In this document: one piece after another, positions 1 to 63,515 of the stretch | Numbering within the stretch: the stretch's first letter is position 1 | How the letters are laid out: each line of letters starts with the position of its first letter | Source: Podospora anserina | Lineage: Eukaryota | Assembly: GCA_017654855.1 (NCBI GenBank) | Contig: JAFMPO010000001.1 | Location: forward strand, 1,178,001-1,241,515 | Direction: 5' to 3' | DNA: 63,515 nt | Notes under the pieces: model-generated | The model's input: only the letters and a program-made list of their open reading frames with translations | What the model was told of the DNA's origin: nothing | Databases searched by the model: none | Position numbers and translations under genes: made by a program

Positions 1-379
1 CAGTTAGTTAGCTATATCTTCCACACCACGTAATCTTAGTGGAAAAGCTCGCGCACATAGCTCAATAATGTATTAAACAATAGCATCCTCTTCGGATTAA
101 GTAAGCTTCTTCGATTTGGGCGTGGTATCGCGTCGTGCAGGCCGGCCAGCGCGTCGTCGTAAGAGAGTCGTATGGTGGACGTTGTAGATCTTTCCCGCGG
201 CTCGGAGGCTGAGATTTTTATCTTTTTCAAGAGCTTCGAGGGCTAAGATCACCCTGGCTTCCTTTAAAGTAGAAGGCATATTGGGTTGTGTAGAAAAAGT
301 CGATATTGGGTAGAAGGATAGTGCGTCGCTTAAAAAGTGGTGCACTCGCTTATATGGTGCACTCGCTTATAATGTACGT
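1..379 (-). mobile_element. RIP-mutated Fot1/Pot2 (pogo/Tc1-mariner) DNA transposon, 5' end; element continues off the left edge of the window
   Basis: Minus-strand ATG at 279 reads MPSTLKEARVILALEALEKDKNLSLRAAGKIYNVHHTTLLRRRAGRPARRD..KLT*SEEDAIV*YIIELCARAFPLRLRGVEDIAN*, the HTH-psq/CENPB N-terminus typical of Fot1-family transposases. Stops are CAA->TAA (RIP). The terminus is ACGT with two 17-bp direct repeats (tggtgcactcgcttata, 338-354 and 355-371), followed by TA at 380-381. Confidence 0.88.
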
Positions 380-381
380 TA

Positions 382-1593
382 ATCGTGTTATCGGGATCAC
401 CCACAAAGGCAATAGTACATATGGGAGATTGGAACGTCGTCCGTATCCTATGGAACCATGAGAGAGAGGACTTGGAGAAAGATATAGCTCCTCTTCTCTT
501 CGTGAAAGAATATACCCAAATACCGTCGCCGGATGTCATCTCCTACGATAGTACTCCCGACAACGTGCTGGAGTCGCCATATGTTATCAAAAGCAGGGTC
601 CGGGGAGTGAATGCACACAAGGCTCTCATCGATTAGGACGAAGCGCAGAAGATTACTCACGAGGGATGGTGCAAGCTGGCCTACGAGCTTGGGAAGGTCG
701 TCAACCAGATGCTTTCGATCCTCAACAACAAGCATGGCCAGCTCGTGCTAGATTCATCTAGTTCAAAAAATGTCTTCATCGCGCCTCTACAAACAGCTAC
801 TGGCGACCCGCCCGAAGTCCGCCGTCTCGATAGTTCGTCTCCCCCGGAGGACACCGCCCGCTCTCTACTTCCACGACTATGCTATTACAAAAAAGTGTTA
901 AATTTGGAAAAAGATCCAGAGAATACCTACGATCAAATAGAGGGTTTGGCACGAGTGGCTACCGATATGGGGGAAGCAGACCACCTCAATGACATTCCTC
1001 ACACCTTCTGCCACTGGGACCTTTTCCTGCGCAACATATTGATCTCGGTCAACCCATCCACATATGAACCCAAGATAGAAGGGATTCTTGACTGGGACTC
1101 GGCTCTATTTGCGCCTGCCTTTATGATCTGTGAGCCCCCCGCGTATCTGTGGAACAGCAAGTTGCGCGAGGAAGCAGCAGACGAAGAGTGTGAGGACTGG
1201 CATATCGACTTCACCTTTGACCCTATCACCGAGGAAGACAAGAAGGTCAAGAGAGTATTTGAAGAGGCCGCTGGGGAGGAGTACGTGCGCTTTGCATACA
1301 ACCCAGTGTATCCTCTGGCTCGCCGACTGTTTCAATTTGGTATGACAGGTATCCACGGAAATGTAGCAGATGCCGAATCCGACAAGCTGTTGGAATACTG
1401 GGAAACCCTCAACAAAACAACGAAACAGGCTGCTGGCAGGTTCACAGAAAGCATGGAGAGCGTGGACATGGAGCCTACTCATCAGCAACCTGATCATCCC
1501 TCATCGGAGGAGACAGCCTCAAACTCCGAAGCAGGGCCAAAAAGGTGGCTGAGAAGAGTCAAGGAGAGGCTCCAGCGTTTCATTAGCATATGA
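382..1593 (+). pseudogene. APH/choline-kinase-like phosphotransferase, 5' part cut off by the transposon, with an in-frame TAG at 634-636
   Basis: ORFs 385-636 and 709-1593 share one frame separated by a single TAG. Motifs IPSPDVISYDST..N.LESPY, HWDLFLRNIL and GILDWDSA are present. No ATG start lies right of the TA target site in the expected N-terminal region. Confidence 0.75.
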
Positions 1594-1670
1594 ACTCCTT
1601 AGTATGAAGTCTGAGAGGGGAGCTGTTAGTTGATACTGGGAATAAAAATCTTGTAAAAGCAAAAAGTGAA

Positions 1671-1780
1671 TGATGAGAGTGGGATTCGAACCCACGCCCT
1701 TTCGGACCACGGAATCTGCTAGGAGATATTGATTAAGGAATACCTTAACGTGGCGCCTTAGACCGCTCGGCCATCTCACC
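1671..1780 (-). tRNA. tRNA-Leu(AAG) with ~30-nt intron (1713-1742)
   Basis: Reverse complement is GGTGAGATGGCCGAGCGGTCTAAGGCG-CCACG-TTAAGG-[intron]-C-CGTGG-TCCGAAAGGGC-GTGGGTTCGAATCCCAC-TCTCATCA. Acceptor stem, D-arm, long variable arm and T-loop are all present, with T-rich terminator downstream. Confidence 0.95.
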
Positions 1781-2126
1781 TTCTAATTTCTTGAAGTGGC
1801 TGCGAGAACTTTCTATCCAAGACGAGAAATGGTCCTGCTGCTAGGTTGACTTGAAGATAATTTTTCTTCCACTGCGCCGCAGCGTTACACCGCGCAATGC
1901 ACGCCAAGAAGCACTTGCCGGGGTGTTCTCCGCATCAACATCCCCGCACGAACCCCCAATTGCTCCAATCTGCAGGACGGCAGGGGTTCAGTCGGACGTG
2001 TCTGTTGGGCGCGAAAAAGAATAAGACTCGGAGGATAATTAACCATGTCAATGTCAACTTTCTATTTCTACTTTTGCTGTCTTCGCGCCATCTTATAAAC
2101 TCAGTCTTTGGAAAGCCCTCGTCAAA

Positions 2127-2824
2127 ATGGCAGTCGAGAATACGACATGGCGAAATAACGTCTGGCTAGTGTGGTTTTACATCGTGTTTCCCATCACTGT
2201 CTGTAAGTCAAGATCGATACCCCGGTTCTGTCATTGATACTGTGCTCAACAGACTTTCAACAGTAATCGACCTCCAAGAGGTCATCTACCCATCCTCTCT
2301 CCTCGTCCCAGCCGACGCGCCTCTGCACTTCGCCTACAAAGCCAAACAAGACTACATCGCCAAGTTCAACGACCCCATTGTACAATGGTCGCCCGAAACA
2401 GCCTCCGGTCATGACAGCTGGATGGGGCTTTTTATACACCTCGAGTTCTTTTTTCTTCTCCCCGTCATGATCTACGCCATGTACAAGATGGGGATCAGGC
2501 AGAAGGGAACGAGCGGCCCCGACGAGCTACTCTTCTTTGTGTATGCGCTTTACAATGCACTCACCACAGCGGTCTGCATTCACGATACATTTTATTGGGA
2601 CAAGACTATCTGGGCGGACGAGAGTCAGCTGTGGACGCTGAGATCAGCGTACTATGCGCCGTTTGTGTTCATCCGTAAGTGTTTTATGGATCTTTTTGCA
2701 TGAAGGTTGTGACATGCTTGCTCACAACATCGCAGCTCTCCTCGGGGCGTTTGACATGGGTTCACGCATTCTATCCCGGTTCAAGGCGGCGGATGCGGCG
2801 GCAGAATCGAAGAAGGCCGAGTGA
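2127..2824 (+). CDS. EXPERA/TMEM97-like membrane protein (3 exons; introns ~2203-2263 and ~2675-2735)
   Basis: Hydrophobic helices, ID-LQ..YP and YIAKFNDP..W..F..LE motifs; GTAAGT donors and CAG acceptors; C-terminal KKAE (KKxx ER-retrieval-like). Confidence 0.75.
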
Positions 2825-3309
2825 GAGATTGGCTTGGGGCAACCCATCGCCTTGGCGACATCGTCGGAGGTAATTGGGCAAAGCGTTTGGGCCGGAAGTC
2901 GTGGTATTGAGAACCCAAGGCTGTGTGATGTCTGAGTATGGACCAGGCAAGGTTAAATAGAAAGGAGGGAGAGGGAAAGCACCTGTGGGCTGCATCTGGA
3001 TCAATTTCTTGTGAGCAACTTCCAAGCTTTGCAAACGCTCCAAATGTATGCAAATGATGCCTAGAATAAGGTACCTAAGGTAGATAGATGTAAGATATAG
3101 ATACGAGTGTTCTCACATCCGTATGTAGCTACCTCTGATGCACCAGAAATATAAACAATGAGATGGAGTAGCTGGAAAACACGTTTTCCACAGTCCCACC
3201 GTTGCATTTATATAAATAACATTGTAATGTCATGAACCCCCAAGCGCCCAACTCCCACCGTCCACTCCAATTCCCGTCTGGTGATACACAGTCAATTCCA
3301 AACAACCTC

Positions 3310-4313
3310 TCAGTCAATAGCTCTCTTCTGACCCCCACCAGAATAACCCCATCCGTTCCCGACTCCAACGCCGTATCCTAACGGTGTCGCGCCTCCCAGC
3401 GTTCTCCCCTTCAACCGCTTTGGCAATATGACTCCAAAGAAGTACGCACCTGCCACGACAACTCCGGCCCCGAAGGACAGCAGTGAATAAAACACTGTGG
3501 AAGCATATATATGCCCTCCCATCCCCTGCCACTCGACTCTTCCCTCAGTTTTTGGCAGGGCAGGAGTAGGGAACCACCTGACGCTGAACTTGAAAGGCAG
3601 CGGGTCTCCAATGACCAGTCTCACAGTGTCCCCGCCTTCCATATGTGTCAAGGGGCTCGTCGAGTATGCTGTTGCAGAATCCAGAACACCGCTGTCGTGC
3701 GGATAAACATGTTGCTTGGGCGTGCTGTGCAGCAAAACATTCATGTGGGTAGATATGTGCATGTGGCTCAGCTGCAGCGTCCCCGCGAGCGCAAAAACCA
3801 GAGGGATGTATTCTTGCTCGGGCTGTCGCTGGCCTACGACTTCGATATGCGGCGGGGGCCGGGCGGGCAGTCGGCAGGCGAGGGGTGCATCGGCGTGCAC
3901 GTAAAACTCGAGGAGGTGGAAGAAGGGGTCAGAAATCATGGGGATTGTGCAATTTTTTTCTTCTTCGATTCCGTACCGGAATTCTAGCGGTGAGGACGTC
4001 TCGTTGCAGATCGGGAAAGGGATCCATTGGATTTCGTGGGTTGGGGAGTCGGGGAGGGATACGTGTTCGCCCGTTTCTCTGGTGGTTTGCGACTCGCAGG
4101 TCAGTGTATGCAACGATGGGATTTTGGGACAGGACGAAGAAGAAAACAAGCGTACGAGCTGCGATTCATACACTCAACCCGAATGGGGGCGCCATAGTGG
4201 TAAGATGGCAGCGAGAGTTCGTGGTGGCTTGCGCTGGAAGCAATGGCAACATGGCCGAAAAAGGAAGCTGTCAAAGCCAGCGATGGCAGTCGAAGCCACG
4301 GTCGCAGTATCAT
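3310..4313 (-). CDS. Uncharacterised conserved fungal single-pass membrane protein with signal peptide (1 intron ~4078-4155)
   Basis: Exon 1 MILRPWLRLPSLALTASFFGHVAIA..ECMNRS is spliced to the 287-aa ORF. A C-terminal TM helix (VFYSLLSFGAGVVVAGAYFFGVIL) is followed by a Gly-rich tail ending KRAID. Confidence 0.75.
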
Positions 4314-4957
4314 GGCTGTAAATCTGTAGCTTTGTATCGTCAATGACCCAATGCCAACTATCGCAGGGACATTTTGCGCAGTCTCTTTCGATATTGGCGA
4401 AGGGCACACAGTCGATTGCAAGACGGCCTGAACCCGTCAAAGGCGGATGTCGCCGCTGAAAGCTTCCCCAGACTTTTGGTTCCGTCCTCTGTGTCCACTT
4501 TGAGCTCGACCTTACAGGGGGGCTGCCAGGCTGAGTCATCATGCAAAGTTTTACCCTAACCCTCATCAACACTACCCCGTTTGTCCCCTTTCTGCAGAGA
4601 AACCCAAGAATTTTATATCTGGAGTCTAAAAGGTCGTTTACTCTTACGCCATGGGTTTTTCCTCACCATGACGTGCATTGTGCTTTCGGATTAGTCCGAA
4701 GCACCTTAGCTTTCCATGGTCTCAAAGAGTCGTCAATCCTCAAGTCTTCAACGAGATGCGAACCTTCAAAAGGCTCAATAATAAGGGGGAACAGCAGGTC
4801 CGCAGTGGGTTGGAAGTCTCTTGCATATGGGAATAAACACCTTGTTCATAATGTATGTACAAACTGAAACAGCCTATTTACAGTCCCGTCTTCTTCCTCG
4901 TCCTCCAATCTGCTCCCCAGCCCTACTTTTACCTGCACATCTTAGGGGCACCGACGT

Positions 4958-6022
4958 CTAAAGGCATTGGTGATAGTAATCGTTCAGCTTTGTGCAAGTG
5001 GTTCCTGAGACACAGACGGTGGGACCGTTCCACCCTTGCCCACCGCACTGTCCCCAGCGAGGAGCAGTAGGGCCGGGCGCCGGTCCGGTTGTAGGCTCAG
5101 GAGCGCGAGAGGTGGTAATCAAGGTGGTCTGAGGATTGCCGGGATTGGAGGTAGGTTCGGGGCTGGGGTTGCTGCTCCCATCGGCCTGGAACTGTCTCCA
5201 GAACTCCCATGTGTTGCCAGGGGCGAAGGGGGTGTTGCTTCCCTGGTCTTGCTGAGACGGGTTATGGTCTCCGTCAAAGATAACCCAGGTAACGGGCTTG
5301 CCAGGGAGACAGTTGCGGTACTCGGTCTTGGTGGAGCGGCCTCCGTTGGGCTGAGGCTCGGGATTGAGAGGGGTGCAGCCGTTGTTTTGGACAAATCGGT
5401 CACGCATTTGGCGGCCCATGGAGATGCTCAGGACCGAGTCGCGGGTACCGTGCTGGTGGTAGTAGGCCACAGGCTGAGTGCCTCCGTTGCAGCCACTGAG
5501 AACAGCGCTGGAAAGAACCGAGATGGCTCGGACCTGGTCAGGACGAGAGCAGGCCCAAGAGTAGGACATGGCACCACCGTAGCTGAAGCCGGTGGCGAAG
5601 CGCAGAGACTGCTCAACGCAGAGATCGTTCTCGATAGTGCGCACCATGTTGTCGACAAAAGTGATATCTTCGCCACCGGTGTTGGCCCAACCTTGGTTGA
5701 GACCGTTGGGCGAGATGAAGATGGCACTGTTGTTGCCTGTCATCAAGGGGGGAAGACCGTACCAGGCAAGGGTACCGCCCCCTCCGTTGGCGATCTGCTG
5801 AGCGTTTCCTCCAAGAGCATGGAAGGTAAAGACAAGGCGGTACGCAAAGTTGCGGTCATAGTTGTCAGGGAGGCGGACAATATATTCTCTTTGTTTGCCG
5901 TTCACGGTTGTCGTGTATTGACCATTGCGAATGGTTGGTGTCTTGCCACAACCAGGAGAGCGTGCGCCCAAGACCGGAGCGATGCAGGAAAGCGCCAAAA
6001 GCGCAATAGTTGAAAACTGCAT
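4958..6022 (-). CDS. Secreted feruloyl/acetyl-xylan esterase (CE1, FaeC-like) with C-terminal CBM1
   Basis: Signal peptide; [15 protein letters not shown] nucleophile elbow; HGTRD; Pro/Thr linker; CBM1 [32 protein letters not shown]. Confidence 0.92.
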
Positions 6023-8407
6023 GATGGCTAGACGTCGCTGAGGTTGTTGCTGGCACTAACTCCCTTGCCAACCGATGTGGGAAAGAAGCTGCCCATCTTA
6101 TATACCCAGCTCGACAGTACCTACCTACCTGGTGAGTCGTGTTAGGGATTGAGACAATCGCCTTAGGGAAATATTTCGGAAGACATCCGTGAAAATGCAA
6201 CATGGAGTGAATCTCTGGTTACATCTCCCCGCTACTTTGTTCTTGGGCTGTTGAGTACATGATGGAAATAGCCATGATTCAAGTCAGTGTCCTGTTCATG
6301 TGAAGTCATTCCGAGCCTTGACAACAAGATGCGCACCAATAACGACTCAGCACCAACTACCGATTTTAGGTGGCTTGGTTGTTTTGCTTGAACAATGCAA
6401 AAATGCAACACTGACCAGGGAAGGAATACCAGGCAACGGATATCCGTTGCAACGGTGCGCTTCCCTAGACATGGGGGAAGCCCAATTGAGGCTCGCCTAA
6501 GATGCTCCCCAGATCCAATGACTAAATCGGATCACTCTCCCGAGCTTTTCACAGCCAGACAGATCAGAAAAGTCCAGCGCGCCAAGATCATGGGCAATGT
6601 TCAAGATCATGCGAAGTTAGCCGCGCGTATAAGAGCTCTCGACATGCGTTGAAGTGGGACTGTGGCGACAGCGAGCCACAATCAAGTACACACATTCAGT
6701 TATATTCAAAACGGCGAGTATAAGTCCGACGCTGCCGTACTAGTTGGGATTCCAGTGTACCTAGATATTCCTATCTTGTCAAGTACATGTCAAGTACAAG
6801 TCAGTTCATATGTTTCCTGGTCAATCTTTTATTCTCTTCATTTGTCAGGCATTACTTGTGTCAAATTTCTGTTGCTAATCCAACTAGGTCGATACGACCC
6901 CAACTATACCTCCGTGGCTCGGCTAGGTTAGCTCCAGTCGTCAAGCCCAACTTCCATTTTAAGCACGGGGCTCTTCTTCTCAGGACCGACAACTGGTCAA
7001 ACACAAAACCTGTGTTTTCTCTTTTCTTTTTATTTGCCGAACTTATCTGCCGACGTGACTACCAAGATGTCGATTGAGACGAGCACTTCGGCTCCCAACT
7101 CCGTGGGTTGAGGCTCATCTTTTGACTATTTAACCGCTGCAGCTAAATTTCCGTTGTTTTGTTCTTAGCATATCGAGTCACCCTGAATCCGGGTAATCGG
7201 TCATGTACCTGTTGCGGAGAAATACTTTCATCAGCGCTCCCGTCCGCTTTGCAGATGGACACAACGTGGTCATAATGAGCCTACCGCTGCCAATCAAGCG
7301 GGAAAATAATTTGGAATCTGCATCCTTGCCTTTGACTAAAGTGTTTGCTGTTGTATGGGATGTGAAGAGAAGGTCTCAGCATCAGGATTGTCTCGGTATG
7401 ACGAACTGCCACTTGCATGTGTTGATATTGACAAATGCATGGCATTTCAGAAGATTTCTACAGCCCTAATCCCTATCGGAGTCCTCTCTGAGTTACAAAT
7501 CGAGACAAGAATACCATTGAAGATGATCACGGACCGTAATGTAGGTAGGTACGTAATTCGATGCAAGGTGTAAGAACCATGCTTGATGGCCGAGGCAATC
7601 AATTAACCATGTTGCTTGTACCTGCCTATCTATCCTGACTGTAACAATGCATTTTCTCCAAGAAATAAGATGACTCGTTTAGGTTGTTACTGCACCCGAC
7701 TGAAATCTCCGGACAGTTGCTGTAGCCATGCCTATTTAACTTGGAAGTGGTTCGGTCTGGTAGCCTTATATCGTAAGGCTTTGATTAGATGCACGCTTAC
7801 TCCGGCATCTTTATCCTGGGTAGCCGGTTACGGGCTACCATTATGAAGGTGATATAGGACAACCTCGCATGATAGGTGGCCAAGTGAGTATGAAGTCCTG
7901 GACCTAAAATCTCACCGCCCAACCAGCAACTGCGGTCAGAAAAAAAGCAGGCAAGCTGAATCAGATGTTGTAAGAGCTGTGATGTGGCTGCCTGAGTCAT
8001 GTGGACTAAAACATCTAGTCTAGGGCTTACTCTGGGCTTCGCTCTTGAAGTTGAAAATGACAGGTACACTAGGGTCTTGGTACCTCACATTAGACGCTCT
8101 CTTCTCTGAGAATGGTCATGATTCCGTGGTTAGAATTTTGACCATTCGGTGGGATTCGAGTCAGCACTTGGCTCGCAGGGAGAAAAGGTTCAAGGCACCG
8201 GTGACGCCACCAAAGTTGCTAGATAAACTCTGGAAAGTTACCTAGAGTTGAGTGACTCACTGCCGTTGGATACCTACCTACCTACCTGCAGGTTAAAACC
8301 CCCCAAGTCAAATCCTTTTGTTTTTTTGGGCTTTTCGCCAGTCCTCACTTCATTCCGATCAAAATACTACAAAGGGGGATACCTGAAACAGTCCAAACGA
8401 AGAAAAG

Positions 8408-8944
8408 ATGTCGGCCTTTTTGGCCCGTAGCACAGAGACTCTGCTCGACATCGCAGCAGATGTGATACAGCTTCTTAAATCCTCGAACGCCACTGTTGGG
8501 GTTGCCGAGTCTCTCACAGCAGGGGGTGTCATGGTCGCCCTCACTTCTGTCCCAGGAGCCAGCGCTGCCTTCCTTGGAGGCGTCGTCTCTTATGCCACAC
8601 CCCTCAAGCAAACACTCTTGAGTGTCGACGCAACTCTAATCGCTAAAGAGGGAGTCATTCATGAGGAGGTTGCTTCTCAAATGGCAGAAGGTGCGCGCAG
8701 GATAACCACACATGACGACGCTCCTCCCACGACGTGGGGAGTTGGCACTACTGGCGTTGCTGGACCTGATAAGCAAGATGGGAAGGCAGTTGGGACGGTC
8801 TACATCGGCATTGCCAGCCCCACTGGTAGCAAGGCGTTTGGTCCGTTCAACTTTCCAGGGACAAGAGAAAGAATACGGGAGGCAACAGTTATGGAGGCAC
8901 TCGCAAGGTTGCGAGAAGAGTTGATGAAGGCGAGACAGGCATGA
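8408..8944 (+). CDS. CinA C-terminal domain protein (PncC/NMN-deamidase-like)
   Basis: VAESLTAG, VPGASAAFLGGVVSY..K, MAEGAR, TTGVAGP and VGTVYIG motifs of the CinA family; intronless. Confidence 0.9.
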   Translation: MSAFLARSTETLLDIAADVIQLLKSSNATVGVAESLTAGGVMVALTSVPGASAAFLGGVVSYATPLKQTLLSVDATLIAKEGVIHEEVASQMAEGARRITTHDDAPPTTWGVGTTGVAGPDKQDGKAVGTVYIGIASPTGSKAFGPFNFPGTRERIREATVMEALARLREELMKARQA

Positions 8945-11700
8945 TGGCGTCATCATGAAAACGGCTGAAGATTTGTTGGAGGCGAGGTGGATGCAAAGTT
9001 CATTTGTTTGTTAGAAGGGGATCTGGGTCGTTGATTTGTTGTGGGGCACCTACAAAGGGCCTATTTTCCACCAGACCCACACCTGGCTTGATCTTAAGGC
9101 TGGGTTTTACTTACTGTTTACTTTTACTCCAAACAACTAACAACAACACTAAAATATCAATTTGTCAACCGATTTCCCTGCCTTTTCGGCCTCTCTTTCG
9201 CGGGCAGTGACTTTACTAGGCCACCGCCCTACATTTGTTTTTGGCTTCCAAGGTTGTCTTGTCTTCCTTACCCATCAACAGGCATGATTATTTGCATACT
9301 TCATCTGCACCCAATTGCAGGCCTGTGAAAAAGCATCTTTTTGTTCTTTCTAGCGGATAAGTACGCTTGCACTTTATTTGGATAGGTCAAAGTGATGATA
9401 GCATCTCTTGTGGGTATGCATTTCTCAGGTAAGGCAGATTCGGATGACATGCCAGCCGGTCTCTCTTCGGCGAATTTCTTGTCAATACACGTGCCGTATG
9501 GAGAATATCTGTTTGTGCCTCAAAGCCACACTATGGACATTTAGTTTATGACGTACCTGTGTAACTGAAAGTTCTAAATGCCTGCACGAGGTCAGTCGGA
9601 GCTCGTAAAAAAGAATTTGGTAGGTGACATTACAAGAACGAGTTCTGATGTTCATGTGTTTACTCTAAGATTATGACTACAGTCTTCTAGGTTGTGAGAG
9701 CTCCCAAATAGGTAGTGTCGTTGGTTTCGCTTTAGCAGGATTTGTGGAGAAGGATTACCGCTACTTAATAGAAGGTAGTTATTGGTGCGTACTAGGTTCG
9801 GGGAATCACGGGGGCTTTTGAGAAGCTGGCTGTTACGGTTAGTTGAGTACCTAAGGTATTGGCTAGCGATAGTCTTTTCTCAATACCGATTACCTGGTTA
9901 ATCCGCGGAGCAGGAATCGATGCAGGTTGCAAAACCAGGGCTCAGTGGAGCAGATCAACAGGGTGGACTTTAATAGTTAGACTCAGTTCAGGCAAGCAGG
10001 ACGCTGCTGAGTTTGGTAGATTGGTTGCATGCTCGTTGAGAAGATTTTATACATGGGTATGGTACGTTGCTTTGGATGTCTTTCTTATTATAACATTAGT
10101 TTAATCCCATGCCTTATATTAGCTGTTTGAGTTCCAAACCCGACAGAATCTAGGCTCGGGGTGGTTAGCTACCTAGTGTTACGGTGTATTTTGACAAACT
10201 TTTGAGTTCAGTCCCTGGGATCTAAGACAACCCGAAAAGCTACAACATCAATATCTTCTGTCTCGGTAGGTAGATGAACTGGTTGATGACGGTGGCAGGG
10301 TGTAGTCTGCATGTGGCGCAGGGTTCTCGGCCCGGCATGAGAATATCATGCCGTAGCTTCCAGGAAATGGAGAAGTCAACTAGGATTGCATGGTCTGGGA
10401 TTTCTATTTTCATGGGTCGCTGCCGATAATGCTGTTTCACCTATGTCTTCGTGAGATGAAATGGTGTTCCTACACGAGGCACCGGGTGTCTGGTTCGCGA
10501 TCTGATTGGTTTTGCGGCCCATAAAACACTGCCTGAGATAGCCGAGGTGGGCGAGCTTCGTGGTTGTGGCTTCCAGTTGCGCGACAACTTTGCCGCTGAG
10601 CTGCTGTCGACTTAGAATTGAAGAATTTGTTTTCTCACAGATAAATAAGGTTCCATCACAACCGCCCGCCACCCGTATCTCGGCAATGGCGCAGCCAAAG
10701 CCGGTCACGCTCATCGCCCTACAGGGCACCTGGACAGGCCCGGGTTGCTGCAAATCCCACGTGTGAATTCTCCAGGCCACCCCCAATCATCTCAAGCCAC
10801 AGAGCTTTCATGCTCTGCACTGTACCCTGATTAAACCAATTGTATTCTGCTTGGTGCAGGTTTCTGGCACAGGAAGCTCGATGCCTGGTGTACAATGCGG
10901 ATGACGGGCCGAGTTCGCACAGGGCTCGCAAGTGCGGGCCGTCGAACAGACTGCTCATAGTGCCTTGTCGATCCACGCCAGTCAGTGAATCTTCTTTTCA
11001 GGTAAATTTAGTTGCTTAGAAACCTTGGGAGGCCATGTGGTTTTGTTGACCGTTTCTCTGTGCCTGTGCCATGTTTGTGGTTAGAATATACCCTACAGTA
11101 CTGTGTTCCTGCCTGCGGGATAGAGTGCCATTCCATTTCTCCGCACTCACATATTGACAAAGCTTGTCAGGCGGGGCAGAGATTAGTTCTCCCCGCTTCC
11201 AAGGCTCAGACCAGCTCAGTCGTCTTCAGGGGCATTGCTCATGCTGATTGGCGACATGTTTACGAGCAGTGGAGCGCGGAGGGAGGCGGAGCAAGTCAAG
11301 AATCCCACTTGCACGGGCCATCTGCCAAGCAGAAGACACTGGTGTGCCTTCCATGTCATCGACAAGCTTCATCAAAATTGGCATCACGAGCGAGTTGGGG
11401 GCCGTTTCTTCATTCCAACAGAACCGACAGGCCGAAGTTGGGTTCAAAGGTGGTGAATAACAATGGGATATAAACTTTGTGGGCGCGGGCCTTCTTTCTC
11501 GGAAGGGCCCTCCAAATCGCTCGTCAACAGTCCCAGTCCACATGAGCTCCTTCCCGAGGTCATCTGCCAACCTTTCATCGTCAAGCTCAGCTTGTTTCAG
11601 CCGGTTCAAAGCCAGGGATGTGAATAGTGTCTGATAGGTTCTATATGCAGCCGCGCTATAAATCCTGACCCTATGGGAGCTTGTATGACCGCTTCATACA

Positions 11701-13680
11701 ATGGCACCATCGGCATCACCCTCCCACACACCTGGCCCACACACGGTCGTCTCTCCCCCGTCCAACCAAAGGCGTGCCAGTACCCCCAAGGTCCGTACCG
11801 GCTGCATCACTTGCAAGAATCGACATGTCAAGTGCGATGAGCGCAAGCCGACGTGTTCCCGCTGTGAAAAAGCACGCATGGAGTGCCATGGCTATCTCGC
11901 CAAGACGGATCAAAAAGCAGCAAGAAAGTCGTCTAGCAAGTCCGCAACTATTCAAGGAGGCCCGCGGCCGTTACAGATGATACGTCCCGCACGTGTAACG
12001 CCTTTCTGCCCCGAAAAAGACATAATCTACCATGACTTCTTCCGGTATACCCTTGTCAACGATCTTGCTGGCTATCTCCACGCCGACTTTTGGTCCCGGG
12101 TTGTGCTTTGCGAGGGTATTCGGGACAGTTGTGTCAACCACGCCATATTTGCCATTGGCGCGCTTTCTCAGGCTCTCTTTGTTGAAGCTAGGCTTGATAG
12201 ATCACTTGCTCGACAATCGTCTGGCTCGCCACCGTCCCCTCCACACTCTCATGTTCGTTGGCACCATATATACAATCCCCACTACCAGGCGGCCATCCGC
12301 CACCAAAACCAGGCAATATCGCTGTGTTTACAACGAATACGGGACGATGGAGATACCATGTCCGCTCGAAACCTTCTTGTCATCACGTTGCTTCTCGTCG
12401 GCTACGAACTTCTTCAGGGTGATGTAGAAGCCGCCGATGGACTTATGACAAGCGGCATCCGACTGCTTCGAGACTCGATAACAACCCTTAGGGACGCAGC
12501 ACGCCGGAACACCGGGCCTACCAACTATGTCAACCGCGTAGATGAAGACACGCAAGATATGGAGTACATCCTCCCTTTTTTGAGTGGAACGTCCAACCTG
12601 CGTCCCAGCCCGCCACCCCATTACACAATCCCCAGCTCTTCTCTTGAATGTAACGACCTCCCGGTCTTTGGGAAAACTAGCGCAGTGAAGTGTACTTTTC
12701 TTTGGGGCAATTTTCACACACGGTGCTTGTTATTTATCTCGCAGGCTATGCAGCGTACCTTTGCTGGACAACCCCTTCCAACAAACGAGAGACACTCCCT
12801 CTGGGCAGAACAAGCACAACTTTGGAACTCATCTCGCCAATGGCAGCAAGTGCTATCTGATTACAAAGCAGCGGTCAGCCCTGAAGACGTTCGAACTAGA
12901 AAGATAATGTTACTGCTCCTTCTGCAATGCTACACAGACCTCATCTGCCTCGCTTGGTGCCTGGATCCAGCAGGCACAGCTTTGGACAACTGCGAGCCCG
13001 ATTTCGGCCAGCTGCTCAACATAGCCCTCGAATTCTCTGAGGATCGAGAGCCCATGACCACGAACGGATTTATACTCTCCGGTGGAAACGTCACCGGTCC
13101 CCTGATATTGATTGCGACAAAATGCCGAACTAGTCGGACCCTGAGGTGGCAGGCGCTCGAGGCTTTCAGAAAAATGTCTTGGCGGACAGGAGCATGGGAT
13201 GCCAAAGTCTTTGTGTCTGTGGCTGGTTTGGTATCGCTGGAGGAGGCGGCTCGGGATGAGGGAGGTCGAATAGATCCCATCAACAGGTGGCTATGTACCG
13301 GTATCCACTCGGATGTGGATAGCATGAAGGTTATGGGGGAGTATACAAGAGCATCATCTGATGAGAAGGGTGATCCGATAAAGAAATATTTGGTCTTGAA
13401 TGTAGATGGACGGCGGTTCCTAGCTGAGGGGGAGGGACCTATGGACCCGAGTTTGACAAAGGTTGATCCTGATCTAGGATGTGTTGGGAATACTCATGGA
13501 CAACTGGCAGGTCAAATCATGAATCATGGTCTCGACGCTGATATGGGTAGCAGCATAAACGGGGCACCGTCGCCAGCTTCAGCGGTTACATGGTCGGATT
13601 TTGATTCACCCTTACCTGTACCCACAGAGTTTAACTCAAATTGGGATGGTCTGTCAAGTCGGGAGGATACCTTGGTGTAG
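11701..13680 (+). CDS. Zn(II)2Cys6 transcription factor
   Basis: KVRTGCITCKNRHVKCDERKPTCSRCEKARMECHGY binuclear cluster, followed by a fungal TF middle region; 659-aa ORF. Confidence 0.93.
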   Translation: MAPSASPSHTPGPHTVVSPPSNQRRASTPKVRTGCITCKNRHVKCDERKPTCSRCEKARMECHGYLAKTDQKAARKSSSKSATIQGGPRPLQMIRPARVTPFCPEKDIIYHDFFRYTLVNDLAGYLHADFWSRVVLCEGIRDSCVNHAIFAIGALSQALFVEARLDRSLARQSSGSPPSPPHSHVRWHHIYNPHYQAAIRHQNQAISLCLQRIRDDGDTMSARNLLVITLLLVGYELLQGDVEAADGLMTSGIRLLRDSITTLRDAARRNTGPTNYVNRVDEDTQDMEYILPFLSGTSNLRPSPPPHYTIPSSSLECNDLPVFGKTSAVKCTFLWGNFHTRCLLFISQAMQRTFAGQPLPTNERHSLWAEQAQLWNSSRQWQQVLSDYKAAVSPEDVRTRKIMLLLLLQCYTDLICLAWCLDPAGTALDNCEPDFGQLLNIALEFSEDREPMTTNGFILSGGNVTGPLILIATKCRTSRTLRWQALEAFRKMSWRTGAWDAKVFVSVAGLVSLEEAARDEGGRIDPINRWLCTGIHSDVDSMKVMGEYTRASSDEKGDPIKKYLVLNVDGRRFLAEGEGPMDPSLTKVDPDLGCVGNTHGQLAGQIMNHGLDADMGSSINGAPSPASAVTWSDFDSPLPVPTEFNSNWDGLSSREDTLV

Positions 13681-13826
13681 ATACGATTTAAACCCCACAT
13701 CATGAGCTTGGGCGATGGATAGAATCATGGACGGCACATATACGGTTATATCAAACGTGTAGGTAGGTAGAGCATACAATGCAGAATCAATGACACCATG
13801 ACAGAGTTGCCCTGTTTCGAGCGGGA

Positions 13827-14944
13827 TCATTCCTTTTCATAGCCGTAAACGATCGCTCCCACAAGCTTCCCCAGTTCTCGAGTTGCATCACCAGCAGCGT
13901 GACACCACGGCGTCATTTGAAGCCACCCGTGAATTAGGTCTTCATGATGAACCCACTTGACATCGACACCTGCTTCCTTCAGTTTGCTGGCATATTCGAT
14001 GCCCACGTCTCTCAAGGGATCAAATCCGTTTGTGATAACAGCCGCCTTGGGCTGGTTTGCCAAATCTTTTGCAGGTTGGTAGCCGGGAGATATGTATGCA
14101 TCCAGTGGTGAAGGACCTGCGTTGTGTCAGCTGACATCAAAGTCGGGAATACACTGAAATCACAAAGCAGCTCACCATTCGCCTTTGATGGTCTTGGCAT
14201 ATAGTGCGCCGCAAAGCTGAAGATACCATTGGTGTGCAAGTAATAGCCCGAGCTATTCTCCTTTGCTGCCAGGGTGTCAAATGGAAGGCGAGCCGTCGGG
14301 TAGACCAGAATCTGGGCACAGAGGGGCTTCTTGCCCTTGTCTCGGCGCCGTAAACAAACTGCAGCAGTCAGGTTGCCTCCAGACGAGTCACCGCCGCCAG
14401 CAACACGATCGGCACGCACGCCTCGATTCCTGCCCTCCTCGCTCTGAACCCAGTCGATCACAGCGTCATACTCATCCAGTTGAACAGGATATCGAAACTC
14501 GGGGGCAGGGCGATAGTCGAAACAATAGACCTGGCAGCCAGACCTCTCTGCCACCAGCCTTAAACCATTTTCGAACTCATCCACGCTTCCTACGGTGTAT
14601 CCACCCCCATGGCAATAGATTAGTGCACCTGCCTCGCCTCTGTCTCTCCAGTCTTCGGCTGACTCGGGATACAGAATCCGGATGGGAATCGTGCCGTGCG
14701 GGCCCCGGATCGCCGTAAACTCGACACTGCCGATGACATTTACGCCCTTCTTCAGATTGTGAATACCAAAGATTTTCTGGTGGTGAGCACGCTCGGTGAT
14801 GAAGCCTTTGGAGCCTCCCAGCTCGAGATCCGGATTGTTGTCCAGGAAGTCTTCAAGCGCGCCGTTGGGACGACGAGACCGAGTGCCGATCGGGGGGTTG
14901 GGAATGGATGAAGACATTTTGGGATCTCCGTTTCCTTGACTCAT
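13827..14944 (-). CDS. Alpha/beta hydrolase fold-3 (HSL-family esterase/lipase), 1 intron ~14118-14175
   Basis: HGGGY oxyanion motif, DYRPAPE, GDSSGG nucleophile, DPLRD and HGW catalytic motifs in the second exon. Confidence 0.9.
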
Positions 14945-15635
14945 GGCAAAGGTGTTTCTTTGGGTCTTGGCGGCATTGTCCAGGGAGATAATTGCCAGAG
15001 GTTCATCTCAAGTAGCTGGAGGAGAGAGGCCCGGTGTGGTAGCGGTGCAAGCTCCGAAAACGAACGTCATGTTGATGTATTCTCTTTGTTGAGGCGGCGA
15101 TGATGGCAGAGATGAACTAAAGTTGGCGCTAAGAAATTCGCTGCCATCATGACAGTTGTGGTGTCTCCCCGTCTGGAGTCGTTCCTGCCTGTAGTTGGCC
15201 TTATCCCTTATCGTTGATGGGGAGGGGTTGGAGGGGCCATGACGTCCCCTTTTTCTCGGCTGGGACTGGGCAGCCAATGGGCGCATGTTGACATCGACAA
15301 GAGTCCCACCCTCGTGTTGCTTTTTTTCACTGGTTCGGCGGCTGCCAAGAGCGCGAACCCAATCAATTATCAATTGGCACAAAGAGTGCACAGCCGTCAA
15401 GGTCTGGTTGTCGTGCGACGCCAATATTTATTTTGTTATTTTTTTCCACAGACGGCCCTCTTCTCCGCTGGAATCGCAGCAACAGCCCAGAGGAAACCAA
15501 CAACACTAAACCCGGCACTTTGGCGCATTGCTCACGCCGCCCGCAACGTCAGACAGCTCACTTGCGCGTGATGCGACGACTCGTCTCATAAGACGCGTCT
15601 CCCTTTGACTGGGGGCCCCGCCGTTAGACCCGACA

Positions 15636-17501
15636 ATGCGGCACCCGACCCGGGATGGTCTTGCCTGGGACGACAATGGTCTCGGCCCGGTCGCGAGGTG
15701 GACCAGACAACCCGACATCGAAACCGTCGAGCGTGTATGTCGCCGCGCCCTCAACATCAACCACACTGTCGACTGCAACGTGCACCTGCATGCCAATGGC
15801 GAGTTTAGCAAACTTTATGCCGTCGACAGCATCCGCGGCAAGCACATCATCCGCATCTCCCTCCCCGTCGACCCCGGGAACAAGACCCTCGGCGAAGTCT
15901 TCACTCTGCGACTGGTGCATCGCATGACCGACATTCCCGTGCCCAAAGTCATTGCATGGGATGAGACTGTCAACAATGAGCTTGGGTTCGAATGGCTCCT
16001 GATGGAGATGATGCCCGGCAAGCTAGCTTACTATCGCTGGCGCAAGATGACTGACACCCAGAAAGAGATACTTACCAAGCGCGTGGCAGAGTTCCATACC
16101 CAGCTGCTCCGCTGCGGCAATCTGGGTCAGGGTTTCAGATCGATTGGAACGCTGGGAACGGGCCCGAATGCCGACTACAACACCGCAGTCACACCCTCGC
16201 CTGGCCCCATTGTTGACAGCGTCTTCTTCTCTGGGCCACGCTCCAGTTACCCTGTGGCCCGTGGCCCCTTTGAATCCAGTCATGACTGGCTTCGAGCCTA
16301 TCTTGACCTCATCATCACGGAGCACACAAATGCTCTTGCCAAAGCCAAGACTGATGACGACAAGGAACATGCCGAAATGGTGCTCCGGCTGGCTCGCAAA
16401 CTGCTAAGAATGGTTCATAAGATATTCCCTTCCTTGGTTTTCCCGCCAGAGCATACCGTGCTTTGGCACGACGATCTCTCGTTGAAGAACCTTCTTGTAG
16501 ACGACAATGGCCGCATAACAGGTGCGATTGGATGGTATGTATTATTTCCCTATCACCGCTCTTTTTGTGTCAACATGCTGACCGCTACTAGGGAATGTGT
16601 ATCGACCATGCCACGCTGGATGGCTTGTCAGATGCCTGCATTCCTTCGAGGCGCAAGCCGGAAGCAGAAGCCCAGCAGGGACAGTTATACAAATCTGGCT
16701 CCGCGCCCGTCAGCTTCTTCCACTTCTGACGAAGACCACTTGGACAATGAAGGAAAGACGGAGCTTTATTGGATCCACCTGATGGAGTATGACCAGACCC
16801 GGCTGCGCGAGGTTTATCAATCTCGAATGACACAGCTCTTGGGCCCTGAGTGGGAGAAGGATGTCGACGAAGCCCGGCTCAAGGTTGACTTTCTTGGAGC
16901 AGTGTCTCGATGCGGCACCCAGTTTTATCCTGTCAGAGTAGAACAGTGGGTTGATGCCATAGATCGCAAGGAGTTCATCTCGTTGATGCAAGTCTTGCGT
17001 ACGGGCATCAAAAAAGAAAAGCGACCCGCGACGCCTAGCGGCAATGCCGCTCCAAGCAAAGTGCACTACGAGAGGCCAGCCAGCAGCACGCCCAGCAGAG
17101 TTCAACAAGAGATTCAAAGACACGAAAGGATGCATCTTGCTGGATCAGGAAACCCCACCGCTTCGGTTATTTTCAGGACCGGGAGCCCTACCAAAACGGC
17201 CGCGATGACAGGCAGCTGGACTCCATCTAGACCCAGTTCTGTCAACAGCCACCGTCCCACAACATCATGGAGAGGCTCGGTCTCGGGCGTCTCCGGAGCG
17301 CATCTGGAAACGCCCCAGAGTCCTGTTAGCGTACATGTCCGTCGAAGGTCGTCGGACGGAATATCATTGACCAGCTTGGAACTGCCCAATCCCAAGAGCC
17401 CAGTCAACGTGCATATTCGACGCAACTCGGGGTCAACTTGTGTGTCAACCACCTCGTCCATCGTTTCCGGAACGACCAATTCCTCATCGAAGCTGGGATA
17501 G
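15636..17501 (+). CDS. APH-family phosphotransferase with Ser-rich C-terminal tail (probable in-frame intron ~16535-16591)
   Basis: TDIPVPKVIAWD..NELGFEWLLMEMMPG, RGPF.SS.DWL, LWHDDLSLKNLLVD and ITG.IGW; GTATGT..CTGAC..TAG intron signals. Confidence 0.85.
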   Translation: MRHPTRDGLAWDDNGLGPVARWTRQPDIETVERVCRRALNINHTVDCNVHLHANGEFSKLYAVDSIRGKHIIRISLPVDPGNKTLGEVFTLRLVHRMTDIPVPKVIAWDETVNNELGFEWLLMEMMPGKLAYYRWRKMTDTQKEILTKRVAEFHTQLLRCGNLGQGFRSIGTLGTGPNADYNTAVTPSPGPIVDSVFFSGPRSSYPVARGPFESSHDWLRAYLDLIITEHTNALAKAKTDDDKEHAEMVLRLARKLLRMVHKIFPSLVFPPEHTVLWHDDLSLKNLLVDDNGRITGAIGWYVLFPYHRSFCVNMLTATRECVSTMPRWMACQMPAFLRGASRKQKPSRDSYTNLAPRPSASSTSDEDHLDNEGKTELYWIHLMEYDQTRLREVYQSRMTQLLGPEWEKDVDEARLKVDFLGAVSRCGTQFYPVRVEQWVDAIDRKEFISLMQVLRTGIKKEKRPATPSGNAAPSKVHYERPASSTPSRVQQEIQRHERMHLAGSGNPTASVIFRTGSPTKTAAMTGSWTPSRPSSVNSHRPTTSWRGSVSGVSGAHLETPQSPVSVHVRRRSSDGISLTSLELPNPKSPVNVHIRRNSGSTCVSTTSSIVSGTTNSSSKLG

Positions 17502-18045
17502 TGTTACAGCGGCAAGGATATTAGGGTGAGGTGGAGAATGAAGAAGCCAGTCAGTGAAGAATGAAGTTGGGGGAAGAAACCTCGAAATTGTCGGATGTTT
17601 CATGAAGTTGGAGAGACGGGGAGATATGAATTGTCGGTATGAGTATATGTATATAATTTTTCATCCTTGTCATTTGCATGTTGGTAATTTTCAGATTCAG
17701 GGGTCAAATGTCAACAATGCTAGCGTCACACCCCTATCTGGTTGCTATGCTACTGCCTGCTTATCTCCGGCCCGGTGCTGTCACAGGGCTCGGTACTTGG
17801 CAAGTGCCTCTGGGCATCTGAGTTTAATACGAACCTGGAAGTGGAATCACCGATCTCACCTTCTGTTGTGGCACAGCAGTAGCTTCCCCGCACTTGTTGA
17901 CGTACGCAATTCCAATTGGGGACTGACAAAACAACAACTCATCCGTGTTCCAGGTTGCATTCCTTTCTTTTTTCTCCTTTCCATTGACCCTTTATGCCTT
18001 TGCTGCTAGAATCACGATTCGACATACAGACATAGAGACCAAAAG

Positions 18046-19692
18046 ATGGAACACGGCATTTTCCCCGACCGGTTTGGGAAGTTCTCCCCGAGCTTCTACT
18101 CCCAGGCCCAACGCCGCCGTGAACAGCCACAGCACCAATCAACTGGCGCCAGCGGACACCCAGACGATTCGACAGATCGGACCACCGCCAAATTCTTCCA
18201 GCACACATCGGCTCCCCGTATCTCTTCCGACGCTGTCATTGCTGCGTCTCTCAAGCGCCAGTACCCTTCACTTCAATTGACTACCGTGCCCGTGGACAAT
18301 GTCGACATTCTGGCTTATGCCTCCAGCGTCCCTGACGATGTCGCAAGTTTCCATCAGGTGGAACCGGAGTCCTCTGTATTTCCGGCCGACCTGAAATGGA
18401 ACTATTACCTCCCGCCCGCCAGGCGACTGGACGGTTCCAAAGGGGGCATTGCCACGGATTTGCACTTTGGCAAGTTCCTGTATCGTTACAAGGGTGCAGA
18501 GTTCATTGTGTATCTGGCTGAATGTCGAGACGGATCGAGTTCTTATCCCCCTATCGTCAACTACTACATTCTGTCTTCTCCTCCCGAGGTCCACTTGGTT
18601 GAGAGTTTGTTGATGACTGCGGGGCATTCGGCGTTTGAGCTCAAGGACGAGATCTGGGTCTTTGATGGAGGGCGGTGGCAAAAGTCGAGGGAGCTGTTTG
18701 ACAGCGTCCAAAAGTCGAGCTGGGACAATGTCATCTTGGATGAAGACATGAAGAAAGCGCTGATTGACGACCACACGAGCTTCTTTGCCTCCAGGGGCCA
18801 GTATGAAAGGCTCAAGGTGCCTTGGAAAAGAGGACTTATCTACTGGGGTCCTCCCGGGAACGGAAAGACGATCAGCATCAAGGCCATGATGAAGACGCTT
18901 AGTGAGAGGGAGGAGAAGGTGCCGTCGTTGTACGTGAGAAACTTTGTTTCGGTGAGTTCTTCCCGTGTAATAGAGTGAAAGGCGACGTCGACTAAGAAGC
19001 ACTAGTATGGCGGCCCTGAATACGCCATCTCCATGATCTTTGCCAAAGCAAGGCAGTACGCGCCTTGCTACCTGATCTTTGAGGATCTCGACTCGCTGGT
19101 GACAGATGGCGTGCGAAGCTACTTTTTGAACGAGATTGATGGTCTCAAGAGCAATGATGGCATCTTTATCGTGGGCAGCACGAACCATCTGGAAAGACTG
19201 GACCCCGGCCTTTCGGTGAGTATCTGTCCTGTCTTGGCTGACCGCTTGAGTGTATAACTGACAAGATGGTAGAAACGTCCCTCTAGATTCGACAGAAAGT
19301 ACTTCTTTCCGGACCCCAATCTGGAGCAGCGCGTTGCATACTGCAAGTTTTGGCAAGGCAAGCTGAAGAGCAACAAAGACCTCGAGTTTCCCGACAGCCT
19401 GTGCAAAGCTATTGCCGAGATCACGGACGGCTTCAGCTTCGCCTACATCCAAGAGGCGTTTGTGGCGGCGCTGCTTGTCATTGCGAGAGATTCGGAGACG
19501 TTAGATTTTGGCTCCGCCCTGGAGGTGGGATCAGAGGACGACTGGGTCAGCGTTGATGTCCCTGACAGCAATGGTGGTGGCGACGACACCGACTTGGAGA
19601 AGCTGATCTTGTGGGTGGAGATCAAGAAGCAGATCGAGATTCTGAGGCAAGGAATGGGGGAGGAGAGGCAGCGGAGGGTTCGGTTTCAGTAG
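18046..19692 (+). CDS. AAA+ ATPase (fungal 'proteasome-activating nucleotidase-like' family), introns ~18952-19005 and ~19216-19272
   Basis: PWKRGLIYWGPPGNGKT (Walker A), IFEDLDS (Walker B), FLNEIDG, GSTNHLERLD and KRPSRFDRKY (SRH) across three exons. Confidence 0.92.
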
Positions 19693-19837
19693 GGAGCAGC
19701 TGTGCATGAATGCCTGATAGTAGGTATGGCGGGATGCGAGAGGAGACTATTTAAGGGAGGCAATAGGTTTCTGGAATTAAAGATCCTTTATTTTGAACAG
19801 TGCTAACTTTTAATCACTACATTTATACAAAACAAAT

Positions 19838-22069
19838 TCATCTGTCGGCTCCCTCGAACCTTCTTAGGCTGCTGCTATCGCTCATCTTCCTCCTCCTGAC
19901 ACTAATCGAAGACAGTGGCGTCCCACTGCCGCTTCCACTAGCACTCGATGGACGGGGAGATCGCGCACTGGCCAGTTCCCTATCAATAACCACAATATCG
20001 CTCAATACGTCCATCTTTTCCAGCGCATCCATGACCTCCGGTGGTGGCTCCGCGCTGAAGATATTCTGAATGTCACCATGCGGATTCAGACCCGCAAAAT
20101 ACTTCCACTTCCGCCACCTGCTGTTGCGGCCCCTTCTGCCACCCCATATCCTGCGCCGCTCCCAGAGTCCAATCAGCAACAGCAAAGGTGCATTGACCGC
20201 TCTGATCACGGCAACGTTGACGTGATGGAAAACTACGGGTCCAACAAACCACTTGAGCGGCAGCATGATGAGAAGAGCCAAGAGGTTAAACGGCGGGGGG
20301 TATGAAAAGATGGCATCCGACTTGACGCCTTGAAAGGTAAGAACAGCCCGGCGGAACTGGATCTCGGCCGCCTCGTTGGAGATGATCTTGGAGAAGGTGT
20401 TGGTCAGGATGGCGACGAGAATGGTGAGGAAGAGAGTGTTGCCCAGGAAGGCAAAGGTGATGATGAGGGTCGGACCGAGAATGATGTGGAAGTCAGAGGC
20501 GCGCTCGATGCCGGTACCATCAAGACCGAACCAAATCCTAACCCATGTCAGTAAAGCGAAACAAGACACGCAGGACACGCAAGACACGACAAATGATACG
20601 TACCACAAGAGCCACTTTGTGATGGTGGCCCATGTCACACTTCCCTCCAGCTTTTCATCCCCCGTCGTCCTTGCCAGCAGCAAAAGGCCCATCACAAAAC
20701 CGGCAAAACACCAAATGGCGATAAACGTCAGCCGCGTAAAGTCTCTCATCATGGCATGCAATGCAATAAACACAATGTTGTCCGGCATCAGCGTAAACGC
20801 AATCCTCGTCAGCAACACAGGTGCAGCCGTGCAAAGCACAGGCATGGCGTAGAACGCATCGCTACTAATCAACAGCTCCACCGTCCTGACCAGCCCGTAC
20901 GCCCCATAGATGAACACAAAGGTGATGTCGAGGAAAGACCACAGGTTCTGCGCGTGCACTTCCCATCCATGTTCCACAATGGCAGCAAACTGCTCCAACA
21001 CCCACCCCGCGGCAAACACGTTGAAGAACGTTTCGTACGTGTTGACATGGAGGCCGGCCAGATGCTTCCCAAACCCATAGTGTGTCACCGTCAGCATGTA
21101 AAGGACAAGCAGGACGATAAAGTGCAGGAGCTCGATGCCGTTTCGGATCCGGGGAACGATCAGGCGATGGTGGTTGAGAATGGCCGCACGACGGGGTTCG
21201 TACAAGGAGACTGGATGGTGCTTGTAGTGATCGGGCAAGATGTCGACAAACGAGAGGGGGGTGTACACGACTATGCCACGGTAGACGGCATCGACGACGC
21301 GCTGACAGGCAGGGGAGCCTATGAACAGCTTGGACTCGGAGATGATGGCCAGCTCGAGACCTGTCAACTTTCGTTCGTGGCCGCCTCGTTCCTGAACAGC
21401 CCATTGTGGACGGCGTGCGCGGATGGCTTCAGGGGCTGCGTCGCAGGGGTCAAAGCCGGACACGAGAATGTGGGCCAGCAACAACAGGCCAGATCGACCG
21501 GTGTGATCTTCGTGGAAGCGGCGGAGGATGCGGATTGCTAAGAGTTCGCAGAGGGTGGCGCGGGATTCGTTGACGGTTTGTTGAAGAAGCTCGTGGGCGC
21601 GGGGACGCAGGAATTGGACACGGTTCGCAAGGAGGGAGTACACGATGGCGGGATCATTGGGATTGTACAGCCTGTCCACCAGTGGCCTCACAACCAGTCT
21701 GTCCAGCCGTGGAGCCCTCAGCTCCTCGAGCGTGTAGTTGTCATTGACGGCGGCAATGACGAGCCGGCGAATTCGGTGAATCGTGATATATACGGGTATG
21801 GCAGGGTCGGGCCTGGGCAGGAACGAGGCACTCTGACCGTGTCCTCCGCTGTTGTCGCCGCCATCATCTCGACTTGGGCCGCCTCCTCCTTGTCCTCCGC
21901 GCGGGACGAGGCGCCTTAGCATAAGCGGCGCCACGGTGTCGTCGTGGTCGTGGTCGGCGTCAAAGAGGATAGCGGATGCTTCGGGATCGTCGCTGTCGCT
22001 CAAGTAAGGATCGTCACTCAAGCCACCGTCGTTGTTGTCGAGCAGTCTGCGCTCGGTTCCCAGACCCAT
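19838..22069 (-). CDS. TRP-like (Yvc1-family) non-selective cation channel; probable short intron ~20541-20602; start uncertain
   Basis: LLANRVQF, CELLAIR, multiple TM helices, WIWFGLDGTG pore region, FLGNTLFLTILVAILTNTF and YPPPFNLLA. Confidence 0.85.
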   Translation of the reverse strand: MGLGTERRLLDNNDGGLSDDPYLSDSDDPEASAILFDADHDHDDTVAPLMLRRLVPRGGQGGGGPSRDDGGDNSGGHGQSASFLPRPDPAIPVYITIHRIRRLVIAAVNDNYTLEELRAPRLDRLVVRPLVDRLYNPNDPAIVYSLLANRVQFLRPRAHELLQQTVNESRATLCELLAIRILRRFHEDHTGRSGLLLLAHILVSGFDPCDAAPEAIRARRPQWAVQERGGHERKLTGLELAIISESKLFIGSPACQRVVDAVYRGIVVYTPLSFVDILPDHYKHHPVSLYEPRRAAILNHHRLIVPRIRNGIELLHFIVLLVLYMLTVTHYGFGKHLAGLHVNTYETFFNVFAAGWVLEQFAAIVEHGWEVHAQNLWSFLDITFVFIYGAYGLVRTVELLISSDAFYAMPVLCTAAPVLLTRIAFTLMPDNIVFIALHAMMRDFTRLTFIAIWCFAGFVMGLLLLARTTGDEKLEGSVTWATITKWLLWYVSFVVSCVSCVSCFALLTWVRIWFGLDGTGIERASDFHIILGPTLIITFAFLGNTLFLTILVAILTNTFSKIISNEAAEIQFRRAVLTFQGVKSDAIFSYPPPFNLLALLIMLPLKWFVGPVVFHHVNVAVIRAVNAPLLLLIGLWERRRIWGGRRGRNSRWRKWKYFAGLNPHGDIQNIFSAEPPPEVMDALEKMDVLSDIVVIDRELASARSPRPSSASGSGSGTPLSSISVRRRKMSDSSSLRRFEGADR

Positions 22070-23333
22070 TCCGAAGCGCCTTTGCGTGCCTGTGTCACCT
22101 GTTGTCAAGATGCATTGGTTTAGTGCTCAGTCGTGAGTGTGGACAGCTCCCAAGAAAAAAGGGCTCGAGGAGAGCAGTCGAAATAAAAGTAAAATGGAAG
22201 CCACGATGCGACTGGAAGGAAACAGTGGCAGTGGGCCTAGAGCGGGCTAATTGTTTGCTGTCCAATGTTCACGACAATCCCATAACGTAATTTACCGTTC
22301 GCCGCCATCTTGGCAAACCCCTGACGGCCAGCCGAGTCATGCGGACGGGCCGTGCCTTTGATGCCTCCATTCCGGCTACGAGATGCACAAGTAGATGTTG
22401 GATGGTGTTTCGTTAATGGAAATTGGAAGTTTGAGGTTGCTGACTTGGCCGGGCATTTTTCTTTAGGAATTTTGCAGGAGCGCCAGGCACAATCGACGTC
22501 ATTTTTTTCGGTTCAGGGCACGTTGGACCTAAACTGTATTCGGCAGGCGCCACCAAGTCATCACCACCTCGAGTCACCGCAACAAAATTTGTTTCGGCTC
22601 TATGAGTGAAGCGTTTCGGGATACACGCACCGGAATGTTCATAGAGTTGACATTTGTAATGTATGTCCTTGAATTGATCCATATGTACATAGTAGTAACG
22701 ATAGTTGGCAGTGAGAGAGTCCTATCTATGCATGTATCCTGCGTTCCCCCCCATGGAGGACCATTATCCTGAACAGTTGAAGCCTAGGTACAATGTCCTC
22801 CTCTGCGAGTGCCCTACTTGCAATCTCAAACCTATCCTTTCAGCTTGCACCCGTCACAAATTCTGTCCTCTAAATATCCTCATATCACCAATTCCTATTT
22901 GCTCCTAACATAGTCGCTCACTGAGATGGTCTTAAGTCTCTTTTCAACCCGCCCAAAACACAGACTGATATGGATAAACCCCGACGGAATTTAAGCAACC
23001 TGGAATACTACGACAAGTCAGCATCTCATCTCAGTCAGCGATGGCTCCTTATCATGAGGTGTACCCCTGAAGTAAGCACTGGCAAGCTGCGGCTGACACT
23101 AGCTCACCGTTAGCGAATCCTTTGCATTGAGCAATAACCCTTTTCAGCTGTAGTTTTCTCATAGTGGCGCGTGGCGTTTAATTACCCGCTGAGCCCTCAA
23201 AAAGGTCCACTTCCCACGTTGTTGTTGCTGACACCCTTCAAGCGTTTGCATCGCATTTCTGTCGATATCACATGGTCCGGTAGACCACAATCTACCTTTA
23301 CCTTCGTTCGTTTCAGCAAACCTCAATCTCAAG

Positions 23334-24410
23334 ATGGGGCGGTTTTCCTCTATCGCCATTTCGGCACTGTTGCTGTCACCTGTCTTGGGCCAGACAGAAT
23401 CACCTGCGGCAGTTCCAGTCAAGAAGAACCCCAAACGCGGTCTTGTCTCCACGCCCAACGAATTCTTCCCCAGAGATGACTTTATCTGGTCCGATCCTTC
23501 ATCGCCGCTGTCATGGTACTGGAACTTTGCACCCGATGTCACAGAGGCCTATGCCAACATCTCTCAATCCGAGTTTGAGTTTGTCCCGAGCATGTGGGGC
23601 GCCTACACCCCCAACGGCACAGACACATACTTCTTGGGCAACTTGACCGAGAAGTTCTCCAAGCGAAAGCCCTCTCACGTTCTCACCTTCAACCTGCCTG
23701 ACCAGTCTTTCGAATATGGAGGCAGTGAGATGACCCCCGAGATTGCCGCGAGGACCTGGGTCAACAACATTCTACCGCTCAGGGAAGAACACGGGATCAA
23801 AGTCGGCTTCCCGACCGTCTCAGACCCGAGAGGAGGGTGGGTAGATCCTTTCTTGAAGAACTGCTCCAAGATGAATGATGGACACGGGTGCGAGTTTGAC
23901 TTTGTGCCACTTCATTCATTTGGCGGTTTCGGGACCTTGAAGGACAACATTGGAAAGTGGCAGTCAAAGTATGTGTCGTTGCCCCTACACTAGTAACACG
24001 CCGATTAACGCTGAGGCAATAGATTTCCCGAAAAACCTCTTTGGGTTACTGAGTATGGCTTCCATGACCAGAACGAGGCCGAAACCCAAAAGTTCTTCAA
24101 CGAAAGTTTAAAGTACTTGGAAGAGCACCAGGCAGTGGCACGGTACTCGTGGTTTGGTGCTTTTAGAAAAACAAAGTCGAATGTGGGGGAGGAAATGGCC
24201 ATGCTGGACCAGCGAGGCAATCTGACAGACATTGGCAACTGGTATCTGGACCGCGCCGCTGCTCTCAGGACCCCAGAGGGTGTTTTGGCGGCTGCTTGCA
24301 CCTTGGAGAACCCATGTGGTGGAAGCGGAGCGGCTGGAAGGGCGAGCTATGTGGGTGTGGCTGGAATAGTAATTGGGCTTTTCCAGCTGGGTGTCACTTT
24401 CTGGATGTAA
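23334..24410 (+). CDS. GH128/Asl1-like beta-1,3-glucan-active protein, signal peptide and GPI-like C-terminus (intron ~23969-24022)
   Basis: KRGL, SWYWNF, EFVPSMWG, DFVPLH, KPLWVTEYG and VARYSWFG motifs; hydrophobic C-terminal tail. Confidence 0.85.
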
Positions 24411-24515
24411 GCAATGCAGGGTAGCCACGGGCAAGCTTCCCTAATCGTTTATAAGAATTGATAACTAAAGCTGGAAAACGACCATGGACAACGTTGTTTA
24501 AAACCGCCCAGAGGT

Positions 24516-25253
24516 TCACCAGGGCACATTTCTGCCAGAGTGATGAAAATACTCCCCATTGTTTGACTCCTTTAGGCCGTGCAGAATCTTGAGCATATTG
24601 CCAACGCTCTCACTGGGCTCGTATATGGCATTTTCCCCGCCCATGTCCGTCTTCACCCAGCCCGGATCCACCAGTGCCACAACTGCCCCTGGGAGGTGCG
24701 ATTTGATGTCCTCTGCTTGGTGGACGGCAAGCATGTTGAGAGCAGCCTTGCTGATGGAGTAGCCTGCACTCTGTCGTGGCTTGTGGTCAAGACTCACAGC
24801 CATGCTTCCCAAACCCGAAGAGATGTGGAAGATTCTCACTTTTGGCGATAGCAGTTTGGCTGTGAGCAATGCCGAAGTAAGGAGAGCCGGACCGAGAACG
24901 TTGGCGGTGATCATTTGATGGACAAGATCAGGCTCAAGGTTCAACGAATTCATCTCTGGTTTGAGGTTCAGAGCGGCATTGTGAATCAAGAAGTCTACTT
25001 TTTGGTCCGCCAAAATCTTTTGCTTTCCCAACGTTTCTACAAACCGGTTGATCGACTCTGCTGAGGAAATATCGCAGTCCAGTATGATGGCATTGTGATT
25101 CTTGGATTCCTCGATCACGGACTGCAAATTGCCGACATCGGAGGTGGGGGAGCGGACACAAGCAACAACGATGTTGGCGTGGTCTTGTGACAGTTGGCGG
25201 ATGAATTCCAACCCAATACCGCGGTTTGTTCCGGTGACGACGTAGACTGGCAT
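24516..25253 (-). CDS. Short-chain dehydrogenase/reductase (CsgA/C-factor-like)
   Basis: MPVYVVTGTNRGIGLE, HNAA, ISSGLGS, YSISKAALNM, DPGWVKTDMGG and terminal VPW. Confidence 0.92.
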   Translation of the reverse strand: MPVYVVTGTNRGIGLEFIRQLSQDHANIVVACVRSPTSDVGNLQSVIEESKNHNAIILDCDISSAESINRFVETLGKQKILADQKVDFLIHNAALNLKPEMNSLNLEPDLVHQMITANVLGPALLTSALLTAKLLSPKVRIFHISSGLGSMAVSLDHKPRQSAGYSISKAALNMLAVHQAEDIKSHLPGAVVALVDPGWVKTDMGGENAIYEPSESVGNMLKILHGLKESNNGEYFHHSGRNVPW

Positions 25254-25691
25254 CTTGGTTCGGAGTCGGTTTGTGAATTTAAAACGGTTCTGGGGAAATG
25301 GGACAGAACCACAAGGACCCTGGAACAATGCGGAGGGGAGAACATGTATAGATATACCCGGAGTGCTGGGCTCAGTGCCCTGGAAATTGTTCAAGGGCCC
25401 CCACGGATGGTACTTTATTTTATCTGACGTCACGAATTTGGCCGAATACTCCTTTAAAAAGTAATGTACACTAGACCGGTTGCTGTTGTTATTATTCGTT
25501 GTGGCAATACTTCAAAACTCTTGTAGCCCAGGCATCATTCCGGTGTATTGCATTCTTGTGTTTATCGTGTCCAGTTCCCATCTGGAACTTCAATTCACAT
25601 GCCGCAGTTGCTCGTATCCTGACTTGCATCCACCTCCAATAGGCCATTCTCATCCGCACTACGTTGCTTACTTGTGTTGCCGTAAAGTGAA

Positions 25692-26535
25692 TCAATGCTG
25701 AAACGTGCTCTCCAGACTCTTCAAAAGCTCGCCAAACACGGGCTGCAAAAATACGGTGGCGAAGGAGGCAATGACTGCCACAAGGGCAAGATGCAGTACT
25801 CCAAACGACAGCTGCTTCCGTGTCCTCTGCCCTCCATGTGTGGCGCCAGCACCTACCATCTTGGTGAGAGGTACGATCCCGTCTTCCTTGGCTGTCTTTC
25901 TGGCAATGTCTAAGCCTGGCAAACCATCTACACTTTCCGAATTCTTGAGCGCCCAGTACCTTTTTTTCGTCAGAAACACTTTAAAACTGTTACGGAAAGA
26001 GGTGCGCTTACTTCTCTATGCTCTCCTTGGAATCTCCCTTGTCAAACCTGTCGGCCTTCCTCGCAAAGAATTCGTTCAAGGTTGTTCGCCAATCTTTGAA
26101 TTCGAAATAAGGGACAGAGAAGCCACAACTGCTCCCAACCTGGTGCACATGGACAAGAATTATGCTTCTTGCTCCGGGAAGGAGCCTGACCTCGTGCTTC
26201 TTGACAAAAGTATTGAAGGAGTCTGTTCCATTTTCGAGCACTGTGCCGTGGCCGAACAGGCGGACGATGCGTGGTGGCCCTTCAAATGCGTTGAACATGA
26301 CGGTTATCCGTCCGTTATTCTTTTCGTACAGATGAGATATGGTCTCATTGCCGGAACCACTGAGATCGAGGTACCAGAAAGTCTTGGTGTCGAGGATGCC
26401 GAAATAGGGGCCGCCTTTAGGAGATACGTTGACATGTCCTTCCGGCGACAGAGGGGCGGTGGCCACCCAAAACACTTTTTGGGCCAGTATCCATTTGACA
26501 AGGGACTCGGGAATTGTTTCGTAAAACTGCCCCAT
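25692..26535 (-). CDS. Pyridoxamine 5'-phosphate oxidase-like FMN-binding protein with C-terminal TM helix (intron ~25961-26009)
   Basis: MGQFYETIP, FWVATAPLS, NVSPKG, YLDLSGSGNETISHL, SCGFSVP and YWALKNSESVDGLPGL. Confidence 0.88.
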
Positions 26536-27136
26536 TGTGAACATGCAATGTGATGACAAGGATATAGAACGGCAAAGGTGGAAACCAAACGGTGGGCACG
26601 GCTGACCACAGGTGTTCCTGATCGAGGGACCGTAAATCAGGTAGTTTACCAGCGGCGGTAAATAGAGGGACCGTGGTGCTATAAGAGTTTGAACAAGCGC
26701 GCAGAGAATGAAGATAAAACAACCATTACAGAGCTGGAATAATATGAGCGGACAGCGGGAGCTGTTTGGACATTGATAGCGATGAATCACATTGCGACAT
26801 CGCAGGCAGACAATGCCCTGTAGTAAGACGGAGCAACCTGGAAGGCCTGCCCAAGTGCAACCCAATAATAGGCCGCTAAGAGCCGCCCGCCCACATGGTC
26901 CTGGACCACTGGATGCAACGTCATCACTCAGCCCTAACCCTGGGCGGTTCGGTCTCGTCCCAATCAGAGAATGGCTATCGATAAGGTGGGTGATGGGAGC
27001 GGGGTTGCGCTGCGTACCACTTTGACATCTGCCCAACGACACAAACAGTGATAACCCGATCTCGAAACGACAGCAAAAGTCATAACCTTTCAGCATCTCA
27101 TTAAGCATCTTTACCTGCTTCAAGACTCGGGCCGCG

Positions 27137-29681
27137 ATGAAGAGCTTTCTCCTCGGCCTGGCCGGCAAGCCATCACCGGAACCAGAGCCTGCCCAAACGG
27201 CGCAAGCTCACGCTCTCAAAAGTGGGACTGACCTGGCCGATGCGATCACCGAAGGCATCAAAAAGCTTTCCACATCAGACCGGCAAAATGATTCTCAAAA
27301 CGAGCCGGCAGCTAGCAATAGCCAAGATGAAGCCGCAAAAACAAGGACGGCCTCACCAGACGACCAGGAGGATTGGAGCTCGGGTGACGAGACGGTCGTC
27401 GAGCAGACAGTTGCACATCCCAGGCAGGACATGATTGACCACATCATGAAGAGCTTGTGTACTTCCCTCGACACCAAAATCACTGAGTTGACTCAGTTCG
27501 CCAGTCTCGCCAAAACTGAGAAGGCATTCAGTGTCGCCGACTTGCCAGCAGCTCCCAAGAAGGGAAAGACACCTACGGCGGACAAGCCTCGAGAGCAGCA
27601 GGAAGCCAAAGAGACTCTGAAGGAGGAAAAGAAGAGCACCGAGGAGGAGGAAGTACCCAAGCCTATGAAGCTCTCTGACCTGTCCAAATCGAAGAAGCCA
27701 ACCTCAACGTCTGCAGCTCCTCCTCCACCTCCTGCCCCAGCCCCCGGTGCTGAGCCTGAACAAGACTTTGCCTCGCTCATGCTAACTGCCAAATCTCAAC
27801 CCTCTGCGGCCTCACCTAGTTTCCCGGCCACCTCTTTTGGCGCATTGCAGTTCGCGAGCATGCCGTTTATGGCCTCGGTCATGACGAATTTCCCCCAAAT
27901 CGAACCTTCATCTACTCAGCGGCCTTCCCAAAGCTTTTCTCGTTCCATCAGACCGACGCAAACGCCAGCACCATATATCGCACCAGCCCCAAGCTTGCCT
28001 CTATCTCCGGCCCCTTCGCCGCCAGCAGGGGATCACCCATCACCACCATCCTCTACAAAAAGGAATGCCAAGCGATCATTGGATGACGAGCTGCAAGGGC
28101 CAACAGCAGCTGATTTGAAGCCTCACTTTGGTCATGAAGAGGTCTATTCACGCAGAATTTCGGGTATTTCGGCTCCTTTTGGGTTTGGCCGTCCCAGTCC
28201 GAGAGCGCCCACTGTATCCTCACAGATGCCACAGTCGCGACAACTTCATACGGCTCCGCAACCTCGCGCACCCAACTTCCCACCAGGGCCGCCTGCTGCG
28301 TCTAGATCGATCCCAAGTGTCGACTCTTTCTTTAACGCCCCTCAACTTCCGAGAGATTCGTTTATTCCAGAGCAAGAATTATCTCCCAAAACGGTAGGTG
28401 ATGTTGCTACGCATGCTACTGCAAGGCGGCATCTCAGTGAAGCCGAGGTGGAGCCACCCGAAGACCACGACGGGAGACGCAAAAAGGCACGGCGAGCCAC
28501 GTCTGATAGCCCCGCCGGGCTGATGAGAAGCGGAAACAAGTTTGCCTGTCCCTACTTCAAGCGGAACCCTCGCAAATATCAGAAATGGACGTCTTGCCCG
28601 GGCCCGGGATGGGAGGAAGTTCATCGAGTCAAGTATGCAGTTTCCTCGACGTCGATCTCGTGGTGTCTTTTATTAACCAGACAGCAGGACTCATCTTTAC
28701 AGACGACACAGGCTCCCAATCCAGTGTCCTCGTTGTTGGGACACCTTTGAGGAAGATACTATTCTTCAAAATCATCTCCAACAGGACCCGCCGTGCACCA
28801 TGCAGCAAAACAGGATTCCACACGAAGGCTTCACCAAGGATCAGGAAAAGAAATTGCGAAGTCGCAAAAAGGCCCAGCCAAACATGACGGATGAAGATAA
28901 ATGGGTTGAGATCTACATGATCCTGTTTCCAGACGATGATCCGGACTCTGTCCCCACACCATGTCTGTGAACCCCCTCGACCAAACTCCGTGCCGAGTTC
29001 TCGCGCTGACAAGTCACAGACTACGATGACCAGGACGACGATAACGCTACCCCTGCCTCGGGCTTGGGTTCTGGTTCGAGCGATCTGGAGGATTATGCAA
29101 CGTTTCTCAGAAGAGAAATGCCAACTCTTGTTCGTCGTGAGCTCGAGGTGCTCTTTCAAAACGAATCCCGAGATGTTGAGGACAGACTTCGATCCAAGGT
29201 GGAAGACATCATGGTCGGTCTCCAACCAAAGCTAATGAGCCTTTACCGCCAAAGCCAAATGCCACTCAGCGAATATGGTCCGCCGCAGGACATTCCTCAA
29301 TTGCAAATCCCGGCAGATCAACCAGCGCAGTGGGATACTTTGAGCAGCAGCGATCTCGCCACCCCTGCCATGTCGACTGGCACCGGAACAAGCATTGACC
29401 TGGGTGCAGGGATGCATCCGACGTCCCCATATCAGCAAATGGCCGGCGGGGAGGGATTTGATTCCACCAATCTCGACTACAGCTCATTAGCAGGTCTCGA
29501 GTGGGATGGAAACCAGCTGCACTCCAACACTGGCTATCAGTTTCAACAGCAGGCCCAGAACCTGAATTGGGATCAAGAGTTCAACAAGTTGCTCAGCCCT
29601 GTGGTGTATGCTCCGCTTAATGGAGAACTCAATTTTGCCACTGGGTTTCAGGGAAACTTTCAAGGTTCATACCAGGGGTAA
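27137..29681 (+). CDS. Fungal C2H2-like zinc-finger protein / putative transcription factor (introns ~28633-28688 and ~28963-29020)
   Basis: Low-complexity Pro/Ser N-terminus; FACPYFKRNPRKY..SCPGPGW..VHRVK spliced to THLYRRH..QCPRCW..HLQ; W.EIY.ILFPDD..PTP. Confidence 0.8.
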
Positions 29682-30050
29682 GGGGGGTGAAAACATGACC
29701 GTAAAACTTTGGGTCAATGGTTATGAGTTTATGACAGCCTTTCTGTATTTTTGTCTGGTGATGAATGATCAGTAGCTGAAGAAATACAACAGCGTACATT
29801 TCTTATTTGAGTAGCTCGGGGTCGCATTGCCAGTGTCTTGTTGGTAGCGAAATAGCCGCCGGATATACTACCTTGCCTTGGTGCCGCGTGAAGCATTCAG
29901 CTAACACATGGTTGATATTTGTGTCTAGCAATGCTCCCGCTGTGGAACCACTATGGACAGATTGCACTTCTGATATTTGATAACAATGTCCTATCCAGCC
30001 GCCCGTGTCTTCGTGTCTATTGAATTTCACCTGACATCAAGCAAGTCAAA

Positions 30051-31418
30051 ATGGCACTCTCAAGCATCTTATCTCTTGTCCTTCTAGCATCGGCAGGCAA
30101 GGCGAAACAAACAACAGCAGCTGTGTTTCCCTCTGCAAAACAGCAATGTCCTCATCATCCAGCAGGCCGCTTGGAAACAGCTGCGCTGCTACCGGTTTGT
30201 CCACTTCCAGGGCACATTGGCGTCCTGTCCGATGAAAGCCCCAATGCTATCGCGTGGGACTACCCACCCAAGTGCATTTCACCTCCAGCAAAAGACAATA
30301 CAACCGTCCCAAGAATCGACTGCCTGTTCACTTCGACCACCTTTCGCAATGGCCACGGCATCAGCTTGGTTTCTTCCACACTGACAACATCTCATATTGT
30401 CGGTGTTGGTTCATTTGATGATGAGGCCCCTCCGCTTGGGGTGCAGCGCCGCGAGAATCTTGGTTCTGCCTACGAGATTGTCCCGGTGGAAGGGAAAGGG
30501 TTGGGTGTTGTTGCCAAGCGCAAGATCAAGCGTGGAGAGATTGTCATGTCTGACTACCCTTCCCTACTTATTGGGACAGGCTTCTTGGGCACCGCACAGC
30601 CCCATCATAGGAGACGGATGCTCAAGCAAGCCATCAACCAGCTTCCCGATAAATTGAGGTCCAAGGTCAGGGGTTTATCGAGAGGAGCAGAAAAGTACGA
30701 GGTGGACGCCATCTTGGGACCGAATGCCAATACGGTCATGATTGGAGAGCAAGACGGGGAGCAAATGCATGTCGGCCTGTTTGCTGAGGCTGCGAGGATA
30801 AACCATGGCTGCAGACCAAACGTTCACTCGAGGTTCTCGGAGAGGAGGTTGACAATGGAGATCATGGCTCATGTAGCCATCGAGCCGGGAGAGGAGATCT
30901 TGATGAGCTGTAAGTGCTGGACTATAGGGTATTCAACACACATGCATATTGCTAACTGATATGTGATAGATGTGCCCATCACAACTGTCCGTGATGAAAG
31001 ACGAAAGTATCTCAAAGACCATTGGGGATTTGACTGCAAGTGTCAACTGTGTACTGGTACGAAGAATGAGATTGAGGAGTCAGAGTTCTATCGACGCCGC
31101 CAAAAGAGTCTCAAGGAGAGTATTGAGAGCGCGCGTGCCGAAGGGTTCTTCAAGGATGCCATTGTCATGAGCGGCGAGTGGCATGAGTTTAGCGAGTGGG
31201 ACATGGTTCCCCCTCTTGCGCCTGAGTACCATGATAGCCTGGCAAACTTGCATTACGCAAATGGGGATTTGTTCAATGCGACAAGATATGCGAGGATGGC
31301 ATATGATGGGTGGGTGAGGTTTGGCAGTGTGGATGATGAAAAGTTGGAGCACTCGAGAACGGTGCTGGCAAAGATTGAAAAGGAGTTTGAGAAGAGTTTG
31401 AAGTTTGAGAAGGACTAA
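30051..31418 (+). CDS. SET-domain protein (SMYD/Set5-like) with N-terminal signal peptide (intron ~30910-30969)
   Basis: GKGLGVVAKRKIKRGEIV, RINHGCRPN, GEEILMSY and post-SET WGFDCKCQLC, then a helical/TPR-like tail; N-terminus MALSSILSLVLLASAGKA. Confidence 0.87.
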
Positions 31419-31943
31419 CAACCAGGCGTGTATATACTTTGGTTGAGATTTAAAATTTCATTCTTCTTGTCTGTTTGTTGATCACCGGAGCCAAAAGTCG
31501 TCGCCGAAAGAGAACCACAAAGCCCAGCCACACAGTTTGGTTGTCTACCACATCGACTTATTACAGGAATACCTGTGTCGATCATCACATTTGTAAATAT
31601 ACCTTCCTAATAGACAAATCCCATGCATCGGTTCCGGCACCGGAGGCACGGGACAGATGCAGGAGGGGTTACATTGGTAGCTCAGCTCTACTTTACGTGT
31701 ATCGAAAGTGACAGAGGCAACCATTGTGTACAACCCTCATGATTCTACAAATAGCTTATGGCCTATGCTGGCTTGCTATGTGTTCTGCCATTGTTGCAAT
31801 CAGCTTACAAGATCATGCTGTAAGCCACGGGGTACTTGGGGAATGGTCCTAACGCCATGTATAAGGAGCTGATGCACAGGGCTAATTTGTCACAGCATCT
31901 CACAACCTGGAAATCAGTGGAGAGCCGACTTGAAGATTTCAGC

Positions 31944-33934
31944 ATGTGGTCTGTTACTGCGATAATCACTGCCACGCTTTTCGCGCAGGTGGCAATAGGT
32001 CAACCTCCGAATGACTCCCACTTTTCAGATGTCGATATCGACACTGTGGCTTCAGGGATCTTTGGCAACCGAGGACCATCCACCAAACCAACATCGCGTT
32101 GCAAAGCCTTCCCCGGAGAAACCGCGTGGCCATCTGTTTCGGATTGGGCCAGTTTAAATCGCACTCTAGGTGGGGTTTTGCTCAACCCTTCCCCCCCAGC
32201 CTCGGTGTGCTATCCGACTTCAGCAAGCTTCAACACCACGGCATGCAACTTTTTGTTTAATGGTGCTAGTCAAAGCACTTTCTGGTTTGATGATCCGGTC
32301 ACTGTTCAAGGGACCTGGCCTCAGGGTTTGACATGCCCCCTCGTGAGGAACCCTCAAGCTAATGCCACCTGTACGAGGGGAGGTTATCCTGTTTACGTGG
32401 TCAATGCTACACAACCAAAACATGTTCAGTCAGCGGTGAATTTTGCAAGAGAAAAGAACGTTCGGCTGATAATCAAGTATGTTTACTTGGCCGTCCTGCA
32501 TCTGTGTCTGTGCCTCCTGCTGACTGACGCATAGAAACACGGGTCATGACTTTCTTGCTCGCAACATCGGTGCGGGATCTCTGAGCATCTGGACCCATAA
32601 TCTGAGAGGTTTTGAGTTCATATCAGATTATAAGCAACCCGGAGGACGTTACCGAGGTCCTGCTGCGTGGGTTGGCGCTGGACTACAGGTCTATGACGCG
32701 TTTAGATATGCACTGGCGCACAACATCACTCTACCTGCTGCTTCTTGTCTTACCATTGGGTCTTACGGAGGTTGGATATCGGGTGGAGGCCACTCCCCTT
32801 TATCATCCAAGTATGGCCTAGGAGTAGACCAGGTTTTGGAGCTCAAGGTTGTGACAGCCGACGGAAAATATGTTACGGCAAACCCGACCAAAAACGAGGA
32901 TCTGTTCTTTGCTTTCCGAGGTGGTGGAGGCAGTGAGTGTTTTGCGTCTGCTGTACAAAGTATGCCACCGAAGCTAACAGACAAACCAAGGCACATATGG
33001 AGTGATAACCTCGGCCATTGTGAAAGCCCATCCTGCCATCAATCTGACCATCGCGTCCTTCAACTTCAATCTTGGCAACACACCTTCTTCGAGCCCCTCC
33101 TCAAATCCAACCATTACCAACAGCACTGCATTTTGGCTAGGCTTCAACGCTATCTTTGCTTTTGCAATTCCTGTTGTAGATGCAGGGGGTTATCTCTGGA
33201 CAAATGGACTGCCTTCTGGTCCTGGCTTCGCCATGCAAGTCCAGGTGCAGATGCCGGGCTTGTCTCCAGGTGAAGCACTTGCTTTTACTCAACCTCTTCT
33301 GGATGAGCTGAACGGCCTTGGAATACCTGTTGCAAACATCACCGTCCGCACCCAGGTTTACAGCAGCCAATCGTCGACCGGAGCAGGCGGTGCTCCAGGT
33401 GCAGGTGGATATTTTGCTTCTCGTCTGTTCCCGCGGGCGGCATACGTTGATCCTGTCCTATTCTCCAAAGCCATGAACGCCTCACGAGTACTGGTTGAAG
33501 CGGGGTATACGTTTCATGGACTCAACATGGCTCCCACGCTCGAAGCAGCAGGCCACCCTTACCCAGCAGGCGTCAACCCCGTATGGAGAGAAAGTGTCAT
33601 GCACGCTGACATATTCGGATTCAGCAAGCTCAATCTTGGAACAGCCACTGATCAGCAGGTCATTGCAGCCCAGCTTGCTCTGACACAACTGATGGAGCCC
33701 CTCAAGGAGGCAACGCCAGGGGGAGGGAGCTACCTCAACGAAGGGGATCCTCATGAGCCGAACTGGCAACAGTCATTCTATGGGGACAATTATTCAAAGC
33801 TTGTTAGGGTGAAGAAGACTCGAGATCCTTGGGGTGTATTTTGGGCGCCGACCACCCCGGGAAGTGAAGAGTGGAAGATTGAGGGAGAAGGGGGGCTTTT
33901 GTGGAGGCAGAGTGGTCGACTTTGTAGGGTGTAA
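31944..33934 (+). CDS. Secreted FAD-linked oxidoreductase (BBE-like), introns ~32478-32534 and ~32933-32990
   Basis: Signal peptide; CKAFPG..WPS, YVVNA, IKNTGHDF (covalent FAD His), [21 protein letters not shown] and YGDNY..L..VK...DP. Confidence 0.92.
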
Positions 33935-34614
33935 AGGTGTCAATGTTTGGAACATCGTTTGTTTATTGCGGCATGCTCTTCGAGGGAAACAATTCGAAGA
34001 TAGGTACCCACTCCACATGAGTGAAAGTTAAGAAGCTGAACTTGACCAGACTCTTGTGTTTTACCGACATGGTATTTCATCTCTGCATTTTCCTCAACTG
34101 TCTCCAACCCAGGAGGTGCATTTGGCCGAAGGATTGGCCAATCAATCTTCTCATCCGTCCCACCTGCATTATGTGCTTGGCGACGATGCAACACGATTGA
34201 CACGTGCAGAAGAATGTGCATTTAATTGACCGTAGCATTCTCTGAGCTTATCCTTGCAAATGGAACCGTCCGCTCTCCGTCCCCCACCTCGGGTATACCG
34301 GGCTAGATTGGAAAAGGAAGCAGCTCAACCGTCGTCGATATATGTGGGAACGATGTGGCAGGGAGACATGCCGATAACGCTGGGAATGCTCACTTTATTG
34401 GATCCCGTGTAGACGGCCCTTGCCATCGGGGAGGAAGAGATGGAAACTCCAAGACGCAGCAAAACCGAGACCCCGGAAAGATGGATGCAACTCTGTCTTG
34501 TGCAAGCACGTGGCAAGGACTCGCCTTGTTCATAAAGATCATCTCCCCGCTCCCACCCAGACGTTATAGTTACTCGCCCCAGGTACCTTGTTTCCCCTGT
34601 GCCAAACCACCACC

Positions 34615-35935
34615 ATGGCGACCTTCCAGAAGCTTGCGATCCTCTGCCTCGGTGCTTCCACTGTGCTTGCCGCCCCTAGCGACAAGCACAATGGCAAGAA
34701 GACACCCAAGGTGTCGCCCATCAAGCAGATCTCTCTCGGACCGCGCCCCTACTGGCTCGTGGATCAGATGGACGAGGGGCCTCTCAAGAAGAAGCTCGCC
34801 TCTTGTTCAGAGAAGAGGATGAAACCCAGCGACTGGAGCATTTCTCACCGTGGCGGTGGCACCCTTCAGTTCCCGGAGCATACCTACGACTCAATTATTG
34901 CTGGTGTCAGTGTTGCCCATTCACCCCTTAGGAAGAAGCTGTCTAACTCGAGCCCCTAAACAGACCAGAATGGGAGCCGGCATTCAGGAATGCGATGTCA
35001 CCTTCACCAAAGACCTTCAACTCGTCTGCCGCCATGCCCAATGTGACTTGCACACCACAACCAACGTCGTTTCTCTCCCTGAACTTAATGCCAAGTGCAC
35101 CACCCCCTTTCAGCCTGCTTCTGGGGACAGGCCTGCTAAGGCCAAGTGTTGCACTTCGGATTTCACTTTGGCAGAGATCAAGACGCTTTGTGCAAAGATG
35201 GACGCCTCGGATCCGAAAGCAACAACCCCGGAGGAGTATCTTGGTGGCACAGCAAGCTGGAGGACCGACCTCTACGCCAAAACCTGCAGCGAGGTGCCTA
35301 CTCTCAAGGAATTCATCTCTCTGGTTGACGATCTCGGTCTCAAGTTCACGCCTGAGTTGAAGGCCCCCGAGGTGCCCATGCCCTTCAATGGCGGCAACTA
35401 CACCCAGGCGGCTTATGCCCAACACATGATTGATGAGTTCAAGGCGGCCGGTATCAAGCCAGAGAGGGTGTGGCCACAATCTTTTGTGTATGAGGATATC
35501 CTGTACTGGCTAAAGGCTGAGCCAAAATGGGGAAAGCAAGCCGTGTTGCTGGACGAGAGCGGCGATGAGCCAGGTACATTCCCCTCTGCTGTCGCGAGGC
35601 TCAAGGAGTACAAGAAGGCCGGTGTTAGGATTGTCGCTCCTCCTCTGCCCTACTTGGTCACCGTTGATAAGAAGGGGAAGATTGTGCCCAGCAGCTATGC
35701 CATCGAAGCCAAGAAACAGAAACTCGACATCATTACGTGGAGCTTGGAGAGGAGCGGTTGGCTTAGTGACGGCAGCGGAGGAGGATATTACTATGCAAGC
35801 GTGGCCAATGTGACCAACGGCGAGGGAGATGTGTACAATCTGTTACATGTGTTGGCTCAGGATGTGGGAGTCATTGGCGTCTTCTCTGATTGGAGTGCCA
35901 CGGTCACATACTATGCCAATTGCTTCGGCCTGTAG
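34615..35935 (+). CDS. Secreted glycerophosphodiester phosphodiesterase (GDPD), intron ~34905-34963
   Basis: [46 protein letters not shown] and FSDW. Confidence 0.93.
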
Positions 35936-36402
35936 TCGACCAAGCAACATACACGAGTATGAGCGAACTTGATCATATCTACATGTGCCTACTGTTTTTG
36001 AGCCGTTCCATGTTCCTGTGATCACAGCTCGCCATCGACCGTCAGCCCAACTTTATTTGGTATTATCAATTGGTCTGTGGAGAAGCTCAGCCTATCATGT
36101 GCAAGATCAGATGGAAAAAAACCTACTGCAGATACATGTACCTATGTACCCAAGGAGGAATATAAACCAAGATCTTGACGCCAATCTGGATCGCCGCTTG
36201 ATGGCCTGGTGACCAATGCTTCAGGCTCCAACAGCTCTTGGAATAAAAAGACCAATGAGAATGGGCTCAAGAACAGGCAGCTTCTTGGTGTGGGGTAAAA
36301 AGCAGACGTCTGCCTTCTGAGCCGTGTTAGAGGTAGTATAAGGAGACCACTCATTCCTCGACACAAGCAATCAATATTACATCCAACTTCAACCTCAACA
36401 AC

Positions 36403-37929
36403 ATGGACACCATTGACAAGAACGAAAACCCTGCTCTGGCCTTTGAAGGCTGGACAGAGCATGCAAGTCGAGATCGCATCAGCACCGATACCAAGGTACA
36501 CCAGCTGCTCAGCACTGCATACCCAGGTCACCATGTTACACGCACACAGACATCGTCCTGTGATCTTTTGGGTTTCGCTGACGCCGGCTACGCAACCAAA
36601 ACCCCGGATCGTCCACGTGGCTACGACGCTATTCGCAAGTTTGTGGCCCCGAAACTTCGATACGAAAAGGGCAATGACAAACTTGAGGATGAGGTACGCT
36701 TTGGTGCCTGGAAATACGAATGGGAAAGCCACCAATTCCTGGTATATGAATTGTCATTCAGGGACTACCTGCTGAGCCGGGTCATACGGTTTCTCTATGT
36801 GATAACACCTCCTTCCGTGGACGGCGCGGTGGACATTGATGGCAACCATCCCAAGACCGATGAGCTTCTTCTGGTAGCCGGGAAGTGGACGAAGGAGATG
36901 CACGATGAAATATGGGTCTTTGACAACCAGCAGTGGATGAAGGATAAGGAGTTATACCGGAGTGTTCTTGGAGCGTCGTGGGACGATGTCATTCTTGACC
37001 CGAGCATAAAGTCGAGCCTGGCTCAAGATGTCGAGTCCTTCTTTAACAATCAGTCTTTGTATAAGACACTCCGGGTGCCATGGAAGCGCGGTGTGATTCT
37101 TCATGGGGTACCGGGAAATGGCAAGACCGTGTCTATCAAGGCAATCATCAACTCATTGGCGGCACGCAATCCTCCGGTCCCCGCCATGTACGTGAAATCG
37201 CTCGACGGATGTTCGCACCCAAAAGTCGCCATGCAGCAAATCTTTTCCAAGTCACGAATCGTCGCTCCATGCCTTCTGATCTTTGAGGACCTCGACAGCC
37301 TGGTCGAGGACAAGACACGCAGCTACTTCCTCAACGAGGTCGATGGACTTGACTCCAACGAGGGCATCCTAATGATAGGCTCGACCAATCACCTTGAAGG
37401 GATCGATGCGGCTATCACAAAACGACCAAGCCGCTTTGACCGTAAATACCACTTCAAAGTTCCGGAGCATGCCTTGCGGATGGCTTACTGTCACCATTGG
37501 CGCGAGAAAGTGCTGGATTCCCCTGCGCTTGCCTTCCCCGTGGAATTGTGCTCTGTGATAGCAGATCTCACGGATGGCTTCACCTTTGCTTATATCAAAG
37601 AGCTCTTCATCTCGTCTTTGCTTATGTTGGCCGGGGGTACTCGTGACATCGAGGCTGGGGGCGACAACAGCTCAGGAGCAGCGTTGGATTCAAGCTCTGA
37701 CGAGAACGAGGACAGTGCCAGCTCTAACAAACCCGGACGCGTCATGCCTGCAGTGACAATTCCCAAGGAACTTGAAGGAGATCCCTTGCTTGCTGTTATC
37801 CTGGCTGAAGCCAAGTTGCTCTGGGAGCAAATGGAGAACGAGGAGACAGACGCCGTGAAGCGTAAAAAGGCAGCAACAGTATGCGCTCCGAGGCTGCCAG
37901 ATTTTGTCTTTGGACTGCGTGATGATTGA
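36403..37929 (+). CDS. AAA+ ATPase, intronless paralog of the gene at 18046-19692
   Basis: PWKRGVILHGVPGNGKT, IFEDLDS, FLNEVDG, GSTNHL and KRPSRFDRKY. Confidence 0.92.
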   Translation: MDTIDKNENPALAFEGWTEHASRDRISTDTKVHQLLSTAYPGHHVTRTQTSSCDLLGFADAGYATKTPDRPRGYDAIRKFVAPKLRYEKGNDKLEDEVRFGAWKYEWESHQFLVYELSFRDYLLSRVIRFLYVITPPSVDGAVDIDGNHPKTDELLLVAGKWTKEMHDEIWVFDNQQWMKDKELYRSVLGASWDDVILDPSIKSSLAQDVESFFNNQSLYKTLRVPWKRGVILHGVPGNGKTVSIKAIINSLAARNPPVPAMYVKSLDGCSHPKVAMQQIFSKSRIVAPCLLIFEDLDSLVEDKTRSYFLNEVDGLDSNEGILMIGSTNHLEGIDAAITKRPSRFDRKYHFKVPEHALRMAYCHHWREKVLDSPALAFPVELCSVIADLTDGFTFAYIKELFISSLLMLAGGTRDIEAGGDNSSGAALDSSSDENEDSASSNKPGRVMPAVTIPKELEGDPLLAVILAEAKLLWEQMENEETDAVKRKKAATVCAPRLPDFVFGLRDD

Positions 37930-38383
37930 GGAACTACAATGGGTTGGTTATACTGGTAGGACAATAGTGCTCATTGAATACGTACATGGAATAACAGATC
38001 ATTCAACGGGCAGAAAGCCGAATACATGCCGTTTCTCTATTTTGGTCCCCTCGGCCTGATGATAAGCTTCTCTTGGCTACGTGCTATCGCCGTCAAGATC
38101 ATGCTGATGGATGCTCGAGCTGCAGGTTCCACTCACTCTAACCTGCTTCGAGAAGTGAAGCTGTGGGTCGGGCCCGTTTGGTTTAGCGTAGCAGGGGTCT
38201 CTGGCATCCCCTGGCGGCGCTTGCTCCGAGCACAACAAGCCCCTGATGAACCGGAAATTGGCTTGGCAGGTTCTCCATTTTTCAAGGTCCAGGCAACATC
38301 ACTCTTACTTTTGCAGCTCCTCAATCTTTGCACGCTTTCTTGAATTCCCATGATGGGAAGATAACGCCTGCCTTTAGCGCAGC

Positions 38384-40189
38384 ATGTCACTCGTTTATTT
38401 ACTTTTGCAATGTTTTCTTTTTGCGACGGCGACGTCTGCCCATCTTTTGTTCCCCTTTACCCGTGAGAGAAACATCGCCAGATCGATCGATAACAAAACA
38501 GCAACTGTTCCCGTCTCGGCGTCAGGGCACGTCTTCATCGTCAACGTCACCGTCGGGACCCCCCCACAACCACTGTCGCTTCTCTTGTCACCGTCCTCGC
38601 CTCACACATGGCTTCCCAACGCCGAGGAGGCCATGCCTTGTTCGCAAGGCTTCAACCTGCTATCCGGTGGCTTTCATCCCACTGATGTTCTCTCTGGCTC
38701 CGCTTGCAAATGGGGGGCATTCACTAAATCCAAATCGTCGACATTCCAGGGAGCAGAAACGGTGAATTACCAGTTCGACGCGGCATATACCAGCACATTC
38801 ACCGTGCGTGGCAGCAACTTCACCGATACACTAAAGATGGGTGATGTCGAGCTCGACAACTTCCCGATGGGCCTGGTGAATTCAGCCACGAATAATCAAT
38901 GGATCGGGATGCTTGGACTCGGCAATGATGGCACCACGACCTACCCCCGCCGCTCAACCAAATATTATCCCAACTTTGTGGATCGACTGGTATCTTCTGG
39001 AAAGATTGTCACCCAAGCATACAGCATTTGGCTCAACAGTGCGGACGGAGCATCGGGATCTCTGCTTCTAGGTGCCATCGACAAATCGCGGTTCAAGGGC
39101 GAGCTGATACGCCTCAACACCGCTCGAGGTTACGACATCTTTCCCAGCGCCTTCGCCGTCTTATTGAACAGCATCAAAATGCTTGACGATTCGAAAGAGG
39201 CACTCAAGTTTGACGAAATCAGGCTGCTCTTTTCGCTCAGCCCTGCCGAATCCTTTTCGATCCTGCCCCGCGAACTCGCCGATCCCATCATCGCTGCAAG
39301 CGGCGCGACCTGGAACACCACTATCGAGAGGGCCACCATTCCGTGTGATGCTGGATCAAAGAATACAAAGCTCAATCTTCGCCTTCAGCTCGAGGGGCCG
39401 GACGGCCCCGTTCTCAACGTTCCCCTCGCAGATCTCATCGTCCCACAGGAAGTCACGAACTGGGAGATTGCCGTTGCCACCAACCCTCAAAGTCTCAATA
39501 GAAATACCTGCCTTTTTGGAATTCAAAAGTCGAACAGCGGACAGTTCAACATTGGCAGCGCCCTCTTGCGACGAACCTACATGGTGTTTGATGCAGTCAA
39601 CAAGGAAATCGCCCTTGCTCCTGTCAAGCCTGGGACTTCTGCCACGAAGCCCACCATTGTCCCGTTTGACAAGGCCGGCGCACGCATTCCTTCCTCGAGA
39701 CTTTATTGTGCTGAGGGCAGTGAGTGTGTGTCTGAGTCTTCAATTGCTCCAGACTCAGAAGAAGGCGTGGAGACCGTTGTTGAGGAGAATGAGCCAAATT
39801 CGAACTGGAAGAAGATTGTGATTGGGGTGGTCGTCCCCATTGGTGTACTAGCCATTGCCCTACCCATCATTTATGTCATTATCATGAGACGCAAGCGCCA
39901 GGCAAAGGCAAGGGAAGAAGCCCTCTCACGACAACGGGAAACAGATCACACAGACGGGGAGGATAGCTTCAAGGAGGATGAATATGGTGTCAAGGTTACA
40001 GTGTCCGTCTCTTCAAAGGTGTCAGTGGCGAAGGCACCGCCATCGCCCCAGTTCTTCTTGGGTGTGCCAGGGGGATTTCCCAGCATCCCTGAAGACAGAC
40101 AGTCACAGTATTCTGGAGATGCGCTTCTGGGACCTGATAGCAGGAGTGGGAGTAGGAATGGGAGTGAGAAGGAGGTGTCTAAGTGTTAG
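38384..40189 (+). CDS. Pepsin-fold (A1/yapsin-like) membrane-anchored protein lacking both catalytic aspartates
   Basis: Signal peptide; VNVTVGTPPQ, GMLGLG, AYSIWLN, GSLLLGAIDKSRF.G.L and IGSALLRRTYMVFD; TM helix IVIGVVVPIGVLAIALPIIYVII then RRKR. The DTG sites read LSPSS and LSPAE. Confidence 0.85.
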   Translation: MSLVYLLLQCFLFATATSAHLLFPFTRERNIARSIDNKTATVPVSASGHVFIVNVTVGTPPQPLSLLLSPSSPHTWLPNAEEAMPCSQGFNLLSGGFHPTDVLSGSACKWGAFTKSKSSTFQGAETVNYQFDAAYTSTFTVRGSNFTDTLKMGDVELDNFPMGLVNSATNNQWIGMLGLGNDGTTTYPRRSTKYYPNFVDRLVSSGKIVTQAYSIWLNSADGASGSLLLGAIDKSRFKGELIRLNTARGYDIFPSAFAVLLNSIKMLDDSKEALKFDEIRLLFSLSPAESFSILPRELADPIIAASGATWNTTIERATIPCDAGSKNTKLNLRLQLEGPDGPVLNVPLADLIVPQEVTNWEIAVATNPQSLNRNTCLFGIQKSNSGQFNIGSALLRRTYMVFDAVNKEIALAPVKPGTSATKPTIVPFDKAGARIPSSRLYCAEGSECVSESSIAPDSEEGVETVVEENEPNSNWKKIVIGVVVPIGVLAIALPIIYVIIMRRKRQAKAREEALSRQRETDHTDGEDSFKEDEYGVKVTVSVSSKVSVAKAPPSPQFFLGVPGGFPSIPEDRQSQYSGDALLGPDSRSGSRNGSEKEVSKC

Positions 40190-41240
40190 CTGGCTATTTG
40201 TTTTTAATTCATTCGTTTATAGGTAATAAAGAACGCATAAAGGCCCCACGTTAGTTTTTCTACCAGGTGTTTCCTTCTGCATTACAAGCCTTACATGTAA
40301 AGCACTTAACTACAGCACTTGCAGTGTGGTATAAAGTATATATAAGAAAACCTAATGTAGGGGGTTTATATATTATTTAAATATACTATTCTATACTTCT
40401 TTTCCAATAAGATTTATTAAAAGTTATTTCGCTTTACTTTTATAGGAGTTAAAGTACATCTATAACCCTAACCTAACTCTAGCGACTACTTTTCGATTAC
40501 ACCTATATCTTAATTCTACCTTGTTAAAAATAGTCTCTGTGAGGCTTATTTATAGTGGGTTACTGCTGTAATACTACGTGGCGGCAGCTCTAGTAAAAGC
40601 GTTGCAAATATCCCGAACTGGTGGGCATATGTAGCATTGCCACCCAGGTATGGCCACAGCTGCAGTAGCTGAAAGATCTTTTCTGTCGAGATGATGTGCT
40701 AGCGTGATGATATTGCGGCCGCCTCTGTGACTGGAAACAAGTTCTTCCTGAAGCAAGGCATACCAAGTCTGTACGGAGGTAGCTTGCATATAAGCCACGA
40801 GTGAGAAAGGCGGCCGAAGCAAGAGACGAGAGAAGGCAAAGCTTCTGGACTTGTGCAGCTCTGTATACTTCTGTATCCTGGAGTACCTGTTACCTAGTGA
40901 CCAATGTACTGATCTGCTTATTTCACATCTGAAGTACGTAAAGATAAAGGGATTTACCCGTAAATACTAAGTAGGCTTGCATCCCAGATCTATGCCTCGC
41001 TATTTGCCACTGTAGGTACGCAGGCTATTTTGGTCATCATTATTCTGATTTTGGAGAGGCTTATGCCACATCATCTTTTGGTACGTTAGGCTCATCTAGT
41101 TCTTTCACCGAACTATTAAATACTCTCTTACTAGGTAGCATCTTCGCTAACGTCTTCATTGTACTTCTCTCGCCAACTTCCATTCTGCACCTCTCTCACC
41201 AACATCTTCATACTAATTCTTCAGATCGAACATCAACGCC

Positions 41241-42479
41241 ATGCCGGAAGACGAGACCACTGATTTTGCAGGCCAGGTACCTGTGGATTTGATTTTAGAT
41301 GTTGGCTCTAATCCAACAACGCCTCTGAAAGTTCAAGCGGTATTCCTTACAAGATGTTCGCCGTACTTTCAGAGGGCGTGCTCGGACGCCCGACCTGGCA
41401 ACTCCCCCGATGTATGACACATTTCGCTTCCCGGTGTTGATGCTCACACGTTCCGCATCATTCTTTGCGCCATCTACACACACTTTGCACAAGTATCAAG
41501 CTTCCTGAAGCGCTCCAACTTCACGGAAATACTGAGACTTCTGATACTTGCAAAGGAGTATTTTTCGCTTGCAGTGCTGAACCCTTGGGTTCAGCCCTTG
41601 ATTGCACGAATCTGGTCCGTCCTTAACCAACTAAATGGCCAAGAGCTGATCAGTTGCGCCCTGATTTTGTGGGAATTTGGAGAAGTCGAGAATCTGGTCA
41701 GCGTTATCTACATACTTGCCCATTTTGCAAGGAAGGATAACGATGGACAGATTGTTCTGCCTTATCACCGATCGGAAAGTCTACAAGGACAACGGCATGA
41801 TTTGAGGCCTCTGAAAGACTGCCTTCACGGACTGCCTAATAATGATGGTGTTTTCGGTATTATAAGTAAGTTTCTCGAAATCCATATATCCACTTCGATG
41901 TATTAACAAATTACGAACATAATGGCCATTGAATACGCAAGGGAGAAACTATATCACTTGCTAGCCGAGCTAGCGCGGGCGGATTACACCAAACTGCATG
42001 AACCCTTCGGATGTGAATGTCTCAAGTCATCGTTAGGAGGGATTCATCGATATCTATTCCAATCACCGATCGGTGGGCGAACCTTCCTTGACTTAACGAG
42101 AGTCACCGCCTCCACTGTTCTCAATGACCTGCGTTGTTATCAACATGCTTCGGTATTCAGTATAACTTCCTTGATCAACGGTGCCTTTTCAGTAGGCAAA
42201 ACCAAGTGCAAGGATAACTGTCCCACCTGGACACCATACTTGACAGATCATCACAAGGTCTATAGCCATACCATGGTTGACATTATTTGCCAAGCAAATT
42301 ACTGGACTAGCGCGGTGAGTAGAGCGATGTTAGAGAGACGCCATGCTTGGGAGCAACGTTCAAGCCTGCTGCACACCTCGCTATTCGATACTATAACCAG
42401 AGGTTATGAAGCTACTATCAGGACGGACGCTTCGACATCGACGCCCATAGATATCAGTGGGCCTTTATGCGGGTTATAG
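41241..42479 (+). pseudogene. BTB/POZ-domain protein gene with premature TGA and damaged splice acceptor; may extend to ~42960
   Basis: Reads MPEDE..DLILDVG..LKVQAVFLTRCSPYF..*HISLPGVDAHTFRIIL..LAKEY..NPW, matching the fungal BTB pattern. TGA at 41415-41417. GTAAGT donor at 41866, branch TATTAAC, acceptor reads CATAA at 41918-41922. Confidence 0.65.
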
Positions 42480-43279
42480 ACCAGGATTATGAGCCCTGCG
42501 TTTAAAGTTGGACGAACCTTTTATTTATCCCGAGAGAAACACCGATACTTTGTATCTTCATTGCTGCAGGAAAAATCCCATTCCACTTGGCCTGACATGT
42601 ACCCGGGGAAGCGCTGGGGGGTCGGCGTGTGGGAAAAACTGCAACGAGGTTTGCGTTCATGTTGGTTTTGGTTTCCATTACTTTCTGGACATCAACGGAC
42701 CAGACCTGGACAAGGTGTACGCACTTGGTAAGCATACCTACATTCGACCCAATCTCCTTCCGACAAACACTGACTGTTCCACAGCCTGGGGCGACATACC
42801 CATAAACACCGCAAATAGTGTCGTGCGAAAGCACCGAGTGTTCACCCCTGGGCTTTGTGTCGTTCTTATATGCCACTACGGTCCACGATGCAGGATATAC
42901 GAGTTCGCGTCTGTCAAAGAAGTAAAAGGCTTCCTCTCTTCTCTGGAAGTAGCGTTATAAAAGATAGCTTTTATAATCAGCTTGTAAGTCGAAAGCCTTT
43001 CACGATCATAGTTTCTTATAATTAAATATGAGGGAACAGGAATAACATGGTTGGTTTTATTAAGTCGATCTGGTACGACCAAAAACTCCCGAGTCAGAAA
43101 TACTGAGAGTGGAGCTAATGGATGGGTGTACCGGCAACTTCAAACCCAGGCCTATTGGCGTTTGAACCGTCGGCCCACCGCCCAATATCCTACTTAATTC
43201 CTTACTATTCTCCTCCATAGCTTAATTTAGCCCGCTTGTTACTTTAAAACCCCTATATCGTTCTTATAGACGAGGAATA

Positions 43280-44050
43280 AGTGCTGCCGATACCGAGACG
43301 AAGGTCATGTTAAATTTAAGACAGGTGTTCCAAGGAAAAACAATGATCTTCTTGGTACAGAGAACTGCCATAACAGCAAGCGCTTTATCGGGTAAAAGTC
43401 GTAACGAGGTGCGTTTTTGTGTAATTCTCTCCCGTTATTCTCATTCCTCTTTGAAGATGCACCCCACAAATTTGATGGCATTCTTCCGTTGGACAACAGT
43501 GTGTTCCTTGTCAAGGGACTGTTCGCATGCGAGCATCCGAGCGGCAACAGAGTCCTTAACTTTATGTTTAGTATAAGCAACGAAGTCCAACAGGCTCTAG
43601 AGGCACCAAACACCATTATAACGAAAGATTCGATTGTTCTCGACACAGGAGCAATGTACTTAACATTCAACCACCTGAAATGGTTCACCGAGCTTTACCC
43701 TATGCCAGAACCCCTTCCGTTTACTGCCGCAACAGGAGGCCAAGGTTACTGCTACTACATTAGCACCATGGAGACCACTATCCCAAATGCTCACGGTAGA
43801 TCTCTCCGTGCCTAGATACTAAACACACACTACTACCTAGAAAGCCCAGCGAATCTCGTAGGTAGAAAATCCCTCAAAGCAGCCAATTTGAGCTGGGATT
43901 TTGACTCTAATACGATCATACACAAAGCCTCTGCAATTGTCATTAGATGCCTCGTGTATAACGAACTTCCTATCATGCCGGCGGATACCCCTCGTGACTT
44001 GAAGACCACAACTGAGACAATAAAAATACGCACTCCTCGCGTCGATCAAC
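43280..44050 (+). mobile_element. Ty1/Copia-like gag-protease relic
   Basis: IVLDTGAMYLTFNHLKWFTEL..PF.AATGG..*..HYY..SPANLVG..SL is the pattern of the Copia protease region; in-frame stops present. Confidence 0.55.
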
Positions 44051-44189
44051 TATTAAGTCATGCACCGCCGCCTAATGCACGCCAGGCGAGACGTAATTGT
44101 TCGTGCATGCCGTATCAGTGCTCTTCGATTGCCGTTTACACTCTATCCCGCATCCCCCTAACCTCCTTTAAAGAGTTATAGGGGATTTG

Positions 44190-44560
44190 TGTAACGAACC
44201 CCTATACAGAACCTCTAAAAGGGATACGGGTTGAAGGTAACTTCTGATAATTAGTTCGGTGCAGCTAAATAGTATACAATAAGATATCTCAATATAAATA
44301 TAAAATACCGTGAATATAATTGTGAATTGTATACTGCGGAACTATTTATCTATATTAGCTAGTTCCTCCGTATATATAGACCTGTTTATTACTATTATTA
44401 CTAATAATAATATCGATTATTACTTATCGTTTACCGAAGGTTAATAATAATCGCGATTATTACCCTTAACGCTAATAATAATCTAACTTCCTTACTTTTC
44501 GGTTTCTAGTAGTTAGACGGGTCGCGCCCCGCGCTCCTTACTTATATTAGGTCCGTAATA
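44190..44560. mobile_element. Probable RIP-mutated solo LTR
   Basis: Starts TGTAACG and ends CGTAATA (CGTAACA after RIP reversal); ~370 bp with internal TATA-like and short repeats. No clear target-site duplication. Confidence 0.4.
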
Positions 44561-44742
44561 TAATTATTATAACCTGCACCGGGAATGGATATAGACTATA
44601 AGGCAGTACGCTAGAGGTAAATATAATAGAATAATCGAAGGTTATAATAAGCGTTTTAAATAAAGGGTTTATTATTAATAATAGGTTATTCTATAAAGAA
44701 CTACTTAAGAGTAAATTATAGATAAATAAACTTAATTACTTA

Positions 44743-44962
44743 TGTAAGGAATTAGATTCCTCGATACAGAGAGCGCTAGGCGCTCCCTCCTATTTATATG
44801 CAGCTATCTATATATATTTCTAAAGTATCTTTATACCTTACTTAGTATGCTCAGTAGTCTTAGCGGCTAAGCAAACTAAGCAATCTTTTATAATCGATAT
44901 ACTTAGTATGCTCAGTAGTCTTGGCTACTAATCAAACTAAGTACCTCCTAATTAGTTATATA
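44743..44962. repeat. LTR-like relic containing a ~43-bp direct repeat (61-bp spacing)
   Basis: acttagtatgctcagtagtctt.g..ctaa.caaactaag occurs at 44840 and 44901; the segment starts TGTAAGG. Confidence 0.4.
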
Positions 44963-44984
44963 GAGACTTTATAGGTTTTCCTAT

Positions 44985-46015
44985 CCCTATTAGTTATTCT
45001 CCGATAGATTGTAGTACAATCCATTGAGAAACGCACTAAAAAAATCGCCCCACTTTGGAAACAGGGGGTAGGATCCATTAAGAATTCAGTTATATAATCT
45101 AATAAAATCTTTCTTACTAAAATAAAAAAGAAAGATATTATTGGAATCGCCTAAATAAACTATATAGAATAATATAAAATATATTATTATACGAGCGGTA
45201 TAGAATAGTAAATAATAAATATAAAGTTAGGTATAAGTGTGCTAGTAGTATATATAAATAGCAAGGTAAGTATAATCCGTTAAGAATTTAGTTATACGAT
45301 CCAATAAAGTTTTTTTTACTAAAATAAAAAAGAAAAATATTATTAGAATTACCTAAACGAGCTATATAGAATAATATAGGATATATTATTGTACGAACGG
45401 TATAGAATAGTAAATAATAAATATAAAGTTAGGTATAAGTATATTAGTAATATACGTAAATAGTAAAGTAAGTAAAATCCGTTAAGAATTTATTTATACG
45501 ATCCGATAAGACTTTTCTAACCAAAATAAAAAAAAATATATTATTAAAATTATTTAAACGAGCTACATAAAATAGTATAGGATGTATTATCGTACGAGCG
45601 GTATAAAATAGTAAATAATAAATATAAAGTTAAGTATAAGTATATTAAAATGGTAAGAAAACACACAAAACAACCACAACACCACAAATATACCCTCAAT
45701 AGGTCTCAGAATAAACACACTTGCGTAACAGTAACTCGCTCGCAGGCCGCACTTCACGTAAGACAAAGAAAAGACACTATGGGCTCGCAGGCCACATAAT
45801 AAGCACCGGATTAGCCTAATTAGAGGGCCAGAATTGCCTGCACGCGTGTAAGGCATAAAATACGAAAAAAAGAATAAAAGTCGATGTCCTGTCTAAAATA
45901 GAATGTCCGAAGCAGACCGCTTATATATATAACCCCTGAACCCCTAAGTCCTCTGAGAGCCCCGCTTCCTTATTTATACTTTTAGGCCTATAGCCGTACC
46001 CCAAACCAAACCTCC
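44985..46015 (+). mobile_element. Internally deleted (mini) copy of the telomere-linked helicase unit
   Basis: Has the same ~105-bp leader and palindrome as 52193-52298, then ~2.8 copies of the 202-bp repeat (phase marks 45092, 45294, 45496), joined directly to a block (45652-46015) homologous to 60366-60700. Confidence 0.75.
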
Positions 46016-46129
46016 CTTCGCATTTAATTATTATAAACTAGTAGGTAAATGCGTATATAAGAAAAAAATCCTTTATAAATTAAAAAAAAAAAGAAAATAT
46101 TATTTAATAAAAAAAAAGGAAAATAATAT

Positions 46130-49075
46130 AATCTTACTATCCCTTTATCTATTTTCCTTTAATTAGAAAGAAAAGTACCCTTACTTTTCGGATCTTAAAG
46201 TATATTTCCGTCCCTATCGAACCATTATAATTAATAACCTAATAACCTTCTCCTTTCGTTTCTAAAGAACTTTAGGAGCTTACTCCTATCTTATAAAATT
46301 AAATATATAATTAAATAAAAAATATATTATTAACGATCCTAAATAATTATAAGTAAGGGGATAGATAATTATAAGCCTAAAGAGGAGCGGTAAGTTTATT
46401 ATTATAGGAGTACGGAACTTAAAGGGGGTTACTATCCTATTTAATTATTAAGAGTTACTTAATATATTACTTAATTTAAATCTTTTATAATTAAAGGGAA
46501 GACCTACGACGTATTTATTTCCCTTAATAATAATAATTAAAGTTAATAGAGAATTAAAGAGGGAAGTAAACCGGGGAATTAATAGAGATTTAAAAGGAAA
46601 CGAAAGGGTATTTAGTAGGTTAAATCCTTCCGCGTTTATTAAGTTTTCCAGGCCCCTCCTCCTCTATTTCTTATTACGTACCCTTTAATTAGGCTTATAA
46701 CCCAAAAACCTTTTTATATAAATTATTTATAACTTTATTATTTTTTTCCCTATAACGCCCACGGTCTTATAATCTTTATAATAATAATCTCCTTTTTAAA
46801 CTTTTATTACCGTTAAATCCTCCTCTTTACCGTACGAAATACCTTCTTAAAAATAAGTATAGTAGTACTTTAAAATTTAAAAACTATATTCTTACGCCCC
46901 GCCCTATTTACCGTAAATTAGCCTCCTCACTTTTACGTTAAGGCTATAGTAAAAAATATAACGGATATAAAATATTAAATAAAAAATAATATTAGTTTAA
47001 TACCCCTTTTAATCCTTTAACGAATCTATATAAATTAAAATATTAATAATAACGTTATAAATACTTATTACTTAATAACTTCCGTTATTAATATAAATAA
47101 AGAGGACTTAGTATCGTCGGTTAAAAGCATTATAATTATCGTTAAATAGGAAAAAGCGTATCGACGACTTTATTATAATAAGGTTTAGAGGCTCTCTAGG
47201 GATCTATATATAATATTCGAGGATTTTTTAAAAAGAGTACCGAAAAGCGTAAGTAAGGACCGAGTTAATAAACTACTATTTAACTTTTAATTAATTTTAA
47301 AAATTATATATAACGTAAGTAAGGGAAGTTATATAAATACTATAAATATAAGTCCGATTAGGGAGAATCGTTATTTTTAAATTAAAAAAAAAATATTTAA
47401 TAATATTAATCGAAAATTATTTTACGAAAATAATATTAATTTAGTCGGGTTACCTTCCTATAATATAATTTCCTAGGTCGGTAATTAAATTAAGGTTAAA
47501 ACGAATAAGCTAAAGAGTATTATCGCTTTAGGGAAGGAAAATACCGCGCGAGGGATTAGAGCTATAGACCTTATCGATACCTTAAAGGTACGCTTTCCGA
47601 ATAATCTCTTTAACGAGATTATTAAGAGGGCCGAATTTTTTAGTAGTAATAAATTCTTTTTATAATATATTATAAATAGACTTTATAAAAAGCGTTAATA
47701 ATATCGTTTTATAAGAATTAAGAGGAAATAGTGTATAATATAATTTATAATTAAAAGGTTATTGAGAGGGAAGTAAGGAATTTTTTTAGAATAGAGAGTT
47801 AAAGAAGGAAAAAGATCTTCGGTAAGTCTTTATTCTTTATTATTTATTTAATTTATAAAGTAAGATTATTAGATAGTTACGTAAGCCGTTTAAAGAGGAA
47901 AGAGCGCTCTAATAAGTTTCCTTTCTATAGAGGTTTATAAGACTAGTTACACTATCCTATCCTTTAATTATAAATATTTATATTAATTCTTTTTATTTCC
48001 GTTTACTCTTTATTTTTTTTAATATTTATTAACCGCTTCCTCCTAATAACCTTTTCTTTAAAGAAACCTACTACTTTATCCGATTAAGTAATCGACGACC
48101 TTACTATTTAAGTATTTACGACCTCTTTCGTTAAAAATTTTTTTAGTTAAGTCGAAAGAATTTTTAATTTTATTACGTACGATTAATCCGAAATCGCTAT
48201 AGACTTTATTTAAAAGCCTTTATTTATTACTTTTATTTATTATTCTATTAACCTTATTTGTACTTTTAATAATTAAGGTGTTATTTATAAAAGGTATATT
48301 TAAGTTCGGTATCCTACTTACGTTTATAATTTTATTATATTTAAAAATATTAATATTTATTATAATATTTTTTTTCCCTATTAAATTATTCTTTAGTACT
48401 TTAAGATTTCCCTTCTAAATTCTAAATATATAGTTACTTCCCTTTACTTTAAATAGTTCCTCTTTAATCCGACGAAGAAAGGGAGTAAAAAAAAGTAATA
48501 ATTACTTTTTAAAAATATTAATATAGATAAAATTATTATTAATTATATTTTTAAAACGTTATTAACCGGTTCCGTTAAACGGATTTTCGTTAAATAGTTT
48601 AATGGGTAGTTCTTCGGATATTAGTTCTTCGAAATCGTTAAACGGACTTATCGCTTTAAAAATTTATTTATTTAAATTACCGGGTTACTATAAATACCGC
48701 CCCCTTAATTAAACTTAGTTTAATATTAATATATTAAATTTAATTATACTAATCTATATAATAAATATAATTAAAACTATCATTAGTTTTTCGTAACATT
48801 TCCCGATAGGATTAAAATTAAAGTAATATAGTTATACTTCGGTTATATAAGAAAAAAGGACTTCGATTAAAAATACGGAAACTACTAGTATAAGGATATT
48901 TATTACTTATAGTTTAATATTAATAAGGATAGGCTTTACTTTAAGGATTTTAATAGTAATAGGTTATCGAAGTTAAATTATAGTACCGTAAACTTAATTC
49001 TTAATAGTAAGGAAGTCGATTAGGATTAAAAGTAAGAAGAATAGCGGGCTAAGTATAAAGAGTTTAAAAAATAGT
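46130..49075 (-). pseudogene. Long RIP-degraded ORF-like relic of unknown family, downstream of Gypsy integrase
   Basis: Minus-strand frames read as protein-like with TAA/TAG stops consistent with RIP (e.g. KFGPLNNLVKEIIRKAYL*GIDKVYSSNPSRGIFLP; DRSKLLKFFRNERRRLLG). No recognisable motif. Confidence 0.4.
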
Positions 49076-49081
49076 AAATAA

Positions 49082-49118
<37 letters not shown>

Positions 49119-49249
49119 ATAGTCTTTTTTTTTTTTAAATTAAAGAAAGGGGTATAAAGAAAGGAGTAAATCGGAAAAAGAAATAATAGGAAAAGAAAAA
49201 AAAAATTTAAAAATTTAATATAATAATCTTTATTTTAATTAATTACTTT

Positions 49250-52213
49250 TTTTAATATCTTTTTTTCTTTTAAAAATAAATAGTTCCTATAGTTCTATTC
49301 TTATAATATAAGTTTTAGTACCTTTTTAAAGAAAAATAATAATTATAATACTTTCGTTATTATCTCCCCCTAATTATTTAAAAAGTCCTTTAATTTACCT
49401 TTTTTTAAAACTATTTTTATACTTTTACCCTTCTTAAATCTTTTCTATACTTTAATATTTTTCCGTTTTATTTAAATTTTCCCCTTAATTATTATTCTCT
49501 TTAATATTTTTTTTACTATCTTTTTTTCTTTATCCTTATCTTCCACTATATTTATACTTTCCTTTATTTTATTCCTAGGTACCTATTTAATTTTCCCGAG
49601 TTCTAGCTATATATCCGTATCCTTTTTATTTATATATATATTTTTTAATTTAAAAAACTTCTTTACCTTATTTAACGTATAAGAAATTTATAATAGTACG
49701 CTATTTAGTATCTCTAGGAAATAATAAATATTATTTAATTCGATTTTCCTTATTCTAAAAGGGCCGTCCTAGCGATATTATAACTTCCTTACTATATTTA
49801 TATCTAACTTTCTATCTATTTAATATATTAATATTAAGTCCTTCTTTTTAATTATATTATTTTTAGGCCTAATATTATGAATCCCTTTTTTATTTTTTTT
49901 TATTACGGTTTTCTATTTTATTATACTAACCCTTTTAATTATTAGAATTAAATTTATTTTTTAGGATTTTAATAATTTCGCCCTTACCTTTATTAAATCT
50001 ATAGTCGCTCTCTCCTTTTAATATTTCTTTAATCTATCGAAATTAATTTTTTTTTACTAAATAACTTTTTATAACGGTACGTCCTTTTCGATCGGCGTAA
50101 TAGGGTTAAACCTATATACTAAATAAAAAGTATTATACTTATAAATATTTCGTATTATAATCTTATTAGTAAATAATATATAAGGGAGTTACTATTTTTA
50201 TTTTTTTCCCGTCCTATCCGTTATTTTTATTAGTATTAATATAATTAAAATATAATTAAATTCCGTTACTCTATTTGCTTTTACGTTATAAAGTAAAACT
50301 ATTATCCGAAAAACTCTTAGCCTCTTTAAAATCTTAATAACTTCCTTTTTAAATTTTAATCCACCGTCTATTACTATAATTAAAGGGTAACCTTATTTAA
50401 GGATAATATTATATAGAATAAAATTTTTAACCCCAAAAACTTTACTTAAATTTAAGACCTTCGCTTCTAGATACTTAATTAAATTATCTTTCGCTTTTAA
50501 AAAATAAATTTTTTTTCCCGAAACCGTTAATAAAAACTAAACGTTTAAATATTATTTTATAAATAAAGTAATTAAAGGCTTAATATATAAATACTAATCT
50601 TCCTAACGTTTCGGGCTCCATTATTAATATTATTTATATATTTTAATCTAAGCCTCGACGTTAGCGTATATACTTTTCTAATAATAGTTTTTTATTATTC
50701 GGGTATAGGTAACTTCCTATCCTTTATAGCCCATCTCGTTATAATATATATTAAAGATTCTTTCCCGCTCGATTAAAGGGTTAATAATTCTCCTAAGGGG
50801 AAAGCCTCTTTTATTTAACTTAAAAAATAAAACTCCGTTTTCGAGAATTATTTTTAGGGCGTTATTTTTAATAGTTTAAACGTTAAACCTCGTTTTAGTC
50901 CTTAGCTCCGTACTAGTCGCGAGAAACTCGGTAATAGTATAAAAATAAGGAAATTATAATCTATTTAAGTAGGGGCTTTACTTAATAACTTCCTTTTTTT
51001 TCTTCCTAATATTTACCTGTTAAATATTTATTTCCTAGATATCGTTTTTCTAGATCCTTACGTTAACCTTATTATTAATATCTAATTTTAATTCCTTCTC
51101 CTTTAGATTAAAGGGGTTAAATAGCTTTCTCGATAGTGCGTTTACTATAAGGTTTTTACTTTTAGGGATATAAATAATTATAAAGTCGAAAAGTTTAATC
51201 TATTTTAATTATTTTATTATTAAAGTACCGGAAACGTTATTAGCCGCCCCCTGGACTTAATAGACTACTATTTAAACGTCCGTTTCTACCGTAAAGTATA
51301 CCCCGAAAAAATACCTTCTAAATTTCCTTAAAGTATATAATAATCCTTTTAACTCCCTCTTAATAATATTATACCTTTATTTAGCCGGGCTCTAAATACT
51401 ATTTTTAAATCGATAAAAGTACCGTTTTCTATTAGGTCCTATTTATTTAATTACTACTCCTTACTCCGTTAAGCTTATATTAAAAATAATAAAGATTTTA
51501 TTAAAACGGTTATTATTAAACGTTAAAGAAGTTAAATATAGTATTTTTATAATTAAAAAGGTAAGTTACTTTATTATACTCTATTAAACTTCTATCTATT
51601 CCTATTTTGTATCCTTCCTTATTAAGAAATATAGCGGAACTGCGATTAGATTAAAGAGAGGTACCTATAGCCGATAGTAGCCGGTAATCTTTAGGAAGGC
51701 ACGAATATCCTTAAAACTATAGTAAGTTCGCTATTCCCTTATTTTTACTATCTTTATTTAATTAAGGAGGCGCCCGTCCGGTATATAGGAATAGCTAAAA
51801 ATAATAGCTTCCCGTTTATATTAAAGGGATTTTACGGCTATAATTATAGCTCCTATAAGTTTATAGTTAAGTAAGACTATATTAATATTCTTTAAATACT
51901 TTAGGACTTACTTTTTAATTCCTAACTTTTTTTCTTTACTATTATAGTCCTACCTTAGCCCTTTTACTACGATATTATTTAGGTATAGCCGATATATTTA
52001 TAGGATAAAATCTTAAAAGACTTTAGTTACAGTTTTTTAGAACTGGGTTACTAAGTTAGTAGTTCCTTAAGGTAGGGTATATATCCTAAATAGGCCGATA
52101 AATATCGCGAAAGTAATAAAGTTTCGGCTTGTTAAAGCTAATTTAATTTAATTATATCCGGAAAAAAAGTTAAGTAAGGAAGTAATAAGGTACCCTATCA
52201 GCTATTCTCCGAT
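49250..52213 (-). mobile_element. RIP-mutated Ty3/Gypsy pol relic (RT-RNaseH-integrase), 5'-truncated inside RT
   Basis: RT: LL(D)FFSGY(D)(Q)I, TLP(Q)G.TN, YL(DD)IVVKG at ~51971-51985. RNase H: LRKFRRYFFG..FTVETD. Integrase: (H)(D)EMG(H)KG, VDGG.(E)FK, YN.KAN..E, and R(W)DGPFRI at the C-terminus. Domain order is Gypsy type. Confidence 0.9.
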
Positions 52214-52232
52214 GGATTGTAGTACAATCCGT
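52212..52232. other. Terminal palindrome ATGGATTGTA-G-TACAATCC(A/G)T marking the left end of the TLH unit (second copy at 45004-45024)
   Basis: Perfect 8-bp arms GGATTGTA/TACAATCC at 52214-52230; combining the two copies gives 10-bp arms. Lies where the Gypsy RT frame stops. Confidence 0.8.
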
Positions 52233-52297
52233 TGAAAAGCGCACCAAAAAAAAGGCCCCACTTTAGAAACAGGGGGTAGGATCCGTTAAAGAATTCA

Positions 52298-53650
52298 GTT
52301 GTACGATCCGATGGGATTTCTCCCGTCAAAATAAAAAGTAAAGATAGCATTAGAATCGCCTGGACGAGCTGCACAGAATGGTATAAGGTGCATTATCGTA
52401 CGAGCGGTGTGGAATTGTAAGTAAAAGATGTGAAGTTAGGTATAAGTATGCTGGTAATGTACGTGGATAGTAAAGTGAGGTTGGGTGATGGAAGGGTAAG
52501 TTGTACGATCCGATGGGATTTCTCCCATTAATATAAAAAGCAAAGATACTATTAGAATTGCCTAAACGAGCTACACAGAATAGTATAGGGTGTATTATCG
52601 TACGAGCGGTGTGGAATTGTGAATAGTAGATATAAAGTTAGGTATAAGTGTATTAGTAATATACGTAAATAGTAAAGTAAGGTTGGGTAATAGAAAAGTA
52701 AGTTATACGATCCGATAGGATTTCTCCTATTAAAATAAAAAGTAAAGATACTATTAGAAATAACTAAACGAGTTATATAGAATAGTATAAGGTGTATTAT
52801 TGTACGAGCGGTATAGAATTATAAGTAAAAAATATAAAGTTGGGTATAAATATACTAGTAATATACGTAGATAGTAAAGTAAGGTTGGGTAATGGAAGGG
52901 TAAGTTGTACGATCCGATAGGATTTTTCCCGTTAAAATAAAAAGTAAAGATAGTATTAAAATTGCTTGAACGAGTTACATAGAATAGTATAAGGTATATT
53001 ATTATACGAGCGGTATAGAATTATAAATAAAAGATATAAAGTTGGGTATAAGTATATTAGTAATGTACGTGGATAGTAAAGTGAGGTTAGGTAATGGAAA
53101 GGTAAGTTGTACGATCCGATAGGATTTCTCCTATTAATATAAAAAATAAAGATACTATTAGAATTGCTTAAACGAGTTATATAGAATAGTATAGGGTATA
53201 TTATCGTACGAGCGGTATAGAATTATAAATAGTAAATATAAAGTTAGGTATAAGTATGCTAGTAATGTACGTAAATAGTAAAGTAAGGTTGGGTAATAGA
53301 AAAATAAGTTATACGATCCGATAGGATTTCTCTTATCAAAATAAAAAGCAAAGATACTATTAGAAATAATTAAACGAGTTGTATAGAATAGTATAAAGTG
53401 TATTATTGTACGAGCGGTATAGAATTATAAATAAAAAATATAAAGTTAAGTATAAATATATTAGTAATATACGTGGATAGTAAAGTGAGGTTAGGTAATG
53501 GAAAGGTAAGTTATACGATCCGATAAAATTTCTCCCGTTAAAATAAAAAGTAAAGATATTATTAAAATTACTTAAACGAGTTGTATAAAATAATATAGGG
53601 TATATTATTGTATAAGCGGTATAGAATTATAAATAAAAAATATAAAATTA
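52298..53650 (+). repeat. Tandem array of a 202-bp unit, ~6.7 copies (helicase-associated-repeat-like)
   Basis: (G/A)TACGATCCG recurs at 52301, 52503, 52705, 52907, 53109, 53311 and 53513, an exact 202-bp period. Copies differ mostly by C>T and G>A. Confidence 0.95.
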
Positions 53651-54422
53651 ATCGACTTTTATTATTATACGATTTATTTAATTATCGGAATTATTAATAA
53701 CTATAGGCTCCTAGCTCTCTTTCGCCGCTCCTTTATTTCCCTTGCTTTTTTTTTCGGCTTTAGTACCGCTTTATTTAGCGGTATAGAAACTATATTTACT
53801 ACCGTAATTCCTCCACTTATAATTACTATAAACACTACCCTAGTACCTATCTGTCGTACGATAATCTTTAAACGGCCCTCTATTAGGCTTGCTAGTATAG
53901 GTAGTATAGGGAGAGGTAGCTACTAAACCACGGCTCTAAATTAAAACTATATTTAAGTAGCTCGGACGAGCTAGTACTTTAGCCCCCTTTACTTTGCCGG
54001 GGACGTATTCGATATCGGCCGATAGTAGAGCCGAAATTATTTATTATATCTCCTATATATTTATTAATTTAAATATTATTATACGGGAAAAATATATATT
54101 AATATTAATATAGAAGCTATTTATTAGGCTCTTAATATAAGGTTAATTAGTATCGATAACCTCGTACGAGCTACGGGTAGTAAAGATAAGAGTTATTTTA
54201 AATATTTATTTAAAAGTTAATTAATTTATACGATTAAAAGTTTATTAGAAAAGGGCTTTAATTAAAATTAAACTTATACCTTTAGAAACTTTAAGACCGT
54301 ATATACCGTTTAATTATTATACTTTAAGATCTTTATATTACCTCTTAGGCGATAATACTAGTAAACAATAAATTTATAAACCCCGTATAAGAATTATATA
54401 ATACTTTTTTACTATTATATAA

Positions 54423-54487
54423 TATTCTATTATACGATATTTATATTATTCTATTGTACGATATTTATATTATTCTATTATACGATA
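54423..54487 (+). repeat. 24-bp tandem repeat, ~3 copies (tattctattRtacgatatttatat)
   Basis: Directly visible; contains the ATTRTACGAT motif. Confidence 0.8.
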
Positions 54488-54539
54488 AGCCTACTATATA
54501 ACCGTCCGGGAACTAAATATCTATATCTTTTAATTAAAC

Positions 54540-55440
54540 CTTATCGTACGGTACCTAGATAGCTTAATCGGAATAATAAGGCTATATTATATAGCTAGCC
54601 TGTCGAGGGATTTAGAAGAAAAGGCCTGCTTTGCAGACCCAGACCCCGGCAACCGCACGCCACTGCCTTCCTGCCGAGGCATGCCCTGACCATCGTACGG
54701 GACTAGCAACTATACGCCACTGCCTTCCTGCCGAGGCATGCCCTGACTATCGTACGGCACCCAGACGCTTTGATCGGAATAATAACGCTTTGTTGCAAAG
54801 CTAGCCTGTCGAGGAATTTAGAAGAAAAGGTCCGCTTTTAAAGACCCAGATCCGGCAACCGCACCCCACTACCTTCCTGCCCAGGCATGCCCTGACCATC
54901 GTACAGCACCCAGACGCCTTAATCGGAATAACAAGGCTCTATTACATAGCTAGGCAGTCGAGGTAGTTGGAAGAAATGGTCCCAGATCCTCGCAGCCGCA
55001 CGCCACTGCCTTCGCGCCCAGGCGAGCCTTACCTACCGTACGGGACCCAGACGCCTGGATCGGAATAACAAAGCTCTATTGTATAGCTGGGCAGTCGAGG
55101 TAGTTAGAAGAAATGGTCCTAGATCCTCGTAGCCGTACGCCACTGCCTTCGTGCCTAGGCGAGCCTTGCCTACCGTACGGGACCTAGACGCCTGGATCGG
55201 AATAATAAGGCTCTATTGCACAGCTGGCCTGTCGAGGGATTTGGAAGAAAAGGCCTGCTTTGGAGGAAAAGGTCTGCTTTTACAGACCTAGACCCCGGTA
55301 ACCGCACGCCACTGCCTTCCTGCCCAGGCACGCCCTGACTATCGTATAGGACTGGCAACCGCACCCTACTGCCTTCCTGCCTAGGCACGCCCTAACTATC
55401 GTACGGGACCCAGACCCCGGTAACCGCACGCCACTACCCT
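54540..55440 (+). repeat. GC-rich modular tandem repeat (A module ~80-90 bp plus B module 57 bp) immediately upstream of the TLH frame
   Basis: ATCGGAATA recurs at 54567, 54773, 54922, 55059 and 55196. The B module gcaaccgcacgccactgccttcctgcc.aggcatgccctgaccatcgtacggga is repeated about 8 times. Confidence 0.9.
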
Positions 55441-55571
55441 TATCCACTTACACGTAACCCACTCTACCTTTAATAAAGTATCCTTTTCCAAAAAAACTTA
55501 CTAATAAACTTTAATTTAACAATATCTCGTATCGTATATAACTATTACATTACTATTAATACTATACTAGA

Positions 55572-58500
55572 ATAGACCCTTTTATTTATATTTCCCGCTT
55601 TTAAATTTTTATTTGTAGGAAATGTAAGGTGGCTATTCTTATAAATAAGGTGCTTACTTATCTTCGTACGTCCTATAAAGATATTATAGTTGTGGATAGA
55701 CTAGATATTGTACGAGAGTATAATAATTTACTGGCGGTCTTTCGAAAATAATAAGACTTAATAAACTTTATATTTCCTTTTACGGTAATTAACCTAATTC
55801 CAGAACTGGGGAAGCTTTCTTCTAATAGATTAAAGTGCGATACTTACGCTTATATCGTACGGACTAAGAGGGCGATATAGGAGTACTACCGTACGAAGTA
55901 CGATTAGGTTAACCCTAATATAAAAGGGAGAAATATTAAAGTAGTTTAATAATATTAAGGACTTTAAATAATTAGGATATATTATTAATAGTTTTTTAAA
56001 AGCCGGTTAGTTATTAGATATTTTAAGGTACGATTAACGGAGCTGGTAGCCGGGAGTCCTGACCTTATATAATAAACTTAAAGATAAAAAAAATAGTTTA
56101 TAGTATTTTATTATACGATTAGTTTAATCCTTTAATAAATATTAATAATTATTATAGTAAATAAGGGACGATTAACTTTAAATCTTTAATTAAATAGGAT
56201 AGGTTGGGTATATTACTTTAGGTTTTTAGACCGGCAAACCGTATATCGTTCGACCTTTCTTAATTTAAACGAGAGATAGTTAAATAGTAAAAATCTAGTT
56301 ACCTTTATGGTCCTTTATAAAATTTAGGAAAGGATTAATTAAATTACTACCGATATAATAGTAAAGTCGTTGTCCAATAAAGTTAGTTACCTAGTTTTAT
56401 TCGAGGTTAATAAAAAAACGATTAATTAAAAACCCTTTAAACCTTTTAATAATAGTAATTTAGTCCTTCGTATAATATAAAAGTATTTTTTTATTTAAAA
56501 AAGGATTTTTAGGTATATTTACCGTATATAGAGTTAGGATTAATAGGATCGGCTACCGTACGATTTAAACGTTAGTTAGATAAGAAGTTTAGAGATTATT
56601 ATATAAGTAGTATAGGAGTTTTACTACGGTAACGATAAGGCCGGTAGAGAGTTACTAAATTAGATACTTATCGATTTTTTTATTAGACTTTTAGATTATC
56701 CTTTCCTATAGTCGTTATACGAAAACGCTTTCCTCTTTACCCTAGCTGCTATAGCCCTAAAGGATAATAAAAGGTAGTATACCCCGTCCGACTTTATACT
56801 ACTCCTCTCTACTATCGTTACTTTTAATAAAGTTTTTATCGTACGACACTTACTTTACGAGTTTGCCCGGCTGGAAGAGGTAAGCAAAAAGCTTAGTCTC
56901 TTTAATATCGTCCGCTTTAAAGTCTCGAGGTTTATAACTAAGGTTTATTAAAGTAACTACCCTACACCGATAGACTGGGTTTTGGAGGCTCGTACGTATA
57001 ATATAATTATTAATAGCTTTACGGTATCCGAAGGTAGGCTTACGTTTAACGGTACTACTATTATATATTAAAATATCTTTATTACTATTAACGCCCTGGC
57101 CGAAATAATGTATATTCTAGTTAATAAAATTAATTATATAGTCTAGGACCTAACTTTTTCGTTAATATCGGGTATTTTTATTCCGGAAATTCCTTAAAAT
57201 AATTTAAAGAATAATATAAGTTAGGATAAAATTGGGTATTCCTTTCTTTCCGATCTTAGTAATATATGTTTTTAGCGGCCTTAGAATTAAATTGTATGAC
57301 GAATTACCGAAAATCTTTTCTTTATTTAACTTTAGTTAAGAGAATAGGGTAATAGTTATATTTATTATACGACCGAGGCCTAGTCGTATCTGGACCGGGT
57401 AGATAGGTTCCGATCCCTCCTTTTTATTACTGTTTATTTATTAGTAGGGTTACCGCTTTATACGATAAAGCTTTTAAGTATAAGGTTCTACAATATACCG
57501 GTTAGAGGGCTTAAAAATATATTTATTTAGTACGGTATAGTCGTAATCGTATTACGGTATAATAAAGGATTAAGCTATACCGGATAGTTAAAAGTTATTT
57601 ATTACTATTTCCTAAGGGAGCTAGGTATAAGCGTCGTACAATACCTTTAATTTATCCACCCCTTTTACCTTAGTTTATAATACTAACTTAACGGAGCCTT
57701 TATCCCTACCCTATTCTTCTAGGATTCTAAATTTATACGGCTATTTAAAGATATTAAGTTTGGGGGTGCCGGCCAAGGTATATCCTCCGGTAACCTAAAA
57801 AATTAATAGTCGTTCAATAAAGTTAGCCGGGCCTTCGTATTGTATATAAAGCGCTACCTCGGATTTAAAATTAATATTCGGCCCTAACGTTATATTACCG
57901 TAGGTATTACCTGCTAATTTCTTACTTATTTTATTCTAAAAAGTTTATTAGAAAATAAGATAGTACCGTCGTCCGATGATTATGACGGGTTTGATTTTAG
58001 TTGCGACGAGGATAACGAAAATAAGGGCTTTAATCCTATTATTGCGGCCTAAACCGGCTACTCGGAAAGGATTACTGGAATGGTATATGCTAGGTATATT
58101 GACTAGGGAAGGTTGGGGTATACCGTACGATAATAGCGGTTTATAAAGCTTAGTTAGTTATAGCATTAGTTATTTACCTTCGGCTCGGATAATACTTTAA
58201 CCCTCTAGTAAATTAAAATTAATTTCTTTTAGAACTAACGTTATACTATACGGTAGGGACGACTCCGGTACTTAGTTAACTTTAATATTAAGGGCTATTT
58301 CCGTTAAATGTTTAATAATTTTAATATTAGTTTTAAGGGTAACTAGCGTAAGGTATTAATTTTTATTATATAAGGGTTTAGCTTAATCCTTTATATTACC
58401 GGGATAAGTAGTGGAAAAAGTATTATTTTCCTACTCCTAGCTTATTATACGAAGGACGGGGTTATTATTATTATTTTTCTTTTTATAGTACTATAAGAGG

Positions 58501-60278
58501 ATATAGCCCGGCGTTATAAAGAATTAGGGATTGGTTATACGATTTAAAACTTTAAAGAGGTTTCGATTAATTAGGTTATTTTTATAACCCCGGAGGCTTT
58601 TAATACTAAAACGTTTAAAACCTTCGTTAATAGGCTTAACGTACGATAATAGTTTAACCGGATTGTTTTTAACGAGTGCTATATTATTTTAGACTCGTCG
58701 TACGAATTTCGACCACTCTTCCGGTAAATCGGCCAATATATAGCTTTAATCGGGATATAATTACTTTTTTTAATAGCTACCCTCCTACTTCGGAACTTAT
58801 TAGGGTTTTATAAGAGTTTATATTTTGATTCGTAAAAGGTGGTTATCGTATGGTTTATTATATTCCGGTCGAATATTAAGTATTTTGTAGTTAAGTATGG
58901 GGATTAAAAGGCCGTCCTTCAAGCCCTTTACTAGTAAATTAACTCTATCGGTAACCGTGATCCTCGTACGAGGGTCATTATTTATTTCCCTTCGATCGAT
59001 TTTACTAAAGCTATTTTATACCTATTTAAGTATCTGGTATACTATAGTAGTATAGAAAAGAGTATCCAGAAGAGTAAGATCGTACGAGGGTAGATTAAAA
59101 GCGGTGGTACTATTATAGTAACGTCTGCCCTAAATATTAATATCAATATTTTAGACGTACGATATATTTTCTATGCCGGGCTTCTAAGGATATTAAGGGA
59201 CTTTATTTAGGAAAGCGGACGAGCCGGAAGAGACGGAGTAAAGGCCGAATTAGTAATTTTTTTTATAAAGAATTGTATAGCCGGAAGGTTAATTACCGGA
59301 GTTATAGATTTAGCGTTATTGGAGATAAAGTATTTCGTACGGGATAGTAACCTATATTATAGGATTATTCTTTCCCGGGTAATAGACGGGCGGATAGATA
59401 GGGCCGGGTATAAGGAGGGCGAGGAGTTATGTGGGTTATGTGAAGAGCGGTTTTTTAATATAGCTCGTATAGAGTTATTCCGAATGGAGGAGGAGGCTTA
59501 TAGGTCTTATTATATAGTAATCCCGGAGGCTATAGATAAGTAGGCTTTCGATATAGCTATTAATAAAGAAAAGTAACGTTAGGTTATTATAAAAAAGCGG
59601 GAAAGGAGGAAAAATATTGTACGAGACGTAGAGGTTATAATTAAAACGTTTTTATAATTATAGGTAAACTATATAGTTTACTTTTTAAAGTATACCGAGT
59701 TTAGGGAGGAATACGTACGGTACGAATTTTAGTAATCGACGGCCTACGGATTCCACGGTATTGTACGAAATACTTTATAACTAACCAAACTTCTTAGTGG
59801 ATTAGAAAAGCTATATATATTAAAAGGTTTATTTAAGGATAAACGGGCTTAAAAAAAAAATATGGAATTAAGCGATTAGCTTTTAAGGGTTAGGGGTTTA
59901 AGTTTAAGTACCGTACGAAAGCTAAACGGAGGTTTCTAGGGGTATAATAAATGTAGGGTTCTAAAAAGGTTTTGTAGGCGGTGGGAACCGTTAAGGGAAG
60001 ACGAGGGTTCGTTTTATAAGTCTAGGAAGGATTATTTGTACGGGATAAAATTAATAATAGGGTTAGTTGTAACTAAAAAAAGGGATTTAAGTTAGTTTAA
60101 AAAGGATATTAAGGTACTTTATTAGAAATACGGGGTTATATTGGATAACGAGATGGGGGTAATACGTTGGTTACTCGTACGGGTAAAAGTATCGGATATT
60201 AAGTATTCTATAATAGTATTAGTTTGGGTTAAGGTGTGGGAGGAAATTTATACGAGATATCCAAAGTTGATAGAGTAA
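55572..60278 (+). pseudogene. RIP-inactivated telomere-linked RecQ helicase (TLH-like): DUF3505-like zinc finger, tyrosine-recombinase-like domain, RecQ helicase, Zn-binding C-terminus
   Basis: One reading frame (all motif starts congruent mod 3) from ATA (ex-ATG) at 55572. N-terminal ICRKC..T(H)LRTS(H); Walker A TG.(G)(G)GKS at 58398-58421; motif II IVF(D)EC(H) at 58671; (T)ATLP; RSNI.Y; TSAL..I(D)..DVR; (Q)ESGRAGRDG at 59208; R..L...DG..DR..(C).EGEELCGLC. Transcribed toward the telomere. Confidence 0.9.
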
Positions 60279-61049
60279 TATTACGGTTTTTTTTTTTAAA
60301 AAAATATATATATATATATATTTTATAAATAAAAATAAAAATAAAGAAAAATATTATATTATAATAGTAGAAAAATATATAAAATTAATTATAATATTAT
60401 AAAGATATATATATAATAAGAGCTTGCTAGTAAGCTATACTATACGTAGGAAAAAGAAAAGATATTATAGGCTCGCAAATTATATAATAAGTATCGGAAC
60501 GGTTTGATTAGAGGGCTAGAATAGCCTATACACGTATAATATATAAAATATAAAAAAAGAAAAGTCGATATCGTATTTAAAATAAAATATTAAAAATGAA
60601 CTATTTATATATATAACCTATAAACCCCCGAATTCTTTAAAAAGTTTATATTATTATTTATACTTTTAAAAATATAGCCGAACTTTATATAAATATATTT
60701 ATAAAACTTTAAATGTACTATTTTACGAAAAAAAAAAATAATGTTTTATAATAAAAAGAAATTAATAAATATAAAGAGACTTTTTATTAATATTTTTAAA
60801 TAGTATAAAAGAAATTAAATAATTAATAAAGAAAGAAAGAAAAAAAAGTAATTAAATAAGGGTATAATATATAGTAAAAAAAAAAAATTATTAATTAAAT
60901 AAATTTAAAATATAAAATTTATTATTCTTTATAAATTAAATAAATAAAGTTAGATTGATATATATATATATATATAAATATTAATACTTAATATATATAA
61001 ACGAAAAAAAAAACTATATATTATAATATAAAAATTTAAAGAATATATA

Positions 61050-63480
61050 ATTATTATATATAAGTAGGAAAGTACCCGAACCGCTATATATATATATAAG
61101 GATATATAAAGACTAACTACTATATATTAGTAAGAGGGAACACGAATTACTATACGTATATATAAAACTATATAAAAGCTAATAACTATATATAAGTATA
61201 AATGTATTAAACCCGCTATATATACGTAAAAAAAAAGTATTAACCGCTATATATATAGTAAATAAGGTGCTAACCGCTATATAAATATAGAAAGGAATAT
61301 TAACCGGTATATATATATGGAAAAAAGTATTAACCGGTATATATATATGGAAAAAAGTATTAAGCGCTATATATACGTAAGGAAAAGTATTAACCGCTAT
61401 ATATATAGTAATAAGAGTACTAACCGCTATATATATATAAAAAAAAGTATTAACCGCTATATATATATAAGAATACATTAAAACTAATTATAATATAAAT
61501 ATAAGAAGGAATAGTAACCCGTATATATATATGGAAAGAAGTACTAACCGATATATATATATAAAAAAATACGTTAAAACTAACCGCTATATAGATATAA
61601 AAGGGAATAGTAACCCGTATCTATATATAGAAAGAAGTGCTAACCGCTATATAAATATAGAAAGGAATAATAACCCGTATATATATATAGAAAGAAATGC
61701 TAACCGCTATATATATATAAGGATACGTTAAAACTAACCGCTATAGAAATATAAAAAGGAATAGTAACCCGTATATATATATGGAAAAAAGTATTAACCG
61801 CGATATATATAGATAAAGATACGTTAAAACTAACCGCTATAAAAATATAGAAAGGAAGAGTAACCCGTATATATATGTGAAAAGAAGTGCTAACCGCTAT
61901 ATATATATATAAAAATACGTTAAAACTAACCGCTATATAAATATAAAAAGGAATAGTAACCCGTATATATATGTGGAAAGAAGCGCTAACCGCTATATAT
62001 ATATATAAAGATCTATTAAAACTTATTACTATAAATATATAGAAAGAAATACTAACCGCTATATAAATATAGTAAATAGTATTAACCGCTATAAATATAT
62101 ATAAAGATTTACCGCTTTATATATAGCAAGGAATACTAACCGGTATATATATAAATAAAAAAAGTATTAATTGTTATATATAAATAAAAAGACTATTAAG
62201 GGTAAAAAATATATATATATATATATTAATTAAAATTAACCGCTATATAAATATAGAAAGGAATATAAACTAGTATATATATATGGAAAAAGGGGCCAAC
62301 CGCTATATATATATAAGGATACGTTAAAACTAACCGCTATAGAAATATAAAAAGGGATAGTAACCCGTATATATATATAGAAAAAAGTATTAACCGCGAT
62401 ATATATATAAGGGTAGGTTAAAACTAACCGCTATAGAAATATAGAAAGGAATAGTAACCCGTATATATATATAGAAAAAAGTGTTAACCGCGATATATAT
62501 ATAAGGGTAGGTTAAACTAACCGCTATAGAAATATAGAAAGGGATAGTAATCCGTATATATAAAAAGGAAAAAGTGTTAACCGCTATATAAATATAGAAA
62601 GGAATATTAACTTATATATATATATAAAGAAAATGCTAACGGCTATAAATATATAAAAAGAAATTTTAATTATTATAAATATATAGAAAGATCCGTTAAG
62701 ATTAACCGCTATAAATATATGGAAAAGAAGTACTAACCGCTATATATATATAGAAAAGAGTGCTGACCGCTATATATATATAGAAAAAATTACTAACCGC
62801 TAAAAATATATATAAAGATACGTTAAAACTAAGCGCTATCTATATAGTAAAAAAGTATTAAACCGCTATATATATATATATATAAAAGTATATAAAAAAT
62901 CAACTGCTATATATATATCTAAAGATATATTAACCGATATATATATATATAAAGAAATACTTACCGCTATATATAAAGAAAAAAAATATTAAATATAATA
63001 TATATATATATAATAAATAAAAACTAAGCGCTAGATATATAGTATAAGAAATACTAAACGCTATATTTATAGTAAAAAGCATGCTAACCGCTATATATAT
63101 ATGATAATATATTAAGACTAACCGCTATAAATATATTAAAAGAACTATTAATAGTAAAAAGCATAATAACTGCTATATATATATAATAATATATTAAGAC
63201 TAAGCGCTATAAATATATTAAAAAAAGTGTTAACAGTAAAAAGCATACTAAACGCTATATATATATAATATTATATTAAAACTAACCGCTATAAATATAT
63301 TAAAAAAAGTACCGATAGAAAAAAGCATACCAACCGCTATATATATATAATAATATGTTAAAACTAACCGCTATAAATATATTAAAAAAAGTACCGACAG
63401 AAAAAAGCATAGCAACCGCTGTATATATATAATGATATGATAAGACTAACCGCTATGATTATGTTAAAGGAAGTGCTGCC
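61050..63480 (+). repeat. Subtelomeric minisatellite of ~30-bp units with TAACCGCTATATA / TAACCCGTATATA cores and ~90-97-bp higher-order blocks
   Basis: Dozens of aaccgctata cores are visible; higher-order unit gtaacccgtata..gtRYtaaccgctata..gttaaaactaaccgctata (e.g. 61514, 61610, 61763, 61860, 61956). Confidence 0.9.
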
Positions 63481-63486
63481 CGGGTA

Positions 63487-63515
63487 TAGGGTTAGGGTTA
63501 GGGTTAGGAGTTAGG
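63487..63515 (+). repeat. Telomeric repeat (TTAGGG)n, chromosome end
   Basis: TAGGG TTAGGG TTAGGG TTAGG AGTTAGG at the very end of the window. Confidence 0.9.

Follow-up and report, generated by a model that had tools for sequence, protein, structure and literature searches.

The window analysed here, a stretch of 63,515 nucleotides from Podospora anserina, ends in telomere repeats, (TTAGGG)n on the plus strand at 63482–63515, and its GC content drops from about 0.5 to 0.2–0.35 beyond 44 kb, with dinucleotide indices of the RIP type. Towards the telomere, the distal 19 kb consist of a short high-copy repeat (44190–44385, starting TGTGTAAC; E1), a spacer, a small copy of part of a helicase unit, a Ty3/Gypsy relic, a full helicase unit, a terminal satellite and the telomere repeats themselves. 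Tandem-repeat finding delimits the satellite at 61213–63468 on the plus strand, where CTAACCGCTATA(TA)n forms the core of repeats whose periods, nested in one another, are 30, 82 and 94 bp; it stops 14 bp short of the telomere repeats.

The full unit, encoded on the plus strand, begins with a leader (52193–52296, delimited by its alignment to the small copy) that is followed by 6.7 units of a 202-bp array (52297–53650), in which RIP mutation rises from left (GC 0.42) to right (GC 0.24), and by a core (53651–60322) containing a RIP-wrecked gene for a RecQ-type telomere-linked helicase together with upstream repeats. The helicase is recognized by a frame with the sequence GRAGRDG and by RecQ helicase relatives at E 1.3e-93, and tblastn places the helicase homology at 56181–59495 on the plus strand, so that the gene ends within a few kilobases of the telomere repeats. 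The full unit is a telomere-linked helicase unit. Upstream of the gene or in its N-terminal part lie three copies of a 137-bp GC-rich tandem repeat (54845–55250) in which RIP mutation is far lighter than around them (the kilobase in question has a GC content of 0.41), and a 24-bp sequence is repeated three times at 54413–54487. The 3' end of the unit, at 59000–61000, displays a G-over-C skew of +0.39 to +0.42 and scattered GGGTTA-like motifs (e.g., 59884–59895 and 60223–60234), possibly degenerate telomere-like sequence or one-stranded RIP.

The left part of the small copy repeats the beginning of this unit. The sequence-only reading had described a leader, a palindrome and about 2.8 array units repeated from 52193 on, and a blastn search confirms the repetition, with 76.2% identity over 665 columns (E 6.8e-142) between 44985–45647 and 52193–52857; TRF identifies the same 202-bp period in 2.9 copies at 45073–45647 and in 6.7 copies at 52297–53650. 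The homology sets in sharply at 44985/52193, and the flanks further to the left fail to align. The core, which had been described as a missing segment of about 7 kb, is indeed absent: 53651–60322 has no counterpart in the small copy, the helicase gene is lacking, and only the leader and the array are common to the two. Segment 44985–45650 is a genuine same-orientation partial paralogue of the leader and array of the helicase unit that lacks the 6.7-kb core, which makes the small copy the truncated remnant of a unit and not a unit in its own right.

The two leaders are closely similar. That of the small copy (44985–45087, plus strand, GC 0.40) is lightly RIP-mutated and 89% identical to 52193–52296, only 9 transitions separating the two in 103 bp. 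Both start with a common 21 bp (44985–45005 and 52193–52213), 19 of which are identical, in agreement with the earlier observation that the small copy keeps this segment, and which are directly followed by a 17-bp palindrome (8-1-8) at 45006–45022 and 52214–52230; these are the only sites in the window that match the palindrome with 0 mismatches, and a metagenome scan for the motif returned 0 loci. The array of the small copy (45088–45650, plus strand, 2.8–2.9 units, ending at unit phase ~155) is more heavily RIP-mutated than that of the full copy, with a GC content of 0.20 vs 0.29. The two arrays are distinguished at every unit boundary (2 in the small copy, 6 in the full copy) by a variant of about 20 bp at the end of the unit, and the units of the small copy end in the variant found at the leader tail.

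The right part of the small copy also recurs behind the helicase gene. A RIP-aware local alignment of 45652–46015 with 60201–60900 yields a score of 238.5, compared with a mean of 36.8 (sd 5.1, maximum 56.8) in 300 dinucleotide shuffles, i.e., z ~40, and with 89.7 for the highest-scoring of 82 RIP-mutated control tiles. In an ordinary blastn search the match reaches E 3.9e-39, and AT-rich background hits have E values of 1.8e-12 or worse. The alignment previously proposed between 45652–46015 and 60366–60700 therefore survives composition correction, its extent being corrected to 45651–46003 vs 60365–60690, with the right limit of homology at ~46003/60687 instead of 46015. The second block (60365–60690, minus strand, GC 0.21) is heavily RIP-mutated. 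There are 80 sites with C or G in the small copy and T or A in the full copy, 11 of the reverse type and 16 transversions, and 33 of the 38 CpA sites are mutated in the full copy, vs 37–43% for the other C dinucleotides, in line with the preference of RIP for CpA, which bears out the claim that this block is far less RIP-mutated in the small copy.

To the right of the small copy, segment 46009–52192 is recognizable by homology as a RIP-killed Ty3/Gypsy element on the minus strand, with a RIP index of 0.07 and a 5' truncation inside the reverse transcriptase (RT). A Pfam search detects RT_RNaseH (E 9e-6), with the RNase H at ~51253–51496; a phmmer search returns 9105 matches at E<=0.001, the best at 1.3e-85; and five intact pol proteins used as tblastn queries cover 49649–52222 on the minus strand. 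The distance of ~3.6 kb (46009–49649) between the end of the pol homology and the right block of the small copy is long for a Gypsy element, and Pfam finds no match on either strand of this interval.

Several features suggest that the right block of the small copy belongs to this element. The block is 358 bp long (45651–46008, minus strand, GC 0.44), with TGGT at 45651 and ACCA at 46005–46008, that is, TG...CA ends with short inverted termini. Beside it, on the minus strand at 46011–19, lies the polypurine tract GAAGGGAGG, followed by the 3' side of the Gypsy interior; the minus-strand orientation of pol (49649–52216) is the right one for a 3' LTR with its polypurine tract, and collinearity with contigs from other Gypsy copies extends as far as 46397. 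The homology between the two copies stops at the block end: anchored comparisons to the right of it give p 0.14–0.57, the comparison of 46009–46700 with 60691–61300 gives p 0.54, and no Gypsy sequence is found to the right of the second copy at 60365–60690.

The abundance of the block in sequencing reads was assessed with raw Hi-C reads (run X21) mapped at 80% likeness, which pools paralogues, and with summed contig depths in three Logan-contig runs (X1, X3 and X9). In X21, the bin of the block collects 1158 and 1144 reads in the two orientations, vs a mean of ~150 over 11 bins of the helicase core (~7.6x) and 42–406 over the bins of the Gypsy interior (block ~1150 per orientation). Contig depths in the other three runs are ~15,000–16,000 for the block vs 860–6,000, and specifically ~16,000 vs 1,900–6,000 for the core in X1; overall, the block is ~5–13x more abundant than the core. 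Hi-C junction reads accumulate at 45817/45822 (2615+1885), where the sequence reads GATT, the RIP product of a GATC. The block is thus a high-copy sequence, its absolute copy number depending on a genome size that we assume to be ~36 Mb. Because of the TGGT...ACCA ends, the layout of polypurine tract and Gypsy sequence, the stop of the homology at the block end and the abundance relative to the core, we infer that 45651–46008 is the 3' LTR of the Gypsy relic and that 60365–60690 is a second, solo-like copy. It is somewhat probable that the 1.03-kb stretch as a whole is a non-functional composite relic, its left two thirds being an old paralogue of the leader and array of the helicase unit and its right third the 3' LTR of the Gypsy relic at 46009–52192.

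Some properties of the block fit less simply. The 5' end of the element is truncated at 52192, so that the same Gypsy copy offers no second LTR, and no target duplication is readable in the RIP-mutated flanks; the second block is co-oriented with the first and separated from the Gypsy element by the helicase unit; and the RIP index of the block is 0.89 vs 0.07 for the adjoining interior, which is odd for one element. Furthermore, one contig in each of X1, X3 and X9 joins 44385 directly to 45648, with 21 letters on one side, a joint which hints at a longer repeat, starting at 44190, with the block as its second half.

The repeat at 44190–44385 (~195 bp), which lies outside the helicase unit and is hardly RIP-mutated, is itself abundant (~2030 reads per orientation in the bin 44000–44573 in X21). 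Its loose ends, before 44189/44190 and behind 44383, are seen in all 4 runs, with a sub-border at 44326 (among the best 24 of 3156 rows). It has no second copy in the window and none upstream of 60365, and it is possibly part of an LTR. The spacer between it and the small copy (44386–44984) is a partly RIP-mutated low-copy segment, as judged from read depth, without a significant match elsewhere within the window. Its depth is the lowest in X1 and X3 (1328 and 1819), save for two telomere-side bins; in X9 it is 1149, and several core and Gypsy bins are lower. Within the spacer, GC-rich palindromic motifs (GCGCCCCGCGC and GAGCGCTAGGCGCTC) are found at 44500–44790, and a direct repeat of ~43 bp at 44840–44885 and 44903–44945.

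The junction between array and block in the small copy had been attributed to a deletion at a TATATTA microhomology (~45641). This attribution is not supported: TATATTA is ordinary sequence of the array unit (phase 148–154) that is present before the LTR in both copies, and about 40 bp of putative array also precede the LTR of the full copy. The latter segment, a putative array-unit stub between the core and the second LTR copy (60323–60364, plus strand, phases 118–155), is indicated by an exact 12-mer, by its spacing to the LTR and by an anchored test. Exact matches to the 12-mer TTATAAATAAAA number four in the 63.5-kb window; three belong to the array, at phase 118, and the fourth is at 60323. 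The 12-mer lies 42 nt from the LTR in the full copy vs 41 nt in the small copy. With the start of the LTR as anchor, comparison of the adjoining 25, 35 and 45 bp on its left gives p 0.0096, 0.0071 and 0.0159, i.e., a likeness above that of 99.0, 99.3 and 98.4% of AT-rich controls. Unanchored tests for an array remnant to the right of the core give p 0.34 and p 0.31, and an nhmmer search finds no match there at E up to 100. Since the stub amounts to ~40 AT-rich bases and the unanchored tests are not significant, these data are suggestive of a stub in front of the LTR of the full copy.

A real stub would imply that the array/LTR boundary arose a single time and passed to both copies, and that the core (53651–60322) sits inside one array unit, flanked by a putative direct repeat of ~25 bp (array phases 118–142). 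Recombination between the two repeats, or between more extended stretches of array, would then excise the core and produce precisely the arrangement of the small copy. Given that the full copy seems to keep ~40 bp of in-register array before its own LTR, the boundary looks inherited, and the join at ~45641–45652 is probably the old array/LTR boundary common to both copies, not a deletion scar. One contig in each of three runs, together with 11 raw reads, goes back by 46 bp over this boundary (45642–45687); therefore, another allele or copy has a tandem duplication of the array/LTR junction.

These observations are best compatible with a reading to which we assign a probability of roughly 0.55, namely, that the small and the full copy are two old neighbouring members of one subtelomeric unit, both with the same array/LTR junction and capped by the LTR, the inner one being devoid of the core. 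The ancestral unit would have had the order leader, array, helicase core, array stub and LTR (with Gypsy), as suggested by the LTR copy and the ~40 bp of in-register array that follow the helicase in the full unit. The array/LTR boundary would have been made once, by insertion of a retrotransposon into the array, and the core (6.7 kb) would most likely have been looped out of the inner copy by recombination between flanking array sequences (a direct repeat of at least 25 bp). RIP would then have acted heavily on the long repeats, that is, the arrays, the core, the Gypsy element and the core-attached LTR, and would have left the short ones, namely the leader of 103 bp and the small copy's LTR of 358 bp, largely untouched.

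The two copies may have become neighbours through tandem duplication long ago, or else through recombination with a different chromosome end at which Gypsy homology was used. Tandem duplication of a segment comprising leader, array, core, LTR and Gypsy, with later formation of a solo LTR in the distal copy, would trivially explain the common left boundary. Both the distribution of RIP and the variants of the array speak for a long period in which the two copies evolved apart. Recent tandem duplication in situ is disfavoured as the only cause, given that RIP has hardly touched the leaders and the small-copy LTR and that the array variants are different; a plain tandem duplicate of 14.7 kb in which both copies of Gypsy are intact is rejected because Gypsy sequence is absent to the right of the second LTR copy.

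The alternative that survives best, although we consider it unlikely, is that the small copy and the Gypsy element represent an older subtelomere in which a break in the RT was repaired by copying the unit of another chromosome end, from the leader to the telomere, guided by Gypsy-derived homology (21 bp or more) at the left edge of the donor unit. The 21 bp common to both leaders are of interest here, as 52193–52213 had been taken to be RT coding sequence. The minus strand of this segment continues the Gypsy RT frame (IGE*LIG vs FSEEFAG in the family), and when it is added to the RT, the score obtained with a profile built from 50 intact relatives rises to 77.6 bits from 75.2; the gain of 2.4 bits is equalled by 11 of 400 random 21-mers of similar GC, and the resulting p of 0.03 is weak. 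The alignments of four of the five intact pol queries reach into or past the 21 bp (to 52195–52222); no RT match extends beyond residue 28. The evidence weakly supports a Gypsy origin of the 21 bp. Repair by copying would also account for the sharp step in the RIP index at 52192/52193 (0.07 vs 1.0), for the difference between the array variants and for the light RIP mutation of the leaders at the edge of homology. However, a family unit would have to carry a piece of Gypsy at its left edge, and none is seen in the window. It also overlaps with the favoured reading of two old neighbouring copies and differs from it only in how the copies became neighbours.

Still less probable is a single microhomology deletion at TATATTA from a full unit, with the right block as the genuine 3' end of the helicase unit. 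In its favour, the two blocks have the order and orientation that they have in the full unit, TATATTA stands at the join in both copies, and the heavy RIP of 60365–60690 fits a block that was duplicated together with the core. Against this, the sequence-only assignment of the block to the helicase unit does not withstand the excess of the block over the core in reads, or its TG...CA ends, polypurine tract and continuity with Gypsy sequence; the motif at the join is ordinary array, with array preceding the block in the full copy as well, and the two arrays are different variants.

It is improbable that the history ran in the opposite direction, the 6.7-kb core being a discrete, possibly recombinase-mobilized insert in one 202-bp unit and the small copy retaining the unfilled site. 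The interruption of a single array unit by the core, with ~25 bp of duplicated array (phases 118–142) as the target duplication on its flanks, would be expected from such an insertion. However, the significance of this AT-rich flanking repeat is marginal, the same picture would result from recombination between the repeats on either side, and other insertion sites are not in evidence.

The remaining proposals of the sequence-only reading are not supported either. A MITE-like non-autonomous mobile derivative, with its two ends as the cis-required sites, is very improbable. The sharp left boundary common to two copies with different left flanks and the palindrome at the start of the leader are in keeping with it, but the other properties expected of such an element are missing. 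Terminal inverted repeats do not join the ends of the small copy: no pairing of 44985–45010 with 45990–46015 is found among the best 25 of 53 inverted pairs, the nearest one being internal (44994–45011 with 45697–45714, 72%). The flanks at 44984/46009 (TTTTCCTAT immediately before 44985 and AACCTCCC immediately after 46008) contain no common duplication, although RIP could mask a short one. Moreover, the right end is an LTR-like high-copy repeat, the other end of the helicase unit lacks a second copy of the palindrome in the window, and one such small copy is seen in the window; an Rfam search of 43800–46400 gives no match at E up to 1. Instead of a small mobile element, the 1.03-kb stretch is a relic that ordinary rearrangement has left behind. 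The scar of an older chromosome end finds no support, since both telomere repeats and the terminal satellite are missing on the distal side of the small copy, with no TTAGGG-like matches between 44476 and 59883 and one isolated degenerate 12-mer of the satellite at 46024 that forms no array.

Comparable structures are known from other chromosome ends. The Y' elements of yeast are helicase-bearing subtelomeric repeats with long and short classes that differ by an internal deletion, and they spread by recombination. Y'-short retains the helicase ORF and is bounded by telomere-like repeats, whereas the small copy retains nothing of the gene and has an LTR as its distal part. As in solo LTRs and LTR-mediated rearrangements of Ty3/Gypsy elements in RIP-active fungi, a TG...CA block lies by a polypurine tract, is much commoner than the element interior and has a lone second copy; unlike in those systems, neither an intact pair of LTRs nor a target duplication can be made out, and RIP has affected the LTR less than the interior next to it. 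A report on Fusarium oxysporum describes tlh-containing regions (TLHcr) at chromosome ends, truncated forms of which lie beside retrotransposons and tandem repeats and show RIP decay, with, e.g., 22 full and 2 truncated or 17 full and 20 truncated regions per strain (PMC12857005). The Podospora locus resembles these in having RecQ-type helicase units in full and truncated forms in a subtelomere; it differs in that the F. oxysporum units contain interstitial telomere repeats and non-LTR elements, whereas here there are no telomere repeats inside and the partner is a Ty3/Gypsy LTR element, and in that the Podospora remnant keeps only the upstream leader and array (PMC12857005). For P. anserina, PMC2441463 describes repeats nested together and small segmental duplications interspersed with transposons, with differences mostly of the RIP type. 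That text makes no mention of the helicase unit or of the present structure, its telomere content being the rDNA telomere junction and references, and one of its supplementary files makes no mention of LTR, gypsy or solo elements. In the portions of the Podospora literature searched for telomere-linked or subtelomeric RecQ helicases, the structure was not found. As far as these sources extend, the structure belongs with the known truncated helicase regions of F. oxysporum and with the nested repeats and segmental duplications of P. anserina (PMC12857005, PMC2441463).

The locus illustrates in detail how helicase units, satellite arrays and LTRs of retrotransposons come to be pieced together into fungal chromosome ends, and it shows RIP as a record of history in which short repeats stay readable and long ones are erased. 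Because the 103-bp leader and the 358-bp LTR remain readable in this way, the lightly mutated LTR copy can serve as a near-ancestral reference for de-RIPping its family. Otherwise, the structure is one of ordinary subtelomeric decay. For the helicase family, it offers a candidate pair of sites with and without the core; should the pair recur at other ends, self-movement of the core would become testable, and if the core is indeed an insert, then, together with the 17-bp palindrome at the left edge of the unit, telomere-linked helicases would be site-specific mobile elements.
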